From IMG/VR virus record IMGVR_UViG_3300014202_001519: a stretch of 64,000 nucleotides of DNA; one strand, given 5' to 3'. The stretch comes from a virus. Shown piece by piece: positions 1 to 64,000 of this stretch. Each line of letters opens with the position of its first letter. Positions within the stretch are counted from its first letter, which is position 1. Both the position numbers and the translations under genes were made by a program. The notes beneath the pieces are model-generated. The model searched no databases. It saw only the letters and a list, made by a program, of their open reading frames with translations, and was not told the DNA's origin.

Positions 1-103
1 ATTCACACTCAGGTTTCAGGTCGGCAACGCCGTATACAACTTCTTCTGGCAGGACAACATTACCCCGCGACTTAGACATTTTTTCGTATGCAGGTTGCGT
101 CAT
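1..103 (-). CDS. 5' part of an ORF with a class I aminoacyl-tRNA synthetase KMSKS motif (runs off the window)
   Basis: Manual translation from ATG at 103: MTQPAYEKMSKSRGNVVLPEEVVYGVADLKPECE. The frame is open upstream to an in-frame TAG at 173-175, so the start is uncertain. Confidence 0.45.
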   Translation of the reverse strand, partial: MTQPAYEKMSKSRGNVVLPEEVVYGVADLKPECE

Positions 104-194
104 AAAAGTAAGCGGCAGGGGTGTACGTTGCCATTCGCTGTTGCGCAAGGATAAGACGTTACCCTTATCATCCTACTGGCTAAAAGACAGCCGC

Positions 195-656
195 TCACTT
201 TGAGCTACTTGCGTCCCGATTCCCCTGCCGCTGTATCACGTCCATAGCTTCTTGTGCAAGTTTTGTATCATGCAAACAAGCTACGGCATATTCCGCTAGT
301 TTAACCCGAATCTGGTCTTCGGATAGCGATGATTTATACTTAAAACCATCGTATTCGTTTAAGATGTTGCACATGTAATCATCAATATGCAGACGGTCAA
401 CATGAGCCATTTTCTCTGCCTTTATGAACGTTGCACCGCAATCAGGACACTTATACGTTGGCGGATTTGTGTCGCCATAATAATAAGCATTAGGATGTTT
501 GCATTCAATCATCTTGTTTGCTACGTCTTCATCGTAGAACCGATATCCAGGCACAAGGGATCGGCCCCTAGCCTTCTGTAATTCATCAGGCGTAAAAGTT
601 CTAGTCCTACCAATGTCAGGATCATAAGCGTCTAAATGGTGGTCGCCCCAACCCAT
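195..656 (-). CDS. hypothetical protein (N-terminus resembles pRiA4b ORF-3-like GWxxxHL motif; CPxC)
   Basis: MGWGDHHLDAY and KCPDCG; tiles with neighbours. Confidence 0.4.
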   Translation of the reverse strand: MGWGDHHLDAYDPDIGRTRTFTPDELQKARGRSLVPGYRFYDEDVANKMIECKHPNAYYYGDTNPPTYKCPDCGATFIKAEKMAHVDRLHIDDYMCNILNEYDGFKYKSSLSEDQIRVKLAEYAVACLHDTKLAQEAMDVIQRQGNRDASSSK

Positions 657-659
657 AAA

Positions 660-878
660 TCACCCGTTAGGCCAGAGAACGACAACATCTTCAACGTTGT
701 CATATTCAGCTTCATCATCTTCCGATAGAATTTCGCCACGACAAGTGCTACTCGGCACATACCTGGCACTACAAATACTGGAGCATGGAGAGAACCCATT
801 GCCTTCGCCATCCCTTGACAGGACGACTTTGACATTGGGTTCTTCCAGCAATGCTTTAGCCAATTCATGAGTGGTCAT
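660..878 (-). CDS. hypothetical phage protein
   Basis: 72 aa, DGEGNGFSP motif, abuts upstream gene. Confidence 0.5.
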   Translation of the reverse strand: MTTHELAKALLEEPNVKVVLSRDGEGNGFSPCSSICSARYVPSSTCRGEILSEDDEAEYDNVEDVVVLWPNG

Positions 879-1411
879 TACATGAATACCTTATGAGTTT
901 TTTCCCAAACTGTATCAGCACCAATCTTTTCGGTTGCGTGATACTTATTAAACTTCATCCATTGGGTGATTTCGTTTAAATAAGGATTTTTATAAGTTGG
1001 TATTTGTGTTTCGACTATGATCTTCTTTGGTCGGCTTATCAGGTTTTTCAATGCAAACCACTCAGCGCCTTCCATGTCCAAGAATAGCAGGTCAATGTTT
1101 CCTGGGTCATACTTGTCCATCGTAGCACAGCGGCATGAAGTAGTTCTGCCGCCACTACTGCCAAACTGGACATATGGGGACTTTATTCCCTTTATATGGG
1201 ATATTTGATTGCTCTCTATGAAACTGCATTGACCATTGTAATCATATATGGCCAAGTTATGAACTTTGACGTTGGGATATTTGGATGTTGTCTTCGTAAT
1301 TTCTTGGTAAAAGGAAATGAGTGGTTCAAATAGAACGCATTCAGCTTTTTCCCAATAAGGTCTTGAACGACAAGTCCCAAGCGGCCCAACGCCAATTTCA
1401 TAAATAACCAT
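878..1411 (-). CDS. FkbM-family methyltransferase
   Basis: EIGVG, VLFEP, VHNLAI and DLLFLDMEGAEW motifs. Confidence 0.75.
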   Translation of the reverse strand: MVIYEIGVGPLGTCRSRPYWEKAECVLFEPLISFYQEITKTTSKYPNVKVHNLAIYDYNGQCSFIESNQISHIKGIKSPYVQFGSSGGRTTSCRCATMDKYDPGNIDLLFLDMEGAEWFALKNLISRPKKIIVETQIPTYKNPYLNEITQWMKFNKYHATEKIGADTVWEKTHKVFM

Positions 1412-1421
1412 ACACTATCTA

Positions 1422-1889
1422 TTACTTGACAATGTATTTAACGCCTTCAACGATCAACCAGTTGATTTCACGGTGATCGACTTGGCGAACGCGACCCTTT
1501 GGACTATCCGCTGGTTCATCCAAATCTTCAACCATGCTACGGCCAAGCAAAGCTTCATGTTTGATAAAACGACCACGCAGAACACGCTCGCTCTTATCGG
1601 CCTTGTTGAATGAAACCGTAAATGGACGGTTGAATAGAGTAATAAGGATTTCAGCAGCTTCGGTCTTTGTCACCTTCTCAGTTGCGACAAACTGATCGGC
1701 AGACAAAGAGTTTTCCACCAAGTCCTTACCAGTTATCTTAATGTCTCTTTTGTTGTGGTCAAGGTCGGTTACGATTAATTCTTCACCACCTGACAAAACC
1801 TGCTTGACTTTGACGTAGTTCACAAACGCCATCACGTCATTCGTGCCAACTTTACCTGTCAACACTTTGTTAATTTTTCTGTCTTTCAT
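1422..1889 (-). CDS. hypothetical protein
   Basis: 155-aa ORF in tiled operon. Confidence 0.55.
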   Translation of the reverse strand: MKDRKINKVLTGKVGTNDVMAFVNYVKVKQVLSGGEELIVTDLDHNKRDIKITGKDLVENSLSADQFVATEKVTKTEAAEILITLFNRPFTVSFNKADKSERVLRGRFIKHEALLGRSMVEDLDEPADSPKGRVRQVDHREINWLIVEGVKYIVK

Positions 1890-2149
1890 GATAGTTCCTT
1901 TAAATCAGTTTTCATTTTGTCAGCTTCCATTTGGCTCTCAATCAACCGATAGGTTGTGAGAGCGGCAATTAATCCAGCCTTTTTACAACAAGGCGGTAAC
2001 TTGCCAGTAAATATATGGAGGAAGCCAGCTATAGTAGGATTATGGGTACTCAAGTGCTTAGCCATAATACTCAAATAGTCATCATCTGCAATCTCTTTTT
2101 CAATTGACCAGCAAATTTCTTCACTGACCTTTGGCACAACTGGTTCCAT
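1886..2149 (-). CDS. hypothetical protein
   Basis: 87-aa ORF with 4-nt overlap to the next gene. Confidence 0.5.
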   Translation of the reverse strand: MEPVVPKVSEEICWSIEKEIADDDYLSIMAKHLSTHNPTIAGFLHIFTGKLPPCCKKAGLIAALTTYRLIESQMEADKMKTDLKELS

Positions 2150-2221
2150 TGTATTCCTTGTAAATAAGATCGAAACTTACTTACAAAGACTACAATTTTT
2201 TTCAGAAATTTGCAATGGCAA

Positions 2222-2746
2222 TTATGAGGTGTGCCACCAGTACGGCCACTTGCCTTCGTTGAAATTCTTGATGTAAGTTTGGTCCAACTTACTTATCGAC
2301 CACCATTCAGTGCGGTCTTTTCTCTTCTCGGATGGAGTCTTAGCACGTCCATTCGCGCCACCCAAAGAAAAAGAACATATATAGCCACGTTCTTCTGGAT
2401 AAGCAGGACGGCCCCAAGCTTCTTTATAGATGGCGTCGATTTCTTTCCAAGTCATATCAACAAGCTCATTTAGCTTGTTCTTCTCTATATGCTTGAAAAC
2501 ATTATCGAACACTTTTTCAGTAAACAACTTGGTTAGTTGCTCAGTGGTGGGCTTTGGTGTTCGGCCTATAAACCAGGATTTCAAAATTGCAACAGGAACA
2601 TACATAGCGTCTGCTGGTGCATCGCCATTATAGTAGTCTTCTGTGCTATCTCTATCAGGAATGGCATTGATTAAGCCGCCTGCGTGACCGCTGGGCTTGT
2701 TTTCCCAATCAATGCCACCGCCTTCATTGCACTTCCACCAGCCCAT
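2222..2746 (-). CDS. hypothetical protein
   Basis: 174-aa ORF. Confidence 0.55.
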   Translation of the reverse strand: MGWWKCNEGGGIDWENKPSGHAGGLINAIPDRDSTEDYYNGDAPADAMYVPVAILKSWFIGRTPKPTTEQLTKLFTEKVFDNVFKHIEKNKLNELVDMTWKEIDAIYKEAWGRPAYPEERGYICSFSLGGANGRAKTPSEKRKDRTEWWSISKLDQTYIKNFNEGKWPYWWHTS

Positions 2747-3230
2747 CGACGGCCTCTTTCCAATATGAAAACGAGTTGTCGCTTACCCAACCGTTCTCTT
2801 CGTGAATCTTCTTTAGGAATTTATAGAACGCAACCGCTTCTTTCTCAAGACCTAGAAGACGGCAACTTCTTAAAACTCTTGTAATTCTAAACCAGTTATG
2901 GTTTGCTATCTTGAACAGGATAGGCTCAAAGGCTTCGGTTTGAACAACTTCACCCGCTACATATCCCAAACCAAAAAATCGCATATATCTTAAAAAAGAA
3001 TAATGCAGATTGATTTGGATAATGGGATTAACTTTGCATATCTTGATATCGTCTTCGGTGAGCAGTGGGGCATCTGGATTGAAGTTGCTGACTTCTGGAA
3101 GAGGAAAAAGCCATTGAATATAGTTGTGGCAATATTCAAAGTATTCATCATCCTCAAGCCAAATGTCGGAGAGTTTCCTGCCGTCGCAATCAACGCCTGT
3201 CTCATCGTAAAACTCAGTGATCTTTGACAT
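2724..3230 (-). CDS. opioid growth factor receptor (OGFr)-like conserved domain protein
   Basis: HNYIQWLFPLPEVSNFNPDAPLLT and NHNWFRITRVLRSCRLLG; probable start MSKITEFY at 3230. Confidence 0.8.
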   Translation of the reverse strand: MSKITEFYDETGVDCDGRKLSDIWLEDDEYFEYCHNYIQWLFPLPEVSNFNPDAPLLTEDDIKICKVNPIIQINLHYSFLRYMRFFGLGYVAGEVVQTEAFEPILFKIANHNWFRITRVLRSCRLLGLEKEAVAFYKFLKKIHEENGWVSDNSFSYWKEAVDGLVEVQ

Positions 3231-3237
3231 AAATATA

Positions 3238-3501
3238 CTACAATTTTTGTGGGTGTCCAATGGGTTTCTGTGGAACTTCGATATCCACCTCTTTGCAAAA
3301 TTCCAGCGCAAGAATTTCGATCTTCATGTCGTCATCTTCGGCACGCTCATGCAGTCTTTCTTTAGCCAAATCTACATTTGGACTATCGGCGTAGAACATC
3401 GTGACTACTTCACGGGAATCTCCCGCTTCGTAGTATTGGTCCCAATTTCTAGGAGTTAAGAACCACTCTTTAACTCGAAAACCAAAGGACCACTTTTTCA
3501 T
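3238..3501 (-). CDS. hypothetical protein
   Basis: 87-aa ORF ending in TAG. Confidence 0.5.
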   Translation of the reverse strand: MKKWSFGFRVKEWFLTPRNWDQYYEAGDSREVVTMFYADSPNVDLAKERLHERAEDDDMKIEILALEFCKEVDIEVPQKPIGHPQKL

Positions 3502-3656
3502 TTAAATTCCTTGAAGGAAATAACCAGTGCGGCAACTAAGAACGCACCAGTCGCTAATGCAGAAAATGGGTCAAAAAAAAGGTAGCCCATCCACGCTAGC
3601 ATAAGAACCAAAAAACAAACGCCCTTTTTGACTTCGGGCACAGGATTGAGACGCAT
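3498..3656 (-). CDS. small membrane protein (below the ORF-track cutoff)
   Basis: Manual translation MRLNPVPEVKKGVCFLVLMLAWMGYLFFDPFSALATGAFLVAALVISFKEFK fills the gap; two hydrophobic stretches. Confidence 0.5.
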   Translation of the reverse strand: MRLNPVPEVKKGVCFLVLMLAWMGYLFFDPFSALATGAFLVAALVISFKEFK

Positions 3657-3661
3657 ATATA

Positions 3662-3982
3662 TCACCTTACATGAATTACAAATCTATTATAAGCATCTTC
3701 AAATGCTTTGTCTATGTCTATCTTAAACAATTCCATATCAACGGCCACTAGAACATCTTCATTGCCAACTGAAATTTCAATTTTGTCGTTGCGATAGCGG
3801 ACGACATGATTGGTGATACAGGTATCCCTAAAGTATCGACCAATCTGCTCGCTCATAATATTCATCATCATTTTCTGCCACAGCTTAGCTGCGGCACGAT
3901 GATGAATAACCGCTTCACGGTATTTGCTCCTATAGTAGAGCAACCCAACAAAGCACGCTAGGGAGGCTAATGCTCCAAGCAT
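3662..3982 (-). CDS. hypothetical membrane-anchored protein
   Basis: AGGAG SD before ATG at 3982 (MLGALASLACF). The longer track ORF overlaps the tRNA and is unlikely. Confidence 0.55.
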   Translation of the reverse strand: MLGALASLACFVGLLYYRSKYREAVIHHRAAAKLWQKMMMNIMSEQIGRYFRDTCITNHVVRYRNDKIEISVGNEDVLVAVDMELFKIDIDKAFEDAYNRFVIHVR

Positions 3983-3993
3983 AGCAGACTCCT

Positions 3994-4098
3994 GCAATTT
4001 CGCAGCAACACCCAACATGAGCTTTGCCGCAACTTCACAACAAAACACAAGCGACTTTACAGCAACTCCCGCTATGAGCTTTGCTGTAACATCACAAC
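3994..4098 (-). repeat. two 48-nt imperfect direct repeats (57-nt period), each forming a hairpin
   Basis: 3994-4041 aligns with 4051-4098. Minus-strand stems TTACAGCAA/TTGCTGTAA and TTGCGGCAA/TTGCTGCGA share an internal AGCTCAT. Confidence 0.7.
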
Positions 4099-4169
4099 GC
4101 TCCCTGCGGGATTCGAACCCGCAACGCACAGTTTTAGAGACTGCCGCTCTGCCATTGAGCTAAGGGAGC
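4098..4169 (-). tRNA. tRNA with CTA anticodon (amber suppressor)
   Basis: GCTCCCT-TA-GCTC AATGGCA GAGC-G-GCAGT CTCTAAA ACTGT-GCGTT-GCGGG TTCGAAT CCCGC-AGGGAGC-G: full cloverleaf, G73, no encoded CCA. Confidence 0.92.
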
Positions 4170-4175
4170 ATACCT

Positions 4176-4394
4176 CTATCGAATGCGTCGTGCAATACGA
4201 CCTTTGGTTAAGTCATAGGGTGAAATTTCAACTTCCACCCGATCACCAGGAATAACCTTGATGAAATTCTTCCGCATCTTACCAGATATATGAGCTATAA
4301 TCGTATGTCCATTATCTAGTTGAACCCTGAATTGGGTATTAGCCAGGGCTTCGAGAACTTTACCTTCACACTCAATTGTTTCTGTTTTCGCCAT
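4176..4394 (-). CDS. infA: translation initiation factor IF-1
   Basis: [61 protein letters not shown]. Confidence 0.97.
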
Positions 4395-4951
4395 TACTTT
4401 ACCTCTTCAAACAAATTATGATGCCCCTCATCTGTGTTCAAGTTATAAGGAACCTCCTGCTCATATTCTTCATCTCGCCCATTCTCATCTAGCTCGATAG
4501 CCTTCCTTGATTTGCCAGTCTCCCAAACGTCCACCACAGATGTTTGATTCCAACCTACCGCAATTATATGAAGGTCGGGATTGGAACATTTTGCATTAAG
4601 TTCCATAATTTTTTCAATATCGTCTGCCTGTTTGGTGATATGACAGTGTGCAGGCAACCACTTAGCAGACTCTCGCATTGCGGCGACAAGACGTTGGAAG
4701 TCGCCAGAGTAGACTACAAACTTATCGTAAGTAGTAGCCAGCGTAATACGATCATGCAGTGGAACGGCTGGATTATCCGCCAGTTTCCACAGTGCTTTCA
4801 TTGATTCTTCATTCATCAAATTAAACGGCGTGTTATACTTCTCAGCCATGCTATTCCAAACAATCATGGCACCGTGCCAAGCATTCTTATACTCGGCAAA
4901 GTATTCAAGATCACCGTCTGGTCTGAAAGCACACAGAGTAGTACAACTCAT
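4394..4951 (-). CDS. hypothetical protein
   Basis: 185-aa ORF in tiled operon. Confidence 0.55.
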
Positions 4952-5187
4952 TTTACACCTTTAATTGGAGTGGGATGCTCGCCATACTTGCGAACCATGT
5001 ATTCCAAATTGGCGAACATCATCCCATTATGTGTTATGATCTTCGTCCTGCACAACTCCAGCAAATCGCATAGATGCCCAGCGGCATCTTCATACGATCC
5101 TTGCTTGATGCAATAATTCATAGCATCCAACTTTTGCTCAAGTGGCAGAATAGGAATGCCTTTGTCTGAATATTTTCGTTCTGCCAT
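4948..5187 (-). CDS. hypothetical protein
   Basis: 79-aa ORF with overlapping start/stop. Confidence 0.5.
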   Translation of the reverse strand: MAERKYSDKGIPILPLEQKLDAMNYCIKQGSYEDAAGHLCDLLELCRTKIITHNGMMFANLEYMVRKYGEHPTPIKGVK

Positions 5188-5480
5188 TAGTCTTCTACCT
5201 TACTGACTTTGCCATATAGACCGTTCTTGCCGATCCAACCATTAACAAAGCCGTGGTTGTTAGAAATCTGATAACGCTCACCCTGAATCGCGGTCAACAG
5301 GTGGACGTAGTATTTTCCTTTTACCTTACAAAAGACGATATCGCCTTTATGAAGGTCTGATACATCTGGTACAATTGTAATTAGCTGCCCCGACTTAATC
5401 TTGGGCAACATAGAAGAACCTCTTGGACGACACTGGATTGTCTCGCCCAAGAGGAGTTTATCTGCGAAATGGCGATTCAT
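5187..5480 (-). CDS. S24/S26 peptidase-like protein
   Basis: GSSMLPKIKSGQ...GDIVF...YVHLL; His rather than Lys at the general-base position. Confidence 0.65.
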   Translation of the reverse strand: MNRHFADKLLLGETIQCRPRGSSMLPKIKSGQLITIVPDVSDLHKGDIVFCKVKGKYYVHLLTAIQGERYQISNNHGFVNGWIGKNGLYGKVSKVED

Positions 5481-5695
5481 GCTAGTTGGGTTTCGTATCC
5501 TTGTTGTTTGAGCGTTTCAAGCAGGGCTTCTGCAATCGTTGCTTCACCTATGGTGCCATCTTCTTTTCGAACGTTTATCTTGTATTCCTTTGTGAATTTA
5601 CAAGCAAGGCAATGGCAATGCCAGGGTTCCTTTTTATTTGCGTGGCTCATGGCGTGGCCAGCGGCGATAACATTCAGCAACGTTGCATTCGACAT
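5477..5695 (-). CDS. hypothetical protein
   Basis: 72 aa, CHCLAC motif. Confidence 0.45.
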   Translation of the reverse strand: MSNATLLNVIAAGHAMSHANKKEPWHCHCLACKFTKEYKINVRKEDGTIGEATIAEALLETLKQQGYETQLA

Positions 5696-5707
5696 TGAAA
5701 CCCCTAA

Positions 5708-6157
5708 TTACATGGCCCGTTTATTATAACGTGGCCGATGAACAAAATCAGCTATAATCCGTGAACCATTCACTGGATTATTTACGTCCATACAAGTCAA
5801 TACGATCCCGTCTAACTCTCGGACGACAAACAGGATGTTGCTTTCAACTAGGAACCGATAACGGTCATAACCATACTTGTTATACATGTGGTTCATGAAG
5901 TTGGTGTCGTTGTTGAAAACCTTCACTTCTTCGGCGTCATGCAGCTTGGCACAGATGATCTTGTCCCATATCTCTTTCTTCTCGTTCACGATTTCATGAA
6001 GCCAGAAGGTCAATTCTCGACAATGCTCGCAGCCACGGCAACGGCGCAAATGGGCAAACTCCCGACTCTCCCTTGAAAAACGTTCCACAAACCGTTCACG
6101 AACATGATGGGTAATTACAAACTGGTACTCCCTACGACGGCTCATTGTAGCGTTCAT
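5708..6157 (-). CDS. hypothetical protein
   Basis: 149 aa, THHVRERFVER and CxxCxxC. Confidence 0.5.
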   Translation of the reverse strand: MNATMSRRREYQFVITHHVRERFVERFSRESREFAHLRRCRGCEHCRELTFWLHEIVNEKKEIWDKIICAKLHDAEEVKVFNNDTNFMNHMYNKYGYDRYRFLVESNILFVVRELDGIVLTCMDVNNPVNGSRIIADFVHRPRYNKRAM

Positions 6158-6197
6158 CGTGATTCCCCATAGAGTTATACATCACACATTAATGGTA

Positions 6198-7211
6198 CTA
6201 CAAAGTTTCACTTTGTAAAATCTCCCGCGAGAATTTCTCTACAAACAAATCAGCCAATTTAACAATGTCATCCTTCCTGTCTAATTCATCTTTAAGATGA
6301 GCAGGGAAGATTTCTTCGCCTCCTAATGCCCCTAATAAACCCCCAACTAAAGAAGCATTCGTGTCCGCATCACCGCCAACATAAGCGGCATCTATCATAC
6401 TCTGAATTTTAAACGGACTACGAATGAAAAAGGCATAAGAAATTGGTAGTGAGTTATAAACGTAGCAAGAGCCGCCGCCATACTCATTTACCAGATGCTG
6501 GTCATCATACAATAGTTTTGGGTTCTCGTATAATGGCAAAAGACCTTTAAGCCTGTCGGTCAGGTCATCTTTAATGGTTTCTGAGTAATAGCTACGACCT
6601 ACTTCACTTGCACGAATCAATTTTCGCAGAAATACCTTGGTGTCGAAGGTTTGTGGGGTCTTGCTTAGGCAGTCTAGTAAGGCGATTGTGTGAGCAAGAC
6701 AGGAACTTATCGCTATGCTAGTTTGATGGGTCATCGCGGTGAAATCAACCAGATTCTTTGTAAATCCAGTCAGATTTCCAGTTAAACCAAAATAGGCAGC
6801 AAGGGGCGATGCCTTCATGGGTACGCCATTGCCCAAGCCCCGCCGTTCATTTCCTTGGAAATCGCCAGACTCTTTCCAGCTAATCCCTTCCTTAAGTCTC
6901 TTACATGCTTCCCTAGTGGTTGATCCCCAACCACTAACTGTATCATCATAGGCAGCAATATGCTCTATAGCAACATGCCCCATATCAAATTCGCCAGCAC
7001 CTAGAATTGCTTTGGCTGTTGCAATAGTTAATTGGGTGTCGTCGGTCCAGCTTCCTTTCTTTTTCCAACGCCCACTTCTATAGTTTTCTCGTTTTTTTAC
7101 TTTTTTCACCACATCGTATGGCTTAGATTCGAAGGGCATTCCTAGTGCATCCCCAATTGCAACACCTAAGAACATCCCCCTAACCTTATCTTTGACATTC
7201 ATGTGTGGCAT
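6198..7211 (-). CDS. ADP-ribosylglycohydrolase (ARH/DraG family)
   Basis: GVAIGDALGMPFE, WTDDTQLT, GNGVPMKASP and GGDADTNASLVG. Confidence 0.93.
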   Translation of the reverse strand: MPHMNVKDKVRGMFLGVAIGDALGMPFESKPYDVVKKVKKRENYRSGRWKKKGSWTDDTQLTIATAKAILGAGEFDMGHVAIEHIAAYDDTVSGWGSTTREACKRLKEGISWKESGDFQGNERRGLGNGVPMKASPLAAYFGLTGNLTGFTKNLVDFTAMTHQTSIAISSCLAHTIALLDCLSKTPQTFDTKVFLRKLIRASEVGRSYYSETIKDDLTDRLKGLLPLYENPKLLYDDQHLVNEYGGGSCYVYNSLPISYAFFIRSPFKIQSMIDAAYVGGDADTNASLVGGLLGALGGEEIFPAHLKDELDRKDDIVKLADLFVEKFSREILQSETL

Positions 7212-7395
7212 CCATCAAGTCGTTTGTTGGTAAATAAACTTCTTTATTATCTGGCTTGACGACCATTGTTATTTTTGCTAAATGTGGTTTTTCAACCTTG
7301 AGTCTCCACAAGGTAAAGGCTTGTTCTGCTGCTTCTCTTGGTGAACTACTTTCAACTACCGTCGTAAACTCTCCCGAAATTACCGTATATTTCAT
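7186..7395 (-). CDS. hypothetical protein
   Basis: probable start MKYTVISG. Confidence 0.45.
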   Translation of the reverse strand: MKYTVISGEFTTVVESSSPREAAEQAFTLWRLKVEKPHLAKITMVVKPDNKEVYLPTNDLMDATHECQR

Positions 7396-7455
7396 AGAAT
7401 AAAACTCCATTACGAAACACTGTACTATACCATATACAAGTGTTTCGTCCAAGTT

Positions 7456-7968
7456 TTATTCTACCAAAATTCCACTCTCCGTGAGAGCCTTGGATAAACT
7501 CATCAAATGCTTACACATTCCAGGCATTTCTTTAGGGTTAATGCGATAATTACCTTCGTATTTTGCCCTTTTCCTGCCGTGTAAGGAGTTGTCCAGGTGA
7601 TCGTAGTAGTTAAAACGCCAGTAGAAATCAGGACAATTACACCGAACCGCAACTTCATTCGCGGCAGGCGATAATTTATCTAAAACGTACTCTAAGCCAT
7701 CGTCAGCAGCGACCCGAATTGCGATAGGAGATTGACTGTCGTAGCGGACTGCCTTAAAAAGTATGACAGGATTATACTCTCGCCCCTCATTTTGGGCTAA
7801 ACCCTTAAAGTATATGGTCCTCATACCTTTAAATGGCACTATGGACAACTGCGTGATCCTTATAGGATCAACCGCATGTTGTCGCAAAGTAGTTTTTGGG
7901 AACGCCGCTACCGACGAATTATAAAGATCATTTATACTTGATTCATTAAGCCAGCCACTAAAGTTCAT
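7456..7968 (-). CDS. SWIM zinc-finger protein
   Basis: VRCNCPDFYWR...GMCKHL. Confidence 0.7.
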   Translation of the reverse strand: MNFSGWLNESSINDLYNSSVAAFPKTTLRQHAVDPIRITQLSIVPFKGMRTIYFKGLAQNEGREYNPVILFKAVRYDSQSPIAIRVAADDGLEYVLDKLSPAANEVAVRCNCPDFYWRFNYYDHLDNSLHGRKRAKYEGNYRINPKEMPGMCKHLMSLSKALTESGILVE

Positions 7969-7975
7969 GCCATAT

Positions 7976-8164
7976 TTAGTCTTCGGTATCTAAAAACCAA
8001 GCAATCGGCTTAATACCGTGCAAGACATTCAGCAACACCCCTTTGCTGACTCTAGGCTTGTTGTTCCTGAAACAGACAGCCCTGCATTCATCACCAATCG
8101 TCGTTCTCATGCGGGCGAGCAAAGAATCCAGTAGATTCATCGTGTCTTGATCCCATTGAATCAT
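7976..8164 (-). CDS. hypothetical protein
   Basis: small ORF filling the gap; start uncertain. Confidence 0.4.
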   Translation of the reverse strand: MIQWDQDTMNLLDSLLARMRTTIGDECRAVCFRNNKPRVSKGVLLNVLHGIKPIAWFLDTED

Positions 8165-8165
8165 A

Positions 8166-8747
8166 TCACTTAGTCTTTTGTTGTTTGGCTTTTCGCTCAT
8201 CTGCAATTTCCTTCTGATAACGTTCAACTAATTTTTCACCAAATTCTAATTTTTCAATTCCGTCTGCGGAAAAGTAACGAAGGAAGAGTTTACCCCATTT
8301 CAAAGCATTCTTCAAGTCATCTATCGAGTAATAACAAATTGCCAAACGAATACGAACATCACTCCGCATCTGCAAAGCCCAAGCCATACCTTCGCCACAC
8401 ATACCATAGGCCAATTCCCTACTGCCACGGTCATAGATGGCTCTGTAGCATTCAATGGCTTCCTTAACATAGCCCATTTGAAATAATGGCCCCGCATAAT
8501 GCCACAGGACCGTAGGGCAATGGGGATTGACTTTCTTTGCTTTCTTACCCCACTTCAAAGCGGTTCTATAATCTCGCTTTTCATAGTAGGCTGAACAAAT
8601 ATGAGCCAAATACCAATGCCTGGAGTAGTCTTTTACCCATTCATGGTCGCCAAAAGGCAGACGAGGCAATCGTTTTAACTCTTTTTTAGCTAAAACGATT
8701 GCCTCATCGTAACGATCTTCCATGATAAGATCGTTAATGTCAGGCAT
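8166..8747 (-). CDS. tetratricopeptide repeat protein
   Basis: TPR-like helices AYYEKRDYRTALKWGKKA, LFQMGYVKEAIECYRA and CYYSIDDLKNALKW. Confidence 0.75.
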   Translation of the reverse strand: MPDINDLIMEDRYDEAIVLAKKELKRLPRLPFGDHEWVKDYSRHWYLAHICSAYYEKRDYRTALKWGKKAKKVNPHCPTVLWHYAGPLFQMGYVKEAIECYRAIYDRGSRELAYGMCGEGMAWALQMRSDVRIRLAICYYSIDDLKNALKWGKLFLRYFSADGIEKLEFGEKLVERYQKEIADERKAKQQKTK

Positions 8748-9438
8748 ACTTTTTGACTTTGATTGCATCGTTGGTGCCATAGCGTTCAATCTCAAAGGCC
8801 ACGCCGTTGACTCCCACCTTAGTCAAGGTGGTGCGACCGATACGAACGTTATCGTAACGATCCACAGTCAAGTTTGCAACCACAGAAGAAACGTGCGGTG
8901 GCTGGCCTGGATAGCCAGCGTTCTTCGGCACAACGCACACTTCACCGTTCGGTGTGCTGGTGCAAACAACCACTTCCACCTCGTCACCAGCCTTCAAATT
9001 AAGCTCACGGATAAGCTTATTCGGAACGCAGAGACGATCCGTGGTGTCAAACTTATACACCACGCTACCATCGGCAGCAATGTCCATGCCATCATCAATT
9101 GCCGTCATGCTAGACGTTGGCGTTGGCGCTGGCAATGCGGCGGTAGATGGTGGTGCCACTGGCTTACCGTCATAGGTAGTCGGGTCAGCAGATGGCGGGT
9201 AATAAAGGAAGGGTTGCGGGTTCACATTCTGCAAATTAGCCAGAACGCGGTTATAGCCGTGAATATCACCGCTATCCCACATCTTGTGAACTTCCTTTTT
9301 CACTTCAAAATGCTGCACACGATCCTTGGAACGCTTACGGACTTCTACCGTAACGTCCCAAGCCGTGAACATCCTGCCAGAACCGACAAATTCATTCACA
9401 GTGTCAACAATTTCGTTCAGATACATACACATAATCAT
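8740..9438 (-). CDS. protein with C-terminal AbrB/MraZ-like DNA-binding repeats
   Basis: DRLCVPNKLIRELNLKAGDEVEVVV and a second VDRYDNVRIGRTTL repeat after a Pro/Thr linker. Confidence 0.55.
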   Translation of the reverse strand: MIMCMYLNEIVDTVNEFVGSGRMFTAWDVTVEVRKRSKDRVQHFEVKKEVHKMWDSGDIHGYNRVLANLQNVNPQPFLYYPPSADPTTYDGKPVAPPSTAALPAPTPTSSMTAIDDGMDIAADGSVVYKFDTTDRLCVPNKLIRELNLKAGDEVEVVVCTSTPNGEVCVVPKNAGYPGQPPHVSSVVANLTVDRYDNVRIGRTTLTKVGVNGVAFEIERYGTNDAIKVKKYA

Positions 9439-9448
9439 TCTCCTGTTG

Positions 9449-9838
9449 TTAAAGGTTAAGCTTCCAGTCAATGTAGTTGTAAATCAAACTAACGGTAAAT
9501 AGTTCCTTAACGGCATCTACCGTTCGCTTTTCTTCGATGTTTTCAAATTCGTTGGTATAAGGCAATGCTTCTCGCAACTGCTTCATACCTACATCAGTGA
9601 TTTTACCATCCTGAATATATTCAGGATTTTCCCTGAACACCGTTTCAGGAAACAATTCGTCTCGCGGTATGTTGATATTAAATTCCCGCTCCAGGCGGAA
9701 AGTAATATCAAGGAAATCAATCGACTCAGCACCTAGATCATTTATAAGATGTGAAGTCTCTTTGACTTCATCATCATCCAGGCCCAAAGCCTGAGCAATC
9801 ACGCCATTCACTTTTACATTAATTTCCTGCTGATTCAT
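9449..9838 (-). CDS. acyl carrier protein (long type)
   Basis: DLGAESIDFLDITFRLEREF with the phosphopantetheine Ser; C-terminal LFTV. Confidence 0.9.
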   Translation of the reverse strand: MNQQEINVKVNGVIAQALGLDDDEVKETSHLINDLGAESIDFLDITFRLEREFNINIPRDELFPETVFRENPEYIQDGKITDVGMKQLREALPYTNEFENIEEKRTVDAVKELFTVSLIYNYIDWKLNL

Positions 9839-9848
9839 TACTAACTCC

Positions 9849-10970
9849 CTATTCTTCATCCCTGAGTCTCATAAAATACGGAAAACGCGGCTTACCATCA
9901 GGCGTATAGTTAAAGAATTTGATTGTCCCAACCTTTCCAATATAATCGTCCTTTTTCAAGAGCAGTTCCTTACAGAACTCACGGGTGCCCTTGATATTGG
10001 AATCAAACGTGGTCTTGCCGTCAAGGAACGCCGTGCCGTCCAGCTTCTTACAGACGACGTTGCCAGCACCGCCACTGCGGTTGCCAACACCTTCATTAAC
10101 CCCTACGATGAGGTATTCAGCATCCATGAACTCTTTATACTTGAGCAAATTCTTAGTTCGCTTTTGCTCATACTTGGAATCAATACGAACCATCAGCCCT
10201 TCATAGCCATCTTCTACGAAACTTTCGTAGTGGACAACCACTTCCTTTTCTTCCTTGACTTCATGTGTAGCAACGAGTTGTAGTGCAGGATGGCCCTTGG
10301 CAAAATGGAGAACCTTTTTCAATTCTCCAAAGCGTTCGCTGAATTTGCCGTCCCAAAACGGGAAGTCGTAAATATGATATTCGATGGATTTCGCCGCTTC
10401 AAGTAAATCTTCCTTCGTTGGTTTGCTTTTCTTTGCCAGCGAACAGATTTTATTGAAATCGTTGGCGAACTTATCCGCATACACTTCACCGTCGAAAATG
10501 TACTTCGGATTGTATTTGAACAGCGGGGCCAATGCCTCATAAATATGAGGAATTGACTTATATTCCTTGCCGTTGCGAGTCCACAACCCATCTTTATTAG
10601 CAATGAGCCTCAACCCGTCCAACTTCGGCTGGACGAAGAGTGGATACATTACCTCGTCCTTATAATCTTGCCAAACTTTAGCAAGCATGGGTTCGAAGAA
10701 AGAAGCATTATCAACATCGTTGATATCTGCTTTATAGCCCTTATCCACCTTCTTCTGCCATTCGGCCTTAGCTTCAGCCATCGCTTGTTGGGCAGCGCTA
10801 GTTTCATTCGCTCGCCCAATGTTCTTTCCACCGCAGACCGTCCATTCGGCAGTAACGATTTCGCCGTTCATAATGCCAGATAGGGACCGATGCTTATTGC
10901 CATCGACTTCTTTTTCCCAAATTTGAATTTTGCCGTCTGAACGCCGCGAATATAAAGGCGGAAGCTTCAT
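9849..10970 (-). CDS. ATP-dependent DNA ligase
   Basis: EPMLA, QPKLDGLR (motif I), DGEVY, EGYEGLMVR, LLKYK and PRFP; OB domain present. Confidence 0.93.
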   Translation of the reverse strand: MKLPPLYSRRSDGKIQIWEKEVDGNKHRSLSGIMNGEIVTAEWTVCGGKNIGRANETSAAQQAMAEAKAEWQKKVDKGYKADINDVDNASFFEPMLAKVWQDYKDEVMYPLFVQPKLDGLRLIANKDGLWTRNGKEYKSIPHIYEALAPLFKYNPKYIFDGEVYADKFANDFNKICSLAKKSKPTKEDLLEAAKSIEYHIYDFPFWDGKFSERFGELKKVLHFAKGHPALQLVATHEVKEEKEVVVHYESFVEDGYEGLMVRIDSKYEQKRTKNLLKYKEFMDAEYLIVGVNEGVGNRSGGAGNVVCKKLDGTAFLDGKTTFDSNIKGTREFCKELLLKKDDYIGKVGTIKFFNYTPDGKPRFPYFMRLRDEE

Positions 10971-10978
10971 TTTAACTC

Positions 10979-11545
10979 CTAAAAAAACAATTCGTTATAT
11001 ACTACCTTATCGAGTTTCAAGAGGTTCAGGATCAGCTTATCCAAAGTTGTAATATTATTATAACTGTAGCCAATAGGCAGTGACTCTAGTACAATAATCG
11101 GCCTTCCTGTTTCAAGGAAAGCAACATTTGGAGCCTCGACAAATACCTGATATTCCCCTTCCTTCTCTTTACGATCAACTCTAGTGCTTGTCGTTATGCC
11201 AATTTTCTTTTGTATTTCTAGTTTACTATCCCTTACATACAAAAGACCTTTTCGATCATCCTTGCTGATGTAGACCTTTGCCCTTTTGGTGGCCTCTTTC
11301 AATGCCGTCATAACAATGATGGCTAATAATTGGTTTCTAGGATAATGAACCTGATTAGCCTTATTGACGTTATCTTGCACAGTTGCACTTTGCTGTGGAA
11401 GATTGTTCAAATCATTGTTAAACTCAGCATACAATTTGGCCACTTTCATTTGCCAAGACCCAATAATCTTGGCCATTTTAATTTTAACATATCCTTCAAT
11501 CAATTCTTCGTTCAACATATTAGTCTTCAAACTCTCCCAAACCAC
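10979..11545 (-). CDS. hypothetical protein
   Basis: 188-aa ORF. Confidence 0.5.
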   Translation of the reverse strand: MVWESLKTNMLNEELIEGYVKIKMAKIIGSWQMKVAKLYAEFNNDLNNLPQQSATVQDNVNKANQVHYPRNQLLAIIVMTALKEATKRAKVYISKDDRKGLLYVRDSKLEIQKKIGITTSTRVDRKEKEGEYQVFVEAPNVAFLETGRPIIVLESLPIGYSYNNITTLDKLILNLLKLDKVVYNELFF

Positions 11546-11957
11546 CGTTCATCTGAATAAACGCACAATTCAGAGGGACGACATGCTCCTGTGCTACAAG
11601 CATAGCCTTAACGACTGCCACAGGCAATGATAGCTCCGCAATTAAATTTGCAGAACCAATGACTTCCCTCTCAGCCTGGAGCCAAAATTCAACACCATCG
11701 CTAACAGGCCGACCAGCTTGCTCCCACTTGGAATAAGCTAATTCACTAATCCTTGCCGTACTAGCATCAATGGTTTCGCTTTTTATCTTAACCAAAATCT
11801 CTTCGGTTAAGTCTTCTGGCTTAATAGTTGCCAGTAGGTTGTTCCACCGCTTTGCAAAAGTCTTTAGCTCATCCGAGCCTTGGACCTTATCAAGCTCGGC
11901 CTTGTATGTGGTCCAAATGGAGTCATCTTCAATATGAAGATAAATCGGCAACTTCAT
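11520..11957 (-). CDS. DUF2934-domain protein
   Basis: ISELAYSKWEQAGRPVSDGVEFWLQAEREV. Confidence 0.7.
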   Translation of the reverse strand: MKLPIYLHIEDDSIWTTYKAELDKVQGSDELKTFAKRWNNLLATIKPEDLTEEILVKIKSETIDASTARISELAYSKWEQAGRPVSDGVEFWLQAEREVIGSANLIAELSLPVAVVKAMLVAQEHVVPLNCAFIQMNGGLGEFED

Positions 11958-11966
11958 CGCTGACCC

Positions 11967-12134
11967 TCAAAGATCAAAACTGGAGGCTTTAAGTCGCTCC
12001 AGAATTTGTTCCGCCTCTTCTTCACCCATGATACCAATAAGATTCATAAGAACGTCATCGGCATCCCCGCTACTCTTGCCTTCTTTGAAGAGGTTCTTAT
12101 ACTCTTCAAAGAAGGCAATTAGTTTTTCTTTCAT
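11967..12134 (-). CDS. hypothetical protein
   Basis: ATGA overlap with the PARP stop; MKEKLIAFF. Confidence 0.5.
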   Translation of the reverse strand: MKEKLIAFFEEYKNLFKEGKSSGDADDVLMNLIGIMGEEEAEQILERLKASSFDL

Positions 12135-13741
12135 GCTGCAAACTCCACCAAGTAACGCAACTGGTTTTGCTTGCCGTCGTAGATGATCCACTCATTGTTG
12201 ACCACGCCAGACTTGCCCGCCTTGCCGTAGACACAATGATGACCCTTCGGTGCCGACGTATAACCGCCGCACCCTGGAGCAACCCAAGGATTGCCCAAGA
12301 CAACATCGCACGCGAACATGAAAGCATCACGGCCACGAACCCCACCGTCACCAGCGGAGTAATAACCGCCGCGAAGACTGGTATAACCAGCCGACTTGCG
12401 CCAATCATCAGCGAAGTAACAGCCAGGGCCGAACATAGCGCCTGTAATCACTACGCCGACTAGCTGCTTGGGCAAACGAAGCCCTTCTCGCAAGATACCA
12501 GTAACATTAACGCTACGAGTACCGTGGAAAAGCAGAGCCGTATTCGTATCATGATAACGCTTAATCAAATCATTATCTTCAACATCCTGCCGTTCCTTTG
12601 GCTGGAATGGCGCACGTTCAGTAATACGGCATTTCTCTTTGAGAACCATATCCTGAGCGCCACTGACCTTATTTTGGTCCCCGTGGCGAGCGACCTTCCA
12701 CATGTTCTTAATCTTCATTTCGCCAACGCCATAATGACGATTGGCGGAAGCCTTTGGCCACCAATTGTATAGGAACTTACCAGTGGCCGAAGTTGGGTCG
12801 ATCCATTCCATTGCCAAAGGCATACCCTGGAATGGATCATTAACTTTATCATCCTTGACAGTATCATCATGCACATAAAGAGCCGCCTCGAACGCATCCA
12901 AGTCAGCGTTCCATAGCATGATGTTATTCTTGTTCAGAATCCAATCTTCGGCAGCACAGTGTAGAGCCTTCTTCTTTGGAATACGCGAATACATAACTCG
13001 CGTAAGCTGAACAAGCTCATTATCAGCAGCTTGCTTATCAACGCTGTCACCAACCTTAATAAGACGCTTCTGTGCTTCTTGAAGGATTTGACGACCTTCT
13101 TCGATTGACTTTTGGGTAGGCAACGAAGAGTCAGCCATCGCACCACGGGCATAAGACACCGTAGCGACGTTCAAATCCTTCATGAGACGCATGGTATGCG
13201 TATCAATAGAAGGCTTCCTGACAATGACTGATGGTGCGTCACCTTTAACTGCTGGTGCAGCGGGAGCCTTAGTGACCTTGGCCCCTTCATTCAACTTAAT
13301 CGTTTTGCCATCGGGCAGGCCAGTTGAACGGGTAGCCATAGGACGGACCAAATAACAATCCTTATTTGGCTTTGCGGTCAAAGTCTTAATGCCAGCGATG
13401 GTGGTCCACATGCCACGCTTATCGTTCTTGTCATGCAGTTGGTCAGCAAACTCCTGTTGAGCATCGCTTTCACCACTGCATTCTACGAATTGGAATTGGG
13501 GTGAAGTGGCACCAGTACGGCCCCACTCAAAATATGTATACCACTTCTTAGTCTTCCTATGCTGGACCACAGCGCCGTGGTAATATTTATTGCTGTCTTT
13601 ACCCGACTGATCGAAACAGCCAAGGTCAGCAATCTTACACTTATCAAACTGACCGTCTTCGGTAGCTGGCGGTCCAAAACACTGAAAATCGTCAGGACCA
13701 GAACCAGTTGGAAATTCGCTCTTACCTAGTTTAACGCCCAT
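12131..13741 (-). CDS. WGR-domain poly(ADP-ribose) polymerase (PARP)-like protein
   Basis: WGR (YFEWGRTG), helical regulatory region (YSRIP) and catalytic LLFHGT, GAMFGPGCYFAD, SAGY and NNEWIIY (H-Y-E triad). Confidence 0.9.
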   Translation of the reverse strand: MGVKLGKSEFPTGSGPDDFQCFGPPATEDGQFDKCKIADLGCFDQSGKDSNKYYHGAVVQHRKTKKWYTYFEWGRTGATSPQFQFVECSGESDAQQEFADQLHDKNDKRGMWTTIAGIKTLTAKPNKDCYLVRPMATRSTGLPDGKTIKLNEGAKVTKAPAAPAVKGDAPSVIVRKPSIDTHTMRLMKDLNVATVSYARGAMADSSLPTQKSIEEGRQILQEAQKRLIKVGDSVDKQAADNELVQLTRVMYSRIPKKKALHCAAEDWILNKNNIMLWNADLDAFEAALYVHDDTVKDDKVNDPFQGMPLAMEWIDPTSATGKFLYNWWPKASANRHYGVGEMKIKNMWKVARHGDQNKVSGAQDMVLKEKCRITERAPFQPKERQDVEDNDLIKRYHDTNTALLFHGTRSVNVTGILREGLRLPKQLVGVVITGAMFGPGCYFADDWRKSAGYTSLRGGYYSAGDGGVRGRDAFMFACDVVLGNPWVAPGCGGYTSAPKGHHCVYGKAGKSGVVNNEWIIYDGKQNQLRYLVEFAA

Positions 13742-13798
13742 AGTTTATTCTCGTTTCTGTTGTCAAAAGGTTGTTATTTGTTTAATCGTACATTTTGG

Positions 13799-15304
13799 TC
13801 ATACACTTAAATTAATTCTGGAATTTTGTCCTTCATTAATAATGTCCATTGCCTTGTCCTTATGGATGTGGCCCATTATCAATTCACAAGCTTCCGTAAT
13901 GCGATGCCAGGGAAGCGTTGCAATGACAAATCCTCTCTCATCCACGAAGCCAATGCTATCCTTACCATGCAAACCGCCACGTTGACGTACTGGCCTACCG
14001 TGCTTGTCTCTAACCTCAACAAAGATCGGCCTGCCTTCATTCAGGCACTGCCAGAAGATTGTATCAATGAAGAACCGAACAAAATACCGACTTCTGATAT
14101 AATCAGACATCGGTGTTAGAAATTGATACATTTCCGTCAAGAACGGCGCACTGGCATCATTAACGGTACTTGTGTATTGATACTCCTCAATCTCATACAA
14201 GAAAGGCTTGTAGTTAGTCACAATCTCAATGAGTTGTGGCGCACCAATCGTCAGGAAGTCAACCGCCCGCGCATCAACATAGTGACTCAATTCTGTTAAA
14301 AGAAGAGACAACGTATGAGCAGCATAGTGGTTAAAATCCGCTTCATCCCTTAGTTTCTGAGGGACTTCCTTTATCTTGTAATCACCCCAAATTGTGTCTC
14401 TGGACCGTTTGTTTCTTGCAATCAAACTGGTTATGATGAAGACAAGGCTGATATCTCTTTTGTCCTTCAACTCAGCTTCATCATAGCATTGCTGCCCGCT
14501 CACAGCCTTGTCAGCTAGTGCGGTGACATAGCCATAAACGTCCTTGAATTTTTCATAGTTCATTCTATCGCCCGTGAACATTTGTGTTAGTTCAGGACGA
14601 GTGAATGAAGCATAGAAATCAATGCAAGGCTTGATTGTGCTTTCTCGCTTGCCAAGTACATTAATCATGAAGAGGGCTTTAGTGTTATGTGAACTATTAG
14701 CCGCTGGTGCGAGTGGCACCATCTTCACAATATCAAGGCATGTTTTAGAAAGAGGACCAGTGAAATCCAGGCTCACAACATCATAGATGTTATTATCATG
14801 GGGAAGCATGTTCTCTAAGCGGCCAAGCTTAGCGTTAATTCCATACCGATAAGCATTATCGTGAAATTCGCTTTTGGCTGCTTCATCACCACCTTCATAG
14901 CCCACGATGTTTTGTGGCTTGAAACCTAGTTCAAGGTACATTGGGATTTCTAAGCACTTCTTGCCTGGGAGACAAAGGACTTTCATCCTTTCTCGTTCAG
15001 AGGGCAGCGTGTGCTTATTAACGAAGTCTTTCCACTTTTGTCGCCAAAGCTGCTTTGTTGGGTTATCATAATTGGCATGACAACCTTCTACAGTGTCTTC
15101 AACAGCAAGTTCTACTGGCCTTGAAACTAGCTGGGTCTTATTAGCTCTGATCTTAGTCCAAGCCGTAACCGCAGCAATTGTGGGCAGACTTACGCCAAAC
15201 TGATCCGCACAGGTTTTACGACGTTCTTTCTTCTCATCTTCATTCGCCGCTTCTTCAACGTAAGCACGAATAAATTCCTTGTCGCTCTCAGTTAGTTCTG
15301 CCAT
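13799..15304 (-). CDS. hypothetical protein with a possible N-terminal HTH and a class I methyltransferase-like fold
   Basis: CADQFGVSLPTIAAV, VLCLPGK, IVGYEG and YDVVSLDFTG. Confidence 0.45.
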   Translation of the reverse strand: MAELTESDKEFIRAYVEEAANEDEKKERRKTCADQFGVSLPTIAAVTAWTKIRANKTQLVSRPVELAVEDTVEGCHANYDNPTKQLWRQKWKDFVNKHTLPSERERMKVLCLPGKKCLEIPMYLELGFKPQNIVGYEGGDEAAKSEFHDNAYRYGINAKLGRLENMLPHDNNIYDVVSLDFTGPLSKTCLDIVKMVPLAPAANSSHNTKALFMINVLGKRESTIKPCIDFYASFTRPELTQMFTGDRMNYEKFKDVYGYVTALADKAVSGQQCYDEAELKDKRDISLVFIITSLIARNKRSRDTIWGDYKIKEVPQKLRDEADFNHYAAHTLSLLLTELSHYVDARAVDFLTIGAPQLIEIVTNYKPFLYEIEEYQYTSTVNDASAPFLTEMYQFLTPMSDYIRSRYFVRFFIDTIFWQCLNEGRPIFVEVRDKHGRPVRQRGGLHGKDSIGFVDERGFVIATLPWHRITEACELIMGHIHKDKAMDIINEGQNSRINLSV

Positions 15305-15370
15305 CAGTAGAGTTCCAAGGGTAAAATTGATGTGACACTCTACTATACCACGATTTTCGACTTTGGAAAA

Positions 15371-16168
15371 TCACTTGTAGTTGGCAGGCCGTTCAATTGT
15401 CCAATTAGAAGGCAAGAACTGCGGGTTCATCTTATCAACAAAATGCTTACGCCAATCTTGTATAAAAATCTCTATATCTGTAACTTTTGCCATGACGATC
15501 TTGCCGTGATGGACATAATCACCAAAGTCATAAGGGTCTTTGTTTACCAATTCCTGTAAATCAGCGTCAGACACTTCTCTTTTTAGGTAAGTCTTAATAC
15601 GCCCAAGCAATTCTTCCTGTCGAGCAAGTGGCACCCTATCTCGGTTTATAAGAAGTACAGCCGCCGCCCCTCTCGCCTTTGCCAAATCTTTATTATATTT
15701 GACTCCCATCCCGCCTAAAGGAGCTTCATATTTAACCTCTAAAGCCTTCTTAATCTCTAAAGCATGTTCTTCATATGAACGGTGGCATGGAATGCATAAT
15801 GCCATAACATCGTAACTGCGATGGTTCTTTAGGTGTAATGGAAAGAATTTGCGATAGCAATAAGGAACAATATGATGACGTGTTAAAGACTCTTCGCTTC
15901 CGCACACGACACAACGGTTCTCCATTTTTTGTAAGAAATAAGGATCATTAACGTGCCCAACACCTTTAGGAACAAAGGTAAGCTGGACTGTAAGCGGCTC
16001 ATCGACAACCTTAGTCCCTAGTTTTTTGTCTAAATACCAGACAGCTTTTTTTCGACAACATCGAAACATTAACTGTCCTTCGGGACTCAGTACCTCGCAG
16101 TTTTCATACTGTGGTCTTTTGAGGGTGTAATGGTATCCAATTTTTCTATTTTTTTGTATTTTATCCAT
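15371..16168 (-). CDS. HNH-like protein resembling the C-terminal domain of EXD2
   Basis: YENCEVLSPEG...KKAVWYLDKKLG, NRCVVCG, HHIVPYCYRKFFP, DVMALCIPCH and WRKHFVDKMNPQFLPSNW. Confidence 0.8.
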   Translation of the reverse strand: MDKIQKNRKIGYHYTLKRPQYENCEVLSPEGQLMFRCCRKKAVWYLDKKLGTKVVDEPLTVQLTFVPKGVGHVNDPYFLQKMENRCVVCGSEESLTRHHIVPYCYRKFFPLHLKNHRSYDVMALCIPCHRSYEEHALEIKKALEVKYEAPLGGMGVKYNKDLAKARGAAAVLLINRDRVPLARQEELLGRIKTYLKREVSDADLQELVNKDPYDFGDYVHHGKIVMAKVTDIEIFIQDWRKHFVDKMNPQFLPSNWTIERPANYK

Positions 16169-16184
16169 TCATATTCCATTAACA

Positions 16185-16230
16185 GAATGCCCCCACTTTA
16201 CTTTGGGAGTCAAAGTAAAGTGGGGCATTC
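16185..16230 (-). terminator. long hairpin, probable terminator
   Basis: near-perfect ~20-bp inverted repeat gaatgcccc..actttactttg / caaagtaaagtggggcattc between genes. Confidence 0.65.
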
Positions 16231-16244
16231 TTATTGATTAAGTT

Positions 16245-16460
16245 TCAATAATGACAAGGCACGCTTCTAATAGCGTTAATTACTTCTTCATCCATTACTT
16301 CATCGGCACTACCAACGAAGCTTGTGTCGCGTTGATTCATGACAATTGCTTCACCCTTCTCCGCGTTACCGCGAAGAGAAGCAATGAGCTTCTTTCTTTC
16401 AACATCATTCAAAGGTTTGAACTTCACCATTGCAGACTCCTTTTTTCCACACAGGACCAC
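16245..16460 (-). CDS. hypothetical protein
   Basis: small ORF. Confidence 0.4.
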   Translation of the reverse strand: MVLCGKKESAMVKFKPLNDVERKKLIASLRGNAEKGEAIVMNQRDTSFVGSADEVMDEEVINAIRSVPCHY

Positions 16461-16791
16461 AATCTGGCAGATTATTCACTGCCCTACAAAACAGATAAGT
16501 GTGGGCTAAAACACAAGGTTCAGCTAACAGTATAATTTCTCGCCTATATAGGCTAATGCCTACGCCTTCAAAGTCGTCTAATTCAACAAACAACTTCTTC
16601 TTTATATTCCATAACTCACCTTCAATGGCAAGCCCTCTCGTTTCTTTGACTAATGCTGGAAAGTTACCACACCCATACATTCTATAGAATGGATGCGTCT
16701 TAGCCTTGCAAACGAACAGGCCACCTTGAAGTAAGTTATTGTTACAGAAACCAGATTTAAGGCTTCCGTAGACGAACAAGAAGTCGTCCAT
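16405..16791 (-). CDS. gamma-glutamylcyclotransferase (AIG2-like)
   Basis: LFVYGSLKSGFCN, FPALV, GELW and LDDFEG. Confidence 0.88.
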   Translation of the reverse strand: MDDFLFVYGSLKSGFCNNNLLQGGLFVCKAKTHPFYRMYGCGNFPALVKETRGLAIEGELWNIKKKLFVELDDFEGVGISLYRREIILLAEPCVLAHTYLFCRAVNNLPDCGPVWKKGVCNGEVQTFE

Positions 16792-16816
16792 TACTATACC
16801 TCAAATTCGTTGTGTG

Positions 16817-17557
16817 TCAAGAATCCACGTCAGGGATTTTTTTCTGAAAATCAATATGTCCCAATTCCTTGAGACAAATAAATTCTGTCTTCTTATTCGT
16901 AGTGGGATGCTCAATCCACTTCTTCCAATCCACATGCCAATGCCCAAAAATCCACCTTACAGGCTGGTGGATTTGGTACATATTTTCCAACATCTGCTCG
17001 GTACGATTTCGATAAATCTTATCACCAAACATCCTGTTGAACGGAATGGCCTTGATAATTGACTCTGGAACCGTATGCGTCACCACGAAATCAGGCTTTA
17101 ACTTTTCATAAAGCCCAATCGCATTTACGCACTGTTGGTATGTAAGTTCCTCATCCTCCCACCACGAAACATTCCTAATACGCCAATCCTGGTCAATGCT
17201 CCATGCCCCACGGGTATAGAATATAGAGCCAAATTCAGGAACTTCCCATACGCCATAGTCCTTCAAGAAATGGCGGCTTAGATGCGAGAACGTATATCCC
17301 CGCGTCTCACAGACGGAACAGTTATCCTTATCCGCACCCTTACAAGCATGGCAAGGCTCAGTGGTATAATTATCGTGATTGCCACCAATGAACTTGCCAA
17401 ATTCAGGGTCTAGGAACCGCTGGAAATAGGAATATTCAAAACCCACGTCACCTACGCAAAGGGAGTAGACGGATTCCTTAGCCAGATGTAGGTATGTGTC
17501 ATATTTGCCGTGGCAGTCTCCGATAACTCGGAGATGTGCTACTTTTTCTTTACTCAT
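16817..17557 (-). CDS. calcineurin-like metallophosphoesterase
   Basis: GDCHG, GDVG, GGNHDN, VTHT and FGHWH. Confidence 0.9.
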   Translation of the reverse strand: MSKEKVAHLRVIGDCHGKYDTYLHLAKESVYSLCVGDVGFEYSYFQRFLDPEFGKFIGGNHDNYTTEPCHACKGADKDNCSVCETRGYTFSHLSRHFLKDYGVWEVPEFGSIFYTRGAWSIDQDWRIRNVSWWEDEELTYQQCVNAIGLYEKLKPDFVVTHTVPESIIKAIPFNRMFGDKIYRNRTEQMLENMYQIHQPVRWIFGHWHVDWKKWIEHPTTNKKTEFICLKELGHIDFQKKIPDVDS

Positions 17558-17966
17558 TTTCCTTCTCCGTAATCCGTTTTATTAGTTCCACGCACTGTTC
17601 CTTGGAGAACATAGCTATATGAGCGTCTTTAGGTGATAATTCCATTATCTCTTGCAGAAACTTATAAGCCTGATTCCTATGTAGATTTTTCTTCTTCCAA
17701 TAAGAATCGAACTTTTCATGGGCTTCAATCCTTGCGATTTTAGTTTCTTTGTTAGCTGGAACCCCTAATGGATTGCCCTCAGGATCGGCACCGTGGGCAG
17801 CTTCACATAAAGGGTAGCGGGAACACCCATAAAACTTACGCGGACTACCATTTCGGTATGTAAACCTAGTGGTAGTCCGCAGCACCATGTATGCCCCGCA
17901 TTCAGGACAAGTTAAATTATGCAGCTTTCGTCTCCCCGACCAAAGGAATAAGTGATTTCTCTCCAC
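17550..17966 (-). CDS. topoisomerase-type zinc ribbon / DUF3268-like protein
   Basis: [24 protein letters not shown]...PLG.PA and RNQAYKFL. Confidence 0.75.
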
Positions 17967-19218
17967 GAACTACTTCGTCGGTGACAACAAAAGTCTGACC
18001 CTTCCCATCATCCAGGTTATATTGCAATTCAAGCATCAAGTCTTCGACCACACCACGCAATGCTCTTGCGCCAGTGTTGCCCTTCAAAGCTTTCTTTGCA
18101 ATTTCTCGAATGCCAGTATCCGAAAATTCGAGATTGATGTTGTGATAGCGAAACAGCTTCTTATACTGTTTGAGCAACGCACTCTTAGGCTCAGTCAAAA
18201 CCTTGACCAGTGCCTCTTCGTTCAACTCCTGTAGAGCCGTGATGATAGGCAGACGCCCAACAAACTCAGGGATAAGGCCGAAGTGAATCAGGTCATCAGC
18301 CGTCGTTTGAGCGAGCAGCCAATCACGCTCTTTCTTCTTATCAAGGTCATGCTCATCGACCTTAGCCCCAAAGCCGATGCTTCTCTTGCCGATTCGTCGG
18401 CCAACAATATCCTCAAGCCCCACAAACGCTCCACCGCAGATGAAGAGAATGTTCGTAGTATCAATCTGGATATATTGCTGTTCAGGATGCTTGCGACCAC
18501 CATGCGGCGGCACGTTGGCCAACGTACCTTCCAACATCTTGAGCAGAGCTTGCTGGACGCCTTCACCTGACACGTCACGGGTAATGCTGACGTTCTGGCT
18601 AGTCTTGCCGATCTTGTCGATTTCATCAATGTAAATGATGCCCGTCTGAGCGCGTTCCAAGTCGAAATCGGCAGCACGAATCAATCGTAGCAGCAAGTTT
18701 TCAACGTCTTCACCGACATAACCAGCTTCGGTCAAAGTGGTTGCGTCACCAATGGCGAAAGGAACATCAAGTGCCTTAGCCAGCTTTTGGCAAAGCAAAG
18801 TCTTTCCCGAACCCGTAGGACCAATGAGCAGGATGTTGCTCTTGTCGATTTCCACGTTATCAAGTGGATCACTAGATTCCTTTGCTCTCTTGATTTTGTC
18901 GTCGTCTACCAATCGTGTATAGTGGTTGTTTACGCCCACAGCAAGCACTTTCTTCGCTCTGTCTTGGCCAATTACATCTTGGCTAAGAAGCTCGAAAATA
19001 TGCTTCGGGCTTGGAATACGGGAAGGAACATGAACGGAACCAGCATTTTTTTGTCTCATAACGTTTGTGCAAATCTCCACACATTTTTTACAGATATAGA
19101 CAGGACTCTCGCCCACAGCTTTACCGTTGTTTGGACCACCTTGCCCCTCGACCATTCCTTCTTCTGAATTTCCGCAAAAATCGCAGAAGTAACGTACACC
19201 CTTTTTCTTTCTAGTCAT
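17917..19218 (-). CDS. clpX: ATP-dependent Clp protease ATP-binding subunit ClpX
   Basis: C4 zinc finger, [46 protein letters not shown] loop and GARALR. Confidence 0.97.
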
Positions 19219-19287
19219 CGCCTCTCCTTTTCATTGTATTGTCGGAATCGTAGACAGCACATTACTTTACTACATTTTCAGGTGTTG

Positions 19288-20121
19288 TCAAATACTAACC
19301 TTTGACTCCCGCAACTCCATTAGTAGGGGAACCACATCAACAACTCTTAGCTTAACTTTCAACGCCTCATCTTCTATTGTTTCAAGTACAGTAATTAGTT
19401 CAGGCAAATCAGCATGTTCTAGCTCTGGTCTATCTAATGCTTCACATATATCTTTCCGCATTTTATATAATAAGGTGAGCAGTCTGGCGTGTGCTAATTC
19501 ATTCTGCCCAACAACACCCATAAATATAAATATTGCACCAGCTAGGTAATATCCATTATAAAAAGCTAGTACAGCCAAAATAGCCCCGCCAACTTGCCCA
19601 AATCTAACCGCCCACCATGTCCCCCTTTTATGGCCGAGCATAATGCTCAAACACGCTCTTAAAACCCTGCCGCCATCCATAGGATATATCGGCAATAAAT
19701 TAAACGCAAAGATAACAAAATTGCTAGTCGCCATAACCAAACAAACAAGGAACATGCCAAAGTATTCTAGATAAGCAAAAACTATAAATGCTGGCATAAA
19801 TATCATGAAAAATCCTAAACTAACCAATGGCCCAGCTAGAGCTACCAGAATCTCTTCTTTAGGTTTGTAATGCTTGAAAGTTATCTGAGCTATACCGCCT
19901 ATTGGTAGAATGGTAATGTCATGAACAGGCCAATTAAATCTCCTGGCCATGAAACAGTGACCATATTCGTGCAGCAGCACAAAGAATAAGGAAAATATGT
20001 AAATAGCTACTGCTAATATGCCAAGGTCTTCCCTGGTGTGATATATGAACAATACGAATGGCAGTGTTAATATGTTGAAGTATAATGGAATACCAAAATA
20101 ATCAGCTATTCTCAAATTCAT
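19288..20121 (-). CDS. site-2 protease (M50 family)
   Basis: HEYGH, AGPLVS and FNLLPIYPMDGGRVLR; multiple TM segments. Confidence 0.92.
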   Translation of the reverse strand: MNLRIADYFGIPLYFNILTLPFVLFIYHTREDLGILAVAIYIFSLFFVLLHEYGHCFMARRFNWPVHDITILPIGGIAQITFKHYKPKEEILVALAGPLVSLGFFMIFMPAFIVFAYLEYFGMFLVCLVMATSNFVIFAFNLLPIYPMDGGRVLRACLSIMLGHKRGTWWAVRFGQVGGAILAVLAFYNGYYLAGAIFIFMGVVGQNELAHARLLTLLYKMRKDICEALDRPELEHADLPELITVLETIEDEALKVKLRVVDVVPLLMELRESKVSI

Positions 20122-20154
20122 TTTATACCTACTATAATGTTATAAAGGAGTATT

Positions 20155-20721
20155 ATGCGTCTCGATCACATCGCTTACCGAGTAGCCGACAGAAAGAAAA
20201 CGGCAGACTTCTTCATTGATGCTCTAGGATACAAGATTCAACAAGAATTTTCCATACAATTTGATGACGGAACAACTGCGCAATGTATTGCCTTGGAGCC
20301 TTCAGAGAAAACCACGAAAGCACCCTGGACGTTTACCCATCATTGGACTAATGAAACATGGCATCCAAACCGCAAGAGTCAGGAACAAGTATATCATATG
20401 CCTCCTGAAATATTTGTTAGTGACGGTCCTCCAGGTAGTATTGTAGGCGATTGGGTCACAGCGCGTAATGGTATTGGTGGCATTCACCACATCGCCTATC
20501 AGGTTGATAGTGTCAAACAAAAGATGGATGAATGGAAGGCCAGAGGCTATGCAGAGTTCAGTAGTGATGAACCTATGAAGTGCCCTGGACTAACTCAAGT
20601 TTTCACGAAGCCTTCCGCTCTGACAGGCGTTATTTATGAGTTTATTGAGCGTGGGGAACATGGCTTCTGTGCGGACAATGTTAAAAACTTAATGCTGGCT
20701 ACAGCCGAGAATAAAGGATAA
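20155..20721 (+). CDS. VOC/glyoxalase family protein (HPPD-like)
   Basis: LDHIAYRV, GGIHHIAYQV and GVIYEFIER; SD AAGGAG. Confidence 0.8.
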   Translation: MRLDHIAYRVADRKKTADFFIDALGYKIQQEFSIQFDDGTTAQCIALEPSEKTTKAPWTFTHHWTNETWHPNRKSQEQVYHMPPEIFVSDGPPGSIVGDWVTARNGIGGIHHIAYQVDSVKQKMDEWKARGYAEFSSDEPMKCPGLTQVFTKPSALTGVIYEFIERGEHGFCADNVKNLMLATAENKG

Positions 20722-20722
20722 T

Positions 20723-21187
20723 ATGAAATCAGTTAATTTACCAGATGACTTAGAAAGTCCAAATGACAAATTCTTCACCCATCCAGTCGTAGATTGGTTC
20801 CTGACCAACGCTGGTTCAACCGAAACCATCGACTGGAGTGAAATGGTTGATACTAAAGACAAGGAAAATAAGTATAAGAAACTATTAACCAAGTTATTAG
20901 ATATCACCGAAATGCTTGTTAAAAAGGGTGGCAAAGGTTATTTTTGGCTAGTTGTTTCACCACAAGTGAGCAACATCTTTACTGCCATGAAGCCACTATT
21001 CGTATCAGATTGCCTTGACCAATTTCCACTAGGATATCCTATTGTGTTATACATGGGTTGCTTGGACAAGCGTTGGAGAATCTATTCTGACCTTGCATTG
21101 ACAAATGATACAATGCTCATGGGAAGTTGTTTCTCCAGAAAGCACGCCAATTTCTACTGTAAGATTAAAGTAGAGAACTACAAATAA
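20723..21187 (+). CDS. protein resembling the C-terminal part of T4 gp23-like major capsid protein
   Basis: KGYFWLVVSPQVSNIF...MGCLDKRWRIYSD...MLMG resembles gp23-type NWLVTSP...GTL..RWKVY.DP; recognised by eye. Confidence 0.5.
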   Translation: MKSVNLPDDLESPNDKFFTHPVVDWFLTNAGSTETIDWSEMVDTKDKENKYKKLLTKLLDITEMLVKKGGKGYFWLVVSPQVSNIFTAMKPLFVSDCLDQFPLGYPIVLYMGCLDKRWRIYSDLALTNDTMLMGSCFSRKHANFYCKIKVENYK

Positions 21188-21218
21188 AAAAAAGGGTGGC
21201 TTTTAGCCACCCTTTTTT
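21186..21218. terminator. bidirectional rho-independent terminator
   Basis: aaaaaagggtggct-ttt-agccacccttttt between convergent genes. Confidence 0.85.
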
Positions 21219-21219
21219 G

Positions 21220-21597
21220 TCACACCTCTTCCAAGGCATAACGTGCGGGACGAGTTTTTGGTTTAGTCTTCCGCTTAAACTCAGCATCCCCAATGAGTAC
21301 CTGCTGAACGATATTGCGGAAGTTCTTGCCGCTGGTGGTTTTATAACCAGCTTCAAGTACAAACTCCGCAATTTCCTTCACAGTCAGTGGTTCATTGCTG
21401 CTGTTCAAGACGTTCTTGACGAAAATCTTCAGTGGCTTTTGCTCTTTCAAAGCACCACCAATCAATTTCGCCAACCGCTGATCGCAAGATGCGAGTAGCG
21501 ACCGAGCTTTATCAATATCACTCTTGATGCTCTCTGCTTCATGTGAGTGATGTGTCAAAAGCTGTTGTAGCTGAGATAGAGAAGGATTGGCGTCCAA
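21220..21597 (-). CDS. coiled-coil plus winged-helix DNA-binding protein
   Basis: LTVKEIAEFVLEAGYKTTSGKNFRNIVQQVL. Confidence 0.6.
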   Translation of the reverse strand: MDANPSLSQLQQLLTHHSHEAESIKSDIDKARSLLASCDQRLAKLIGGALKEQKPLKIFVKNVLNSSNEPLTVKEIAEFVLEAGYKTTSGKNFRNIVQQVLIGDAEFKRKTKPKTRPARYALEEV

Positions 21598-21614
21598 CTT
21601 TAGCCCCTTTTCAG

Positions 21615-21947
21615 TTACAGCAAGTCAATAAGCTTCTTCGCTTCTTCCTTGCCAAGCTTGTCAATCAATTCCTTGACGTTCTTGACCACATCAAGAACGT
21701 TCGTCCGTGGCTTGGGCGGAAGTGGAGTAATAAACTGAGGCAGCTTGGACGGAAGTGGCTGGACGGCCTGACGTTCCATCTGCATATCCTTACGGACATG
21801 GTAGAAGGTAGCATCAGCCAAGGTCAACTTGTGGTTCTTCATGAACCACTTCTTAGCTGCACCGAAGGATGCTTCAACGCCCAACTCAGTCAGGCATTCA
21901 CGGACCAGCAGCTTCTTTCGTCCCTTGGGGACAGTGACGGTAGACAT
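21615..21947 (-). CDS. small basic putative DNA-binding protein
   Basis: Lys-rich; ends NVLDVVKNVKELIDKLGKEEAKKLIDLL. Confidence 0.5.
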   Translation of the reverse strand: MSTVTVPKGRKKLLVRECLTELGVEASFGAAKKWFMKNHKLTLADATFYHVRKDMQMERQAVQPLPSKLPQFITPLPPKPRTNVLDVVKNVKELIDKLGKEEAKKLIDLL

Positions 21948-21966
21948 GATAATTCCTTTGGGTGTT

Positions 21967-22010
21967 TTAAGAATAAAGCCTCTGCGCAATTACAGAGGCT
22001 TTATTCTTAA
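21967..22010 (-). terminator. hairpin terminator
   Basis: ttaagaataaagcctctg / cagaggctttattcttaa 18-bp inverted repeat. Confidence 0.7.
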
Positions 22011-22025
22011 GGGTTGGGATTTTGA

Positions 22026-22550
22026 TTAGGCAGCCGCCGCGATGGAATACTTCTTGGTCTTGTCGTCGCGGTTGATAGCCTTTTCCTCTCTGAGGGCATT
22101 GATTGCCTGAGAAATGACAGCGGAAAGGCTCTTGGCATGAGACGTATATTCCTTGCGGTCGATCATAGCCTGGACTTCGGTTCTGATACCGCCCAAATCC
22201 AGACCATCGGGATTCTTGCTCAGAACCGTCTGAACGACTTCCTTCAAGGATGGATACTTGCCATCCCCTTCCTTCTTCTGGCGGGGAGCGCGGGGAGCGC
22301 CACTGCCAGACTTCTTGGCGGGTGCCGTCTGAACAACGGTGCCCAGGCGCTTTTGAAGCTCCCCCAGCACGGCATTCAAATCGGCCTTGACCGTCTCATA
22401 CTCCGTGACGGAAGCCTTGAGAACGTCATGACGTTCAGCAGTCTTCGTCAACTTCTCACTCAACTGAGCCGTGGTCAGATCGGCCAGAGTAGGAGCGGGA
22501 GCAGCAACAGGGGCGGCGGCGGGAGCGGGAGCAGAAGCTGTGTTAGACAT
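22026..22550 (-). CDS. coiled-coil plus winged-helix nucleoid-type protein
   Basis: Ala/Pro N-terminus, coiled coil, basic linker and SLKEVVQTVL...ISQAINAL. Confidence 0.55.
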   Translation of the reverse strand: MSNTASAPAPAAAPVAAPAPTLADLTTAQLSEKLTKTAERHDVLKASVTEYETVKADLNAVLGELQKRLGTVVQTAPAKKSGSGAPRAPRQKKEGDGKYPSLKEVVQTVLSKNPDGLDLGGIRTEVQAMIDRKEYTSHAKSLSAVISQAINALREEKAINRDDKTKKYSIAAAA

Positions 22551-22763
22551 AGGACAAACTCCGTAAGACCCTTTTTTGAAAGAAGTTATGACGATTCCGA
22601 TACGCGGGTCTAAGACGTTATTGGAATCGCCATTCATTAGCAACACCCTTATAATACTCCGCGCTTTGACTTTGTAAAGGGCGGAAAAATTGGATTTTTA
22701 GAATTTACTTAAGCTTACTCCAGTAAAAGCATTAGGGCACACACTTTTAAAAAGGGGTATCGA

Positions 22764-22952
22764 ATGCTAGTGCTAAGCCGAAAAAAGGATGAGACAATTC
22801 TAATCAAACAGCCAGGACAGAATCCAATCAGGATCACAGTGGTACGCATTGACAACAAGAATAAGGTACGACTAGGGATAGAAGCAGACAAGGAGGTTAC
22901 GGTCTTAAGGTCTGAACTAGAAACCGTGAACGCACATCCACTACCGCAATAA
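22764..22952 (+). CDS. csrA: carbon storage regulator CsrA
   Basis: MLVLSRKKDETILI...VRLGIEADKEVTVLRSEL. Confidence 0.95.
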   Translation: MLVLSRKKDETILIKQPGQNPIRITVVRIDNKNKVRLGIEADKEVTVLRSELETVNAHPLPQ

Positions 22953-23918
22953 GTCACTGATAGAGCCGCCTTCATCATGAATGCGGCGAATCGCCCTGGC
23001 AAATAGTTTGGTTGTGCTTAGGACTTTTATTTTAGCCTTAATATCGTCAGCCACCCGTAATGGTATGGTGTCGGTCACAACCAACCGCTGTAATTTGCCT
23101 AAATTTTCGTTGACGTTCCCTACACATAATGGGTGGGTGGCACATGCTGCATAAAGCGTGCCACCGAACTTCTCAACTGTCTCACTGGCCTTGACCAGTG
23201 TGGACCCGCTGGCAATCATATCATCAACGACAAGGATGATCTTACCTTTCACGTCATCGGTAATACGACTACCGTGAACTATATCCCCTTCCCGTATCTT
23301 GTCCAAATGAACAAGATCAATCTTCCTGTTCATTTTTATAGCAAGCTTTTTACGGAAACGCTCTGCACGTTCGGTGCCACCACTGTCTGGAGACAGCACC
23401 GCAATCTCGGCAGGGTTCTCTTTTAATTCCGTTGCCAAATATTCAGCCATGATGTTCTTGGCTTCCAAATGATCCGTGCGGCAACGGCGGAAATCATTCT
23501 GATAGACTTTTAAGCTATGCACATCCATTGTGAGGACACGATTCAACCCAGCCATTTCTAACATCATAGCTGTATATTTGGTATGAATGCCAGCCCTACT
23601 CTCTGTCTTTCGGTCTTGTCGTTGGTAGCTAAAATAAGGTGTTACCAAAGTAATACGTTCCGCACTTGCATCCCACAATGATCCAATAAAGAAGCAGAGT
23701 TTAACAAACTTGTCGTTAACTGACTCATTCTCATCCGAGTATAAAGACTGGATAATGTAACAATCACAGCCTCTAACATTTTCGTCAGCACGCACATATG
23801 GTTCTTTATCGGGGAAATACTTTTCAACATGCTTAGCGAGACTTACATCGAGGTGATCCGCTATTGCTTCCGCGTATTTTACAGTAGCATTCATACCGAA
23901 TATGCGTAGATTGTTCAT
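22941..23918 (-). CDS. prs: ribose-phosphate pyrophosphokinase
   Basis: PYFSYQRQDRK, TMDVHS, SPDSGG and VVDDMIASGSTL. Confidence 0.95.
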   Translation of the reverse strand: MNNLRIFGMNATVKYAEAIADHLDVSLAKHVEKYFPDKEPYVRADENVRGCDCYIIQSLYSDENESVNDKFVKLCFFIGSLWDASAERITLVTPYFSYQRQDRKTESRAGIHTKYTAMMLEMAGLNRVLTMDVHSLKVYQNDFRRCRTDHLEAKNIMAEYLATELKENPAEIAVLSPDSGGTERAERFRKKLAIKMNRKIDLVHLDKIREGDIVHGSRITDDVKGKIILVVDDMIASGSTLVKASETVEKFGGTLYAACATHPLCVGNVNENLGKLQRLVVTDTIPLRVADDIKAKIKVLSTTKLFARAIRRIHDEGGSISDLLR

Positions 23919-24763
23919 TTTTGTAGTCTCGCAGCTTCCACCGTGTTGTGTAACAGCATAGCAACCGTCATCGGCCCCACACCACCAGGGACAGGCGTAA
24001 TGGCCCGAACCTTGTCAGTTACCGCTATGTGACAATCGCCCACCACCTTACCATTGACTCTATTAATACCAACATCAATGATGATTTGATGTGGTTTAAC
24101 CATATCCTCAGTTAAAAAATCAGGGATGCCCACAGCAACCACTATTATATCTGCTGCCAGACATAGCCCTTTAAGTTGATGCGATGGAGTGTTATCGTGG
24201 CATACAGTTACAGTAGAGTTCGCATACTCCCCATTATCCTGCATTAACATAGATGAAAGCGGCTTACCAACCACGTTGCTGCGGTTAATAACCACCACAT
24301 GTTGACCACGCAGCGGTAAACCATTCTGAACTATAAGCTCCCGAACCGCATGGGGTGTCGGCGGTAAAAACCTTGGGCGATTCTGAACTAATAGTCCTAC
24401 GTTATCTGGATGGAATACATCCACGTCCTTTATGGGGTTAATGTAATCGAAGATTCTGAAACTATCCCAGCCATCGGGCAACGGTAACTGGACTAAGATG
24501 CCACTACACGGATCATGACCATAAAGAAACTGGAGCATAGTCAGCACTTGTCGCTGTTGGTCAGCCTTGAAGTTATGAATTTCTGATTGAATGCCCACCG
24601 ATGCACAGGCTTCTTGTTTCTTTTTAACGTATATCGCACTTGCGGAATCTTCTCCTACGAGGATTACGTCGAGTCTAGGGGTTAGTTTTTCGTCTTGTAT
24701 TATTGTTCTAATCTTATTTTTAACATTTTCTGCTATTGGCAATCCTTTGAGTAACAAAGCCAT
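23915..24763 (-). CDS. folD: methylenetetrahydrofolate dehydrogenase/cyclohydrolase
   Basis: YVKKK, GILVQLPLP, KDVD, RSNVVGKP, IDVGINR and TPVPGGVGPMT. Confidence 0.97.
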   Translation of the reverse strand: MALLLKGLPIAENVKNKIRTIIQDEKLTPRLDVILVGEDSASAIYVKKKQEACASVGIQSEIHNFKADQQRQVLTMLQFLYGHDPCSGILVQLPLPDGWDSFRIFDYINPIKDVDVFHPDNVGLLVQNRPRFLPPTPHAVRELIVQNGLPLRGQHVVVINRSNVVGKPLSSMLMQDNGEYANSTVTVCHDNTPSHQLKGLCLAADIIVVAVGIPDFLTEDMVKPHQIIIDVGINRVNGKVVGDCHIAVTDKVRAITPVPGGVGPMTVAMLLHNTVEAARLQK

Positions 24764-24773
24764 TATTTATCCT

Positions 24774-25301
24774 CTATACTGAAAATCCAGATGTAATCCA
24801 TCCAAAATTGATAGTATGAACTTCAAAAAACCCTTCCGTCCAATCTGGTGTTTCATATTGCTTATCATGTTCGGTGGCTACATTTAACCAGTAGTCATAA
24901 GAGTGACCACGGTTGTCCTTTTCAAATCGCCTTTTCGCATGAACTTCAGCAGCATCTTTAGGAAACACAATAGCATGGCATTCTACATCAAAACTATCAG
25001 CCAGGGCAACCCATCTTTTACGGGCTTTTCTACTGATGTTTAGTCCACGATCCACAATAACATTTCGACCCAAGGATACGCCGACACTAATTACGGTGTT
25101 CTCCAGGGTCTTATAAAGGATTTTCAGCTTTTTGTCGTATAGAGTATAATCGTCTGCATGAACCATATTTACGATGGCGTCGTCATTCATTATGACCGCG
25201 CCTTTTTTGGAAGCGGTTCGGCAATAGGTTGATTTACCACTGGCAATCATCCCAACAAGAACATAGATTTTTGGTGTCATGGCCTGATTGTATTCGGCCA
25301 C
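24774..25301 (-). CDS. P-loop kinase (AAA_33/PNK-like)
   Basis: VLVGMIASGKST and VIVDRGLN. Confidence 0.8.
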   Translation of the reverse strand: MAEYNQAMTPKIYVLVGMIASGKSTYCRTASKKGAVIMNDDAIVNMVHADDYTLYDKKLKILYKTLENTVISVGVSLGRNVIVDRGLNISRKARKRWVALADSFDVECHAIVFPKDAAEVHAKRRFEKDNRGHSYDYWLNVATEHDKQYETPDWTEGFFEVHTINFGWITSGFSV

Positions 25302-25311
25302 GGAAAATAAA

Positions 25312-25596
25312 TCAATGTATTCCTAATTCCTTGATCGCTTTTTGAAATTCGTCGTGAGAGTAAGAGTTATCTTCCACCAGAGAATAAACGAGAATAGCTT
25401 CGTGTTCTGCGAGTTTAGTATCTGAAATCAATTCATCAACTCCATGATACCTGTTTTTGCGTACCAACCATGAAGCTGATAGCAGGCGATTGGGAACATT
25501 GCTTTCAAAGATTCGTTGACAATTAATGCAACTGGCTAATCCGTTAACTAGCGCTTCGGGGATTCCAGTGCCGCAGTGGGGACAAACTAAAATCAT
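25312..25596 (-). CDS. zinc-ribbon hypothetical protein
   Basis: CPHC...CINC. Confidence 0.5.
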   Translation of the reverse strand: MILVCPHCGTGIPEALVNGLASCINCQRIFESNVPNRLLSASWLVRKNRYHGVDELISDTKLAEHEAILVYSLVEDNSYSHDEFQKAIKELGIH

Positions 25597-25625
25597 ATTC
25601 TTAGGTATATATTCATATTAAAACA

Positions 25626-25656
25626 AAAAGGACAGGCATTTCTGCCTGTCCTTTTT
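25626..25656 (-). terminator. rho-independent terminator
   Basis: aaaaaggacaggca-ttt-ctgcctgtccttttt. Confidence 0.8.
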
Positions 25657-25675
25657 GCCTTGGCGGAACAGCGGT

Positions 25676-26953
25676 CTACGCACTGAGTTTCTTTAAGACG
25701 TTATTAATGTCTTCTTCGCCATCCAGAATCGACTGATAAGCGATTCTGAACACTTCAAGGATTTTCAGGTCCGCTAAGCTGAAATCCTTCTTTTCAATCA
25801 TTTCTTCTACCAATTCTAACTGTTTCTTAATCTTCGGGGCACGCAAAGCGTTTAGGAACCCACTAGCTTCCCGAAGATGCTTAGACTTTACCATCGGCTT
25901 CGAGGTTGCAGCCTTAACCTGCTTTCGCTTTTTCGTCTTTTCGATAGCTTGCTCAGCGGCGGTTTCAAGTTCCGCAATTGCTTCGGGAGATTCACCCTTG
26001 GCCTTAGCTTCTTCCACTTCGGCTTGAGCTAATTCTTCGCCAATTTCCGCCTTCTCCAGAAGCTTTTCGTTCTTGGTCTGAAGTGCCGCATGAGCAGCCA
26101 GCGCCTTCTTCCAAGCATCTTTTAGCCAAGTCTGACGAACAGCCGTGTCCTTGACCTTGGCTAAATCCAAGGCCACCTTACGATTGATGTTGTTGGCTAG
26201 AAGGAAGTTAAAGCAAAACTCGTCTAATTCATTCAAGCTGCATGTCTCGGCAAGCCACGGCTTGCTCTTATTGAGCAGCTTACAGATTTCTTCATCTTTA
26301 AGACCCTTAGAATAAAGGGTCTTAACCAGACGGGCATTAGCCCCGTCACCCCACTTAACATTGGTTTCGCTAATAGCACAAGCTCGCATGAACGCTTCTT
26401 GTTCGGTCATGCATTCAATGCGGCACAGCACCTTTGAATATACTTCTGTAGCTGGCATGAACTGCTTGTGCTGTTGACTATAAACATTAAGTTTATCGTC
26501 CCGCATACGTTCAAGGCAGCGGTAGCGACGTTCACCATCATGAACGCGAACCCTGATTGCGGGCGGCTCACTCATGGTGAAGAAGCACTGAAGTTCATAC
26601 TTCTGACCGTTCTGGACTAGATCAGTCAGCAATTCCCGCATTTCAGCCTTGCTAAAGCCTTGTCCAAGAAAAAACTCTGTAGCCTCATCCTTGTCATCTT
26701 CATACTGTCCAAGGTGACGGGGATTGAAAAATCGAAATTCTTTTTCTTCCCCATTCATTTCCTTGGCGATTTCAAGCAGGCTCCAATCAACCAAATACAA
26801 TCCGTCCTCGCTGATAGGCGTTATGCCTTCGGGCAGATCATATTCCTCATTATTTATCACGATCTTGTTTGTGGTGGCTTCCATAGCCAACTCCTTCTTA
26901 ATGGGCGATGCCAAAGATGCTAGAAATTGTAGTTCTTGTGCGGACGGCGGCAA
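25676..26953 (-). CDS. ParB/Srx-like domain protein with HTH and coiled coil
   Basis: VHDGERRYRCL box II-like motif; EICKLLNKSKPWL HTH. Confidence 0.65.
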   Translation of the reverse strand: MPPSAQELQFLASLASPIKKELAMEATTNKIVINNEEYDLPEGITPISEDGLYLVDWSLLEIAKEMNGEEKEFRFFNPRHLGQYEDDKDEATEFFLGQGFSKAEMRELLTDLVQNGQKYELQCFFTMSEPPAIRVRVHDGERRYRCLERMRDDKLNVYSQQHKQFMPATEVYSKVLCRIECMTEQEAFMRACAISETNVKWGDGANARLVKTLYSKGLKDEEICKLLNKSKPWLAETCSLNELDEFCFNFLLANNINRKVALDLAKVKDTAVRQTWLKDAWKKALAAHAALQTKNEKLLEKAEIGEELAQAEVEEAKAKGESPEAIAELETAAEQAIEKTKKRKQVKAATSKPMVKSKHLREASGFLNALRAPKIKKQLELVEEMIEKKDFSLADLKILEVFRIAYQSILDGEEDINNVLKKLSA

Positions 26954-27555
26954 CGGATCAACCAGTTTACTTCATATTCCTTTTGTCCAAAGTTGTCAAT
27001 AGTCGAATTTAATTTGCGTAAAACAAGACCTTCCACTTCGTCTCCACGATCCTTCACAAATTCCTCCTTGAATCCAGAGTAAAAAGTCGGTGCCAGCAAA
27101 ATATTATCGGAGACAACGTATCCCATTGCCCGCATACTATCAAGCTTAGTTGGGTTGCCGCACACTTTGGCAAGAAGTTCCAAGCGTCCTACTTGATTAG
27201 GACTCAAAAACAAGTATTTGTCGTAGTGCAAAATATCAAAAAGCACAATCTTGTGCTTCGTGTCAGCAGCAGTAGTCTTAGAGAGTAGTTCAGCGTCCAG
27301 CCAGACCTCAATACCCTTTGGCAACCCTGGCAATGCCAGGATTTCACTTTTTACAGATTCAGGCATTGCATATGTGCGGTGTGCCCGACCGTGGCGGCTG
27401 TAGCTGGAAACCTGACCATCTGCGCTAATGTGAATTGGATTACGAGAGCCGTTATACTTAGGTTGAGCGCAGTAGAGATTCAACGATTCATAGTACCCAA
27501 GCTCACCAGGCGGAATCGCGCCCTTTGGCCTGGGTGGGAAGATTATACTGTTCAT
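26920..27555 (-). CDS. stand-alone ligase-type nucleotidyltransferase (adenylation) domain
   Basis: AQPKYNGSR, LDAELL, VLFDIL and EGLVLRK; no OB domain. Confidence 0.8.
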   Translation of the reverse strand: MNSIIFPPRPKGAIPPGELGYYESLNLYCAQPKYNGSRNPIHISADGQVSSYSRHGRAHRTYAMPESVKSEILALPGLPKGIEVWLDAELLSKTTAADTKHKIVLFDILHYDKYLFLSPNQVGRLELLAKVCGNPTKLDSMRAMGYVVSDNILLAPTFYSGFKEEFVKDRGDEVEGLVLRKLNSTIDNFGQKEYEVNWLIRCRRPHKNYNF

Positions 27556-27660
27556 TTGTATAGATGATATTGTTCGTCGGGCATCCGTAGCTCACTCACT
27601 AATGATAGCACGAAAACTACCAATGGTAAAATGGATTCCACAAACGACGTAAACCCTTAA

Positions 27661-27942
27661 CTAGACTACAGTAACGTCATCCGATATTTCAAAAAACACA
27701 CCTCCGATTTGTTTCACCACTGTAATCACCATCTGTTTCTGATAGTAAGTCTTTACTTGTCCACGAATAGAAATTTTGTTTCCATTACATTCAACTTGAA
27801 TTTTCCCCATTTTAGTATGACCATTTTCCTTAAGTCCTTTCTCTAAAGCGAGTCGAATCTCAGAAACCAGTTTTGTTTTTTTCATTGTCGCGTGGTTTAT
27901 GGGGAGGTAAGCTACATACATATTCGCAAGGAGGCTAATCAT
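27661..27942 (-). CDS. BON-domain protein
   Basis: IQVECNGNKISIRGQVKTYYQKQMV...GGV...DDVTV. Confidence 0.75.
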   Translation of the reverse strand: MISLLANMYVAYLPINHATMKKTKLVSEIRLALEKGLKENGHTKMGKIQVECNGNKISIRGQVKTYYQKQMVITVVKQIGGVFFEISDDVTVV

Positions 27943-28150
27943 GAAGCTGTCTAGGAATTTCGATTTTTGTTTGAGTTGTGGCCTTTCTTATGATTACCCC
28001 ATCATGCTAGTCGATGACGGCGGCGTGTTAAGAGTAGCAGGTGATCCAGAAGATAAATGCAACACCTGCAACAATTGTAGTAATTGTTGCAGGTGTTATA
28101 CAAGCTTAGTGATCCCCGCCTATGTCGATATGCAGGGAATCAAAGTATAG
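27941..28150 (+). CDS. small hypothetical protein
   Basis: strong SD AGGAGG before ATG; the 3' part overlaps a hairpin. Confidence 0.4.
   Translation: MKLSRNFDFCLSCGLSYDYPIMLVDDGGVLRVAGDPEDKCNTCNNCSNCCRCYTSLVIPAYVDMQGIKV
28061..28097. terminator. 16-bp perfect hairpin
   Basis: aacacctgcaacaatt-gtagt-aattgttgcaggtgtt just past the stop of 28106..28435. Confidence 0.6.
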
Positions 28151-28435
28151 TTTATGCTCTAAATTCTTAGAGCGTTCCAAGTTTTCGAGCCATGCCCTAA
28201 ATTTCGCCCTGGCATCCTTCCTACAAAGTTTATAGGTTTCACATATCGAACCTATCTCAATTACTAGGTCACAGTAGGACATGAGCAACTTTTGCTTTAG
28301 TTTATGAAGATGCGGACTCTTCAAAGTAATTTCTGGAAGAAACTCGTCACCTTCATGCTTCTGCGCCATTTCATTAACAAGCTTAGAAGCAGCTTTAGCC
28401 ATGTGTGCAAACACAATTGAATCCTTAGGTTTCAT
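28106..28435 (-). CDS. hypothetical protein
   Basis: 109-aa ORF. Confidence 0.5.
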   Translation of the reverse strand: MKPKDSIVFAHMAKAASKLVNEMAQKHEGDEFLPEITLKSPHLHKLKQKLLMSYCDLVIEIGSICETYKLCRKDARAKFRAWLENLERSKNLEHKLYFDSLHIDIGGDH

Positions 28436-29294
28436 GGACTGTTTTACCTCGCATATTCCTTTTAGCGCGGTGATATTTACGGATCGGATGATCCAACGTT
28501 TTGAGTGGGTGCATTATGGATGCTTGTAAAAAATGCTGTTCCTCGTATGTGAGTTCTGGTCGGAATCTTATAGGATATTTTCGGTAGTTGCCAGCCCACA
28601 TACCAGTCATCTGATTGTAGGTAGCGAACTGCTTTATTTTGCCGCCAAAGTGTTTCACTATAGTCGGCAGGGCATGTTCTGTCAAGTCCCAAGCATCATA
28701 AAGAGGACAAAACCCTTTCTGGAAAGGGTTTGTGTAAAACAAGAACCTCTGGAAAAACTCCTTATCCAATGCCATTTTTATAAAATCTCTATGATAGAAA
28801 ATACAAGCTCCTAACAAATAAACCACCTCTTCGAACTTGCCTTGTACTACCTTTTCTAAGATAGAAAGATTAACTGTCTGTTTGTCTCGATAATCATTTC
28901 CAATGCACCACACGCCATCCTGCTCAGCTTCCTCCAGGTCTTTCTTAAAAGCAGACGATCCCACCAGACAGTCATACTCCATATAACAGAACCAGTCCGT
29001 ATCTTGCCAATGAGTTGCAGCGGTCAAAAGTCCAAGAAATATGTTCCTGTAAGGAGATTTATACCAATTGTGGTTAAATCCGCGAAGCTTATAAGCTGGT
29101 AAATTAATGCCAGTGAACGTGTCCCAAGCTACTCCGTCAACTACTACAAGAATCCTGTCAGTCATGTAGTTTCTTATGGAGTCTACCGTATCTAAAGTAA
29201 TGTCTGGAACCCCGTGGGTGTTTAAAATTGTTGTAATTTTCATAGCAATACTATAATATAATAAGAAGAGGTTAAAAAATGGAATTAGACGCAA
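28425..29294 (-). CDS. putative glycosyltransferase-like protein
   Basis: ILVVVDG and WFCYMEYDCLV (DxD-like); glycan-island context. Confidence 0.45.
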   Translation of the reverse strand: MRLIPFFNLFLLYYSIAMKITTILNTHGVPDITLDTVDSIRNYMTDRILVVVDGVAWDTFTGINLPAYKLRGFNHNWYKSPYRNIFLGLLTAATHWQDTDWFCYMEYDCLVGSSAFKKDLEEAEQDGVWCIGNDYRDKQTVNLSILEKVVQGKFEEVVYLLGACIFYHRDFIKMALDKEFFQRFLFYTNPFQKGFCPLYDAWDLTEHALPTIVKHFGGKIKQFATYNQMTGMWAGNYRKYPIRFRPELTYEEQHFLQASIMHPLKTLDHPIRKYHRAKRNMRGKTVHET

Positions 29295-30382
29295 AATTAG
29301 AAAAAATAGAAAAGACCCTTACTGACATTACGGCAAACTTAGCAAGTTTAACCGCCGTTGTTGGCCATTTAATGAATCCACCCCCTGTTGTAATTCCTCC
29401 TTTACCACCAGTTACACCACCACCACCATCGGCCCCACCACCGCCACCACCATCCGTTACGCCACCTGTTGTCGCCAAGCCAGTTGCACCAGTTGTTGAA
29501 ACTGCTAAGCCAGTTGCACCAGTTGTTGAAACTGCTCCTAAGCCAGTTACTCTTGTGCCAGAGGCTGCCCTAAAACAGCCGCCAATGGAGCTTGTCAACC
29601 TTCTAAACTCCAAAGCATGGCCACATGCTGTTGATCCCGCTCTAATTTGTGACATTAGTTCAGAACAAGACAAGGAAGATCGTGCTGAGGGCATCCTAGA
29701 TTTAATAATTGACATTCATTTGGAAAACCTAAAGTTCTTGGATTTCGGTTGTGGCGAAGGTCATGTAGTTAATAAAAGTCGAACACAAAAGCCAAGAATG
29801 TCTGTTGGTTACGATATTAAGAAAAGCGAAAAATGGGATAAGTGGGAAAAAACACCAAACATATTCTTCACAGATGACTGGAGTGCAGTCAAGAACCTTG
29901 GGCCATTCAATATTGTGTTACTATACGACGTTATTGACCATATGATACTGCCAGAACAAGAAATTGTCAAACAACTTAAAGAAATCAAGCAGTCTCTCGC
30001 CATTAATGGGAAAATATATCTAAGGGCGCATCCTTGGTGTTCTCGACACGGAACACACTTATATCATAAACTAAACAAAGCTTTCGTACACATGGTTTTC
30101 ACAGATGAAGAACTTCAAGCAATGGGATACAAACAAGAAAAAACTATAAAAATACTTACCCCCATGATAGATTACGGTAGAATATTCGCAGCCGCTGGCT
30201 GTAAGATTCATAACGGTCCCCACCAAATCCGAGAAGGCGTGGAACCTTTCTTCATCAATACGCCCATCCTGTCAGAACGTATTAAGAAAAACTATCAAAC
30301 ATGTGGACGTGAGGATTTAAGAAAAGGCAAGTTTCCAAGTGGCCCAATGGAAAACCAGTTTCTTGATTATATTTTAATATAG
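29279..30382 (+). CDS. class I SAM-dependent methyltransferase with Pro-rich N-terminus
   Basis: FLDFGCGEG and VLLYDVIDH; poly-Pro and KPVAPVVETA x2. Confidence 0.85.
   Translation: MELDAKLEKIEKTLTDITANLASLTAVVGHLMNPPPVVIPPLPPVTPPPPSAPPPPPPSVTPPVVAKPVAPVVETAKPVAPVVETAPKPVTLVPEAALKQPPMELVNLLNSKAWPHAVDPALICDISSEQDKEDRAEGILDLIIDIHLENLKFLDFGCGEGHVVNKSRTQKPRMSVGYDIKKSEKWDKWEKTPNIFFTDDWSAVKNLGPFNIVLLYDVIDHMILPEQEIVKQLKEIKQSLAINGKIYLRAHPWCSRHGTHLYHKLNKAFVHMVFTDEELQAMGYKQEKTIKILTPMIDYGRIFAAAGCKIHNGPHQIREGVEPFFINTPILSERIKKNYQTCGREDLRKGKFPSGPMENQFLDYILI
29477..29536 (+). repeat. 30-nt tandem duplication (coding)
   Basis: aagccagttgcaccagttgttgaaactgct x2. Confidence 0.9.
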
Positions 30383-30383
30383 A

Positions 30384-31310
30384 ATGATTAAAATTTCCGC
30401 CAAAACCATCAACATTTTAGTGTTGAATAATTATTCATTTAAATATCAGGACAATTATGAAAAAGTCACTGTTATGGATAAGAAAACAGACGACTATTTA
30501 TACATAGAACCGCATCGGTCAGAGAACTATGAGAATTTTGGCTTGGTAAAGTTGAAAATTTACTGTGATGACCACAATATTAAACTCATCTCTTTTGGAC
30601 ACAAAAACCAACTGCCGTTGCTCAGTATGATATCGGACGAAATCCGCCTTGTTGATTATCCTGAATACTACGATGGCATCTACGGAGGTACATATGGACT
30701 AACCTCATGGCAAAATCCCCAACAAGAAAGTTTGAATAGGGTGATAATGAAATCCAATTTAGTCACGCACATTAACAACAGTAATAAGGATAGTCGGATC
30801 AAAAAGATCAATGACGTAGACGAAGCAAGAATCAAAAACTTCCTTATGAACCAAAAGATTTATATTAGGAAAGAATCTTTTGACATATTTGAAAAAGAGA
30901 AAATCAGTCTACCAAAAGACGTTATTGTGTGTGAAATTAAGAAGTGCAAGTATCGAGACAAACTGCTGAATGAATCTAATTTTTTAGGACTTGACTACAC
31001 GTTCCAAAAATCGCTGGTCAGCCGATTCAAATACCACTACATGACGCTCCAAATATTGGCTTCTTTCTATCTCGATTGGTTTTACGTTTGTATTGGCGGC
31101 TCCGCAAACTTATTTTCTTTGCTTCCTATCAGGTGCCTGATGATGGGGGACTCCTGCTTGGAAAACAGTTATCCTATGCTGGAAAAAATATATAATGGTA
31201 TTCCTAAGTTGGTCTACAAATACAAAAATAACGAAAGTGTAGAAGAGATTGCCTCTCTACGCGACTTAGCAAGAAGAGTCAACTACAAACTTAGGGTCAC
31301 ACAGTTCTAA
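30384..31310 (+). CDS. hypothetical protein
   Basis: 308-aa AT-rich ORF. Confidence 0.5.
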   Translation: MIKISAKTINILVLNNYSFKYQDNYEKVTVMDKKTDDYLYIEPHRSENYENFGLVKLKIYCDDHNIKLISFGHKNQLPLLSMISDEIRLVDYPEYYDGIYGGTYGLTSWQNPQQESLNRVIMKSNLVTHINNSNKDSRIKKINDVDEARIKNFLMNQKIYIRKESFDIFEKEKISLPKDVIVCEIKKCKYRDKLLNESNFLGLDYTFQKSLVSRFKYHYMTLQILASFYLDWFYVCIGGSANLFSLLPIRCLMMGDSCLENSYPMLEKIYNGIPKLVYKYKNNESVEEIASLRDLARRVNYKLRVTQF

Positions 31311-32752
31311 AACACCCTCACTTTGTAATAATTTTCAAACTCATCTGCATCTAACCGACTGTTTACGATAGGCTTTCCTTTTATATTCAGGCTTGTATTT
31401 AAAAGCATAGGACAATCATACTTTTCTTTATACCTTTTCAATATTTTATAGAATTGCTCATTTTCTTCCGCTGTTACCGTCTGTATTCTGGAGGTTTTGT
31501 CAACGTGACAAATGGCACGAAACTCATCGGGAAATTTACATTTAAATGCGTATTGCATGTAGGGACTATCATTGCGATTCATAACAAAATAGTCCTTGGC
31601 TATTTCGGACATAATTGATGCCGCAAACGGCCTAAATTTCTGCCTACGCTTAATCTCATTTACTTTATCTTTCATACCTGGCAGTCGCGGATCGGCCAAC
31701 AAAGACCTATTCCCCAAGGCTCTAGGGCCAAATTCAGCACGACCACTGGCTATACCAACTATATTCCCCTTGCTTAGTTTTTGGCAAATTTCATCTATGC
31801 AAATTTCACCACTAATGTTATGGCCGAGATAAGGTCCACACCATTTTACTTTACGACCATAGAGATACGCTGCACACCCCAATGCCGTGCCAGCATCGCC
31901 AGGATTTGGCATAATCCATACATTTTTAAATATCTCCGATAAGTAATTATTGACTACACAATTTAGTGCTACACCTCCACAGTAAACCAAATTCTCTGTA
32001 ACAATTAACTTCTTTGCATGACGCATGATTCTGCAAACGGTTTCCCTGGTCACTTCCTGAATGCTTGCAGCTATATCCAAAAGGTCCGCATTCGGCAAGT
32101 AATTACCAATTCCATAATGACAAGGCTTTTTCAGAGAAAAAAATCCACTGCCGATAAAGTCCTTTTTTATTTTATCACAGTACAAAGGTTTGCCATAAGC
32201 CGCCATCCCCATTAAAATGTACTCTTCTTCATTTGGCTTCAACCCACAACGCTGTGTAAATGCCGAATATAACAGTCCAAGGGAAGAAGGGAATGAGACT
32301 CTATCTTTCAAAGACAACTTATCGCCTATACCTTCCCATATTGTAACAGTATCCCACTCCCCGACCGCATCAATAACAACAACCGTCGCTCGGTCAAAAT
32401 TGGAAGTATGGTAGCCTGATGCGGCATGAGATAAATGGTGATTAACACAAACAACCTTGGTGTTAATTCCCATGTCCTTTAAATACGACTGCGGCCAAAC
32501 ATCAGGATCAAAAGCCCTTAGAAATTGGAACGAACAGAGTTGTCGCGTTTTCTTGAGCCAAACGTTTTCATAAAATCCTATCAAATCAGGATAACCGTAG
32601 GTAAGAGCCTCCTTTACTAAGTCACAATGCAGCCATTTATCCTGCTTAATGCCAGAATACCGCTCAGCATGTGCAGCAAAAAGAATCTTCCCATCTTGTA
32701 TAACAGCAATAGCTGCGTCGTGAACCATTGCTGTTACTCCCCATATTATCAT
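31307..32752 (-). CDS. O-carbamoyltransferase (NodU/CmcH family)
   Basis: HDAAIA, HHLSHAAS, GGVALNC, GDAGTALG, EFGPRALGNRS, FRPFA and LLNTSLN. Confidence 0.95.
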   Translation of the reverse strand: MIIWGVTAMVHDAAIAVIQDGKILFAAHAERYSGIKQDKWLHCDLVKEALTYGYPDLIGFYENVWLKKTRQLCSFQFLRAFDPDVWPQSYLKDMGINTKVVCVNHHLSHAASGYHTSNFDRATVVVIDAVGEWDTVTIWEGIGDKLSLKDRVSFPSSLGLLYSAFTQRCGLKPNEEEYILMGMAAYGKPLYCDKIKKDFIGSGFFSLKKPCHYGIGNYLPNADLLDIAASIQEVTRETVCRIMRHAKKLIVTENLVYCGGVALNCVVNNYLSEIFKNVWIMPNPGDAGTALGCAAYLYGRKVKWCGPYLGHNISGEICIDEICQKLSKGNIVGIASGRAEFGPRALGNRSLLADPRLPGMKDKVNEIKRRQKFRPFAASIMSEIAKDYFVMNRNDSPYMQYAFKCKFPDEFRAICHVDKTSRIQTVTAEENEQFYKILKRYKEKYDCPMLLNTSLNIKGKPIVNSRLDADEFENYYKVRVF

Positions 32753-33648
32753 TCTAACTCCTGATATATGCTAGATTTAGTAAAACTGTCCAAAAATGCG
32801 TCTATTGTGAACTTGGTTTTATCCATGCTTTTAAGATAAAGATGACCTTCTTCGATCTTATTCAGTTTATTTGCTGCGTCATTCAAATCAGAGTAGAACA
32901 GTGGATAATCGTCCCCAAGATATTCCACAGCGGCGGGCAGTTTATTAATAAGAATGGGTGTATTTCTGATAATGCACTCTAAAACAACGTTGCAGGCGGC
33001 AAGGTCATACATATCCAGAAAAACCGCTGAGGATGTCAATAAATCATCGTATGCATCATTGTTTAGGTAATCCATAAAATTTACCTTACGGCATTGAGAA
33101 TACTGTATCATTTCATCGTAATCTTCTTTAAAACCAGCGGTCTTTAGTAAAACTTTTTCCATAGTCGTAGGCAATTCACAAATGCTGTGGTAGCGTCTGA
33201 GCCATTGACCAACCGTAACAACCCTTGATTTATAGTTATGCATAAGAAAATTCTTACGAACTGGTAATACCGAATGCACTAATGATATTACATTTTTTTT
33301 AGTGTATTTTCTTAGGAAGCTAGCTGTGTGTTCACTTAGAGTAAATATGCCTTTACAATGTTTTAACGATTTGAGAAAGTGAGGTTGTTGTACCAGCCTG
33401 TTGAGCGGATAGATTCGGCCTGAATATTTTCTTTGATACTCTGTTGGATAACGAATTACGTTGTGAAAAATGCCAAGCCAAGGATGCTCAATTGAATTAT
33501 TATTATTGAAAACTTTGTCGGCCCAATCATATAATGTTATACCGTTGGCACTAAATAAGTTATGGTATAAAGCTTTAGAAATAGGCTCCCATCCTGACCG
33601 ATGGTGAGCAAATGTGGTCGGCCTAATGTAAATTTTCCGTGAAAACAT
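32749..33648 (-). CDS. glycosyltransferase-like protein (GT-B-like C-terminus)
   Basis: HRSGW; VFLDMYDLAACNVVLECIIRNTPILINKLPAAVEYLG. Confidence 0.55.
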   Translation of the reverse strand: MFSRKIYIRPTTFAHHRSGWEPISKALYHNLFSANGITLYDWADKVFNNNNSIEHPWLGIFHNVIRYPTEYQRKYSGRIYPLNRLVQQPHFLKSLKHCKGIFTLSEHTASFLRKYTKKNVISLVHSVLPVRKNFLMHNYKSRVVTVGQWLRRYHSICELPTTMEKVLLKTAGFKEDYDEMIQYSQCRKVNFMDYLNNDAYDDLLTSSAVFLDMYDLAACNVVLECIIRNTPILINKLPAAVEYLGDDYPLFYSDLNDAANKLNKIEEGHLYLKSMDKTKFTIDAFLDSFTKSSIYQELE

Positions 33649-34240
33649 GATCTACTCCGAAAAATATAAGTTTATCTATTTTTCAATACCTAAAACTGGA
33701 TCAACCACTATATCTAGTATCTTAATAAAGGATTACAAGGCTGTCGCTCATTATGATAGGCATGACAACCGAATCCCGCTCCACGCAAAAGATTACTTTA
33801 AGTTTAGCACTGTCCGCAACCCTTATGAACGTGCAATTTCTGGTTACACTCACGTCACTAGCAAACTTAATGTAAATGTGCCAGAGGTTTTCGAGCATTT
33901 TCACCTTATCTCCATGACAGACTATCTAACGCAAGAACTAGCCATCGAAAAATGGGCCACCGCCCACGATAATTATAAAAATATGATGACTAAGCGACGA
34001 GGGCCAGGAATAAATATCCACCTTTTGAGGCTTGAGAACCTTGAAACCGATTTTTCAAAACTATATTTTGTAAAGAATAAAATTAAACTAGATAAGCAAA
34101 ATGCCACAACTATGTTTCCATCGAAGCAAATTATGGATCAAATAGTAAAATATGTAAAAGTTAACTATAGGAAGGATTTTGAGAACTTTGGATACGACAT
34201 CAATATTAATCCCTATCGGAAAACACCACTATTTTGTTGA
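33647..34240 (+). CDS. sulfotransferase family 2 protein
   Basis: IPKTGSTT (5'-PSB), VRNPYERAIS and LRLENL. Confidence 0.85.
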   Translation: MIYSEKYKFIYFSIPKTGSTTISSILIKDYKAVAHYDRHDNRIPLHAKDYFKFSTVRNPYERAISGYTHVTSKLNVNVPEVFEHFHLISMTDYLTQELAIEKWATAHDNYKNMMTKRRGPGINIHLLRLENLETDFSKLYFVKNKIKLDKQNATTMFPSKQIMDQIVKYVKVNYRKDFENFGYDININPYRKTPLFC

Positions 34241-35177
34241 ACTGTGTAGTAAAAACATTTTAGATACCGCAGGGGATATAAACATAATATTCTTAACGAC
34301 CAAGGATATTCCAGAAAAACTTGAACATGCTCTAAAAGGTAAACAACACCTTAGATGCCCATATAACTTCAAAGACTACAAATTCACCCACCTGCACCTC
34401 TTAGATTGGGCATTTTATCACGGCGATTTACCTGACCGCCTCTATGTTCAACATGCTGACGTAATGTGGGTCGATAAAGGTTGGTTGACCGCTATTCAAA
34501 ATTTTGAAAATAAGACAGCCTGTGTTCTACCGTATGCGACTTCAGCAAGTGACTTCCAACATATTCAACACAAATTCATGTTTCATGGTAAAAAAATTCT
34601 AAGAACACATGATTTTGCAGCGGTCTATAATCGTAGCAATTTTGTCGAAAATAAGCTTACCTTCTCAGCAGGTAATGTCGGATTGGATTTTCCAATATCA
34701 GATAAACTTAAGTTTGAAATCATACGCAATAACTTCAGTTGGATTGTAACCAACCGCGCCGTTCAACTAGGGGATATGTTTGACGGCTCCGACGCAATTG
34801 CCTTAGAAATTTATGCCAACTGTCCGACTCAAATTGCTGAAATTCCCATGTCTCAAAAATTGATTCATTGCTGGGACTTATTTGCAATATCCAAAGACAT
34901 GCGAAGAGAAGGAACTACTCTTTTTATAGATCGTCCACTGAAAAGGTGTGAAAGAGCCTTGGCTAGTTATTCTTGGGTGAGCAGTCAACTTTTCGATCCC
35001 GAAGAGGTAATATTTCCCTGGAAACACTTGCGAGCTATATGGCCGAATATCAGCGAGCCGAGATTCTGCAAAATCTTGGAAAAATACATACAGAAAAGAG
35101 ATATCAACAATGCTTTCGGAATAAAAAAAATAGTATTCGATGACTTTGTTTACAAGTGCCCTGTAAGTCTAATCTAA
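34179..35177 (+). CDS. hypothetical protein, possibly GT-A-like
   Basis: YVQHADVMW; island context; start uncertain. Confidence 0.45.
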   Translation: MRTLDTTSILIPIGKHHYFVELCSKNILDTAGDINIIFLTTKDIPEKLEHALKGKQHLRCPYNFKDYKFTHLHLLDWAFYHGDLPDRLYVQHADVMWVDKGWLTAIQNFENKTACVLPYATSASDFQHIQHKFMFHGKKILRTHDFAAVYNRSNFVENKLTFSAGNVGLDFPISDKLKFEIIRNNFSWIVTNRAVQLGDMFDGSDAIALEIYANCPTQIAEIPMSQKLIHCWDLFAISKDMRREGTTLFIDRPLKRCERALASYSWVSSQLFDPEEVIFPWKHLRAIWPNISEPRFCKILEKYIQKRDINNAFGIKKIVFDDFVYKCPVSLI

Positions 35178-35256
35178 CGGATAAACTTCATCATTCTTCT
35201 GATTTCTTCTTCGCATGAACATTATCTTAATGTTATAGATTATTAGCTTTATTATT

Positions 35257-36006
35257 TCAATTAGCTTTCTCATAAATCTCTTTATACTTGTTAATTAAAA
35301 TCTTACCGAAATTCAGGTTTGTTTGAACGCCTGGGTGTCCCCCATCTCTTGCTAGGTCAACTTTTTCTATCGAAGCAACCTTCTTACTAATATCAAGACC
35401 TAGAAAGTTAAATATATCCTCATCATGCTTCCTAATACTAAACAGCCACTTAATGCTGTAAATCTTACATAAACATTCTACTAATTTGAAAGTCTTGTAT
35501 AAATTAGCGGCATCCTGATAATCACTGGTAAGGTCCAGTAAGCTTTTATGTATCTTATTTCCTACTAGACAATTACTGCGACTGTCGGGACGGAAATCGT
35601 GTCTACGACATTCTGCATCAAAAAATTCTCTACGGCAAAATGATGGAAAAGCAACCAGAAGAACATTGGGTTGGAGGGAAGGGATCACAGTGCTAAGAAT
35701 CCTGCCTACATAATCAACAGACTCGCCAGGCCACCCCATATTCCAATCCGCTGCATTAAACTTAGAACAAAATACAGCACTGAATCTTTTGTCGGCTGGT
35801 ATCCCATTGCCAAAAACGACACTACATCCTATCGTCAATACATTCATCTCCAACCTTGTAAATTCATCACTCCTATAGCCGTAATTATTAAACTTGTAAC
35901 TTATTGGGTAATTGTATGCCCTTTTCGGATCACTGTCCGTGCTGAATGCATTTAGTGTGGCATTAACATACTTGGTCTTTGGTATGCCAGTAAATAATTC
36001 TTTCAT
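35257..36006 (-). CDS. SGNH-like hydrolase/acyltransferase-like protein
   Basis: TIGCSVVFG, NMGWPG and DGGHPG. Confidence 0.6.
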   Translation of the reverse strand: MKELFTGIPKTKYVNATLNAFSTDSDPKRAYNYPISYKFNNYGYRSDEFTRLEMNVLTIGCSVVFGNGIPADKRFSAVFCSKFNAADWNMGWPGESVDYVGRILSTVIPSLQPNVLLVAFPSFCRREFFDAECRRHDFRPDSRSNCLVGNKIHKSLLDLTSDYQDAANLYKTFKLVECLCKIYSIKWLFSIRKHDEDIFNFLGLDISKKVASIEKVDLARDGGHPGVQTNLNFGKILINKYKEIYEKAN

Positions 36007-36689
36007 AGCCTCTTATCCATGTTAAACTTATGCCACGCTCTTGTATCCCCGCGATTTAAACCGCAAAAATGACAGCCGTGGGTAAAATCTGGTAAAATCC
36101 CGTCCCTTTTGCATATGGCTATTTCCGTGGTAAAAATACAAATTTTTTCACCATTAAACCTTGAGAAAATAGCCGCTACTAATCCTTGTTCATCAAAGTA
36201 ATCATTCCAGGGTTTAATCGCCGCTTCAATTTTTGTTTTAAAATCGAAGTTGGGCGGGATTCCGATGATACCACTGTTGAGAAATTTACGCAGAGAGACA
36301 TGATATTTATAATTACCATAAAGTCCAAATAAGCCCTCCGTATAAATAACTGAGTTAGACGATAAAAACTGATTGATTTTATCTAATTTTTTGAACAAAA
36401 TCAAATCATTGTCAATAAAAAGTTCGTGTGATTCTATTCTTAGTCTTGGAGGGTAGAGTTTCCACGCCACTCCACTTGGCGGGTAAGATAAACTAGCTGG
36501 GTCTTGTTCTATAAAGATTACGTCATACTTCTCCAAATAATTTAATTCTTTTCGCTGGATCGAATTATAGCAAACGAAATAATCGAAAGTATCTCCGTAT
36601 AAATTTTTAATTAACTTGATAGACAAATCTAAGCTTTTGTGCCCGTATTGGTGAACTCTGCCGACAGTCCAACGAATAAGTGGTTTCAT
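36003..36689 (-). CDS. putative glycosyltransferase
   Basis: LFIDNDL, LNSGIIG and DEQGL. Confidence 0.55.
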   Translation of the reverse strand: MKPLIRWTVGRVHQYGHKSLDLSIKLIKNLYGDTFDYFVCYNSIQRKELNYLEKYDVIFIEQDPASLSYPPSGVAWKLYPPRLRIESHELFIDNDLILFKKLDKINQFLSSNSVIYTEGLFGLYGNYKYHVSLRKFLNSGIIGIPPNFDFKTKIEAAIKPWNDYFDEQGLVAAIFSRFNGEKICIFTTEIAICKRDGILPDFTHGCHFCGLNRGDTRAWHKFNMDKRL

Positions 36690-36690
36690 T

Positions 36691-37401
36691 TTATATATTT
36701 AGTATTTCCCTACCAACTCTATTGATGTTCTGGAATATTTTGCACTTGAAATCCACCTGCACAAGTGGATGATGATTGAAATAAAACTGCTTGTAGTAAA
36801 TTTGCTCAGAAAAAACATGCTTTGTTTGAAAAGTGTAGTTTTTAATTTCAGTTATTTTAGATTTTATGAAGTCGGTTTTAGCAATCCAAAGTCCAGCATT
36901 AAGAAAGGGAAACAAGGAATCACCTGCTGCCCGTTTTTCAAATTCAATTATGGTCCCTGACAAATCTATTGGCCATATATTCTTCTCACCATTAAAAATC
37001 ATTTCACAATTAAAATCTCTAAAATCATCTATAATGCCTTCCAAACCCCTCACCAATAGCACGTCCGAAGAATCACTCGACAGTATATACTCAGTTTTTA
37101 AGTCCTGAAGAAATAGTTCTAGCAAAGGTATCTTCAGCTTATTAATCCATGATGTAATCCCTTTGCCCAAAACATGGAAATTGTCTATCCCTGCACGAAG
37201 CAATGACTGCTCAAATGTGCCATTAGTTTTGCCGTTATAACCTAGTGGACCATTATTATAGGTAACAATTGTAAGATCGCATGGACACACTGTTTTGAAT
37301 TGAAAATCTATAGACTTAATTGACTGCCAGAGTGGTAAGAATTGCGGACGACCAGAAGCATGTGTAAACCTTGGGTGGGTGTTATATATGAGGTTTATCA
37401 T
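36691..37401 (-). CDS. PLOD/procollagen-type glycosyltransferase domain protein
   Basis: SSDSSDVL, FNGEKNIWP, FLNAGLWI, SEQIYY and DFKCKIFQN. Confidence 0.7.
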   Translation of the reverse strand: MINLIYNTHPRFTHASGRPQFLPLWQSIKSIDFQFKTVCPCDLTIVTYNNGPLGYNGKTNGTFEQSLLRAGIDNFHVLGKGITSWINKLKIPLLELFLQDLKTEYILSSDSSDVLLVRGLEGIIDDFRDFNCEMIFNGEKNIWPIDLSGTIIEFEKRAAGDSLFPFLNAGLWIAKTDFIKSKITEIKNYTFQTKHVFSEQIYYKQFYFNHHPLVQVDFKCKIFQNINRVGREILNI

Positions 37402-38177
37402 ATCATCTTAATTAGTAGGCTTTTTAAATTTTTCTCCAATGTCTTTGTCGCTGGATGTGTCATCTTAAATATTCTTTTATTAGAAAAATTTGCTTTGTAA
37501 ATAGCATCGGTTGGGTCGAGTTTAACCCCCAAAAAGTCGGACACGTTTGCCAATACATACTCTGTAGAGTGTATCAAATCCTCGTAGGAAACGCTGAGAA
37601 AATCAACATTGCCTAGAAAATTATTCCAAATGGCACGGTACAAACACGCATCCTTCCAACACTGCATCAAAAGGGCAGCATCGGCTTCGACGTTAGACTG
37701 CGTATAATTGGATAAAGAGGTTTCATCGTAGATATGGTACTTCTTCGTTTGTCTGGCAACATAAATTGATATTGCATGAGCTACTTCATCATTTCTATAT
37801 AAATGGATAAATTTAATATCTGGCAGTAATGATTTTACATACTTTTGGTCATATTTCTTAACAGCCCAATCGTATTTCTCCAATTCATAAAAATCTGCAT
37901 AAAATCCAGGTCGATAACGATTGGCATTTGGAATCGCCGCTATAACTTCAATGTATTGATGATAGATAACTTTACAGTACGGCGGGACAAATCGCTCGAA
38001 CTCGATTCGATTGTTAAACAATCTTAACCACTCATTGAACGCAAGTCCTTGCTGAATTGGTCCTTTCTTATCACTTAAAAGAGGATGGTTGTATGCTTTA
38101 AACAAACCACTATTATTCAAGAGTTCGCAAAGATAACTAGAGCCAGTCCTGGGAGTACATAAAATCCAACATGTCAT
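37398..38177 (-). CDS. Stf0-family sulfotransferase
   Basis: PRTGSSYLCELL, FIHLYR..VAHAIS and VSYEDL. Confidence 0.82.
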   Translation of the reverse strand: MTCWILCTPRTGSSYLCELLNNSGLFKAYNHPLLSDKKGPIQQGLAFNEWLRLFNNRIEFERFVPPYCKVIYHQYIEVIAAIPNANRYRPGFYADFYELEKYDWAVKKYDQKYVKSLLPDIKFIHLYRNDEVAHAISIYVARQTKKYHIYDETSLSNYTQSNVEADAALLMQCWKDACLYRAIWNNFLGNVDFLSVSYEDLIHSTEYVLANVSDFLGVKLDPTDAIYKANFSNKRIFKMTHPATKTLEKNLKSLLIKMI

Positions 38178-39013
38178 AAAATGGACCTACAATACTCGGT
38201 TAAAGATTTTTGAGGACGCCAATTGAGCATTTCGACAGTCTTATTTATATCAGCCAAGGTGTCGCGTGCTTCCCCTGGACGCGCAGGAATGTATTGAACT
38301 TCTGAATTATTGAACATTTTAGCAACCTCATTCAAAGAATAGTTAATGCCACTGCCCAAATTAAATACTTCACCTTTCCACTCCGCTTCCGACATGGCAA
38401 TTAAGCCACTGACTATATCATCAACATGAGTAAAATCCCGCCGCTGTTCCCCGTCACCAGTAATTGTTAAAGGCTGCTTGTTATGATACTGCCGCTCCCA
38501 AATACCAATGACAGTAGAATAATCACCTTCCCCAATCTGTCTCGGCCCATAAACGTTGAAAAACCTTGCAATCGCCGTAGGGACACCATAGATGTGACTA
38601 TACAGTTTGCAACATTCTTCCCCAGCGTGCTTGAAGAAAGCGTAAGGATTCAGATATATGCCACCGTAGAATGTACTGGACCCAGCGTAAACAATTTTGG
38701 ACCTGTGGCGTCTGGCAAATTCTAACATCACCATCGTACCAGTGGAATTTGCCAGATAAGTTTCAAAAGGTTGTTCGAAGCTAGGTTGTATCCTTGCCAG
38801 TGCCGCCAGGTGGAAAATTATATCTACCTTCTCAACTGGAACGTGCGGCAATTTTTCTACCTTCCCTTCCAAGAACGTTGCTTTAGGATTGAGATTCTCC
38901 ATCTTTCCAGTAGAAAGGTTGTCGAGTACATAAACAGTGTGGTCTTGATCTATAAGTCTGTCCACTAGATGACTACCAATAAATCCACCACCGCCAGTCA
39001 CAAGTATATTCAT
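38174..39013 (-). CDS. NAD-dependent epimerase/dehydratase
   Basis: TGGGGFIGSHL, HLAA, YAFFK (YxxxK), RFFNVYGP and RDFTHVDD. Confidence 0.93.
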   Translation of the reverse strand: MNILVTGGGGFIGSHLVDRLIDQDHTVYVLDNLSTGKMENLNPKATFLEGKVEKLPHVPVEKVDIIFHLAALARIQPSFEQPFETYLANSTGTMVMLEFARRHRSKIVYAGSSTFYGGIYLNPYAFFKHAGEECCKLYSHIYGVPTAIARFFNVYGPRQIGEGDYSTVIGIWERQYHNKQPLTITGDGEQRRDFTHVDDIVSGLIAMSEAEWKGEVFNLGSGINYSLNEVAKMFNNSEVQYIPARPGEARDTLADINKTVEMLNWRPQKSLTEYCRSIL

Positions 39014-39069
39014 AATTTGCCCATAAATATTATAATAACAACATGGAAAATATTGCACTATATTAATCC

Positions 39070-40002
39070 ATGAACATCCTAGTAGTTCCAACAATCAGAG
39101 AGAATTGCCTTAAAAACTTCTTACATGCTTGGAGATTTGAAGTTTTTGATAAGATAGTTGTTGTAGAGGATAATCCAACTATAACCTTTCATACAGACTC
39201 CGTATACCACTTTTCATGGCAAGAAATAGAAGAGGAATGGGGAGAGAACAGTTGGATATTTTCAAGACGAGATAGTGCTATTCGTTCATTTGGCTTCTGG
39301 AAAGCCTACCAACTAGGTGCCGAAGTCATTTACACCCTGGACGACGACTGCTATCCAATACCAGATGAAGCCTATCTTCATACCCACCTATTTAACCTGG
39401 AAGAAACCTGTAAATGGGGGGAATTGATCGTTGGTCTAAGAACCAGAGGACTTCCCTACTACAACATGGGCACACTACCAGTCGTCGCCAATGTAGGATT
39501 ATGGACAAATATTCCAGACCTGGATGCTATTAATCAGATTGCTAATCCAATTATAGACTTTCAACCAGATGTAAAAGAGAACAGGGTAATGCCACATGGC
39601 CAATACTTCCCATTTACTGGCATGAACTTCTGTTTCAAAAGGGAAGTTGCGGTAATGGCCTACTTCCCTTTAATGGGAGAAGGTCAACCTTATAGAAGGT
39701 TTGATGATATCTGGTTCGGCATTATATTCAAGAAGGTGTGTGACCACTTAGGTTATCATATTACGGTGGGGCATCCCTTTGTAGAGCATCGTAAAGCGAG
39801 TCACCCATTGGTCAATTTGGTCAAGGAAGCTCCTGGCATCCAAGCAAATGAGACTTTTTGGGAAGTGGTCGATAAGATCAAGCTGACCTGTAAAACCCCC
39901 AAGGATTGCATGTTTGAGATTGGTGAAGGGTTATACAATGAAAATGATGCTTATGTTAAGAAGTTGGGGCAGGCCGTGACGATTTGGGCTGAACGGTTTT
40001 AA
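39070..40002 (+). CDS. reversibly glycosylated polypeptide (RGP)/UDP-arabinopyranose mutase family
   Basis: SAIRSFG, TLDDDC, RGLPY, GLWTNIPDLDA, GMNFCF, YFPLMGEGQP.RRFDDIW, CDHLG and HRKAS.PLVNL. Confidence 0.85.
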   Translation: MNILVVPTIRENCLKNFLHAWRFEVFDKIVVVEDNPTITFHTDSVYHFSWQEIEEEWGENSWIFSRRDSAIRSFGFWKAYQLGAEVIYTLDDDCYPIPDEAYLHTHLFNLEETCKWGELIVGLRTRGLPYYNMGTLPVVANVGLWTNIPDLDAINQIANPIIDFQPDVKENRVMPHGQYFPFTGMNFCFKREVAVMAYFPLMGEGQPYRRFDDIWFGIIFKKVCDHLGYHITVGHPFVEHRKASHPLVNLVKEAPGIQANETFWEVVDKIKLTCKTPKDCMFEIGEGLYNENDAYVKKLGQAVTIWAERF

Positions 40003-40083
40003 GAATCTGCTTTAACTTCTGTATAATATCTTTGCTTGCGTCTGACAGCTTGTTGTTCTTCTTTCTGTTAAGCCAATAGTTTT

Positions 40084-40323
40084 TCATGGTCTAATTGAGC
40101 GTTGTTTTATCGCTTTTTCTGCGGCATCTTTGGTGTCAAAATACCCCGTATAGATTCCATTATTAATGTTAAAAGTGGTGACTCTCCACACGCCATCTGT
40201 ATGTAAAAACAGGTCCGTGCCAGAGTCACCACTTTTCATTACATACCATTTGCCATAGTGTTCGGCATATGGGTTCTGTTGTTGATATATCCTCGGCTTT
40301 CTAAGTAACCAAAAGTTCCTCAT
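40084..40323 (-). CDS. hypothetical protein
   Basis: 79-aa ORF. Confidence 0.45.
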   Translation of the reverse strand: MRNFWLLRKPRIYQQQNPYAEHYGKWYVMKSGDSGTDLFLHTDGVWRVTTFNINNGIYTGYFDTKDAAEKAIKQRSIRP

Positions 40324-40383
40324 ATCCCTGCCTTGTCAATAAGAGACTTTACCTCTTGTAAAATCTGCTTATATCTATCAGGA

Positions 40384-40815
40384 TTAACTTGAATAAATCC
40401 CTCGCACTTTATTCAAAATATCCTGAAAGACAGGGTTATTAAACTCGGTCTTATCCTTCTTTGGGGCGTGGACCTTTCTATGGCAGTTGGCGCATAAAAC
40501 AGCACATTTTAGCATTTCATCAATTATTTCAGAAATATTCATGTTACGGTTGCACATCGCTGCAACCGTAAGTCTTTTCTCATTAAGGTGGTGAAACTCC
40601 AGACAATCAGGATCACGCTCAGGACATTTAGCACATCCAAACATCGACTTCAATTCATCTACAAGCTTTTTAATGTCCTTTTTTCTTTTCTGTCTATTAC
40701 GGACATACTGCGGGTCTTTGTCCGCTCTCATGCGGTAATAAGCCCTAGCGCGAGAGTTAACTTTATCTCTATTCAATTTATTATAACTTTGTTGATATTC
40801 TTTATTATAATTCAT
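40384..40815 (-). CDS. HNH endonuclease
   Basis: CAKC...LEFHH...KCAVLCANCHRKVH. Confidence 0.8.
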   Translation of the reverse strand: MNYNKEYQQSYNKLNRDKVNSRARAYYRMRADKDPQYVRNRQKRKKDIKKLVDELKSMFGCAKCPERDPDCLEFHHLNEKRLTVAAMCNRNMNISEIIDEMLKCAVLCANCHRKVHAPKKDKTEFNNPVFQDILNKVRGIYSS

Positions 40816-41725
40816 ACCTTCTCATGACCTCTTTTATTTCAGCAAGAGCATTTTTATGTTTATCTGGTATCTCAACACAGCCCTTGAGCGATCCGTAATG
40901 ATAGTCAAGGCATTCCAGCAACAGCTTCTTAATCTCTTCCTTGCGAGGCTTTGCTGGAAGTTCACATTTACTGTAAAGAGCTTCTAGTTGCCTTTCCTTA
41001 TCCGAGGCCCACTTACGAATTTCAGCTTCGGGCATTTCGCCACGGCGAATAGCCTTTAGCTGCTCATTATTAAGCCGCAAATCCATTGAACCAGTGGTCA
41101 GGATTTGTTCGCATTCATTGAGAAGGCGAACAAGATGGTATCCGAATTTAACATCGAACCCAAACTCCTCCCGAATCTTTTTACGCTTACCAGTGGGCTT
41201 CTTGCTAGTCATCTTATGAAGCTGACTGTAAGCGTAATTTTTGAAGTTGGCATAGCAACCCTTGTGTAAGAAAACTTCCCTATTTTCTCTTACAAGATTA
41301 CCAACATAGGTCGAATGCAATACACACTCCTGCGGAGTGTAAATGCTGTCAATAATGTTGGGGTTATTGTCAATCAAAAGGTCGAAGTATCTCACGATAT
41401 TAAAGATCGTGAAGTCATACTCGCGGCCCTTGCCACCTAGCGCACTCTCATCGACAACGCCGTGCTGCTGCCACTGTGCGAAAATCTCTGGTTCGTCACC
41501 AAAACCAACCTTGAACTCATGCTTCACAGGCACAAAGATTACGCCGCCTAAATGGGGAAACACTGTTTCCTTCTTAGGGATGGCAAAACCGTAAATGTCC
41601 ATGTCACTTGTATCACTGGACACGCCGTAAGCCACACTACCCATAATAGTTAGGTAATGAGTGTTGGTTGGCAACCAGTCTGGCGGTTTAATGAGTTGTT
41701 TGTCTACTAAGTCTTGAAGGATCAT
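40805..41725 (-). CDS. DNA polymerase beta-superfamily nucleotidyltransferase
   Basis: GSVAYG.S..TSDMDIYG, NPNIID, YAYSQ and KFGYHLVRLL. Confidence 0.82.
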   Translation of the reverse strand: MILQDLVDKQLIKPPDWLPTNTHYLTIMGSVAYGVSSDTSDMDIYGFAIPKKETVFPHLGGVIFVPVKHEFKVGFGDEPEIFAQWQQHGVVDESALGGKGREYDFTIFNIVRYFDLLIDNNPNIIDSIYTPQECVLHSTYVGNLVRENREVFLHKGCYANFKNYAYSQLHKMTSKKPTGKRKKIREEFGFDVKFGYHLVRLLNECEQILTTGSMDLRLNNEQLKAIRRGEMPEAEIRKWASDKERQLEALYSKCELPAKPRKEEIKKLLLECLDYHYGSLKGCVEIPDKHKNALAEIKEVMRRYEL

Positions 41726-41737
41726 ATATCCTCCTTT

Positions 41738-42565
41738 CTACATGCATTCTTGCCTGAATTTGGCCCCTGTCATGATGGGCCGATAGAACATAGACGCAGT
41801 TTCATGGACACGCTTCAATAAATTCATGTTCGTGGCCAATTGTTTCCTGTCTAAATCAAAATAGATGTTATCTTCCAGCCCAATCCTGACGCCACCACCC
41901 ATTGCGATTGCAGCGGTTGTAACTGGTAACTGAGCGTCACCAATGCCACCAAAGGCCCATGTACTACGTTCTGGAAGCTGTTTAATGGCAATGCCCATCT
42001 CAGCTAGATCGGCTTGCATTCCAAAGACATTACCAAAGATCAGATTGAAGTAATAGGGGAATTTAACCAATCCCTTATTCATCAGATATTTGGCTCCATT
42101 AATCATGCCCAAATCGAAAACCTCAAGCTCTGGCATGACCTTATATTCTTGCATTTTCTTTGCCAGCTTGAGTATCATTTCAGGGGCATTCATACTGGCT
42201 TCTCTGGCAAAGTTTAGGCTACTAAGCGTCAAGGAAGCCATATCTGGCTTCAATTCTATGGGTTCAGAGCGTTTCTCAAATTCAGGAGACTTGCGACCGC
42301 TTAATGACAAGCAGATAATCAAATCTGGACAATACCGCCTTACCCCATCGTATATTTTGAAATATACGTTCTTGTCGGATGTAGGCGCACCTTCATCGTC
42401 ACGGGCATGTAAATGCGCAATGGTGATTCCATATTCATATGCCTGATGCACTTCCTCGATAATCTCGGTAGGCGAAATCGGCACATGCGGAGTCATTACC
42501 TTGGTCGGCACCATCCCCGTTGGTGTAAAATTGACGATTAACTCTTTCAAGACACCAGCCCTCAA
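41738..42565 (-). CDS. beta-keto acid cleavage enzyme (BKACE/Kce, DUF849)
   Basis: PTG, VPISPTEI, AHLHARD, PDMASL, ELEVFDLG and GGGVRIGLEDN. Confidence 0.9.
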   Translation of the reverse strand: MRAGVLKELIVNFTPTGMVPTKVMTPHVPISPTEIIEEVHQAYEYGITIAHLHARDDEGAPTSDKNVYFKIYDGVRRYCPDLIICLSLSGRKSPEFEKRSEPIELKPDMASLTLSSLNFAREASMNAPEMILKLAKKMQEYKVMPELEVFDLGMINGAKYLMNKGLVKFPYYFNLIFGNVFGMQADLAEMGIAIKQLPERSTWAFGGIGDAQLPVTTAAIAMGGGVRIGLEDNIYFDLDRKQLATNMNLLKRVHETASMFYRPIMTGAKFRQECM

Positions 42566-42573
42566 ACAAAGGT

Positions 42574-42774
42574 TCAGATAATTTCCAAATTATACTGTTC
42601 TACTGAGACAACCTTGGTATGGGCCGAATGACTTGTGCTAAACTCAAACTGAACATCTATCCAGTCACCGTCTAGCCTAACAACGTATCCAACCTTACCA
42701 CTTAAATTGCCATCTGCGCCCTTATAGCGAACACGCTTCCCTATACGGAATCTGTTAATCCAAAAATTCTTCAT
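42574..42774 (-). CDS. small SH3/KOW-like hypothetical protein
   Basis: IGKRVRY...GKVGYVV. Confidence 0.4.
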   Translation of the reverse strand: MKNFWINRFRIGKRVRYKGADGNLSGKVGYVVRLDGDWIDVQFEFSTSHSAHTKVVSVEQYNLEII

Positions 42775-42806
42775 AAATATAGCCTTTCTATAGACTTACA
42801 ACTTAT

Positions 42807-43352
42807 TTATAGTATTTGGCTAATATTTAATATCGACTTAAATGGAACTCCCATATCTTCAAAGAGTTTATAAGCCCCTTGATTACGGTCCACTACTGAT
42901 ATTACTTGTGTAACTTTTGCGACCTTTTGAACTTCATTGATGGCTTTAAGAAGTGAGCCACCCGTGGTCGTTACGTCTTCTACAAGAACTACGGTGTCTT
43001 TTTCAACCAAAAGACCTTCGACAAGTTCTTGTTGACCATAATCTTTAGTTTCTTTTCGTACAAAGAAACCTTTCATTGGCCATTTGTGTTCGTGCATCAT
43101 GGTAAGGATGCTGGCCACAATTGGGATAGCGCCGTAGGCAGGCCCACCTACGGCTGTTACTTTTTTCCAGCTATCAACTTCTTCAATAATCGAAGAAGCG
43201 ATTAGTGACAGACCAACGGAGTCTAGGACAACTTTACTCAGGTCAATGTAATAATCACTTGTTTGGCCGCTTGCTAGCCTGAACGTTCCCCTGCTCAGTG
43301 CCTTTTCCTGTATTAGACTGATTAATTGGTTGCGTTTTGACATTATTTTCAT
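42807..43352 (-). CDS. pyrE: orotate phosphoribosyltransferase
   Basis: FRLASGQTSDYYID, VRKETKDYG and VLVEDVTTTGGS. Confidence 0.95.
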   Translation of the reverse strand: MKIMSKRNQLISLIQEKALSRGTFRLASGQTSDYYIDLSKVVLDSVGLSLIASSIIEEVDSWKKVTAVGGPAYGAIPIVASILTMMHEHKWPMKGFFVRKETKDYGQQELVEGLLVEKDTVVLVEDVTTTGGSLLKAINEVQKVAKVTQVISVVDRNQGAYKLFEDMGVPFKSILNISQIL

Positions 43353-43449
43353 CCAGTGTATCCAAACGATACTTTATTCTAATCAATTTTCCATAAAGTT
43401 CAACCAATTTATCATTAATGCCATTTATTTCTTGAGCATGTGGTTCCAT
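43255..43449 (-). CDS. hypothetical protein
   Basis: TAATG coupling to the upstream gene. Confidence 0.4.
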   Translation of the reverse strand: MEPHAQEINGINDKLVELYGKLIRIKYRLDTLDENNVKTQPINQSNTGKGTEQGNVQASKRPNK

Positions 43450-43976
43450 TATTCTTCTCCTTTAAGTCCACCTGGCAAACTCATTGCTGGTGTCCCAACT
43501 TTAGAAGCGAACCCAGCAGTCCAATACTTTCCAGCAACGCCAAAGCCAACATCTTTAAAACGTGAGTTTTCGATGTTGGCTCTATGACCAGAAGAATTTA
43601 ACCATCCTTGGAAAACCGCCTGTGGCGTTGCGTATCCTGACGCGATATTTTCACCATATGTACTCCATCTATACCCTTCTGCTGTAATACGATCCCCTGG
43701 ACCCTTAGAACCTTCAAAATGATTTAAAGTCTTATTCTGTAGCATCCAATTACTATGCTTTTGAGAAGCATTATTCAACTGTGTATTAAGCGTCAATATG
43801 CCCAAACCGCGACTCTGACGGTGTGTGTTATGCAGTTGAAGTAACTGTGTAACAAAATCCGATGAAGGTGGTGTAGGAGTGGGCGTAGGAGGAGTAGGTG
43901 TGGGGGGTTGAGGCTTAGGGGCAATCGCCTTAATTATAGCCTCGATAATTAACTTAATAATATCATTTAAGCTCAT
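43449..43976 (-). CDS. CAP/SCP domain protein
   Basis: LHNTHR, HSNWM, GENIA, WLNSSGHRANI and VGFG; Pro/Thr linker. Confidence 0.92.
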   Translation of the reverse strand: MSLNDIIKLIIEAIIKAIAPKPQPPTPTPPTPTPTPPSSDFVTQLLQLHNTHRQSRGLGILTLNTQLNNASQKHSNWMLQNKTLNHFEGSKGPGDRITAEGYRWSTYGENIASGYATPQAVFQGWLNSSGHRANIENSRFKDVGFGVAGKYWTAGFASKVGTPAMSLPGGLKGEE

Positions 43977-43987
43977 GCTATATCTAT

Positions 43988-44027
43988 AAAAAAACCCCTC
44001 TTTCTGAATAAGAAAGAGGGGTTTTTT
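43988..44027 (-). terminator. rho-independent terminator
   Basis: aaaaaacccctctttct-gaata-agaaagaggggtttttt. Confidence 0.85.
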
Positions 44028-44036
44028 CTATTACTT

Positions 44037-44663
44037 CTAGGCATCGTCGCCCATGTCGTGCGCTAGTTCCGTCTCCCAATAGGCGACACCAAGAATTGAC
44101 TCCCAACTCTTGCAACGGTAATCGCCCTTATAGAACGTGAAGTGAGGCTTCTTTGGCTTCCTCATAAGCTTCATTCCACACTCTTCAGGAGTACGGTCTG
44201 CCTTCTTCTTATTGCAACGGGTGCAAGCAAGAACGCAGTTCTCCCAAGTCGTTGCACCACCACGCGAACGCGGCTGAACGTGGTCAATGCTCAATTCAGC
44301 CGTCCCAGGCTTAATACCGCAGTATTGACACTGGTTGGCGTCACGACGGTAGATCGTGCGTCGGCTGAAATGGACTCGCTGTTGCGGCAGCTTGTTATAG
44401 CGACTCAACAGAACGATTTCAGGAATACGGAAGTCGCGCCTGCCACTACGAAGTGCGCCTTCACCAGCTGCTGGAATAAGCTCTGCCCATTCCGCCCAAG
44501 TGTACGCCTTAAACTCCGTAGTCGGGTCCATAATCCTTGCTTTTGGCTCACCGTTCGCATACTCCGAACAGATGAGACACATTGCACGCTCAAGCGTGAC
44601 GACAGCAATCGGATTCCAGCCCCGATTAAGAACAAGCACCTTACGTTGAGTTAAAACACTCAT
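44037..44663 (-). CDS. HNH endonuclease (McrA-like)
   Basis: VLVLN, RRTIYRRD..QCQYCG, SIDHVQPRSRGG.TTWENCVLAC and CN.KKA.RTP. Confidence 0.92.
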   Translation of the reverse strand: MSVLTQRKVLVLNRGWNPIAVVTLERAMCLICSEYANGEPKARIMDPTTEFKAYTWAEWAELIPAAGEGALRSGRRDFRIPEIVLLSRYNKLPQQRVHFSRRTIYRRDANQCQYCGIKPGTAELSIDHVQPRSRGGATTWENCVLACTRCNKKKADRTPEECGMKLMRKPKKPHFTFYKGDYRCKSWESILGVAYWETELAHDMGDDA

Positions 44664-44696
44664 AAAACCTCCGTTTCCTTATATATGATTTCTACT

Positions 44697-45206
44697 TCAG
44701 GTTGGTCCACCAGCAATCGCTTTTTCAATATCTTCTGGTGGTCCGTTCGTCCAGTCGCGGTCCAGCAACGATGCCAGATTCCACAACACCCCTTCCACTT
44801 CTTGTGGTTCTAAGTCATAGTCTTCTGCCTCCTCTTTAACCGTCCACCCTTCTTCAAGTAATCCCATCAATATCAATGAAATTGGTATTCGATGGCCTTG
44901 AACACAATTCTGTCCACCCCGCGTTTCAGGGTCCGACATTATATATTGGCTATTAATCTTTAGTTCGCATAGCTGACTGACTAAATCAGTCCATGCCAAC
45001 TTGATTTCATCATAGCTAATATCAAAATTTTCCGCAATCTCACTTAGTTTGTCCCCGTCAGCAAGCTCAGCCAAAAGTTGCGCCATACTGAACCTATGTC
45101 CACGAATGCACGGTTTTCCACCCAGGCGAAGTCTTTCTGACCAAATTCCAGTTGTATCCATGACGCAACTCCGCACAAAAGGTTCAGGTTCGATGATAAG
45201 AACCAT
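44697..45206 (-). CDS. tandem DUF433-domain protein
   Basis: GGKPCIRGHRF and GGQNCVQGHRIP repeats. Confidence 0.8.
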   Translation of the reverse strand: MVLIIEPEPFVRSCVMDTTGIWSERLRLGGKPCIRGHRFSMAQLLAELADGDKLSEIAENFDISYDEIKLAWTDLVSQLCELKINSQYIMSDPETRGGQNCVQGHRIPISLILMGLLEEGWTVKEEAEDYDLEPQEVEGVLWNLASLLDRDWTNGPPEDIEKAIAGGPT

Positions 45207-45471
45207 AATTCAACATCAAACCAGCCGCTAATGCCATCGGACGCCAAAAATCCGCTGTCCCAACACCTGACTGATTACCGACTTCCAACAAACCCTCAAA
45301 AGCCAACCCCAACTCATTGTGGTCAAGATATTCCTCGATTAGCAGGCAGAATCCCTGATGGTCTGCGGCTGTGCCGCCAATGCGGTTTAATTCAGCCAAA
45401 GCTAAACGCAAATTGTCTTCCGTTGGCTTCCAGTGTTTCATCAAGACCTCTGGTACAATTGCAATTACCAC
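45184..45471 (-). CDS. hypothetical protein (MafI-like immunity motif)
   Basis: IEEYLDHNELGLAFEGL. Confidence 0.4.
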   Translation of the reverse strand: MVIAIVPEVLMKHWKPTEDNLRLALAELNRIGGTAADHQGFCLLIEEYLDHNELGLAFEGLLEVGNQSGVGTADFWRPMALAAGLMLNYGSYHRT

Positions 45472-45950
45472 TCGCGGACTAGACTTAATCTACTATCGTT
45501 ATGCCAAAAGTAAATAAGAATTTGCGGAAACACCAAATCATACTCTGGAATAGCGATGTGTTCTTCGTTCACCCACTTCTTCTGACTTGTGGGTAAATGC
45601 CACAACTCCATCGGATCAGGCGACACCTTATCTGGTGCATCACTATTACCGTGAAGCAAGAAAGTATACGTCTTGCCTTCATCCAAATAGCGGTGCCACA
45701 CTGACTCTCCTATATGTTCTATATGAACATTAAGTTCCCTAGTAATTGGATTATATCCAGTTACACGGAAGGTAATCCACTTCTCATTACCCTGTTGCTT
45801 GCCGAGATACTCTTCAATCTTTGAAGTCATATTCGTTGCACCATTCTTCGAGTTTCTTGTAATCCCCAATCGTCGGCCCAGCATCAACTCCCGCTTTGTG
45901 GTAATTGAGATAGGTGTACTCTTCGTCTTTACTATTAACTGCCGTCTCAT
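45465..45950 (-). CDS. hypothetical protein
   Basis: probable start MTSKIEEY. Confidence 0.45.
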   Translation of the reverse strand: MRRQLIVKTKSTPISITTKRELMLGRRLGITRNSKNGATNMTSKIEEYLGKQQGNEKWITFRVTGYNPITRELNVHIEHIGESVWHRYLDEGKTYTFLLHGNSDAPDKVSPDPMELWHLPTSQKKWVNEEHIAIPEYDLVFPQILIYFWHNDSRLSLVREW

Positions 45951-46071
45951 GAAACAAACTACACTGCTTCGGCCAATTATCAGGAATCCCCTTCGCTGTG
46001 TGGAGAAAGGGTTTCAATATTTCCTTGAGCCTCTGGAGTTCTGTGCTGTTCAACATTAATGCTATGTTCAT
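45814..46071 (-). CDS. hypothetical protein
   Basis: 85-aa ORF. Confidence 0.4.
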   Translation of the reverse strand: MNIALMLNSTELQRLKEILKPFLHTAKGIPDNWPKQCSLFHETAVNSKDEEYTYLNYHKAGVDAGPTIGDYKKLEEWCNEYDFKD

Positions 46072-46252
46072 GTTCCCCGTTCCCTAGTTTTATGTTGTAC
46101 TTCTTAGCACACTCGGAAGCGTGTGGAAGACAGAGTTGCTTAGAGTCCCTGAATCCCCTGTTATAAATATATACGGCTGGTCTATGGCATTTACTCATAA
46201 AACAGCTATGAGTCCTGCCAGGAACTTCTCTTAATGGGTCTAATTTATGCAT
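45980..46252 (-). CDS. hypothetical Cys/His-rich protein
   Basis: C...C...C..H motif. Confidence 0.4.
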   Translation of the reverse strand: MHKLDPLREVPGRTHSCFMSKCHRPAVYIYNRGFRDSKQLCLPHASECAKKYNIKLGNGEHEHSINVEQHRTPEAQGNIETLSPHSEGDS

Positions 46253-47010
46253 CTTTTCTCCGCTGTCTCACAGTGTTCTTTAGATATATCACAGCATATG
46301 TATTTTCGATTATGCTTCTTCGCCGCCACCGCAGTAGTCCCACTACCGCAAAACGGATCAACTATTATATCACCTTCATCCGTAGAAATCAAAACCAACC
46401 ATTCAGTAAACGTAAGTCCTTTGATGGTAGGGTGATAGATGTTGTTGACTTTCTGGAAAACTGAATTTTCACTCGACCACGGGTATTCTTCCCCAAACCA
46501 ACAAGACGGCAACCTTGTCTTATACTCTGGAACAGGTTTGCGACCCTTATTAGGGATTACACCTGCCTTTTTGTTCTTAATTAACTTAGTCTGCCTAAAC
46601 CTAAATCTACCTTTATGAGCAAACATTATCCAGTCACTATTAGTCTGGAACGTTCCATATAAGTCGGTCTTGCCAGAAGCTCGTTTCTGGCAAATAATTG
46701 GCTCTTTCATAGCGAACCCAACACTTTCAATTTCCTTGTAATGGAGCGGATATTCGCTCCAGCCAGTGAAAGCGAAAAGTGCGGAGTCAGGACGCAGTAT
46801 ACGGTAGGCTTCCTTAGCCCAATCCGTATAATCAAAATGCACGGCATCGTTTTCGATCTTGCCGTGCATTTTATGAGTGAAATTGTTTTGGTAGTTTATA
46901 CCAAATGGTGGATCAGTTATTATTGCTGCTATTGATCCATCAGGTATTTTAGAAAGCAATTCTTTATAATCACAACACACAAGTTCCGATGTAATATTGT
47001 TCATATACAA
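46240..47010 (-). CDS. orphan N6-adenine/N4-cytosine DNA methyltransferase (beta class)
   Basis: ITDPPFG, HPTIK and VDPFCGSGTT. Confidence 0.92.
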   Translation of the reverse strand: MYMNNITSELVCCDYKELLSKIPDGSIAAIITDPPFGINYQNNFTHKMHGKIENDAVHFDYTDWAKEAYRILRPDSALFAFTGWSEYPLHYKEIESVGFAMKEPIICQKRASGKTDLYGTFQTNSDWIMFAHKGRFRFRQTKLIKNKKAGVIPNKGRKPVPEYKTRLPSCWFGEEYPWSSENSVFQKVNNIYHPTIKGLTFTEWLVLISTDEGDIIVDPFCGSGTTAVAAKKHNRKYICCDISKEHCETAEKRCIN

Positions 47011-47143
47011 GCACAGTCATTCCAATACTAGGAACATAAAACTCACCCTCGCCTTTACATATAGGGTGAAACCATCCTTCATCAGTCAAAATCCTACCCA
47101 TTTTATGGGGATCACGATTGTCTAATACTTGTTTTAATTTCAT
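46970..47143 (-). CDS. 57-aa mini-protein resembling the gp5/gpV OB-fold N-terminus (not in ORF track)
   Basis: Manual translation MKLKQVLDNRDPHKMGRILTDEGWFHPICKGEGEFYVPSIGMTVLVYEQYYIGTCVL; ATGA-coupled to the upstream gene. Confidence 0.55.
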   Translation of the reverse strand: MKLKQVLDNRDPHKMGRILTDEGWFHPICKGEGEFYVPSIGMTVLVYEQYYIGTCVL

Positions 47144-47736
47144 GGTTTTCCTTTAATCTTCAACAACATATTCAATTGCCATTTCAATACATCCCCTTTC
47201 TTTACCCATACGCCCTGCTTGCCAGCAGACATAATATCACCGCTACGTTGAACGCTCATATGACTGCCACCTGGATAGTAGTTGTTAATGATACTCATAA
47301 GGCTGTATTCGCCAACCTTGTGTTTTAACAAAGGAATCTTGCAGCCATGCTTGAACTTAACTACTGCCTGCTCGACCATCTGGTTCATGTCTTCTTCGTA
47401 CAAACTATGCATGTTTAGATGGTAATAAGCGTAAATCTTGTCTTCAGCAAAGAACAAATCGCCACGATATAGGTTCATTAAAGGCAATTTGATACTATCG
47501 CCAGCCTGCACAAATTCTGCCGCCCTATCATCTGTAGCCCAAATAATAGGCACTTTATGAGCTTTGCCTTCTTCATCTAAAACCACTGTATCCCTAAATT
47601 CTTTCATTGTCGCTTCATCACAACGACGAAAGAACCTGGAATATCTAAATTTTGGTTCCTCGGCCTTAATGAGATTACCAAGGCCAAAGACGCTCAAGGA
47701 TGCCGCCAACGCCTTCATGAAAAATCTACGATCCAT
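47140..47736 (-). CDS. twin-arginine-like leader fused to a T4 gp15 (tail terminator)-like region
   Basis: MDRRFFMKALAAS..., KVPIIWA, IKLPLMNL and YEEDMNQMVEQ. Confidence 0.55.
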   Translation of the reverse strand: MDRRFFMKALAASLSVFGLGNLIKAEEPKFRYSRFFRRCDEATMKEFRDTVVLDEEGKAHKVPIIWATDDRAAEFVQAGDSIKLPLMNLYRGDLFFAEDKIYAYYHLNMHSLYEEDMNQMVEQAVVKFKHGCKIPLLKHKVGEYSLMSIINNYYPGGSHMSVQRSGDIMSAGKQGVWVKKGDVLKWQLNMLLKIKGKP

Positions 47737-48004
47737 GTTTCAACCCTTTCATTATCTTGTCAGAATGTTCTCGAATTGCTTTCTTGCTCTCTTCCCTACG
47801 TTCAAAGAAACTCTTGCCGTCCTTGCCCCGCTTGCAGTGCATCTGATCTTGATGCTCAGAGCGACACCAAGCAATGAAATTCTTTGCATCTTCTGGCAAA
47901 TCCTTCCCATGCTCGAATATCCATGCTTCGTGCATATATGTCAAGTGTTCATCAGCTATCTCGATCAAGTCAGCCTGATATAACTTCATTGGTCTTTCTT
48001 CCAT
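47726..48004 (-). CDS. hypothetical protein
   Basis: 92-aa ORF. Confidence 0.45.
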   Translation of the reverse strand: MEERPMKLYQADLIEIADEHLTYMHEAWIFEHGKDLPEDAKNFIAWCRSEHQDQMHCKRGKDGKSFFERREESKKAIREHSDKIMKGLKHGS

Positions 48005-48070
48005 ACAGCAGAGTCCTCATCATTTTTAGGGAATCTCAGAATAACACAAAAGTCTTTGTGCCAGGGTCTT

Positions 48071-48289
48071 TTAGACCACAATGATCTTGATAGGGCATAG
48101 AATCACCTTTGAACCTTGAGAAATTAACTCTTGAACAAGTAGTTCGTGATTCTCACCATAATAGAATATATCTGGATTGTTCTGTGCTAATGAATCTACG
48201 TCTATAGAGTCGGGAACATCAAGATAGATTGCTTTATCCTCTTCTTGAATCCCCGTCCATTGTTCCATCGGTTGTATTTTGACTATCAT
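48071..48289 (-). CDS. hypothetical protein
   Basis: 72-aa ORF. Confidence 0.4.
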   Translation of the reverse strand: MIVKIQPMEQWTGIQEEDKAIYLDVPDSIDVDSLAQNNPDIFYYGENHELLVQELISQGSKVILCPIKIIVV

Positions 48290-48596
48290 TCTTTATTTCA
48301 ATCTTTCCATAATGCTTGGCACCCTCTTCTAGTAATTTCTTACCATACTTTGTAAGAATGCCCTTCTGTGGTTTAAAGCTCGCCACATCTATAACAGTTG
48401 GCTTAAAGTCTGGTGGCATAATAGGACAATAGAAATAACCTTCGTCTAAAGTTACCTTTATAGGAATTACCTTATAAGGAACTTTGTCCCTGCATTCCAT
48501 GCAGACGCCGTACATAAACTGCGAACCGTCTTCAAGCTCGCACAAAGGATACACTATTGCGGTTCTGTTGTTACATATCTTGCAAAGTTCATTCAT
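48234..48596 (-). CDS. zinc-finger protein with a gp23-like GYFYCP motif
   Basis: CKIC...CMEC then EGYFYCPIMP. Confidence 0.45.
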   Translation of the reverse strand: MNELCKICNNRTAIVYPLCELEDGSQFMYGVCMECRDKVPYKVIPIKVTLDEGYFYCPIMPPDFKPTVIDVASFKPQKGILTKYGKKLLEEGAKHYGKIEIKNDSQNTTDGTMDGDSRRG

Positions 48597-48638
48597 GCTA
48601 TCAATATAGCGTCAAATCCCCTTAGCTGCAAGATCACA

Positions 48639-51542
48639 TCATGGGCTTACAAAGCTTTGTGACGAAGAGATAACTGGAGTCACACACTTCAAGACGCCAG
48701 ACCACACAAACAAGAACCAACACAGGCAGTCATCTGGAGTATAGGCTGTAACTACATTCGGTGGTCCACTTGGGCCACAATTACAAATTGCGGAGTGAGC
48801 AGGTAAAAATTCAGTCTTCACATGCATCAAGTTTCCAACATTAGGATTGAAGTAACTTGGGAATGGTGGCAATGGCACACCATTCATGAAGAAAAAGTCT
48901 GCATACTGACTCTGTGCGTCACCTACCGCTGTTGCAATTTTAGGCTTCCAGGTATATTTGGTATTCCATGAAACACTGTATTCGTTACTACCGCCAATCG
49001 TATCTGGCTCGCAACCAACACACTTGAGAAGCTTGGCACCATGCCATATTATAATCTCTCTTGTCTCACTCTCAGTAACCGTTCCACTAACTGGAACGCA
49101 ACAATGCTGTCTAGGTCTGGTAATAACCTGTGGACCTGTATCGTATATGACTAGCAACGCAATACCTTGTCCACCACAACAACCTGGGTAGTGAGGTGAA
49201 TCGGAAGCTGCATAAGCAATCGCAGAGCTTGGTTCTACACCTGGAAGCGATATTAAATAAGTACCAGAGCCAGGAACTAAAGCTGTTACATCCTGCCACC
49301 AAACCTTGTTTAGTAAGTTGTTGTCTTCTTCCAAATCACCATGATCGCTACCATCAGCGGAACAGAAAGCTGACCAGCAAGTATTGCCACAACAGCCAAT
49401 AATATCGCCAGGCACCTCTACATCGTTAAATATAGCAGTATCAGGGCAATTGTCAGCACCGCCAATTGTGTTCCAGTATAAATAAGCCTTGATAACAGGC
49501 CCAGGAACAGTAATGGTGATCGGAGCAGGGAATATATTTGTATACTCATCCCTTATACCAACACCTTCAAGCACAAAGTCTACATTTCCAACTACACGAT
49601 CATACTGATAAAGTTGGTCGAATGGTGCTTCTGCGTGACAGGCGTTTGGACCGCAATCACTTGGCTCGCAAATAAGTGGGTAAGTTACACCAACATATAA
49701 GAACCAACACAAACAGTCATCTGGAGTAGCTCCTTCAATGAAATTGGAGCCAGCTTGCATTTCAACCAAATGCTCATTTAAATGCAACAAATTCCCAAAA
49801 TAAGGATTGGCATAACTTCCAGCGGCATTTTGCGGCAATGGATTACCATTCCACGAAAAATTATCACCGTAAAGCGTCTGAGCATCGCCAATGCCTAAAA
49901 CGATTCTAGTACAACCTGTCTGTTCTGCATCTATTGGGCCAACGTCAACCGTATAAGTGTCGGTGCCACCATAAGTGGCTGCTAGTGAGGCTGGAACCAA
50001 AAGAACCGATCCATCAAAGACCTGCAAGTGTTTTAGACCACAAGGCGAATCATAAATAATAAGCAATACAACGCCTTGGCTACCAGCACAACCTGGGAAG
50101 TGTGGTGTATCAGAAGCCAGGAAAGCAATTAACGGATCAAGGATAATATTCGGTATGGTTATAGATGAATTGAAAGTACCGCCCGTTGGTACAGCCGCCT
50201 GTACTTGGGCTGTTACATCGGCACGATATACTTTGTTCTTAATGCCTGGATTGAATCCAGTATCAGCTAGTCCGCAATAATTAGGTGGCGACCAACAGGT
50301 GTCACCAACTGGATCAAATGCTACAGTGTCAACCCCATCTACAGTATAAGGAGTACCATTTAAAATAATGGTATCTGTGGTCACGTTATCATCTGTGATA
50401 ACGTTCCAGTATAGGTAAGCTTCAAGTGGTGCGCCAGGAACGCCAGTGTTGAATACTACTGGCGTACTAGCTATATCTAAGTCTCTAGTGCCCCTGCCAT
50501 TAACTACATAGTCATAATTACCTGTCAAGTCCTTAAAGGCAGCTAGACTGCCAGCGTCAAGCAACACATCATCACAGGCAACCTGTTCTTCACCGCAATA
50601 AACAAACAAAAACCAACATAGGCATTCCGTTCCACCTACAACGCTCATGGTGCCTAGATTACCAGTTTCAAAGGCACAAGCATTGAGAGCAATAGTAGTG
50701 TTTAGTAGATTTGGACCAGTTGGACCACCACCATTAGGATTAATCGCACTGCCGAATGCATTTTGCGGCAAACAGAAACCGTTAAAGCAGAAAGAATCGC
50801 CATAATCAGTTTGTGCATCACCTGCCGCCAATGCTATTTTAGGATTGGTTAAGTAAACGCCAGCATCAAAGTTTACAGTATAGGAAGGAGTGCCACCGAA
50901 AATGCTTCCAGATGGAGCTAATAACTTGGCACCTTCCATCACCTGTATTTCACGATTTATAAGCGTGCCATCATTATAAACAACCAATAACGCAACACCT
51001 TGACTACCAGCACAAGTTGGATAATGTGCTGAATCAGAACCATTAAAAGCAATGCTGTCTATGCCAGTAGCTGTTACGATACCTGGAAGTCTAACAGAAA
51101 AGGTGTTTGAACCAGCTAAAAGCCCCGCTGCAACATCAGTTGTTACATCAGTAGCATAAACTCGATTGTATATATCTTGAAGAGTAGTCGCCCCGTCATT
51201 ACCTGAGCCGTTCCCTTCGGCAAGCCAACAGGCGTCATTACACCAGCCAATCAAGGTTGTTCCTAAAGAAGAAAATCCACCACCATTAACATCAAAATCA
51301 ACAGTTGGGAAGACGACAGGATGTTCTACTAAGATGTTAGTGTAAAGAGTTGCATTAACTATAATAGCGCCAGAGGGGATGGTTAGAGTAATCTCAGCAG
51401 GCGTAATATTTGTGTCGAAATCTCTAGTGCCAGCACCACCTAATACAAAATTCTGGCCTGGGCCACTATATGTGGCGACAGGCGTACTCGATAATAGGTC
51501 AAATAACGGCGCAGGCGGTGGTGTTCCAGGCGTACAAGCCAT
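48639..51542 (-). CDS. 967-aa protein with three ~300-aa Cys-containing repeats (putative surface/virion protein)
   Basis: three copies each of GxRD, AYLYWN-like, QG..LL..Y, GDAQ.xY.D and CLCWFL. Confidence 0.75.
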   Translation of the reverse strand: MACTPGTPPPAPLFDLLSSTPVATYSGPGQNFVLGGAGTRDFDTNITPAEITLTIPSGAIIVNATLYTNILVEHPVVFPTVDFDVNGGGFSSLGTTLIGWCNDACWLAEGNGSGNDGATTLQDIYNRVYATDVTTDVAAGLLAGSNTFSVRLPGIVTATGIDSIAFNGSDSAHYPTCAGSQGVALLVVYNDGTLINREIQVMEGAKLLAPSGSIFGGTPSYTVNFDAGVYLTNPKIALAAGDAQTDYGDSFCFNGFCLPQNAFGSAINPNGGGPTGPNLLNTTIALNACAFETGNLGTMSVVGGTECLCWFLFVYCGEEQVACDDVLLDAGSLAAFKDLTGNYDYVVNGRGTRDLDIASTPVVFNTGVPGAPLEAYLYWNVITDDNVTTDTIILNGTPYTVDGVDTVAFDPVGDTCWSPPNYCGLADTGFNPGIKNKVYRADVTAQVQAAVPTGGTFNSSITIPNIILDPLIAFLASDTPHFPGCAGSQGVVLLIIYDSPCGLKHLQVFDGSVLLVPASLAATYGGTDTYTVDVGPIDAEQTGCTRIVLGIGDAQTLYGDNFSWNGNPLPQNAAGSYANPYFGNLLHLNEHLVEMQAGSNFIEGATPDDCLCWFLYVGVTYPLICEPSDCGPNACHAEAPFDQLYQYDRVVGNVDFVLEGVGIRDEYTNIFPAPITITVPGPVIKAYLYWNTIGGADNCPDTAIFNDVEVPGDIIGCCGNTCWSAFCSADGSDHGDLEEDNNLLNKVWWQDVTALVPGSGTYLISLPGVEPSSAIAYAASDSPHYPGCCGGQGIALLVIYDTGPQVITRPRQHCCVPVSGTVTESETREIIIWHGAKLLKCVGCEPDTIGGSNEYSVSWNTKYTWKPKIATAVGDAQSQYADFFFMNGVPLPPFPSYFNPNVGNLMHVKTEFLPAHSAICNCGPSGPPNVVTAYTPDDCLCWFLFVWSGVLKCVTPVISSSQSFVSP

Positions 51543-51571
51543 AATCCTCCAAGGTTTTATTAAATGCTACT

Positions 51572-51826
51572 TTATATAGAATAGTCTGGTATATATTCAT
51601 CTGGTAATGGACATTGGTATAAAATTTTCCCTGGCTCTGGAACCCACCCATGCAGATACCAGCCGTAAATTTGGCCATAATTGAAAACAGTAAGGGGAGT
51701 CACCAGGACTCCCCTTGTCTGACATTCGTTAATGGTAGCCTCCACCATCTTCCAATTTTCCTCAAGAGTAAACCTCGGATCACGATGAATACTCACTTTT
51801 GGCACCAGACTCATTGCTTCCTTCAT
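51572..51826 (-). CDS. hypothetical protein
   Basis: 84-aa ORF. Confidence 0.45.
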   Translation of the reverse strand: MKEAMSLVPKVSIHRDPRFTLEENWKMVEATINECQTRGVLVTPLTVFNYGQIYGWYLHGWVPEPGKILYQCPLPDEYIPDYSI

Positions 51827-51827
51827 A

Positions 51828-52205
51828 TTAATAAAGCTTTAGTTCTTTAGTGATTTCGTCAACTTTTAACGCTTCATGCGGTCCAATGGCGCAACACGTC
51901 CTTGTTGGCACCCCATCAAACTCAGTTTTACCACTATCTGTTACCAAATAAGCAGTAAGACCTTTCTCCCTAGCCTTATTAAACACCTCTAATAAAGCTG
52001 CTTCGCTATCAACCTGGAGCGTAACTTTGGTAAAAGTGCCTGTCATCCACTGAGTTTCTTCGTCAGTGAGCATGATTTTTGTGTATAAATACCGCTGTAG
52101 GCGCTCACTCAACCACATCATGGCTGCGTGAGCGCCCTGTGCGATTTCCTTACCCCGCCGCATCTTCAGGTCGCGGCGAATCACTATTACCTGCTTTACG
52201 CTCAC
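51828..52205 (-). CDS. pth2: peptidyl-tRNA hydrolase, Pth2 family
   Basis: KQVIVIRRDLKMRRGKEIAQGAHA, KVTL, DSGKTE and TCCAIGP. Confidence 0.93.
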   Translation of the reverse strand: MSVKQVIVIRRDLKMRRGKEIAQGAHAAMMWLSERLQRYLYTKIMLTDEETQWMTGTFTKVTLQVDSEAALLEVFNKAREKGLTAYLVTDSGKTEFDGVPTRTCCAIGPHEALKVDEITKELKLY

Positions 52206-52515
52206 GATAACACCTCATGTCTGGATAGTCTAAATAATACTTTCCATCGTCTGTTTCGATGAAATGGCCATCCAGCAGCTTAATCTTCAAGTCATGATGG
52301 CGAATCTTATAATCCTTAAAGATTGTGCCACCTTTTTCATTTCTCTTATGTTTGCCGTTTTCGTCATATTCATATATGCGAAAGGCAACTATGGTATCCT
52401 TACACTCAACAATCTCATTACCGTGTCGATTTTTCTTGCCCGTTGGAACGGCTGTAGAAAAATCGGGGTAAATAAGAAGAAATCCTTCCGTACCTGCTGC
52501 ATCAAACTCTTTCAT
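52150..52515 (-). CDS. hypothetical protein
   Basis: 121-aa ORF. Confidence 0.5.
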   Translation of the reverse strand: MKEFDAAGTEGFLLIYPDFSTAVPTGKKNRHGNEIVECKDTIVAFRIYEYDENGKHKRNEKGGTIFKDYKIRHHDLKIKLLDGHFIETDDGKYYLDYPDMRCYRERKAGNSDSPRPEDAAG

Positions 52516-52769
52516 GATGATTGCGTAGCACTTTCGCTACACGATAACGAGGTTTTCTGCTCTGCTTCCAACTTTTTAATCAGTCTGTCTACAACACTTA
52601 CACAAGAGCTATAGCCAATGTCTATTCCGACTGATTTCTCATAACACCCTGGAACGTAATCGCCATACTTCACACGCATGTCTTTTTGAAATTTGTGTTC
52701 TCTGGTAATCTCTCTACGCCATTTGCGGCGGAACTTACGCAGAGTGTCAATAATTTCTTGTGTTTCCAT
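52512..52769 (-). CDS. hypothetical protein
   Basis: 85-aa ORF with 4-nt overlap. Confidence 0.45.
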   Translation of the reverse strand: METQEIIDTLRKFRRKWRREITREHKFQKDMRVKYGDYVPGCYEKSVGIDIGYSSCVSVVDRLIKKLEAEQKTSLSCSESATQSS

Positions 52770-52771
52770 TG

Positions 52772-53047
52772 TTATCTCGGTATTACGTCATTCTTGTCTA
52801 ACCGATCCGCTGTAGTCCGCATCAACTTAATGCAGTCTTCGCGGTTCGCATTACTTACATACTGTGTAATCTTTGACTCATCACAAAGCAATAGCACAAA
52901 CAAACATTTCCCATTCTTTGATGGGCCAGGAGGCAACACGCTCTCCGTTGCCCGTGCGAGCAAATTGCAATACTCTCGCAATTCAGGCTCAGTCATATCT
53001 TTTAGTAATTTCATACAACTTTCCATGTTATGCTCGCCCGATGCCAC
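52772..53047 (-). CDS. hypothetical protein
   Basis: YVSNANREDCIKLMR. Confidence 0.5.
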   Translation of the reverse strand: MASGEHNMESCMKLLKDMTEPELREYCNLLARATESVLPPGPSKNGKCLFVLLLCDESKITQYVSNANREDCIKLMRTTADRLDKNDVIPR

Positions 53048-53194
53048 TTATGACAATAACCACAACGATAAGTGGTCATACCCTTTTGGGCAGCTTCTTC
53101 CTCAGAATCAAATCCCACCTTCCTATCACAAGCTCTATGCTTCCGATAGGCTTTGGCGGCTTGTCTGGAAAATTGCTTGTACTTATTCATGGAG

Positions 53195-53266
53195 TGGGCC
53201 TGCCTGGATTCGAACCAGGAACCAAGGTTTTATGAGAACCCTGCTCTGCCGTTGAGCTACAGGCCC
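53195..53266 (-). tRNA. tRNA(CAT), probably Ile2 (lysidine-modified)
   Basis: GGGCCTG-TA-GCTC AACGGCA GAGC-A-GGGTT CTCATAA AACCT-TGGTT-CCTGG TTCGAAT CCAGG-CAGGCCC-A; C4:G69 and C5:G68 match TilS determinants. Confidence 0.88.
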
Positions 53267-53505
53267 GCTTCATCTAAATCCATCGGGGCTTGCCCCACAT
53301 CAGCCTCTTTAAGACGTTCATTATCCATCTTATGATTCAGAACTACAACCTTATTAATACCACTCTGTTCGTTGAACAACCACCCACGAATACATTCCAA
53401 CACCTTTTCAGGATCGTCCGTTTCATAGGTATTCAGTGGGAAAATCTGCCCAATTGAGTCAGCATCATTCTTGACGTAGTGTGCATTAATTGTGTAGTTT
53501 TTCAT
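53257..53505 (-). CDS. hypothetical protein
   Basis: 82-aa ORF. Confidence 0.4.
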   Translation of the reverse strand: MKNYTINAHYVKNDADSIGQIFPLNTYETDDPEKVLECIRGWLFNEQSGINKVVVLNHKMDNERLKEADVGQAPMDLDEAGL

Positions 53506-53774
53506 ATTCGCTTCGGCGTCAGATGAATTTTTTCTTTCCTGCTACCACTATCATTAGAAAACTCTACATAAACGTCGAAATTAGGCCCGTCTATAACACT
53601 TGTTTCCCTTAGATAATCAAAATCATCATCGACTTCAAACTCAAATGATGTTTGGTTGGTAAGGTCATAGACTCTAGGCTTATAAGCAACCCAACCATCA
53701 CTTAATTCGATGGTCAGTTTGACATGCTTGAGACGTTTTGCAGATGGTTGTGGTATTTCAACTATATATTTCAT
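53502..53774 (-). CDS. hypothetical protein
   Basis: 90-aa ORF. Confidence 0.45.
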   Translation of the reverse strand: MKYIVEIPQPSAKRLKHVKLTIELSDGWVAYKPRVYDLTNQTSFEFEVDDDFDYLRETSVIDGPNFDVYVEFSNDSGSRKEKIHLTPKRI

Positions 53775-53974
53775 AGGTATTTAGATAAGATATCTCGAAT
53801 CTTACCCTTCAATGCATTCCAAGGACTAGCGTTGAGTTCTTCTTCTATCTCAGAAACCATTTCCTGATAGTCTTGGACTATAGAAATTAGTTCTTCATTA
53901 GTCAATTCAGTCAATTGCTTCTGCATAAAAATGGGGAGCGTAGTAATGCGAGTCACTACGCTCCCCGCCCCCAA
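53771..53974 (-). CDS. hypothetical protein
   Basis: 67-aa ORF; start uncertain. Confidence 0.35.
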   Translation of the reverse strand: MGAGSVVTRITTLPIFMQKQLTELTNEELISIVQDYQEMVSEIEEELNASPWNALKGKIRDILSKYL

Positions 53975-53977
53975 CTT

Positions 53978-54787
53978 TTAGGCAACCTTCTTCAATTCCT
54001 TGAAGATTTCGGTCAAGGAACGCTGGTCAGGCTGCTGTGCCAGAACAGGAGTCTGGATGCCATGCTTGATAGCATAACCCCTGAATTGCTGTTCATTATT
54101 CAGGATCATGAGGTATCTCATGATTAAGCTATCGGTTGGTGGGAAACCACCTTGTAGGACCACACACAATCGCTCTGTTAGTTTACCACTGTCATAGACA
54201 TTGGTAAACGCACTTCCTGGGAAGATTTGGTACATCAAGCCGCTTTTTGCCCTAACCGAGACAGAGCCTCGTCGGACAAAATCCTTGAACTTATCTTCAC
54301 CAAGAACCCTACGCAACGTCTCCCGTGCCCGTTGCTCACGCACATCACTGGCATAACCCAATGGTACGCGATTAGTAAGCACACCTGGAGCCATTCTGTG
54401 ATGCAGAATGTCCTTGAGACGTTCCGCCGCAGACTTTTGTGGTGAAAGCCATAGGGCGGTATTACCATAAGTATAAGTAACGGTATCCGCACCACCACGA
54501 TAAACTCGCAGCGTATAGCCGCCTGTTGGCTCATATCGCCACGTTGTCGGCATATCCAGCGTTGCATACTCGGAGTATTGCATTTCAATAACTGTGGAAG
54601 CAGCAGTGCTGTTTGCCCAATTATTGGCTGGATAAGTATTACTTGTGGCGGTCGGCCATTGTTGAATGCGATACTGTATTCCGCCAGTAGTCACATTGCC
54701 ATCAGTTATAGTATTGGTATTAGTGTCTACATTACAATAGACACTTGTTCCCTCGCCATAACTGATTGTGGGACAATATCCTACCAT
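53978..54787 (-). CDS. hypothetical protein (low-complexity N-terminus; C-terminal domain with RLC motif)
   Basis: EQRARETLRRVLG...MYQIFPG...RLCVVL.GGFPPTD. Confidence 0.6.
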   Translation of the reverse strand: MVGYCPTISYGEGTSVYCNVDTNTNTITDGNVTTGGIQYRIQQWPTATSNTYPANNWANSTAASTVIEMQYSEYATLDMPTTWRYEPTGGYTLRVYRGGADTVTYTYGNTALWLSPQKSAAERLKDILHHRMAPGVLTNRVPLGYASDVREQRARETLRRVLGEDKFKDFVRRGSVSVRAKSGLMYQIFPGSAFTNVYDSGKLTERLCVVLQGGFPPTDSLIMRYLMILNNEQQFRGYAIKHGIQTPVLAQQPDQRSLTEIFKELKKVA

Positions 54788-54789
54788 TG

Positions 54790-55152
54790 TTAACCTCCTG
54801 CCACTTGGTTAATTGGCATGAAGATAACTTCTTCGGCTTCAGGATCAAATTCATCCATCACTTCTGCCGAAGCTCTGCCGTCAGTGCCTACACGATAAGG
54901 CACTAGACCCTTGGCAACGCATTCATCAAACATTGCCTTGGCATCTTCAATCTGATCCATGTCGCGGGAGTCCCATACGACACGCTTATCCCCATCCTTG
55001 GGAGTAAGGATACGAAAACAGCGTTCCCACCTACTTGTCTTCTCACCATCCTTGAGAAACCGAAGTCTCTCAGGTTTAGTGATAGTGTCCTTGAGGTTGC
55101 TGTTCTTGATAAGCGCAACTTCAATTTCATTTTCGGCAATTGCAGTCGCCAT
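54790..55152 (-). CDS. hypothetical protein ending in di-glycine
   Basis: GDKRVVWD...EFDPEAEEVIFMPINQVAGG-stop. Confidence 0.6.
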   Translation of the reverse strand: MATAIAENEIEVALIKNSNLKDTITKPERLRFLKDGEKTSRWERCFRILTPKDGDKRVVWDSRDMDQIEDAKAMFDECVAKGLVPYRVGTDGRASAEVMDEFDPEAEEVIFMPINQVAGG

Positions 55153-55799
55153 TACTTCTTTCCTTTCGGTTTGGATTTCTTGGCAGCCTTCCTATTCGCT
55201 GCCTTGACGATATCGGCGGGCACTAAAGAAAATGCATTACCTTCTTGGCTAAATTCATCAAGGAATGCGTTCCATTCATCAAGGAATGCTTCAAAATCAT
55301 CGTGTAGGTCGCCATGAATGCCAGCGACTTCACTGCATAAGTCGGACATTACACAGTCGATTTGCTCTTGAACATCTTTGCCAATTCCACCGCAATCTTT
55401 GGGATTAAGCAACGTGCCGCTGCATTCGGTGCCGAAAACATCGCAAACGGATTGCGACCAACGATTTTGCAGCAGTTCGTCAAACAAGATGGGAGTTATA
55501 TCCACGTCCATTTTGACGCGGAGAGTGACGCTCTTAGTCTTGTTACAGCGGGCGGCAAGCTTATCGAACTTCTTCCTTAATTCTTCGATGCGGCCAAGGT
55601 ACTTCCCGCCACCCTTTTCACACTTAATCCATTCCTTTTTAGCTTCGCTAGCTTCGTTGGCCTTACGGCTTTCGATAGCAGCCTTAACATCACTGTCAAG
55701 GCTAAGCAACTCGGTGTAGGTCAAAGCTTTTAGATCAGTAGTCATAGCGGTAGTTCCTTTCAAAAAGTTATTCGCCTTCAGCACGTCCGTAAATTTCAA
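55152..55799 (-). CDS. hypothetical protein
   Basis: 215 aa with basic tail. Confidence 0.5.
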   Translation of the reverse strand: MKFTDVLKANNFLKGTTAMTTDLKALTYTELLSLDSDVKAAIESRKANEASEAKKEWIKCEKGGGKYLGRIEELRKKFDKLAARCNKTKSVTLRVKMDVDITPILFDELLQNRWSQSVCDVFGTECSGTLLNPKDCGGIGKDVQEQIDCVMSDLCSEVAGIHGDLHDDFEAFLDEWNAFLDEFSQEGNAFSLVPADIVKAANRKAAKKSKPKGKK

Positions 55800-56127
55800 T
55801 CCAGCGTTCGCGGAAAAAGTTATCCCTGGCTAGGTCTTCGCTGGACCTGATAATTGCACCATCCCTTGCATGGGACGTTTTCTGCATTTTTTTAGTTATT
55901 GGTTCTTTGCTACAAGCGGATTTAAGGGGCATGATATCTTCTACAGGGTCGCCATTAGAAAAACGGCCATCTTCTACAATTTGACCCTTTTTGATACAGC
56001 GTTGGTGTCTATGATGGCACATTGGGCATTCAACCCAAACTGTCCTATCATATTCCATATTAAGACGGAATCGGATATAAGTTTGGCATTCGCCACAATA
56101 CCATTCTTGAAAAATCTTATCGTCCAT
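55768..56127 (-). CDS. zinc-ribbon hypothetical protein
   Basis: CGEC...CPMC; probable start MDDKIF. Confidence 0.5.
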   Translation of the reverse strand: MDDKIFQEWYCGECQTYIRFRLNMEYDRTVWVECPMCHHRHQRCIKKGQIVEDGRFSNGDPVEDIMPLKSACSKEPITKKMQKTSHARDGAIIRSSEDLARDNFFRERWIEIYGRAEGE

Positions 56128-56141
56128 CTTTGCTCCAGTTA

Positions 56142-56173
56142 TAAATCCACCCCTGTTGCCAGGGGTGGATTTA
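56142..56173. terminator. 14-bp hairpin
   Basis: taaatccacccctg-ttgc-caggggtggattta. Confidence 0.6.
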
Positions 56174-56188
56174 CCTTTCCCCTGGCAA

Positions 56189-56644
56189 TCACTTCTTCTT
56201 AGTGAACGTATTGATTTTTTCCCAAGCTTCACCAAACGCAGCGGCGGCGATATTGATTATAACATCCACGCCATTCTCGTCAAGCACAGTCTGAATGGTA
56301 AGTCTGGTTTTGAAATGTGGGTCAATCCAGACCCAAGTACCAGGCTCATTGCGCAACTTGTCCCACATCTTCCACCACGTTGCATTAGGGACCGCTGCCT
56401 TTAGCTTATTGGTATCATCGTGGACATGCACCTCGCCCTTGCTCTCATGGATGCGATAAGCGCCGATGCTAGTCTTTTCGCTTCTGCCGCTCTTTACCTT
56501 GACTTCGCTTTTTTCCTTTTCCACTGTTGTTTCTCTTTCGCCGCCCATTCTTAGCCTCCTCATTAAGTCTTTCACGAACCTGTAAAGGATGGACACCAGC
56601 TTCATAGTCTCGATCCGATATCTCAGAGAGTTGTTCTTGAGCAA
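56189..56644 (-). CDS. hypothetical protein
   Basis: 151-aa ORF; start uncertain. Confidence 0.5.
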   Translation of the reverse strand: MLKNNSLRYRIETMKLVSILYRFVKDLMRRLRMGGERETTVEKEKSEVKVKSGRSEKTSIGAYRIHESKGEVHVHDDTNKLKAAVPNATWWKMWDKLRNEPGTWVWIDPHFKTRLTIQTVLDENGVDVIINIAAAAFGEAWEKINTFTKKK

Positions 56645-56927
56645 ACTCTATGAACGACTGAGCATAAGCAATATTATGTTGCAGATCATCAAAGTCTGGA
56701 TTTTTGCTGCAATCGAAATATTGCTCTGCGTGCTGAAGCCTATGCTGAGCCTGACTAATCAGGAATATGGCATCCCTAACATAGTTAGTTCTAAAGTGTA
56801 TAGCAGAATTGCGTCTATCTATAGCAAGCTGATCTTGGAAGGCTTTTTCTTCCTTAGCGGTGCGTTTCTTTTCCTTGAAACCACGCTTCTTCACAGCTTT
56901 CCTACCCTTCCAAGGCCAAAGTTTCAT
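56469..56927 (-). CDS. hypothetical protein
   Basis: 152 aa, overlapping the downstream gene. Confidence 0.4.
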   Translation of the reverse strand: MKLWPWKGRKAVKKRGFKEKKRTAKEEKAFQDQLAIDRRNSAIHFRTNYVRDAIFLISQAQHRLQHAEQYFDCSKNPDFDDLQHNIAYAQSFIEFAQEQLSEISDRDYEAGVHPLQVRERLNEEAKNGRRKRNNSGKGKKRSQGKERQKRKD

Positions 56928-57223
56928 GCTATTTTAACCCTATCTTCGCGTCTCCTGATATCATAGCCCTTCATCTTATCAAACTTCTTCTCAAAGCAGT
57001 CGTCACAGATGAAGGCTTCGATTTCATCACAGGCAAGCATCTTCTCCATAGGAGATTCGCCTACATGGTTCTTGCGCCCAGCAAAACCATGACATTGATC
57101 GTGGCGAGAGCCATAGTGAAAGGTTACTAGCATGAAGCCAGCATCCATCACATTGCCACGGTGCGATTCACCTGGATCATAGTCCAATTCTTTGTCACAC
57201 ACAAGGCAATTAACTTTTTCCAT
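56924..57223 (-). CDS. zinc-binding hypothetical protein
   Basis: CLVC...ICDDC. Confidence 0.5.
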   Translation of the reverse strand: MEKVNCLVCDKELDYDPGESHRGNVMDAGFMLVTFHYGSRHDQCHGFAGRKNHVGESPMEKMLACDEIEAFICDDCFEKKFDKMKGYDIRRREDRVKIA

Positions 57224-57404
57224 TGATTTTGTCCGTGATAGTGGTTAAGTGGGTTGTGCAGTGGTCGCATATGTTCAGTCTATGCCACTGAATTATGCCT
57301 TTGGATATCGTGCTAATTTGTAGCCCGATCCATCCATTAGTATAATAACCGAATTGATCTTCACTTAACTCCGATGTTTTCGAGCAAATTGAACAATTAA
57401 TCAT
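57210..57404 (-). CDS. zinc-binding hypothetical protein
   Basis: CSIC...ICDHC. Confidence 0.45.
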   Translation of the reverse strand: MINCSICSKTSELSEDQFGYYTNGWIGLQISTISKGIIQWHRLNICDHCTTHLTTITDKINGKS

Positions 57405-57629
57405 TGGTTGTCCCGTAGGCAGGATTCTGTTTTATGCTATCATTTGTCTATTGGCACCGACCATACCCGTTGTGCTGCTCACCCACTGAGTATATTTGGC
57501 TTGCTCCCTCCGTAGTTCAAACGATACTTGCGGCTTTCGCCGCTTTCTCTCCTACGTTAAGCAGTGGAGTCCCGACCTTCCTCACATCCCTTGCGGGGTA
57601 GTGCGATAGCTCAGACAACCAATGATTAA
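57397..57629 (-). ncRNA. rnpB: RNase P RNA (compact, reduced specificity domain)
   Basis: 16-bp P1 (57614-57629 with 57397-57412), P2 GCTATC/GATAGC, GAGGAAGGTCGGGACTCC (CR-I), GGAGCAAG..CAAATA, and AAAACAGAATCCTGCCTAC (CR-V/P4). Confidence 0.88.
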
Positions 57630-58339
57630 ATTGCATCCAGATACTGTGTCCAATATATCAAGTTCTCATTACCTTCCGTGACCAATTGCTTGCCATCCAT
57701 TTCATAAAGCGACGACGCACCCTTCCAATCGCTATTCAGCAAAGTAAACTTCCGACGAATATGACCCAACATAATCGTCGCCTTAGCCAACATGATGTTC
57801 TTAAAGACTTCCTTGCCCATGCCGCCACAATTAAGAACATCAAGACCCTTGGATTTGGCTATGTCGTCAAACAAAACCTTAGTTTCGTTATAACAAGCCT
57901 CAAGCTGCTGAGGGTCCAACTCAATCTGTAGGACTGGTGCGCCAAGCATCAGCAGTGTGTGGTCAATAGACAACTGTTTGTCAGGAGCTTCAAACGGCGT
58001 GTTATCCCTTATAAGTTGCTGTGCTTCTATAAGTGGTGGTTGTGTCCCATCCAAAGAGAAAACTTCAATTTTGGTTTCTTGGTTACGAACAGGAACAATG
58101 ATTAGCTCCCAATCGTCAAGAGCCTTTCTTATATCCTGCTTATGCCATCTTTCCTTCATTCGATCAATGAACGCCTCGGCCTTATAAGGTGGAAGCTGGC
58201 CAACGTTCAAGGTAAGGCAAATAAATCCCCTGGACCTCTTTGGTACAATTGCAATATCGCCTTTGGCGACTTGGGCGACGGCACCCAGGCCAAGAAAACC
58301 AGCGATCCAGGCCATGAAGCCTCTACGATTCTTGTCCAT
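57626..58339 (-). CDS. twin-arginine-like leader + portal (gp20)-like segment + neck (gp13)-like segment
   Basis: NRRGFM..., LNVGQLPPYKAEAFIDRMK, MLGAPVLQIEL and LGHIRRKF...DGKQLVTEG. Confidence 0.6.
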   Translation of the reverse strand: MDKNRRGFMAWIAGFLGLGAVAQVAKGDIAIVPKRSRGFICLTLNVGQLPPYKAEAFIDRMKERWHKQDIRKALDDWELIIVPVRNQETKIEVFSLDGTQPPLIEAQQLIRDNTPFEAPDKQLSIDHTLLMLGAPVLQIELDPQQLEACYNETKVLFDDIAKSKGLDVLNCGGMGKEVFKNIMLAKATIMLGHIRRKFTLLNSDWKGASSLYEMDGKQLVTEGNENLIYWTQYLDAI

Positions 58340-58700
58340 CGCTTGCTCCTAGATATTGCTGTTCACTTTCGTCATAGACAGCCAATTGGAACCTAGTATT
58401 GCCCTCTGGTGTCTTATGAGGGTCAATTACTACATGGAATGGAAATCGCTTTTTGAAAAGTAATACACAATCTTGAAAGTCTTGTGTATTAAGGATGACA
58501 TTGGCGGTGGCGAATCCGAATCCACACCATTTGGCAGCTTCTGCAAATCTATCCGTTGTGGTGAACAAAGGCAATATCGTTTTTCCGCCCAATTCTAAAA
58601 AAATGGGATTATTATTGGCGGGGTTAATTGGAAGCAACATACCCCTTATTTGATATTGGATGACTTTTTCTGTAACCTTTTTCATTCTGGTTGCGCCCAA
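58323..58700 (-). CDS. hypothetical protein (SseB-like)
   Basis: ILPLFTT..RF...VVIDP. Confidence 0.4.
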   Translation of the reverse strand: MGATRMKKVTEKVIQYQIRGMLLPINPANNNPIFLELGGKTILPLFTTTDRFAEAAKWCGFGFATANVILNTQDFQDCVLLFKKRFPFHVVIDPHKTPEGNTRFQLAVYDESEQQYLGASDGQES

Positions 58701-59044
58701 ACTTCAGGGTCTACTCTCCTAGCCACTCTTAAAGCCACTAACTGCTGCAAACGGTGTAAAGCGTCTACAAATTCCTTATTATCCGCTTCCGACCGTTTAT
58801 CTAAAGCACTATAAACATTAAATGCTTCCCCTAATCTTTGAAGAAGCTCTCTTTCTTCTAAGGTTAATTTAACGAAGTCGTTTGTATTAATGAATACTGC
58901 TGAAGGTTGTGGTGAAGGTTGAAAAGGGTTAGGTTGTGGTTGATAGTTAAAAGGGTCATGGGTAAATTGGAATGGGTTAATGAACCCAGGATTAAGACAA
59001 CACCCCAAACAAGTAGGCTGTGCTGCCGAAGTCTCTACAGTCAT
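58682..59044 (-). CDS. hypothetical protein
   Basis: Pro/Gln/Asn linker plus helical C-terminus. Confidence 0.5.
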   Translation of the reverse strand: MTVETSAAQPTCLGCCLNPGFINPFQFTHDPFNYQPQPNPFQPSPQPSAVFINTNDFVKLTLEERELLQRLGEAFNVYSALDKRSEADNKEFVDALHRLQQLVALRVARRVDPEVWAQPE

Positions 59045-59077
59045 AATACTACTCCTTTTCGCTTTGTAAAAAGAAAA

Positions 59078-59320
59078 TCAAGAATTTACAGTGACGGTGT
59101 TCTCGACTCCACACCGAGAACACTCAATAGTAAATTTCTTCTTCTTAATTGAGTTCTTCAAAGCGAATTTTGTAGTACCTTTACACAACCAACAATGAAA
59201 ATATAGTGGTCGGTAGCCTGCGGGCGCACGCTCATCTTTAGCTGGCTTTACCTCAACATCGTCTATTTTAGTTATAAAACTAGCTATAAAGTCTGAAACT
59301 GCCATAAAAAGAGATTGCAT
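59078..59320 (-). CDS. zinc-ribbon protein
   Basis: CWLC...CSRC. Confidence 0.5.
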   Translation of the reverse strand: MQSLFMAVSDFIASFITKIDDVEVKPAKDERAPAGYRPLYFHCWLCKGTTKFALKNSIKKKKFTIECSRCGVENTVTVNS

Positions 59321-59324
59321 CTAG

Positions 59325-59573
59325 CTATTTAGGCTTATTAAATACAGTCTTCGTGAATCTATATTTTTTTCTAGCTCTTTGACCTGGGAATTTGAACTTA
59401 TCACCGCAAATATCACATGCATATGCCAAATCTAGCTCTCCCTGCCAGCTTTCTTTAACAAATTGCGCATGGACTAATCCACCACACACACACTTGACTG
59501 GATAACCTTTCCAGCATTCGCAGCAACGGCGGTCCCCGACTGTATGTTCTGCCTTGTTTAATAAAAATGCCAT
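59325..59573 (-). CDS. zinc-binding protein
   Basis: CCEC...CVC...CDIC. Confidence 0.5.
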   Translation of the reverse strand: MAFLLNKAEHTVGDRRCCECWKGYPVKCVCGGLVHAQFVKESWQGELDLAYACDICGDKFKFPGQRARKKYRFTKTVFNKPK

Positions 59574-59617
59574 AATATCTCCCTGTTTTTTCTAATATCA
59601 TTATTTTACCCGTGAAC

Positions 59618-59905
59618 TTATAAAGGATTTGGCGGATTATCTATGACTTGAAATCTGCCCATAGGCGTAATTACATCCTGTTCTACAAGCGTCTCTATGC
59701 CTGTAAAACCCTTTATAATTACGCCTATACCTGGATGTGAGCCTCTGAACCATCTTCTTACTCTTTTAAAGCTGTTGTTTTGATAGATGATTTTCTCATC
59801 TAAAAGCTCTAGTTCGGCATTGCCTATAACCACATACCGCCTTGCAATTGTAAATAGGTCTTTTATATTTACAACTGTAAACCGAGGTTTTTCTATAAGT
59901 AGCAT
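59618..59905 (-). CDS. hypothetical protein
   Basis: 95-aa ORF. Confidence 0.45.
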   Translation of the reverse strand: MLLIEKPRFTVVNIKDLFTIARRYVVIGNAELELLDEKIIYQNNSFKRVRRWFRGSHPGIGVIIKGFTGIETLVEQDVITPMGRFQVIDNPPNPL

Positions 59906-59910
59906 AAGAT

Positions 59911-60639
59911 TTAAGAATATTTAAAGGTTTCTTTTACACTGACACAGGTTTTTAGGTAAGTGTCAATACTTTCCCCTGCGTCACCCCAATAACCAGTTAT
60001 CTTATTAGCCTTAAGCTTACCTGCTCGTAAATAGATGTTGTTTAAATCTGTGATTTCTAATTCATTACGCTTGGAAGGCTTCAATCCCTTGAGCTTCTTC
60101 CAAACGCTAGAGTCATACATATAAAGCCCAATAGCCACCCAATTAGACTTGGGTTTCTTAGGCTTCTCAATAATCTCTTTAACACTATCGCCATCCAAAG
60201 TAACTACTCCATACCACTCTGGATGGTCGTTTTGGGTTACAAATATCCTAGCACCCACTGGATTATTATTAAACTCTTCCACAGCATCACAGAAAGAATG
60301 CTGAAGGATGTTATCCCCCAACATCACGCAGATACTATCCCCATCAGCCCAAGACTCAGCCAGAGCCAACGCATGAGCAATACCGCCAGCTTCCTTCTGA
60401 TAAGTGTAGGCAATATGCTTTAAGCCAAACTCTTCGCCATTGCCTAGAATACGCAGGAAGTCACCTGGATTCTGCCCACCACAAACCAAAAGAATGTCTG
60501 TGATCCCACTATCCACCATGCTTTGGATAGGGTAGTAGATCATCGGCTTGTTATAAACTGGTAGTAAATGCTTATTAACAACATTCGTTAACGGGCGAAG
60601 TCTCGTCCCATTACCACCAGCAAGGATAATTCCACGCAT
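59911..60639 (-). CDS. rfbA: glucose-1-phosphate thymidylyltransferase
   Basis: GIILAGGNGTRLRPLT, KHLLPVYNKPMIYYP, LGDNI, EKP and ELEITD. Confidence 0.92.
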   Translation of the reverse strand: MRGIILAGGNGTRLRPLTNVVNKHLLPVYNKPMIYYPIQSMVDSGITDILLVCGGQNPGDFLRILGNGEEFGLKHIAYTYQKEAGGIAHALALAESWADGDSICVMLGDNILQHSFCDAVEEFNNNPVGARIFVTQNDHPEWYGVVTLDGDSVKEIIEKPKKPKSNWVAIGLYMYDSSVWKKLKGLKPSKRNELEITDLNNIYLRAGKLKANKITGYWGDAGESIDTYLKTCVSVKETFKYS

Positions 60640-60646
60640 ATGCTCC

Positions 60647-60820
60647 CTAGATCGAAAAATCAACCAGGCAACCGCAACAATTGCAGTCCACCAAATTTAC
60701 CAACCAAGGCTTTAAAAGATAGTCACCACTTCCTTTGCAAAGAGGACACTCTGAATCAAATGGTTTTTTACAATTAAAGCATATCCAACACCCTAAATCC
60801 TCATCAAAGACCTTGCTCAT
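60647..60820 (-). CDS. small Cys-rich protein (not in ORF track)
   Basis: Manual translation MSKVFDEDLGCWICFNCKKPFDSECPLCKGSG...; fills the gap. Confidence 0.45.
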   Translation of the reverse strand: MSKVFDEDLGCWICFNCKKPFDSECPLCKGSGDYLLKPWLVNLVDCNCCGCLVDFSI

Positions 60821-61065
60821 GCAATACCTCTAACAAGGGCACAGTCTGGACATATGGGATGTTCGCTCACTATTTGTGGGCCAACACCACCCTTATCATC
60901 TACCCACTCTTGCTTAGGTTTACCAGATTTGTCAACACCCCATCGCCTGTGAACTTTAGGACGAAATGGATGATGGAAAATCGCAGTCTTAACAACCCTT
61001 TTACAAGGTGTTCTTGCTTCTACAGTCTTTTTACAAAAATCGCATTTATACATAATATGGCCCAA
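60817..61065 (-). CDS. zinc-binding hypothetical protein
   Basis: CDFC...ICPDC. Confidence 0.5.
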   Translation of the reverse strand: MGHIMYKCDFCKKTVEARTPCKRVVKTAIFHHPFRPKVHRRWGVDKSGKPKQEWVDDKGGVGPQIVSEHPICPDCALVRGIA

Positions 61066-61074
61066 TTCCTTAAG

Positions 61075-61965
61075 TTAGTATTTGGTTTCAGTTAATTTTT
61101 CATAAGCTTCGATATATTTTTCTCTTGTCTTGGCAACAACCTCTTCGGGTATCGGCGGTGGCTCGCTACTCTTGTCCCACCCCGATTGCTCAGCCCAATC
61201 TCGCAAATATTGCTTGTCAAACGAATTGACCGACTGACCCAATTTGTATTCACTTAAAGGCCAAAATCGAGAGCTATCAGGAGTCAAAATCTCATCTACC
61301 AAAATTAAAGTATCCTGCATGTGCTTCAATAGCCCCCATTCGAACTTGGTATCAGCAATAATAATACCCTTGTTCCACGCAATCTGTGCCGCGTCAGTGT
61401 ATAATTCAATGCTTAACGCTTCCATTTCAGCACTGATTTCATTCCCAAGCTTCTCAGCCATGTATTCAAATGATACATTTTCATCATGACCCGTATCATT
61501 CTTGATGGCTGGAGTGAAAATTGGCTTGGGAAATTGCTGGTTTTCCTGTAATCCTGCTGGCAATTTAATACCACATACTTCACCTGTTTTCTGGTATTCC
61601 TTCCAAGCAGACCCAGCCAGATACCCACGCACTACGCATTCAAAAGGCACAACTTCCGCCTTCTCAACAAGCATAGTTCTGTCTTCAAACTCTGGTTTTC
61701 GGAAATCTTCTGGAAGACGCACTAAATCCGTACTAATCAAATGATACTTAAAATCAAGCATCTCAGACCAGAAAACGGACAATTTGTTTAATACTTTTCC
61801 CTTGTCAGGAATCACTGTATTTGGGAAAACGTAGTCGAAAGCACTTATTCTGTCAGACGTTATGATTACAAGCATCGTCGGACCAAGTTCGTAAATGTCA
61901 CGAACCTTGCCACGGCGACAAACGTAATTTTCAACCTGCGACTGATATAAACCTGGAGTATTCAT
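61075..61965 (-). CDS. purC: SAICAR synthetase
   Basis: RGKVRDIY, SDRISAFD, ECVVRGYLAGS, IADTKFEWG, DEILTPDSSRFW and FDKQYLRDW. Confidence 0.97.
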   Translation of the reverse strand: MNTPGLYQSQVENYVCRRGKVRDIYELGPTMLVIITSDRISAFDYVFPNTVIPDKGKVLNKLSVFWSEMLDFKYHLISTDLVRLPEDFRKPEFEDRTMLVEKAEVVPFECVVRGYLAGSAWKEYQKTGEVCGIKLPAGLQENQQFPKPIFTPAIKNDTGHDENVSFEYMAEKLGNEISAEMEALSIELYTDAAQIAWNKGIIIADTKFEWGLLKHMQDTLILVDEILTPDSSRFWPLSEYKLGQSVNSFDKQYLRDWAEQSGWDKSSEPPPIPEEVVAKTREKYIEAYEKLTETKY

Positions 61966-61971
61966 GTCAAT

Positions 61972-61999
61972 ATCTTAACAAAAAAATGATTCAAGTCAA
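61972..61999 (-). promoter_or_regulatory. sigma70-like promoter upstream of purC
   Basis: TTGACT-N16-TAAGAT on the minus strand in a divergent intergenic gap. Confidence 0.4.
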
Positions 62000-62010
62000 G
62001 GTATATAAAG

Positions 62011-62454
62011 GTGATGGAAAATTTCAAGAATTATATTGAGGATAGGGAAAAGGGCACTGAGTCGTCATCCACCGCAAAAGAAGCGCTCAGAGAAATCCAA
62101 ATCGTCATGAATGCAGGAATTGGTAAAACTACCAAGGTTAATGGCTTTGGCATTAATAGCATTGAGTTCCATGTAATAAATCAGGAAGCAGCGGAATCTG
62201 GAACCCAGGTTAATTTAGAGGCTAAAGGCGAAGCTATCGCCAAAAATGAAAAGCATATTAGCCGCATGTTGCAAAAGCTGGTAACATCAACCAGAGAAGA
62301 CTTGTGGAAGAAAAAGATATTCTTGGAGATGATGTATCACAAGATCGACGTTTCTGAGACAAAACTAGAGTCAGAAGACGACGACGATCCAAACATCGGT
62401 CTAAAAAGAACACTATATTTCACAGTAATTTGTGCGGCATGTGTATTCAATTAA
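62011..62454 (+). CDS. hypothetical protein
   Basis: 147-aa ORF. Confidence 0.5.
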   Translation: MMENFKNYIEDREKGTESSSTAKEALREIQIVMNAGIGKTTKVNGFGINSIEFHVINQEAAESGTQVNLEAKGEAIAKNEKHISRMLQKLVTSTREDLWKKKIFLEMMYHKIDVSETKLESEDDDDPNIGLKRTLYFTVICAACVFN

Positions 62455-63253
62455 ATGGATGAAGTCTATCCTATTAACTGGCGGTGTCGGTGATGTGCTA
62501 GCAGTCGAATCCCTCATGACTGATGAGGAACGTAATGCGATCAATTGCATTTACTATGCAACAAGAGCATTCAAGCCTTGCGTGGAATTGTTTGAAAACC
62601 TGCCTAGTTTTCCAGAACTTAAAATGCAACCCATCCTCTGGAAAGACTTCTCAAAAATATTTTGCTTCCATGATAAAGAACAACTAGCGGATAAACTCTG
62701 TGCCTATCAGCCAAACGCTCTCCAACAATTAGCCAGAAAGTTAATGGCTCCTATTGAAGATTATAGCATTAAAAAGATATTCGCTGAAGATAGGGCTTAT
62801 ACCTATTCTAGTTTTGTAAAAACAAATCTTGCTTCTCTCAAAAAATTTAATTTGCCAGCAGACTACTTTTGCATATGCCCTTATAGCAACAATGATAAAA
62901 GAGATTTAAGAAGGGACTATAGTTCGGCGGATTGGGGACAAACGCTGAATATATTGAAAAGAAGGGGCATGTACGGAGTTGTAATAAACATGGGGCAAGA
63001 AACAATCCCTCAAGACCCATATATTATTAATCTAAGCAACAAAACTAATATAAGAGAAGCTGTTGAAGTGGTAAAACAGGCTAAAGGTTACATTGGCATT
63101 GATACTGCTTTTTCGGTTATTGCTGCAAAAGTCTTTAATCCAGATGATATAATTATAAAATGTTTAAACGAGCATTGCTTTCGCTGGGCACCAGTATATT
63201 TTAAGCCATTAACCACATTTCAATTCTTAAAAGAAAAGATTATGGACCAGTAG
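62432..63253 (+). CDS. GT9 (heptosyltransferase)-like glycosyltransferase
   Basis: GGVGDVL, INLSNKTNIREA and YIGIDTAFS. Confidence 0.65.
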   Translation: MRHVYSIKWMKSILLTGGVGDVLAVESLMTDEERNAINCIYYATRAFKPCVELFENLPSFPELKMQPILWKDFSKIFCFHDKEQLADKLCAYQPNALQQLARKLMAPIEDYSIKKIFAEDRAYTYSSFVKTNLASLKKFNLPADYFCICPYSNNDKRDLRRDYSSADWGQTLNILKRRGMYGVVINMGQETIPQDPYIINLSNKTNIREAVEVVKQAKGYIGIDTAFSVIAAKVFNPDDIIIKCLNEHCFRWAPVYFKPLTTFQFLKEKIMDQ

Positions 63254-63403
63254 CTTTTCTTTTATTCAATACCTTTTGCACAGAGGACCATAAAGACTTG
63301 GGATAGACATACTTTCCATCCTTTTTGGGCTTTTCCGTCCGTTCTTTCCGACGATCTAGCCAGTAGTTCTTCACAAATTTATCTATGGTTAATATATAAT
63401 TTC

Positions 63404-63628
63404 ATGAAAACAAACTTTAATGAATGGATTACCCAAAATAAAGAAGAAGAATTTAGTGCCCTATCAAGTCAAGGACTTGGAATGCGAACCCGCGAAGATG
63501 TAGACCTAATTGAAAGCCAATTAGATCAGTGGGTAAACAAACTAATGGGACTGCTCAACGCAGTCCCACAAGAGAGGAAACAGAAATTCTTAGAGAAGGT
63601 AATTAACAACATCAAAACTAGGCTTTAA
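63404..63628 (+). CDS. hypothetical protein
   Basis: 74-aa ORF. Confidence 0.45.
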   Translation: MKTNFNEWITQNKEEEFSALSSQGLGMRTREDVDLIESQLDQWVNKLMGLLNAVPQERKQKFLEKVINNIKTRL

Positions 63629-64000
63629 TTTCGTCACGGACCTCCATTAGAATCTTGCCAAGCCAGTTTTGGCCTTTACCCCTGCACACACCCCAAAAGG
63701 TGTCATTCCAGGTGTTAGTCTCTTCTAAGTGTGCGTCCCCTGTAGCTAAAAGTTTCTCTTTTAGCTCTTTGTGTTTGGAGAACTTTTGAAGGACTAAATC
63801 CTTCATCACACCGATTTTAATTTGTTCCCAATCTGGCCGTATCTTGACCTGTTTGCCAAGACGTTTCGCGTCAGCGGGTTTCTCTGACTCCTGAATCCTC
63901 AGTCTTTGCGCGGCATCCTCGGTCTTCGCCGCCTGATAAGCGTGTTCGGTCGAAGCGTATTCCATACCATCATATTCCACGGTTGCTAGTTGGAAATTGG
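63618..64000 (-). CDS. NADAR/YbiA-family protein (5' end beyond the window)
   Basis: NFQ...EHAYQAAK, AKRLGK, KFSKH.ELK..LLATG and WG...GQNWLGKILM. Confidence 0.93.
   Translation of the reverse strand, partial: NFQLATVEYDGMEYASTEHAYQAAKTEDAAQRLRIQESEKPADAKRLGKQVKIRPDWEQIKIGVMKDLVLQKFSKHKELKEKLLATGDAHLEETNTWNDTFWGVCRGKGQNWLGKILMEVRDEIKA

What the first reader, a model, noticed from the sequence alone, without database searches (positions are those of the whole stretch)
4098..4169. Amber-suppressor tRNA (CUA) in a genome that still uses TAG as stop
Seen: a canonical cloverleaf with loop CT-CTA-AA and G73. Also seen: clear genes end at TAG exactly where their families end (infA, DNA ligase, ARH), and long ORFs are intact under code 11, so the genome is not wholesale-recoded. 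Inference: this supports conditional or late read-through of selected amber codons, rescue of host or phage genes, or an intermediate state in stop-codon reassignment. The charged amino acid is unknown; U35 with G73 is compatible with Gln or Trp identity.
Basis: partly seen in the sequence, partly recalled or inferred. Interest (0 to 1): 0.8.

Follow-up and report, generated by a model that had tools for sequence, protein, structure and literature searches.

The report
Megaphage amber-suppressor tRNA with gated target
A giant phage that otherwise uses the normal genetic code carries a conserved tRNA that reads the UAG stop codon. In its closest relatives and many other large phages, such a tRNA travels with one small tRNA-recycling enzyme gene (PTH2-like) whose 3rd to 5th codon is UAG, so it most likely unlocks that one gene rather than recoding the genome.

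Summary
The tRNA is real (window 4098-4169, but on the minus strand): a canonical cloverleaf with anticodon CUA and G73. The orthologous genes in two related huge phages (LR756511, 595 kb; IMG/VR contig G002, 373 kb) keep CUA while their stems change by compensatory substitutions, so it is selected and not an assembly error. Its body is closest to tRNA-Trp.

The window and both relatives use the standard code. TAG makes up 16-22% of stops, no region looks recoded, and TAG stops and the peptides after them are no better conserved than for TAA or TGA.

Both relatives have one clean exception, about 8 kb downstream of the tRNA on the same strand: a PTH2-like peptidyl-tRNA hydrolase gene that opens SD-ATG-NNN-CAC-TAG. 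I found the same early amber in 16 distinct lineages, including cultured phages GAP32, CBB, ME3 and RsoM2USA and the 735-kb LR756501. In 10 of them a CUA tRNA lay in the sequence I held.

By synteny this gene would lie roughly 4 kb beyond the window's left edge, so for this phage the target is inferred, not seen. Nothing here is experimental. This scan has already noted the same cassette on other DNA (at least 11 genomes). I found no published description.

The parts
4098..4169 (-). tRNA gene with anticodon CUA (amber suppressor type), discriminator G73, no encoded CCA
   Evidence: Rfam RF00005 68.5 bits and ARAGORN. Orthologs in LR756511 and G002 keep CUA with compensatory stem changes. Across nine phage CUA tRNAs, 14 of 20 pairs show double changes and the loop CUCUAAA is invariant.
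4176..4394 (-). infA (translation initiation factor IF-1, 72 aa), the conserved upstream neighbour of the tRNA and probably co-transcribed with it
   Evidence: Pfam eIF-1a 92 bits. The order infA then tRNA-CUA is kept in all three phages, with gaps of 6 nt (window), 5 nt (G002) and about 340 nt (LR756511). The infA stop codon is TAG, TGA and TAA respectively, so the amber stop here is a coincidence. A 630-nt contig of an independent run, about 95% alike, also spans the tRNA plus infA.
3994..4097 (-). tRNA trailer with two similar hairpins; possible processing or termination signal, function unknown
   Evidence: MFE -44.6 kcal/mol, z = -2.5 against shuffles. The repeat is visible and one copy is partly conserved in LR756511.

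Best explanation
This is a functional, selected amber-suppressor tRNA gene of a huge phage that uses the standard code. It probably descends from a tRNA-Trp by a C35-to-U change, lies just downstream of the phage's IF-1 gene and apart from the large tRNA arrays seen in both relatives. It does not recode the genome. In this lineage its conserved job is to read one UAG placed at codon 3-5 of a small PTH2-like peptidyl-tRNA hydrolase gene. Ribosomes start at a normal SD+ATG, make two to four residues and meet UAG. Without the phage tRNA they release a tiny peptide; with it they go on to make the hydrolase. The enzyme is therefore produced only when, and in proportion as, the suppressor outcompetes release factor 1. 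SHOWN: the tRNA, its conservation, standard-code use, and the early-amber PTH2 gene with its linkage to CUA tRNAs in relatives and many other large phages. INFERRED: that this phage carries the PTH2 gene just outside the window, that the tRNA is expressed and charged, and that read-through is what makes the enzyme.
For: The tRNA is real and conserved. Standard code holds in the window and in both relatives. Several tests found no general read-through signal. Extension lengths after TAG match those after TAA and TGA. No uninterrupted ortholog spans an in-frame TAG above the TAA/TGA background. TAG stop identity is kept 1.41x expectation against 1.37x for TGA, and post-TAG peptides are 5% identical, as after TAA. 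The single clean exception is in LR756511 and G002: AAGGAG, 7 nt, ATG-NNN-CAC-TAG-GTY, then a 106-aa ORF that is 66% identical between them. In G002 that ORF has no ATG, GTG or TTG at all. A genome-wide leader-stop screen finds no other clean case. The protein is PTH2: Pfam 28.7 bits against a cutoff of 23, a PDB profile hit at E=1.6e-6, an AF2 model with pLDDT 92, and Foldseek top 12 hits all PTH2 with TM 0.65-0.78. The early TAG recurs with varying leaders (MTH, MSH, MEH, MKDT, MTDT, MPFP, MT, MS, MAQ, ML) in 16 distinct lineages. A CUA tRNA lies in the same locus or record in LR756511, G002, L149, L150/151, L154, GAP32, CBB, ME3, RsoM2USA and LR756501. The base after the TAG is a purine in 15 of 15 cases against 160 of 311 ordinary TAG stops (p=7e-5). 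The gene order infA, tRNA-CUA, tRNA-Lys(UUU), amber-PTH2 on one strand is shared by both relatives.
Against: The PTH2 gene is not in the window, and I could not recover the flanking DNA, so the target is inferred for this phage. Nothing is experimental: expression, charging and suppression are all unknown. A strong suppressor should be costly where 22% of genes, infA included, end in TAG. The pairing is not universal. XacN1 has two CUA tRNAs, but its PTH2 domain is fused into a longer ORF with no amber. Cluster C mycobacteriophages have a similar CUA tRNA, yet no Mycobacterium phage appeared among the PTH2-like hits. For six of the 16 amber-bearing lineages I held only short contigs or 20-kb pieces with no CUA tRNA in them. 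Lineages are related, so counts and the +4 statistic overstate independence.
Confidence: 0.6

Rival explanations
1. It is a general, low-level amber suppressor with no dedicated target in this phage. It would extend a fraction of host and phage proteins that end in UAG, buffer amber nonsense mutations in a very large genome, or disturb host translation.
For: No in-frame TAG gene exists in the 64-kb window. XacN1 keeps two CUA tRNAs without an amber PTH2, and its authors found no target after reading through all 18 amber stops. Cluster C mycobacteriophages keep a similar tRNA, and no Mycobacterium phage appeared among the PTH2-like hits.
Against: Peptides after TAG stops are not conserved and TAG stops are not preferentially kept, so no benefit from extensions is visible. 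Both syntenic relatives do have the dedicated target. The tight physical linkage of tRNA and amber gene in many lineages is hard to explain by a diffuse role.
Confidence: 0.2
2. The phage is part-way to TAG reassignment, or has a recoded block (for example late or lysis genes) in the part of the genome outside the window, as in crAss-like and Lak phages.
For: Only 64 kb of a genome probably near 600 kb could be read. Suppressor acquisition by standard-code relatives of recoded phages is documented (Borges et al., bioRxiv 10.1101/2021.08.26.457843).
Against: Both relatives, 595 kb and 373 kb, show no recoded 20-kb bin. Their densities under codes 11 and 15 are equal (0.909/0.907 and 0.903/0.905). 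TAG is not depleted (19% and 16% of stops) and GC is about 42%, not low. A genome-wide comparison over 221 ortholog pairs gives one weak TAG case against one or two for TAA and TGA.
Confidence: 0.07
3. The tRNA has a role outside decoding (a decoy for a host anticodon nuclease, a primer or a regulatory RNA), or it is an uncharged relic.
For: No cognate synthetase is evident. The relative LR756511 lacks class Ib and Ic aaRS genes. Charging cannot be shown from sequence.
Against: The full cloverleaf, all tertiary-contact nucleotides and the exact anticodon loop are conserved across nine divergent phage copies with 14 of 20 covarying pairs. This is what selection for ribosomal decoding of UAG predicts. 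The linkage to a gene that needs UAG read also argues for decoding.
Confidence: 0.08
4. The CUA anticodon is an assembly or sequencing error in a normal tRNA-Trp (CCA).
For: A single base separates CUA from CCA.
Against: CUA is present in the syntenic tRNA of two independently assembled phages and in seven further phage copies. The relatives carry separate tRNA-Trp(CCA) genes elsewhere.
Confidence: 0.01

Closest known systems
Suppressor tRNAs of stop-codon-recoded phages (TAG read as Gln, 'code 15': crAss-like, Lak and others; Borges et al., bioRxiv 10.1101/2021.08.26.457843)
   Same: A phage-encoded tRNA(CUA) lets the phage translate genes that carry in-frame UAG in a host with the standard code. 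The same timing or gating logic has been proposed for these phages.
   Different: There, many late and lysis genes carry in-frame TAG, TAG is rare as a stop, GC is low and RF2 is sometimes encoded. Here TAG stays an ordinary stop (16-22%), and the only clean in-frame TAG found sits at codon 3-5 of a single small gene.
'Orphan' suppressor tRNAs annotated in standard-code jumbo phages (XacN1, GAP32, CBB, ME3, RsoM2USA; phage G Sup-UUA; Bxz1-like mycobacteriophages)
   Same: The same kind of gene in the same kind of genome. The window's tRNA is 75-85% identical (anticodon masked) to several of them. The papers report that no target is known (PMC5852040, PMC8504454).
   Different: For GAP32, CBB, ME3 and RsoM2USA I find a candidate target that the annotations truncate or omit. 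It lies upstream of the called start, so reading on past annotated stops cannot find it.
prfB (RF2) autoregulation through an in-frame UGA
   Same: An early in-frame stop codon in a translation-factor gene makes its output depend on how well that stop is being recognised.
   Different: prfB escapes by a +1 frameshift and senses its own product. Here escape would be by a dedicated tRNA, and the product is a hydrolase, not the release factor. A true prfB-type frameshift does occur in an RF1-like gene of the relative LR756511, which is a separate feature.
bldA tRNA-Leu(UUA) control of adpA in Streptomyces (from my own knowledge)
   Same: One specialised tRNA gates translation of a particular gene through a single codon.
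   Different: bldA reads a rare sense codon and belongs to the cell. Here a stop codon is read and both partners are phage genes.
E. coli su7 amber suppressor derived from tRNA-Trp (from my own knowledge)
   Same: A tRNA-Trp-like body with G73 and a CCA-to-CUA change.
   Different: su7 is a laboratory mutant and is charged largely with Gln. The natural phage tRNA has G1-C72 and a different acceptor stem, and its charging is unknown.

Membership tests
tRNA (Rfam RF00005), elongator type | Cloverleaf with a 7-bp acceptor stem, D, anticodon and T arms, and the conserved U8, A14, G18G19, U33 and T-loop GTTCRANYC | tested here: met
   68.5 bits against a gathering score of 29, full model 1-71. The residues were read.
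tRNA (Rfam RF00005), elongator type | Structure maintained by compensatory change in relatives | tested here: met
   14 of 20 pairs show double changes across nine phage CUA tRNAs. Acceptor pairs 4-7 differ between the window and LR756511 with pairing kept.
Amber suppressor tRNA | Anticodon CUA in a 7-nt loop with U33 and a purine at position 37 | tested here: met
   The loop CUCUAAA is invariant in all nine copies.
Amber suppressor tRNA | The tRNA is expressed, aminoacylated and inserts a residue at UAG | not testable with these tools
   Only low-share contigs of related phages were found in public runs. No raw reads were available.
tRNA-Pyl (ARAGORN's label) | Atypical tRNAPyl architecture (short D loop without G18G19, 3-nt variable loop, lengthened anticodon stem; from my own knowledge), together with pylS and pylBCD genes | tested here: not met
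   The tRNA has canonical G18G19, a 5-nt variable loop and a 5-bp anticodon stem. The label comes from the anticodon alone. The pyl genes were not searched for.
tRNA-Trp-derived suppressor | Body closest to tRNA-Trp, one change (C35U) from CCA, and G73 | tested here: inconclusive
   With the anticodon left free, 9 of 14 viral tRNAs sharing its D and anticodon arms are Trp-CCA. With the anticodon masked, Trp is the nearest sense isotype (maximum 0.70-0.76, highest mean) and Gln is low. However, part of that set was chosen by similarity, and the relatives' own Trp genes are only 67-69% alike.
Stop-codon-recoded phage (code 15) | Coding density and ORF length rise clearly when TAG is read as sense, and many genes carry in-frame TAG | tested here: not met
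   Density under code 11 against code 15: window 0.935/0.920, LR756511 0.909/0.907, G002 0.903/0.905, with no recoded bin.
Stop-codon-recoded phage (code 15) | TAG depleted as a stop codon | tested here: not met
   TAG is 22%, 19% and 16% of stops in the three genomes.
Amber-gated PTH2 / tRNA-CUA pair (not published as far as I could find; noted before by this scan) | A tRNA with anticodon CUA in a standard-code phage | tested here: met
Amber-gated PTH2 / tRNA-CUA pair (not published as far as I could find; noted before by this scan) | A PTH2-like gene in the same genome that opens ATG plus 1-4 codons plus TAG, with no other usable start | not testable with these tools
   It is absent from the window and the rest of the genome is not held. 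The feature is met in both syntenic relatives, 7.7-8.2 kb downstream of the orthologous tRNA on the same strand, which would place it roughly 4 kb beyond window position 1.
Amber-gated PTH2 / tRNA-CUA pair (not published as far as I could find; noted before by this scan) | The downstream protein has the PTH2 fold | tested here: met
   Tested for the relatives' protein: Pfam PF01981 above its cutoff, a PDB profile hit, and an AF2 model with pLDDT 92 matching PTH2 structures at TM 0.65-0.78.

The most novel reading that the evidence does not exclude
The tRNA and the early-amber PTH2 gene form a phage-run sensor of UAG decoding. Output of the hydrolase reports the ratio of suppressor tRNA to release factor 1 in the infected cell, and the hydrolase in turn acts on the products of failed or overridden termination (short peptidyl-tRNAs, or the suppressor's own charged form). 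This would give feed-forward or homeostatic control of read-through. In the LR756511 lineage it would work alongside a phage RF1-like factor whose own gene carries prfB-type +1 frameshift sites at UAA/UAG and UGA. That would amount to a small termination-control circuit in a virus that keeps the standard code.
Probability: 0.18. Interest if true: 0.85.

Novelty: new variant of a known kind. Interest (0 to 1): 0.68.

Why it matters
Amber-suppressor tRNAs have been annotated for years in large phages that use the standard code, and the papers that discuss them say no target is known (XacN1, RsoM2USA). A conserved gene with UAG at codon 3-5, physically linked to these tRNAs in many lineages, gives them a concrete and testable purpose. 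It also shows a minimal form of stop-codon recoding, one codon in one gene, in genomes where TAG is still a common stop. This bears on how full recoding might begin. It corrects annotations too: the gene is truncated or missing in several GenBank records. Several carriers are cultured, so reporter fusions, tRNA deletions and mass spectrometry can settle the question directly. For this window specifically, the value lies in placing its tRNA in that family by synteny. The target itself still has to be found in the unseen flank.

Tried and rejected
1. Recovering the rest of the genome. No genome is held, exact proteins are not on record, and IMG/VR holds neither the locus nor the exact anticodon arm. 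Public runs hold only shares of 0.11 or less, from related phages in sediment samples. I do not use these for habitat.

2. Laying reads to check the anticodon. Only contigs of relatives 85-95% alike were laid. One 630-nt contig spans the tRNA plus infA, but the list of differences was truncated, so it is not decisive.

3. Two same-frame gene pairs in the window as read-through fusions (BKACE 41738-42565 with RlaP 40805-41725; the GT9-like gene 62432-63253 with the small ORF 63404-63628). Rejected: each gene is complete and has its own start.

4. The KMSKS fragment at 2-172(-) as a TAG-interrupted synthetase (lead e1-5358403). Rejected: reading TAG as sense adds only 21 codons, and there is no Pfam hit and no homolog in the relative.

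5. The infA amber stop 6 nt from the tRNA as functional (lead e1-5358392). Rejected: orthologs end in TGA and TAA.

6. The RF1-like gene of LR756511 as an amber-gated gene. Rejected: homologs conserve a CTT-TGA-C +1 frameshift site, and the frame-0 TAG is a by-product of Leu-Asp codons.

7. My first tblastn screen for TAGs spanned by homology was swamped by antisense frames. The cleaner versions could not see TAGs within 20 codons of a start, or TAGs shared by both genomes. The 'startless ORF' screen that fixed this is noisy overall (TAG 24/173, TGA 30/222, TAA 27/356), but it exposed the PTH2 case.

8. A second leader-amber candidate in G002 (near 60412) has no homolog in LR756511. One weak TAG candidate in LR756511 (43820) is matched by equal TAA and TGA background.

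9. A neighbouring leader-amber HD gene (lead e1-5319434) was not seen next to PTH2 in LR756511 or G002.

10. E. coli genomes hold no similar tRNA. The promoter and terminator scan near the tRNA was at background.

Full report
**The observation.** The Rfam tRNA model matches window 4098-4169 on the minus strand at 68.5 bits (gathering score 29), and ARAGORN calls anticodon cta. The sequence shows directly a 7-bp acceptor stem, U8, A14, G18G19, the loop C-U-CUA-A-A, a 5-nt variable loop, a canonical T loop and discriminator G73, with no encoded CCA. ARAGORN's 'Pyl' label only reflects the anticodon, because the architecture is that of an ordinary elongator tRNA. A second tRNA (Met, CAT) lies at 53195-53266.

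The window uses the standard code. A greedy ORF call gives 93.5% density under table 11, and this falls when any stop is read as sense. Of 102 genes, 22 end in TAG, among them infA, ARH and the ATP-dependent ligase, all with full-length family matches.

**What the element is.** No host genome is held. The gene content is that of a huge phage: IF-1, ClpX, WGR-PARP, ADP-ribosylglycohydrolase, NADAR, an ATP-dependent ligase, a carbamoyltransferase and a glycan island. The nearest record is LR756511.1, an uncultured 595-kb phage. Its ClpX is 74% identical, and the window is colinear with about 177-231 kb of that record. A second relative is an IMG/VR contig of 373 kb, G002 (ClpX 74%). It is probably one piece of a genome of about 583 kb, because a 210-kb contig from the same sample carries genes that G002 lacks.

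**The tRNA is selected, and it is Trp-like.** Both relatives carry a tRNA(CUA) at the syntenic place, directly or shortly after infA. The gaps are 6 nt in the window, 5 nt in G002 and about 340 nt in LR756511. Acceptor pairs 4-7 differ between the copies, but pairing is kept. In an alignment of nine phage CUA tRNAs (these three, two from contig L084, mycobacteriophage Cali, two from XacN1 and one from GAP32), 14 of 20 pairs show double compensatory changes and the loop CUCUAAA never varies. This rules out an assembly error and argues for a decoding function.

I also scanned for tRNAs that share its D and anticodon arms, leaving the anticodon free. Among viral contigs this found 9 Trp-CCA, 2 CUA and 3 Gly. 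With anticodons masked, the CUA tRNAs cluster at 75-85% identity, and the nearest sense isotype is Trp, while Gln is distant. A C35-to-U origin from tRNA-Trp is the simplest account. It is not proven, and it does not say which synthetase charges the tRNA.

**The genome is not recoded.** I fetched both relatives whole. LR756511 has 63 tRNAs, G002 has 58, and each includes one CUA plus its own Trp-CCA. The main results are below.

| Test | Result |
|---|---|
| Coding density, code 11 vs code 15 | LR756511 0.909 / 0.907; G002 0.903 / 0.905; no 20-kb bin looks recoded |
| TAG share of stops | LR756511 19%, G002 16% |
| Read-through extension lengths | The same for TAG, TAA and TGA |
| Stop identity kept between orthologs (68, 59 and 221 reciprocal pairs) | TAG 1.41x expectation, TGA 1.37x |
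| Identity of the first residues after a shared stop | TAG 5%, TAA 5% |
| Uninterrupted ortholog spanning an in-frame TAG | No excess over the TAA/TGA background |

TAG therefore behaves as an ordinary stop, and extended proteins are not under selection.

**The exception.** My comparative screens had two blind spots. They could not see a TAG within 20 codons of a start, and they could not see a TAG shared by both genomes. A screen for conserved ORFs whose homology begins before any start codon exposed one pair.

In LR756511 (minus strand, TAG at 171439-171441) and in G002 (TAG at 175232-175234), the sequence AAGGAG, then 7 nt, then ATG-NNN-CAC-TAG-GTY leads straight into a 106-aa ORF that is 66% identical between the two. 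In G002 that ORF holds no ATG, GTG or TTG at all. A genome-wide search for SD+start, then up to 6 codons, then a stop and a long ORF finds no other clean case, and the TAA and TGA controls give only junk frames.

The protein is a PTH2-type peptidyl-tRNA hydrolase:
- Pfam PF01981 scores 28.7 bits against a cutoff of 23, with the domain beginning right after the TAG.
- A profile search of PDB sequences hits PTH2 enzymes at E=1.6e-6.
- An AlphaFold model (pLDDT 92, pTM 0.84) matches archaeal Pth2 and human Bit1 at TM 0.65-0.78.

**The architecture is widespread and linked to CUA tRNAs.** Metagenome and IMG/VR homologs (39-70% identical) open MTH#, MSH#, MEH#, MKDT#, MTDT#, MPFP#, MT#, MEH# and MS#, where # is TAG. 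Several cultured jumbo phages and the largest uncultured one do the same:

| Phage | Opening of the PTH2-like gene |
|---|---|
| GAP32, CBB | ATG GCA CAA TAG |
| RsoM2USA | ATG TTG TAG |
| ME3 | ATG ACT TAG |
| LR756501 (735 kb) | ATG TCG TAG |

That makes 16 distinct lineages with the early amber. Five lack it: L157, L159, RaK2, and XacN1 and Xoo-sp13, where the domain is fused to a longer ORF.

A CUA tRNA lies in the same locus or record for ten of the sixteen:
- LR756511 and G002: about 8 kb away.
- L149: about 0.9 kb.
- L150/151: about 190 nt upstream.
- L154: about 1.2 kb.
- ME3: about 450 nt upstream.
- GAP32: 3 kb.
- CBB: 3.7 kb.
- RsoM2USA: 13 kb.
- LR756501: two copies at 2.4 kb.

For the other six lineages I held only short contigs or 20-kb pieces. 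RaK2 has no amber, and the single whole-genome pattern match there was not a tRNA by ARAGORN.

The base after the TAG is a purine in 15 of 15 leaders, against 51% at 311 ordinary TAG stops (p=7e-5). From my own knowledge, a 3' purine favours amber suppression. The lineages are related, so this p-value overstates the independence of the cases.

GenBank annotations call the gene from an internal start (GAP32_397, CBB gp573) or not at all (RsoM2USA and others). This explains why the XacN1 authors found no target when they read on past annotated amber stops (PMC5852040), and why the RsoM2USA paper only speculates (PMC8504454). Iyer et al. list PTH2 in jumbo phages without mentioning a stop codon (PMC7824862). 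No paper in the searched library holds both 'suppressor tRNA' and 'Pth2'.

**Mechanism proposed.** Ribosomes start at the SD+ATG, make two to four residues and meet UAG. Release factor 1 ends the attempt at trivial cost, whereas the phage tRNA lets translation run on into the hydrolase. Because the UAG sits before the first strand of the domain, any inserted residue should be tolerated, and that fits a suppressor of uncertain identity. Output of the enzyme would then track the amount of suppressor relative to RF1, acting as a gate or a gauge.

Why a peptidyl-tRNA hydrolase should be tied to UAG read-through is a matter of inference. It may clear peptidyl-tRNAs that arise when termination is overridden, or it may act on the suppressor itself.

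**Limits.** The PTH2 gene is not in the window. By the spacing in the relatives (7.7-8.2 kb downstream of the tRNA) it would lie roughly 4 kb beyond position 1, and I could not fetch that DNA. Nothing here shows expression or charging. XacN1 and the cluster C mycobacteriophages show that CUA tRNAs can exist without this target. The cost of a suppressor where a fifth of genes end in TAG is unexplained.

**Earlier notes of this scan.** After I had reached this reading, a word search showed 14 notes in at least 11 other genomes that describe the same tRNA/PTH2 pairing. One was later priced at 85/100 for what was seen and 20/100 for the bolder 'self-contained switch' reading. The cassette is therefore not new to the scan, and I treat those notes as agreement rather than independent proof. 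One added claim, a neighbouring HD gene that also has a leader amber, is not seen in LR756511 or G002.

**Verdict.** This is a new variant of a known kind: phage suppressor-tRNA decoding, reduced to a single codon in a standard-code genome.

Noticed in passing
L023:13855-14640 (-) = LR756511 413855-414640; also L112, L114, L117, L118, L119 around position 2400-2560: Huge phages encode an RF1-like release factor that lacks domain 1 (NCBIfam prfA 223 bits, above prfB 153 and prfH 77; PxT-like and GGQ motifs). Its gene is entered by a prfB-type +1 frameshift at CTT TGA C, at the same position in 5 of 6 homologs (CTT TGA G in L119); L117 has a plain SD+ATG. LR756511 and L112 have a second shift site upstream, at CTT TAA C and CTT TAG C, which makes two tandem +1 shifts. 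I found no description of this.
   Followed up: partly
window 2-172 (-): An ORF running off the left edge contains a class I synthetase-like KMSKSRGNVV motif 7 codons after an ATG. It has no upstream body (TAG read as sense adds only 21 codons), no Pfam hit and no homolog in LR756511.
   Followed up: yes
window 3994-4097 (-): Two similar hairpins fill the tRNA trailer (MFE -44.6 kcal/mol, z = -2.5). One repeat core is partly conserved in LR756511.
   Followed up: partly
L161 (GAP32), L163 (CBB), L164 (RsoM2USA) near position 3985-4320; hits H129-H136 and H143: GenBank records truncate the PTH2-like gene to an internal start or leave it unannotated, because the true start is followed by TAG.
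   Followed up: yes
G002 (IMGVR_UViG_3300003310_000099) and L114 (IMGVR_UViG_3300003310_000098): A 373-kb and a 210-kb contig from one sample are probably two pieces of one genome of about 583 kb. CheckV's 98% completeness for the first is then misleading.
   Followed up: no
L110 (XacN1 36047-36205 and downstream); L160 and L169: XacN1 has two tandem CUA tRNAs about 1 kb from a tmRNA gene. Its PTH2 domain, like that of Xoo-sp13, is the C-terminal part of a 280-aa ORF with no amber, which is an exception to the pairing.
   Followed up: partly
L034-L076 (Pyrinomonadaceae and Blastocatellia MAG contigs): Acidobacterial contigs hold arrays of up to 32 tRNA genes within 8 kb. These are possibly mobile or prophage tRNA arrays.
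   Followed up: no
window 6198-7211, 12131-13741, 63618-63980, 41738-42565, 40805-41725: A cluster of NAD/ADP-ribose genes (ARH, WGR-PARP, NADAR), plus a BKACE enzyme and an RlaP-type nucleotidyltransferase, in the same block as the tRNA.
   Followed up: no
L084:1673-1745 and 1894-1966: A 176-kb viral contig carries two different CUA tRNAs 150 nt apart. I did not look for a PTH2-like gene there.
   Followed up: no
LR756511 341280-341632 (-): The relative encodes a tmRNA (tag ANPEFAMAA). None was found in G002 or in the window.
   Followed up: no

Follow-up and report, generated by a model that had tools for sequence, protein, structure and literature searches.

The gene on the minus strand between positions 47,140 and 47,736 of the window (the whole stretch of viral DNA analysed here, 64,000 nucleotides) raises the question of what a phage tail terminator would be doing behind an apparent export signal. 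To our knowledge, tail terminators are known only as virion parts that are assembled in the cytoplasm. An earlier note on this DNA had described the gene as a leader of the twin-arginine (Tat) type fused to a fragment of a structural protein resembling gp15 of phage T4, as lying outside any structural operon, and as one case of a recurring design. The question therefore has three parts: whether the protein is a gp15 homologue, whether its N-terminus is a signal peptide, and whether the gene is the phage's terminator or a copy put to another use.

The reading frame begins with ATG and stays open for 198 codons, and the four strings by which it had been characterised (MDRRFFMKALAASLSVFGLGNLIKAEE, KVPIIWA, IKLPLMNL and HSLYEEDMNQMVEQAVVKF) all occur in its translation. 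The features discussed below are collected in Table 1.

Table 1. Features of the gp15-like gene, its coupled neighbour and the related leader-bearing genes (window positions)
Feature	Position	Strand	Description
Whole gene	47140..47736	-	198-aa precursor: predicted Tat-type signal peptide and gp15-like tail-terminator core
Predicted signal peptide, residues 1-25	47662..47736	-	n-region MD, RR motif, h-region ALAASLSVFGLGNLI, c-region with K24 and I-K-A
Twin-arginine core RRFFM, residues 3-7, then K8	47716..47730	-	SRRxFLK with L replaced by M; fits the TatP regular expression RR.[FGAVML][LITMVF]
Mature domain, residues 29-198	47143..47652	-	tail-terminator core fold, corresponding to T4 gp15 residues 3-200
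Variable insert, residues about 151-178 (NNYYPGGS...GKQGVWV)	47203..47286	-	in the window's subclade only; poorly modelled
Stop codon of the gp15-like gene	47140-47142	-	
Coupled 57-aa ORF	46970..47143	-	ATGA stop/start overlap with the gp15-like gene; no leader
Sister gene	57626..58339	-	twin-arginine leader, portal-clip-like motif and gp13 neck-adaptor core
Tagged ORFs of LR756511			gp15-like, gp13-like, 86-aa leader with portal-clip-like piece, 152 aa, 115 aa

In a Pfam scan, the window protein alone reaches T4-gp15_tss (PF16724) with an E-value of 0.12 and 11.9 bits, below the cut-off of 25. A database search returned eleven relatives besides its own entry, with identities from 80% down to 25%, and four of the eleven carry precomputed PF16724 matches. 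The profile built from the family alignment (A1) matches the T4 gp15 structures 4huh and 3j2m with an E-value of 2.6e-11, profile positions 30-140 being aligned to gp15 residues 4-151. An AF2 model made from the family alignment has a pLDDT of about 80-93 for residues 31-140 and 181-198 and is uncertain at the leader and at the loop 150-179. In Foldseek, the six PDB structures that match this model best are T4 gp15 without exception (probability 1.0, E about 1e-7). With VIA-align, model residues 29-198 are placed on T4 gp15 residues 3-200 with Z 14.9 and an rmsd of 3.1 Å over 140 residues at 25% identity; the rows after gp15 (45 or more) are other tail terminators from phages and contractile systems, among them those of Mu, P74-26, T5, lambda (gpU) and R-pyocin. 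The motifs KVPI.WA, LP..N and Y.EDMNQ..EQ...KF are common to the gp15-like protein and gp15. Because the PF16724 matches of the relatives, the profile match, Foldseek and VIA-align agree, the homology is solid. The window protein is a homologue of the T4 gp15 tail-terminator family, and the similarity that had been proposed from motifs is present in the profile search and stands as homology.

The word fragment, used earlier for the structural part, does not fit it. The mature domain covers the terminator core in full, but has neither the internal loop of T4 gp15 nor the C-terminal sheath-binding domain (about residues 201-272): the protein ends where the alignment reaches gp15 residue 200 of 272. 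In T4, this C-terminal domain joins the sheath protein gp18 in a common beta-sheet and puts an end to sheath growth, while the core touches gp3 and the tube on its lower side and gp14 on its upper side (PMC12929629). Within the T4 tube, the DNA-binding tip of the tape measure sits at the gp3/gp15 end, and it is the first part to leave on infection (PMC12929629).

The variable insert follows an NN motif and has the form NNYYPGGS...GKQGEWxLY in the window's subclade, the window's own copy being shortened. In a single comparison, the insert is identical at 17 of 45 positions (E 2e-6) to a stretch from the middle of the phage's canonical gp13. Two gp13-like family members have the piece YGKQGEWILYKQ as well, directly behind their leader. 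The insert is read here as a small module exchanged among connector-derived genes.

The leader consists of DRRFFMK (residues 2-8), a Gly/Ala/Ser-rich h-region of 15 uncharged residues with a mean Kyte-Doolittle value of 1.75, and IKA/EE, where the slash marks the cleavage predicted after A25 from visual comparison with the AxA rule. Among close relatives, A12, L14, F17, G18 and A25 (position -1) are invariant, K24 is found in most, and the consensus is MNRRFFMRALAASLGxFGLGKFAKAEEP. The join to the terminator core is clean, the predicted cut leaving three or four residues before the position that is aligned to gp15 residue 3-4. The published Tat consensus is (S/T)RRxFLK, and the default TatP regular expression is RR.[FGAVML][LITMVF] (PMC1182353). 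When 32 leaders from the gp15-like family and from the family of the sister gene were tabulated, RR was found in 31 (the remaining one has KR), and the TatP expression fitted 30; F at +2 and M or L at +3 follow the RR. After the RR, the longest uncharged run spans 11-21 residues in members of the gp15-like family, with mean Kyte-Doolittle values of 1.2-2.2; in the gp13-like family it is at least 16 residues long, a few runs extending beyond the h-region. The leader is common to one gp15-like clade of about 20 clusters at 50% identity.

Curated models were also consulted. HMM scans with TIGR01409 and Pfam TAT_signal (PF10518) reported no match for the window protein, these short models being near the filter limit. 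One relative (P0099) scores 18.5 bits with NCBIfam TIGR01409 (TAT_signal_seq), above the cut-off of 16.7, and another (P0041) scores 12.1 bits, under it. The nearest Atlas clusters by language model are TAT_signal proteins, a periplasmic [Fe] hydrogenase small subunit and a Rieske TAT-signal domain, with scores of 0.77-0.82 that serve as a lead only. By its sequence features, the leader looks like a Tat-type signal peptide, the window sequence itself being without a curated HMM match. The Tat-like leader claimed earlier is thus confirmed as a conserved sequence feature, which suggests export. A lipoprotein signal was rejected, there being no conserved Cys at the cleavage site. The idea of a propeptide for the prohead protease was dropped as well; its sole support were the acidic residues after the leader, against a full signal-peptide anatomy.

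Such a feature would be an artefact of annotation if translation began at Met7 and left the RR motif untranslated. Gene callers did choose an inner Met for three database entries (P0001, P0006 and P0007), which in the case of P0001 is Met7. However, M-x-R-R-x-F is in frame upstream of the inner Met in the window, in three relatives (L004, L005 and L043) and in the related phage LR756511, and in L004 and L005 the in-frame sequence upstream of the called start reads MNRRFF. The Arg codons of the motif differ across four genomes (CGT AGA, AGG CGA, AGA CGA and CGA CGG), and this synonymous variation implies that the leader is translated and under selection. Ribosome-binding sites also speak against an inner start: in one relative, a strong AAAGGAGA site lies ahead of the upstream ATG, and in the window AAGGG stands 8 nt before the first ATG, with nothing comparable ahead of Met7. 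An untranslated motif is therefore considered highly improbable. The contig of the relative with the AAAGGAGA site carries a 1-nt frameshift within the leader, which reflects either an assembly error or decay.

A translated leader may also serve a route other than Tat. It could be a Sec-type signal, or a weakly hydrophobic signal-anchor-release (SAR) segment in which RR occurs by chance, so that the protein would be tethered outside and released later like the SAR endolysins. SAR domains are rich in Gly, Ala and Ser, and so is the h-region of this leader. The window sequence is without a match at the cut-offs of the Tat-signal HMMs. Moreover, the average Tat signal has 37 residues, and Sec routing keeps some weight because the leader, with about 25 residues and an n-region of two, is shorter than this and nearer to Sec length (PMC1182353). 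Against this stands the conservation of RR (31/32), F and M/L in two unrelated families, down to about 31% identity, which Sec would not need. The leader also has a basic c-region residue, a feature known to help signals avoid Sec. A folded, ring-forming domain would also be better suited to Tat. Export by Sec or through a SAR segment is accordingly judged a distinctly weaker candidate, with perhaps a slim chance of being correct.

The genomic setting is that of a non-structural region of a very large phage genome, with genes for PARP, ADP-ribosylglycohydrolase, DNA ligase, ClpX, an M50 peptidase, PRPP synthetase, FolD, an HNH nuclease, DUF433 and BKACE. The gp15-like gene belongs to a tightly packed string of minus-strand genes, with a Zn-ribbon gene at one end (48596) and a DNA methylase at the other (46240). 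Its neighbours in the window (DNA methylase, HNH nuclease, DUF433, PRTase, BKACE) are not virion genes, and the synteny around it is maintained in relatives. No canonical neck, portal or tube gene and no second gp15-like place were found within the window. The position outside any structural operon, as stated in the earlier note, is borne out by these neighbours.

Within the string, a 92-codon ORF upstream overlaps the gp15-like gene by 11 nt. The coupled 57-aa ORF downstream is kept in close relatives (52-79% identity), bears a weak likeness to a spike OB domain (E 0.078), and has its LR756511 homologue in the N-terminus of a 121-codon ORF elsewhere in that genome. A complex prediction for the mature domain (residues 28-198) with the coupled 57-aa protein, run without controls, gave a score of 0.00 that counts neither way. 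Pfam, PHROGs and NCBIfam scans of the flanking 92-aa and 125-aa ORFs gave no family match. Promoter and terminator scans around the operon gave counts not above those of shuffled sequence, and no T4 late-promoter octamer is positioned upstream of the gp15-like gene. A search of sequencing runs with the segment 46240-48600 found no run, and a scan of GTDB genome contigs with the family alignment found no confirmed relative. The window also holds a gp23-like piece without a leader at 48234-48596, one of several leaderless stand-alone pieces of virion proteins in this phage, another being the OB-like 57-aa ORF.

Whether the gene could be the phage's own terminator can be examined in its relatives. 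The nearest complete genome is LR756511.1, that of a 595-kb uncultured phage. It encodes a leader-bearing orthologue (MNRRTFMSVLGSMMAFLGMGAKK...) at 217.9-218.6 kb and, 250 kb away at 466.8-467.7 kb, a canonical gp15 of 350 aa without a leader. The canonical copy scores 66.7 bits in Pfam and matches a profile of long huge-phage gp15s with an E-value of 6e-121. It adjoins two gp19-like tube genes; gp13 is encoded at 472.3-473.2 kb and the portal protein at 531-533.6 kb. The comparison with the true gp15 that had been proposed as a check is thus possible in this relative, and it shows that the tagged copy is not the sole gp15. A 373-kb IMG/VR contig (G001), in which the tagged gene is the sole match to the gp15 family, briefly suggested that the tagged gene is the terminator. 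Despite an estimated completeness of 98%, a T4-type portal, a tube protein and a gp13-like gene are missing from this contig too; since it seems to be without a structural module, the missing canonical gp15 is uninformative.

A profile search of 1.84 billion representative proteins yielded 113 gp15-like relatives in three groups: leader-bearing proteins of about 160-220 aa, canonical proteins of about 300-345 aa, and many leaderless proteins of about 110-200 aa. In a core-domain tree, which comes from a quick search and leaves many forks unresolved, the leader-bearing proteins form one clade of 19 rows (SH-aLRT 92), including five rows in which the gene call starts inside the leader. One more leader-bearing row falls, unresolved, just outside this clade. 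The long canonical gp15s form a separate clade (support 99) that is joined with the leader clade in a larger branch (support 89). The best reading is that the window gene is a divergent paralogue of gp15 and not the terminator, as it has neither the sheath-binding C-terminal domain nor a place in a tail module; the canonical copy is seen in the relative LR756511, the window's own genome being partly visible. In the simplest history, the phage's own gp15 was duplicated, and one copy was then trimmed and acquired the leader on a single occasion.

The leaderless short proteins sampled in other phages are also encoded among non-structural genes. They indicate that a trimmed terminator can have a role without export, and they call for caution in reading the leader as an export signal. 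The protein might be a decoy that stays in the cytoplasm, where a trimmed terminator would poison the joining of rivals' tails to heads or soak up a host sensor for conserved virion proteins, and where the leader would serve partner binding or turnover. The abundance of leaderless mini-gp15 genes in non-structural neighbourhoods fits such a role, as do the other stand-alone virion pieces of this phage. However, a cytoplasmic decoy gives no reason for the conservation, on precisely this set of proteins, of a complete tripartite twin-arginine signal that includes a peptidase site. We also know of no defence system that senses gp15. A decoy confined to the cytoplasm is consequently given little credence, slightly less than export by Sec.

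The leader is not confined to the gp15-like gene. An ORF scan of the whole window for RR and an uncharged stretch near the start codon left two credible genes, the gp15-like gene and the sister gene. In the family of the latter, the leader MxxNRRGFMxWLAGFFGLGAV is kept down to 31% identity. The C-terminal half of the sister protein matches both ends of T4 gp13 (E 5e-4), and its N-terminal half has a motif in common with the phage's portal. In each of the three contigs examined (the window, a 32-kb contig, L006, and LR756511), the gp15-like and gp13-like genes share a strand and are separated by 6-10 kb. A scan of the whole LR756511 genome found five small leader-bearing ORFs, three of them derived from connector proteins; the portal-clip-like piece of the 86-aa ORF corresponds to positions 205-235 of Portal_T4 (E 1e-3). 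The tagged proteins of 152 aa and 115 aa match no family in Pfam, PHROGs or NCBIfam. The proposal of a recurring design that includes the gene at 57626-58339 therefore holds, with the same kind of leader conserved across that gene's family and carried by five ORFs of LR756511. A short and variable tripartite tag on different small proteins is how a signal peptide behaves. Neither TatA nor TatC is encoded in LR756511, so export would depend on the machinery of the host.

The same observations can be fitted to a leader that never leaves the membrane. It would then engage the membrane or TatBC with the domain staying in the cytoplasm, and the resulting rings would hold tails, necks or proheads or chaperone their assembly, with or without presence in the virion. 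According to one account, Tat signal peptides first insert as a hairpin while the cargo is still cytoplasmic (PMC3538955). The whole terminator core is kept, which in T4 contacts gp3, the tube and gp14, and three of the tagged proteins correspond to successive connector layers. In T4, assembly of the head begins at the membrane, and a tethered terminator would resemble that case. Several features argue against a tether. The 15-residue h-region is probably too short for a stable membrane anchor, which makes release likelier than tethering; taken with the conserved small-x-small site and the acidic residues after it, an h-region of 11-17 residues looks like part of a cleavable signal and not like an anchor. 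The positive-inside rule places the C-terminal domain outside. Furthermore, the sheath-binding C-terminal domain is lost, and the gene lies far from every structural gene. A membrane-tethered assembly factor is thus regarded as unlikely, while deserving more weight than export by Sec or a cytoplasmic decoy.

The reading towards which the analysis leans, with modest confidence, is that of a cleavable Tat signal peptide in front of a complete terminator core, that is, a non-virion paralogue of gp15 that is exported by Tat and acts in the envelope. We infer the export, the cleavage site, the localisation, the partner and the role of this protein from the features described above. Its gene would descend from a duplicate of the gp15 that the phage itself carries. 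This duplicate would have lost the N-terminal extension, the internal loop and the C-terminal domain that locks onto the sheath in T4, and the leader would have been gained once, at the base of the clade. Transcribed together with non-structural genes, the tagged gene would give a precursor that folds in the cytoplasm. The TatBC receptor of the host would bind the RRxFM motif, the protein would cross the inner membrane, and signal peptidase I would cut after I-K-A, freeing a terminator-like protein of roughly 20 kDa into the periplasm, or outside the membrane if the host is monoderm.

There, the exported protein may act outside the virion together with the tagged portal-clip/gp13 protein. Its gp15-like core, without the sheath-binding domain, could still form a ring or bind partners of the tube end or neck end. 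Its role may be that of a block or decoy at the level of the envelope, for instance in superinfection exclusion: the decoy would show the ejected tape-measure/DNA tip of an incoming related phage a copy of its usual channel rings. A role in exclusion is preferred here over others as a hypothesis. A further and rather speculative extension, considered improbable as a whole, is that a lineage of huge T4-like phages exports trimmed copies of its own head-tail connector as a matched set (portal clip, gp13 adaptor and gp15 terminator) via the host Tat pathway, and that these build a connector-like ring in the periplasm, mimicking the virion channel, which captures the tape-measure/DNA tip of a superinfecting phage or forms a conduit across the envelope.

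The export-tagged gp15 copy of this huge T4-like phage suggests that a component of the virion has been put to a second use away from the particle, probably in the envelope of the host cell. If the conserved, export-tagged and sheath-blind terminator and the tagged neck/portal mimic are what they seem, phages recycle virion building blocks in the host envelope, and the Tat pathway has a new class of cargo. The tagged gp15 may also hint at a means, so far undescribed, by which phages exclude or manipulate their competitors, and its family could serve as a marker with which to look in metagenomes for other virion paralogues that are "moonlighting" in this way. Most known Tat cargoes are redox enzymes that bear cofactors, with some hydrolases besides. 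No virion-protein homologue was found as a Tat cargo in the literature searched, nor was any description of such a protein found there among papers on phages, jumbo and huge phages included, with a twin-arginine or Tat signal. The main text of the huge-phage survey by Al-Shayeb et al. 2020 (PMC7162821) does not mention twin-arginine signals or secretion; it states in general terms that huge phages encode predicted membrane and cell-surface proteins that possibly affect the susceptibility of the host to other phages.

Among known systems, T4 gp15 (PF16724; 4hud, 4huh, 3j2m, 9mkb) is the closest in structure, with a homologous core (profile E 3e-11, 25% identity, Z 14.9). Unlike gp15, which has a plain N-terminus, the window protein has a twin-arginine leader of 25 residues, and it lacks both the C-terminal domain of roughly 70 residues that pairs with gp18 and the internal loop. 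The tagged gene is also placed away from tail genes, and in LR756511 it is a second copy in addition to the canonical gp15. The canonical huge-phage gp15s of 300-350 aa (LR756511 at 466.8-467.7 kb; P0011) are the nearest cytoplasmic paralogues, about 30-33% identical over the core. They have a Cys-rich N-terminal extension of 80-90 residues, an internal insertion of roughly 40 residues and a C-terminal tail of their own, and, unlike the tagged form, they have no leader and are encoded beside tube genes. The product of 57626-58339 has the same leader design, the same strand and the same logic of a trimmed connector, but belongs to another family, that of a gp13 adaptor with a portal clip and not of a terminator.

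T4 Imm and Sp are superinfection-exclusion proteins. They may be compared in function as phage envelope proteins that are encoded away from virion genes and act on the injection of an incoming phage. This is a functional analogy only: Imm and Sp are small membrane proteins and not virion copies, with no relation in sequence or fold to the tagged gp15. With known Tat signals (TIGR01409, PF10518), the leader has in common RR-F-M/L-K, a Gly/Ala-rich h-region with GLG, a basic c-region residue and a small-x-small site; its n-region is unusually short by comparison. Short Tat signals do occur, that of E. coli SufI having 27 residues.

A short module, YYPGGS...YG[KR][QA]GEW[IV]LYKQ, is found in three settings: at the centre of the canonical gp13 of LR756511.1, the complete 595-kb relative, as a subclade-specific insert of the gp15-like protein, and, in certain gp13-like proteins (P0020 and P0022), immediately behind the leader. 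This recurrence suggests that small pieces are exchanged between these connector-derived genes. Gp15-like proteins also exist in a large leaderless set of about 110-200 aa, which comprises P0044, P0049 and about 40 other clusters, and the corresponding genes belong to other large phages, where their neighbours are non-structural.

The same twin-arginine leader is carried by three more small ORFs of LR756511.1. One of the three (86 aa) consists of the leader and a portal-clip-like motif, and the remaining two, of 152 and 115 aa, contain cysteines and matched no family. In the window, the gp13-like gene begins inside an overlapping 125-aa ORF, whose counterpart in LR756511 likewise lies directly upstream of the gp13-like gene (44% identity). 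The 125-aa ORF matched no family, and the tagged gp13-like protein may have its product as a partner.

In the 32-kb relative contig L006, a 1-nt deletion splits the leader (MNRRFFMKA) from the remaining gene, and is either an assembly error or the mark of a decaying copy. A gene for an IS605-type TnpB lies about 0.7 kb downstream.

The 373-kb IMG/VR contig UViG_3300003310_000099 (G001) is rated 98% complete and labelled "provirus". Yet no T4-type portal, tube or canonical gp15 is detectable in it, and its relatives have genomes of close to 600 kb. For this lineage, the estimate of completeness seems unreliable.

Positions of the module, the leader-bearing and leaderless genes, and their neighbours
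Feature	Sequence	Position	Strand
Module, canonical gp13	LR756511	472.7 kb	
Module, gp15-like insert	window	47203-47286	-
Module, after leader	P0020, P0022		
Leaderless gp15-like P0044	L039	5001-5489	
Leaderless gp15-like P0049	L041	906-1361	
Leader-bearing small ORF	LR756511.1	129141-129599	-
Leader-bearing small ORF	LR756511.1	157861-158208	-
Leader-bearing small ORF	LR756511.1	410484-410744	-
125-aa ORF	window	58323-58700	-
Split leader	L006	9975-10010	
TnpB gene	L006	11311-12417	
57-aa ORF	window	46970-47143	-
121-codon ORF	LR756511	587477-587839	
120-aa zinc-ribbon protein	window	48234-48596	-
967-aa protein	window	48639-51542	-

A 57-aa ORF, linked to the gp15-like gene through an ATGA overlap, is kept in close relatives and shows a weak likeness to the Phage_base_V OB domain (E 0.078). 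Its homologue in LR756511 forms the N-terminus of a 121-codon ORF distant from the gp15-like gene. Directly upstream of the string that holds the gp15-like gene lies the gene for a 967-aa protein composed of three DUF3344-like repeats, each with a DDCLCWFL[FY]V motif at its end. In L006, the matching position is taken by a 705-aa gene. The string itself contains another stand-alone piece of a virion protein. This 120-aa protein has a Cys-rich zinc ribbon at its N-terminus, followed by a short stretch that resembles the late part of the T4 major capsid protein gp23, with a Pfam Gp23 score just below the cut-off (E 1.3e-4; 21.9 bits against 24.4) and an E-value of 0.006 for the PHROG major head protein.

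Follow-up and report, generated by a model that had tools for sequence, protein, structure and literature searches.

Genes and features of the locus

The DNA analysed here (the window) is 64,000 nucleotides long and belongs to a 623-kb viral contig. Two closely packed genes lie on its minus strand, one for a small protein that is called Ubl below on account of its ubiquitin-like features, the other for a larger partner, P0002. The genes and the signals around them are as follows.

54790..55152, minus strand: Ubl gene (P0001), encoding 120 aa that end in PINQVAGG; stop codon TAA at 54790-54792
53978..54787, minus strand: open reading frame of the E2-like partner P0002, 269 aa, with its ATG at 54787
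54794..54799, minus strand: AGGAGG Shine-Dalgarno sequence for P0002, read from the sequence
53933..53966, minus strand: terminator-like hairpin with a 14-bp stem (8 G-C pairs), then ATTTTTAT; a pattern match only

An earlier note on this DNA had pointed to a 120-aa protein ending exactly in PINQVAGG and a 269-aa gene beginning 2 nt later, and both the open reading frame coordinates and the sequence bear this out, the 2-nt spacer between stop codon and ATG being CA. P0002 contains RLCVVLQGGFPPTD. Its residues 205-220 are ERLCVVLQGGFPPTDS, in which the codon for Cys208 occupies positions 54164-54166. The terminator-like hairpin starts 12 nt past the P0002 stop codon.

The last codons of the Ubl gene, GCA GGA GGT (Ala-Gly-Gly), spell AGGAGG 6 nt before the P0002 ATG, and these codons therefore double as the ribosome-binding site of the partner gene. 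This overlap was missed in the earlier note.

The small protein and its Gly-Gly end

The Ubl model (pLDDT 75.9) divides into three parts.

aa 1-40: N-terminal extension of three strands (model)
aa ~41-113: beta-grasp core (model)
C-terminal end: free tail ending in QVAGG (model)

The extension is present in most members of the family, and short homologues of 86 aa do without it. Residues 41-120 follow the order b-b-a-b...b and match Raf-RBD, PB1, UFM1, NEDD8, TtuB and MoaD. What the model matches is almost entirely beta-grasp proteins, at weak scores throughout: the best Foldseek E is 0.03 and the VIA Z does not exceed 4.1 (4g0n_B, for instance, with rmsd 3.2 over 68 aa), below the background of 7-8 that is typical of the latter tool. 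MoaD (1fm0_D) aligned end to end, residues 43..120 of the model with 1..81 of the chain, at an equally modest Z of 2.8 (rmsd 3.4, 65 aa). No Pfam family, the ThiS and ubiquitin models included, was matched at E up to 1. When a profile built from the Ubl family was run against PDB sequences, only designer pentatricopeptide repeats came back, an artefact in which a 22-residue helix motif is summed over the repeats.

A C-terminal Gly-Gly (GG) is the hallmark of ubiquitin-like modifiers and of sulfur carriers, which pass through an enzyme Cys. Conservation of this ending, one of the checks that the earlier note had proposed, is clear: GG closes 113 of 120 homologues, with three ending in AG, one in GGSL and three truncated. 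This frequency is far beyond chance. The terminal Gly is present in every full-length homologue and the penultimate Gly in about 93%, and the GG ending is kept down to 45% identity, the variant tails being AG, KG or PG. A strictly kept last Gly is a trait of E1-activated carriers and is unusual for a tail that is merely structural.

The overlap with the ribosome-binding site raises the question of whether the two glycines have any meaning for the protein, or arise by chance or as a by-product of AGGAGG. The Ala-Gly-Gly codons of the window do form a perfect AGGAGG at 6 nt from the ATG, the first Gly is most often encoded by GGA, and an SD-like motif occurs at the end of the Ubl gene in 33 of 48 loci where the genes are adjacent, compared with 2 of 12 where they are not. 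Against this, the two glycines are encoded by 12 different codon pairs, GGT GGC and GGC GGC included, and GG is kept in all 12 loci in which the partner is not immediately downstream or lies at an unknown distance, 10 of which have no SD-like motif. The codon usage and the persistence of GG where no gene adjoins show that selection on the ending acts at the amino-acid level. The tail motif preceding GG is also conserved at the protein level. The by-product reading is thus effectively refuted, and we give it next to no chance of being correct.

The partner protein

P0002 consists of two domains.

54443..54787, minus strand: N-terminal domain, aa 1-115, rich in Thr, Asn, Tyr, Trp and Gly
53978..54442, minus strand: conserved C-terminal domain, aa 116-269 plus stop codon, of alpha-beta4-alpha topology (model)

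The N-terminal domain is hypervariable in sequence, as column conservation shows, and in length (about 50 to 190 aa among homologues) and is modelled at a pLDDT of about 50; the pLDDT exceeds 90 over aa 145-269. In the model, Cys208 sits at the end of strand 4 and is the first position of the loop leading to helix 2. The motif GxFPPTD (aa 213-219) follows, with FPPTD forming a turn at residues 215-219. Neither Cys208 nor PPTD varies across 120 homologues, all the loci fetched and Rctr197k (about 30% identity), so that the second conservation check of the earlier note also turned out favourably. The Cys is retained even by a distant paralogue whose gene has no neighbouring Ubl. As 25 columns of the C-terminal domain are invariant, the Cys is not uniquely conserved.

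Comparison of the C-terminal domain with 48,161 chains using VIA placed Ubc9 first (4y1l_C, Z 5.1, rmsd 3.1, 82 aa), although this value too, the highest obtained for either protein, is below the typical background of 7-8. At the same low level are the RWD domains 2daw (Z 4.3, rmsd 3.7, 85 aa), 7e2k (4.2), 2yz0 (4.1), 2ebm (4.0) and 2day (3.7), the UEV domain of VPS37A (Z 3.7), FANCL, the ubiquitin-conjugating enzyme E2S (1zdn_A, Z 3.7, rmsd 4.0, 93 aa) and 8tz0_C, which comes from a bacterial E1-E2-Ubl complex (Z 2.8, rmsd 4.8, 77 aa). Unrelated small alpha+beta folds (CCDC61, SAS-6 and KTSC) score nearly as well at Z 4.3-4.9. Neither the whole protein nor the C-terminal domain matched any Pfam family at E up to 1, UQ_con and Prok-E2 included, and a profile of the C-terminal domain found nothing among PDB sequences. 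The poorly modelled N-terminal half reduced a Foldseek search of the PDB with the full model to noise. The fold evidence that the earlier note had called for points the expected way, with beta-grasp proteins recovered for Ubl, and Ubc9, RWD, UEV and FANCL for the partner, but every match is weak.

The predicted complex

Co-folding of Ubl with P0002 gave an ipSAE of 0.81, compared with 0.00 for the best of three controls; in a benchmark this mark was attained by 58 of 80 solved complexes and by 2 of 110 mismatched pairs. The runs share at least 84% of their contacts, and the pLDDT of the partner is at least 81. The predicted interface is large, with about 90-100 contacts, and it brings Ubl tail residues 116-120 against P0002 residues 208-216, so that the GG tail runs along the loop that starts at Cys208. 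No covariation was seen between the variant tails (AG, KG, PG) and the partner loop. A complex of Ubl with an E2-like protein is well supported, and the pair may carry out covalent conjugation.

The same complex might also be imagined as a non-covalent heterodimer in which P0002 is a catalytically dead adaptor of the RWD or UEV kind that clamps the Ubl tail, GG and Cys being kept only for packing. An interface of this size requires no covalent bond. Furthermore, the HPN motif of E2 enzymes, or a conserved His, is absent before the Cys, the FPPTD turn coming after it instead, and the model has a short loop after strand 4, a trait of non-catalytic RWD domains. With its FPPTD, this loop between strand 4 and helix 2 resembles the YPxxxP turn of RWD domains, and five RWD domains are found at Z 3.7-4.3. 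Such a heterodimer would use the variable N-terminal domain, whose composition is typical of surface or receptor-binding domains, for assembly, regulation or host recognition, perhaps together with the zinc-ribbon and His-rich proteins described below. Opposed to this are the last Gly of Ubl, found in every full-length homologue, and the penultimate one in about 93%, which is unusual for a structural tail, and the survival of the Cys in the paralogue without an adjacent Ubl. The distribution of activating enzymes, considered further on, cuts both ways. On balance we regard a purely non-covalent role as less likely than not, though it carries the greatest weight among the alternatives.

A four-gene cassette of huge phages

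The pair is the 3' half of a conserved unit of four co-directional genes, in the order geneA, zinc ribbon, Ubl and E2-like. These are often translationally coupled. The upstream part of the unit in the window is as follows.

56189..56548, minus strand: geneA, first gene of the cassette, about 119 aa, His-rich, with a conserved N-terminal MGG and the motif R.HE..GEVHFHDD
55768..56127, minus strand: zinc-ribbon protein, 119 aa as called, probable start MDDKIFQEW; the longest open reading frame reaches up to 56235
55152..55799, minus strand: 215-aa open reading frame, probably coiled-coil, inserted between the zinc-ribbon and Ubl genes

Among the 58 loci with at least 1.5 kb of upstream DNA, the zinc ribbon lies upstream of Ubl in 57 and geneA is found in 53. 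The zinc-ribbon protein has the conserved motif QEFYCGxC ... CPxCxHxHxR and matched no family above any cut-off. GeneA had no match in Pfam, PHROGs or PADLOC and no usable one in the ESM Atlas. The 215-aa open reading frame has a homologue in only one other locus, at the same position, and its only family match is a weak one to the PHROG 'head scaffolding' (E 0.004); it is lineage-specific and lies outside the conserved cassette.

When a scan was seeded with the partner alone, a Ubl ending in GG turned up immediately upstream in almost all loci that had enough DNA on that side, the starts and stops of the two genes often overlapping, so the adjacency noticed in the earlier note is a near-universal linkage wherever flanking DNA suffices. 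Around the pair, no gene families recur other than the four of the cassette; virion and tail families do not. The conserved unit has four genes rather than the two of the 'minimal' module that had been proposed.

The cassette occurs in about 1,600 sequence clusters, all from uncultivated huge phages. None of its four proteins belongs to a family in PHROGs or PADLOC, and searches of the ESM Atlas by features and by shape led only to unnamed viral and bacterial clusters. A BFVD search recovered the Rctr197k orthologue and a paralogue. It also returned, from the cultured jumbo phage Atu_ph07, a 397-aa protein (prob 0.95, E 0.12), which was rejected, as the Ubl and partner profiles found nothing in the whole of that genome. 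No carrier among cultured phages was found by tblastn with divergent members, and no description of the cassette was found in the literature.

The proposed activating enzyme

Conjugation would call for an E1, and activation is the weak point of the conjugation reading. The earlier note saw no E1 in the window, and this holds: tblastn with the E1 proteins of two relatives gave no match there. The sole match to an E1 HMM, a weak one (9.5 bits, six-frame translation) at 38174..39094, is an NAD-dependent sugar epimerase. No JAB peptidase was found in the window either. With a relative's E1 as query, none was found on the 623-kb contig among the 120 listed of 2,269 matches. The phage ClpX that had also been mentioned is present elsewhere in the window.

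17917..19218: ClpX, with AAA_2 and the ClpX zinc finger

In related phages the picture is uneven. Locus L018 has a ThiF-type E1 directly beside the pair, a full-length MoeB-like protein with CxxC motifs. In L103 a ThiF-type E1 with a JAB lies about 4 kb from the pair, and in LR756511 E1 and JAB are about 59 kb away from it and 0.8 kb from each other, with other open reading frames between them. An E1 within 9 kb was found in only two fetched loci, in one of them adjacent, with one more at about 5.5 kb. Such proximity is about what chance would give in genomes this large, and E1 is not among the recurring neighbour families; a genomic linkage of E1 to the pair had no support beyond chance. Of 23 cassette-bearing records, 18 lack ThiF, among them two near-complete relatives (364 kb and 494 kb) in which neither ThiF nor Prok-JAB was detectable. 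An operon joining E1 and a deconjugating peptidase to Ubl and the E2-like gene is not the conserved arrangement.

These results bear on the heterodimer, to which a cassette lacking E1 and JAB, and two near-complete genomes lacking both, lend support, while the E1 directly beside the pair in one genome speaks against it. They also bear on the central proposal of the earlier note. The ubiquitin-like pair itself gains from the GG, the Cys, the adjacency, the weak fold matches and the predicted course of the tail along the Cys loop. The 'minimal conjugation module' is not supported, given that the conserved unit has no activating enzyme, that two near-complete relatives lack ThiF and JAB, and that the partner has no HPN.

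The MoeB-like E1 beside the pair also suggests a sulfur carrier of the ThiS/MoaD/TtuB type. An E1 would then thiocarboxylate the terminal Gly, leaving the partner to use the sulfur or pass it on, with Cys208 as a persulfide site, for example in tRNA or cofactor modification in a tRNA-rich phage. MoaD and TtuB are among the structural matches of Ubl, MoaD from end to end, and the tail EEVIFLPxxxVxGG is similar to the tails of MoaD and ThiS. The genome carries tRNAs and invests heavily in tRNA biology. What is missing in or near the cassette is a PP-loop ATPase, MoaE, ThiG, a rhodanese or a cysteine desulfurase. MoaE is also absent among the 50 listed matches to the partner, although the two may be related, and a hypervariable N-terminal domain is hard to explain in a biosynthetic enzyme. 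A sulfur carrier is accordingly improbable.

Relation to known systems

The likeness to ThiS, MoaD, TtuB and Urm1, with their E1 of the MoeB/ThiF type, lies in a modelled beta-grasp core of about 75 aa that ends in a hydrophobic strand and xGG, in the alignment of the model with the whole of MoaD, and in the MoeB-like E1 next to the pair in one genome. The differences are that Ubl has no membership of these families by sequence, that no sulfur-using enzyme is nearby, that most members bear the three-strand N-terminal extension and that the partner has an E2/RWD-like rather than a synthase fold. With RWD and UEV domains, the non-catalytic UBC folds, P0002 shares the modelled alpha-beta4-alpha topology and the short Pro-containing turn FPPTD after strand 4, and several of their structures are among its best matches. 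It differs from them in the invariant Cys at the start of the loop and in the coupling of its gene to that of a Ubl that ends in GG and whose tail the co-fold places on that loop.

Bacterial Ubl pathways are described as serving antiphage immunity (PMC10557695, PMC10097602, PMC11601596). In Bil (E1, E2, JAB and Ubl), type II CBASS (Cap2/Cap3) and Bub, as here, a small beta-grasp protein with a C-terminal Gly stands beside a UBC-type fold, both folds being predicted ones in our case, and an E1 and a JAB of the same superfamilies are found in some of the related phages. Those systems are host-encoded, however, whereas the cassette is phage-encoded, and its E1 and peptidase are outside the conserved unit and missing from some genomes. 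Their E2 proteins also differ from P0002, which is without HPN, which no E2 model matched and whose N-terminal domain is hypervariable. The zinc-ribbon protein and the His-rich geneA product have no counterpart in them. Bub is described as working via oxyesters (PMC11601596).

A further alternative is an anti-defence decoy in which the phage Ubl and E2-like protein would mimic components of Bil, type II CBASS or Bub in the host and jam or divert them. In its favour are the role in immunity reported for the bacterial pathways (PMC10557695, PMC10097602, PMC11601596), a fast-evolving N-terminal domain, which suggests an arms race, and the matches of the short ThiF and JAB proteins of relatives to the CBASS E1-E2 and JAB models of PADLOC. 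Nevertheless, no PADLOC model matches Ubl or the partner, and typical anti-defence genes are patchy, whereas the C-terminal domain and Ubl are extremely conserved over about 1,600 clusters in a fixed four-gene cassette. We give the decoy only a slim chance.

A phage precedent exists in TAPI (tail assembly protein I) of lambda and T1, a ThiS/MoaD-like beta-grasp protein with a conserved C-terminal Gly and a predicted Cys-dependent partner (Iyer, Burroughs and Aravind 2006, PMC1779556). It resembles the present pair in being a phage-encoded beta-grasp Ubl with such a Gly and a Cys partner. TAPI continues past its Ubl into a Gly-rich linker and a second domain and has to be cleaved, and the gene lies in the tail cluster beside TAPK, which combines JAB with NlpC/P60 (PMC1779556). 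Here, GG is the natural end of the protein, the neighbours are a zinc ribbon and an E2-like protein and include no peptidase, the modelled fold of the partner is different, and virion or tail gene families are not recurrent neighbours. Pfam searches of the cassette proteins for neighbours of the TAPI/TAPK type gave no match to JAB or NlpC.

Proposed function and significance

The explanation that we favour is that of a cognate pair, a GG-ended beta-grasp Ubl and a Cys partner of the UBC/RWD type, set in a four-gene cassette of huge phages and acting by activation and transfer. We hold it tentatively, at a little short of an even chance. The terminal Gly of Ubl would be adenylated by a ThiF-type E1 encoded elsewhere or, where the phage has none, by MoeB or ThiF of the host. 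Ubl would then dock on the partner at helix 2 and the Cys loop, as the co-folds support, and its tail would be transferred to Cys208 as a thioester. More speculatively, the hypervariable N-terminal domain of the partner could select the target, and the zinc-ribbon protein and geneA could be an adaptor, an E3-like factor or a substrate.

In its broadest form, the proposal is that huge phages possess a ubiquitin-like tagging system of their own, made of new families, in which Ubl is charged onto a Cys, a variable domain picks host or phage targets, zinc-ribbon and His-rich proteins act as cofactors and activation is borrowed from ThiF/MoeB enzymes. We give this broader proposal a somewhat lower chance than the explanation above. 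To our knowledge, ubiquitin-like conjugation in bacteria has so far been encountered only as antiphage immunity of the host (Bil, type II CBASS and Bub) or in sulfur transfer, and we know of no other Ubl/E2-type system that runs through a whole lineage of bacteriophages; this one, if true, would be the first.

Ubl and the E2-like protein form a conserved, phage-only module in about 1,600 clusters of uncultivated huge phages, which no known family model matches, and the pair may be an undescribed phage module for tagging proteins. If so, it would mirror, on the viral side, the bacterial defence pathways Bil, CBASS and Bub. Should the chemistry be real, phages would tag proteins themselves, two or more new families would join the ubiquitin toolbox, and a search would open for the targets and for a way of activation that needs no dedicated E1. 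Even if the complex is non-covalent, it provides a testable structural hypothesis for four uncharacterised core genes of huge phages.

The gene pair and its Gly-Gly tail

The genes of the small beta-grasp-like protein (Ubl) and of its E2-like partner, read from the ORFs, are exactly as an earlier note had described them, a 120-aa protein ending in Gly-Gly and, 2 nt on, a 269-aa gene with a Cys motif:

54790..55152 (-), P0001, the Ubl: 120 aa, C-terminus PINQVAGG, stop TAA
53978..54787 (-), P0002, the partner: 269 aa, ATG at 54787, 2 bases past the P0001 stop
3' of the P0002 stop codon: strong terminator-like hairpin (pattern match)

The final P0001 codons, GCA GGA GGT, spell AGGAGG six bases ahead of the P0002 ATG. 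The Gly-Gly codons thus double as the ribosome-binding site of P0002, which raises the possibility that Gly-Gly is a mere by-product of that site. The relatives exclude this. A search of 5.8 billion proteins gave 125 relatives of P0001, every one from a metagenomic or huge-phage contig (maximum length 623 kb), and 113 of the 120 listed end in Gly-Gly, the others in AG (three) or RGGSL (one) or cut short by the contig end (three). Across 60 distinct GG-ending loci, 12 different codon pairs encode the two glycines in the fetched DNA. The tail codons contain a Shine-Dalgarno-like motif at 33 of the 48 loci where the partner gene starts within 25 nt downstream; at the 12 loci where it does not, or where the distance is unknown, the motif is found in only two, yet Gly-Gly persists in all 12. 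This argues that the amino acids are selected in their own right and that the ribosome-binding site is merely superimposed on them. Every full-length homologue keeps the last Gly, the penultimate residue being now and then A, K or P, and the entire tail, AEEVIFLPxxxVxGG, is conserved; it resembles the tails of MoaD and ThiS. P0040 (140 aa, from a 286-kb contig) is the only homologue to extend past Gly-Gly (...RGGSL), a precursor-like form that would need trimming.

Conservation of the partner

A first search found 432 relatives of P0002, and a profile of its C-domain 1,634 clusters at 50% identity. The first ~115 residues of P0002, in which Thr, Asn, Tyr and Trp abound, differ among homologues in sequence as well as length. 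Conservation is very high over residues 116-269, where 25 columns are invariant, among them Cys208, G213, F215, P216, T218 and D219; residues 205-220 read ERLCVVLQGGFPPTDS. The Cys and PPTD are retained in all fetched loci and in a distant homologue from Virus Rctr197k. The conservation of the cysteine, like that of the terminal Gly-Gly and of gene adjacency, had been proposed as a check in the earlier note, and all three are borne out by the relatives.

Rctr197k also encodes a remote paralogue of the C-domain (P0484, L002 6249-6986), which retains the Cys and the motifs RARE.L, G..Y.I, LCV and PP. The N-terminal half of this paralogue is different, however, and no Ubl precedes it. The Rctr197k record annotation places a CRISPR array 1.2 kb upstream from the Ubl gene.

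A four-gene cassette

Linkage of the two genes holds from either side. A homologue of the partner C-domain lies just downstream of the Ubl in 23 of 25 viral contigs found through the Ubl. Of the 70 metagenome loci found through the partner only, nearly all with sufficient upstream DNA have a GG-ended Ubl immediately before the partner; starts and stops often overlap in these loci. Extended comparison of loci defines the conserved unit as four co-directional genes, geneA, zinc ribbon, Ubl and partner, and the neighbourhood comparison revealed no other recurring family around the pair. Upstream of the Ubl, the window has:

56189..56548 (-), geneA: ~119 aa, starts MGG, motif R.HE..GEVHFHDD
55768..56127 (-), zinc-ribbon protein, second gene of the cassette
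between the zinc-ribbon and Ubl genes: 215-aa ORF, a lineage-specific insertion

Where at least 1.5 kb of upstream DNA is available, the zinc ribbon is present in 57 of 58 loci and geneA in 53. The best sigma-70-like match of the region (56256-56283 (-), 11 of 12 positions, extended -10 TG) falls within geneA and precedes the start of the zinc-ribbon gene; promoter-like sites overall are not above chance.

Among 185,579 species genomes the family appears in a single one, on a 38-kb contig of a Pirellulales MAG that has the pair without the zinc-ribbon gene and geneA. By this distribution the cassette is in effect phage-only.

Predicted folds and complex

The Ubl model (mean pLDDT 75.9) has a three-strand N-terminal extension followed by a b-b-a-b...b core, and short homologues of 86 aa consist of the core only. 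Its structural matches are weak and almost all beta-grasp: Raf-RBD, PB1, NEDD8, UFM1, SUMO, TtuB and MoaD, the last aligned end to end. A sulfur carrier, to which the likeness to MoaD might point, is an improbable identity for the Ubl. At the level of operon and motif, the cassette falls outside the ThiS/MoaD carriers.

The model of P0002 residues 145-269 (pLDDT >90) comprises two helices, then four strands, then more helices; Cys208 stands at the end of strand 4. Foldseek returned no match to the whole-partner model. Exhaustive alignment to 48,161 chains placed Ubc9 at the top with a Z-score below the tool's stated background (Z 5.1, rmsd 3.1, 82 residues), followed by five RWD domains, E2S, the VPS37A UEV domain and FANCL; a second look added 8tz0_C, a chain of a bacterial E1-E2-Ubl complex, again with Z below background. 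As unrelated small folds score almost as high, the description 'UBC/RWD-like' is suggestive only. The fold comparison proposed earlier is weakly in keeping with beta-grasp and E2-type folds. The partner has no HPN motif, and its short FPPTD-containing loop resembles RWD domains more than E2 enzymes. A non-covalent complex with an RWD-type adaptor ranks second among the readings and is less likely than not.

Co-folding of the partner C-domain with the Ubl gave an ipSAE of 0.81 (0.74, 0.81 and 0.83 in the individual runs), whereas the best of three controls scored 0.00; 58 of the 80 solved complexes attain the ipSAE mark, as do 2 of the 110 mismatched pairs. At least 84% of contacts are shared between runs, with a partner pLDDT of at least 81. 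The Ubl sheet rests on partner helix 2 (219-231) and helix 1 (149-163), and tail residues 116-120 contact loop 208-216, whose first residue is the invariant Cys. The model lends support to a cognate complex in which the tail is placed at the Cys, a predicted association that does not imply a covalent bond.

Candidate activating and deconjugating enzymes

Searches of the 64-kb window for an E1 or a JAB peptidase gave none, in agreement with the earlier note as regards E1. Among the relatives, LR756511 (595 kb) encodes a short ThiF and, separated from it by 0.8 kb that holds other ORFs, a Prok-JAB peptidase, at a distance of ~59 kb from the pair; at another locus (L103) the same two enzymes lie ~4 kb from the pair, and at a third (L018) a full-length MoeB-like ThiF directly adjoins it. 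ThiF occurs in 5 of 23 cassette-bearing viral records; of the 7 records with a completeness of 90% or more, 4 have it. Neither ThiF nor JAB was detected in two near-complete cassette genomes (364 kb and 494 kb). With so patchy an occurrence, and proximity about what chance allows, any enzyme activating the tail would lie outside the module and may come from the host. Of the proposed minimal conjugation module, the conserved Gly-Gly, Cys and linkage are borne out and the co-fold agrees, but the unit includes no activating enzyme and has four genes, not two.

In several huge phages the short ThiF-type E1 (~217 aa) and Prok-JAB are at most a few kb apart: in LR756511 (L003 1414-3339), in L103 (12318-13434, overlapping), and at L107/L034 (G001) and L108/L036 (G010); relatives of this E1 family alone number 2,269. 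In LR756511 and L103 the short E1 has no GG-ended Ubl next to it; the Ubl of the cassette could be its substrate.

Other genes of the window

The ClpX mentioned earlier is present, as an AAA+ unfoldase that includes a ClpX zinc finger. It is 35 kb away from the pair and does not accompany it in other genomes. The other features are:

17917-19218 (-), ClpX-like unfoldase
4097-4170 (-), tRNA with CUA anticodon, an amber suppressor (ARAGORN label Pyl); the genes in this stretch use the normal stops TAA, TAG and TGA
6198-7211 (-), ADP-ribosylglycohydrolase, a separate gene
12131-13741 (-), 536-aa protein with WGR and PARP catalytic domains
35257-40002, glycan-modification cluster: NAD-dependent epimerase/dehydratase, sulfotransferase, PLOD-type glycosyltransferase and, on the opposite strand, an RGP-like (reversibly glycosylated polypeptide) protein
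40805-42565, BKACE enzyme and RlaP nucleotidyltransferase, near the glycan cluster
48639-51542 (-), 967-aa Cys-rich protein with three similar repeats, each weakly matching DUF3344

The WGR/PARP protein and the glycohydrolase look like a phage-encoded writer and eraser of ADP-ribosylation.

Relation to known systems

Searches of Pfam, PHROGs, PADLOC and the PDB sequence set gave no match to the cassette pair, and no description of the cassette was found in the searchable literature. Besides the sulfur carriers, the nearest known systems comprise the bacterial Bil, CBASS and Bub pathways and lambda TAPI/TAPK; in operon and motif the cassette likewise falls outside these. That the pair serves as an anti-defence decoy has little probability. 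The likeliest reading, although a tentative one, is that the Ubl is transferred through Cys208 in the manner of an E2. The pair itself is a real, strongly co-evolving Ubl/UBC-like couple within a new four-gene cassette of huge phages.
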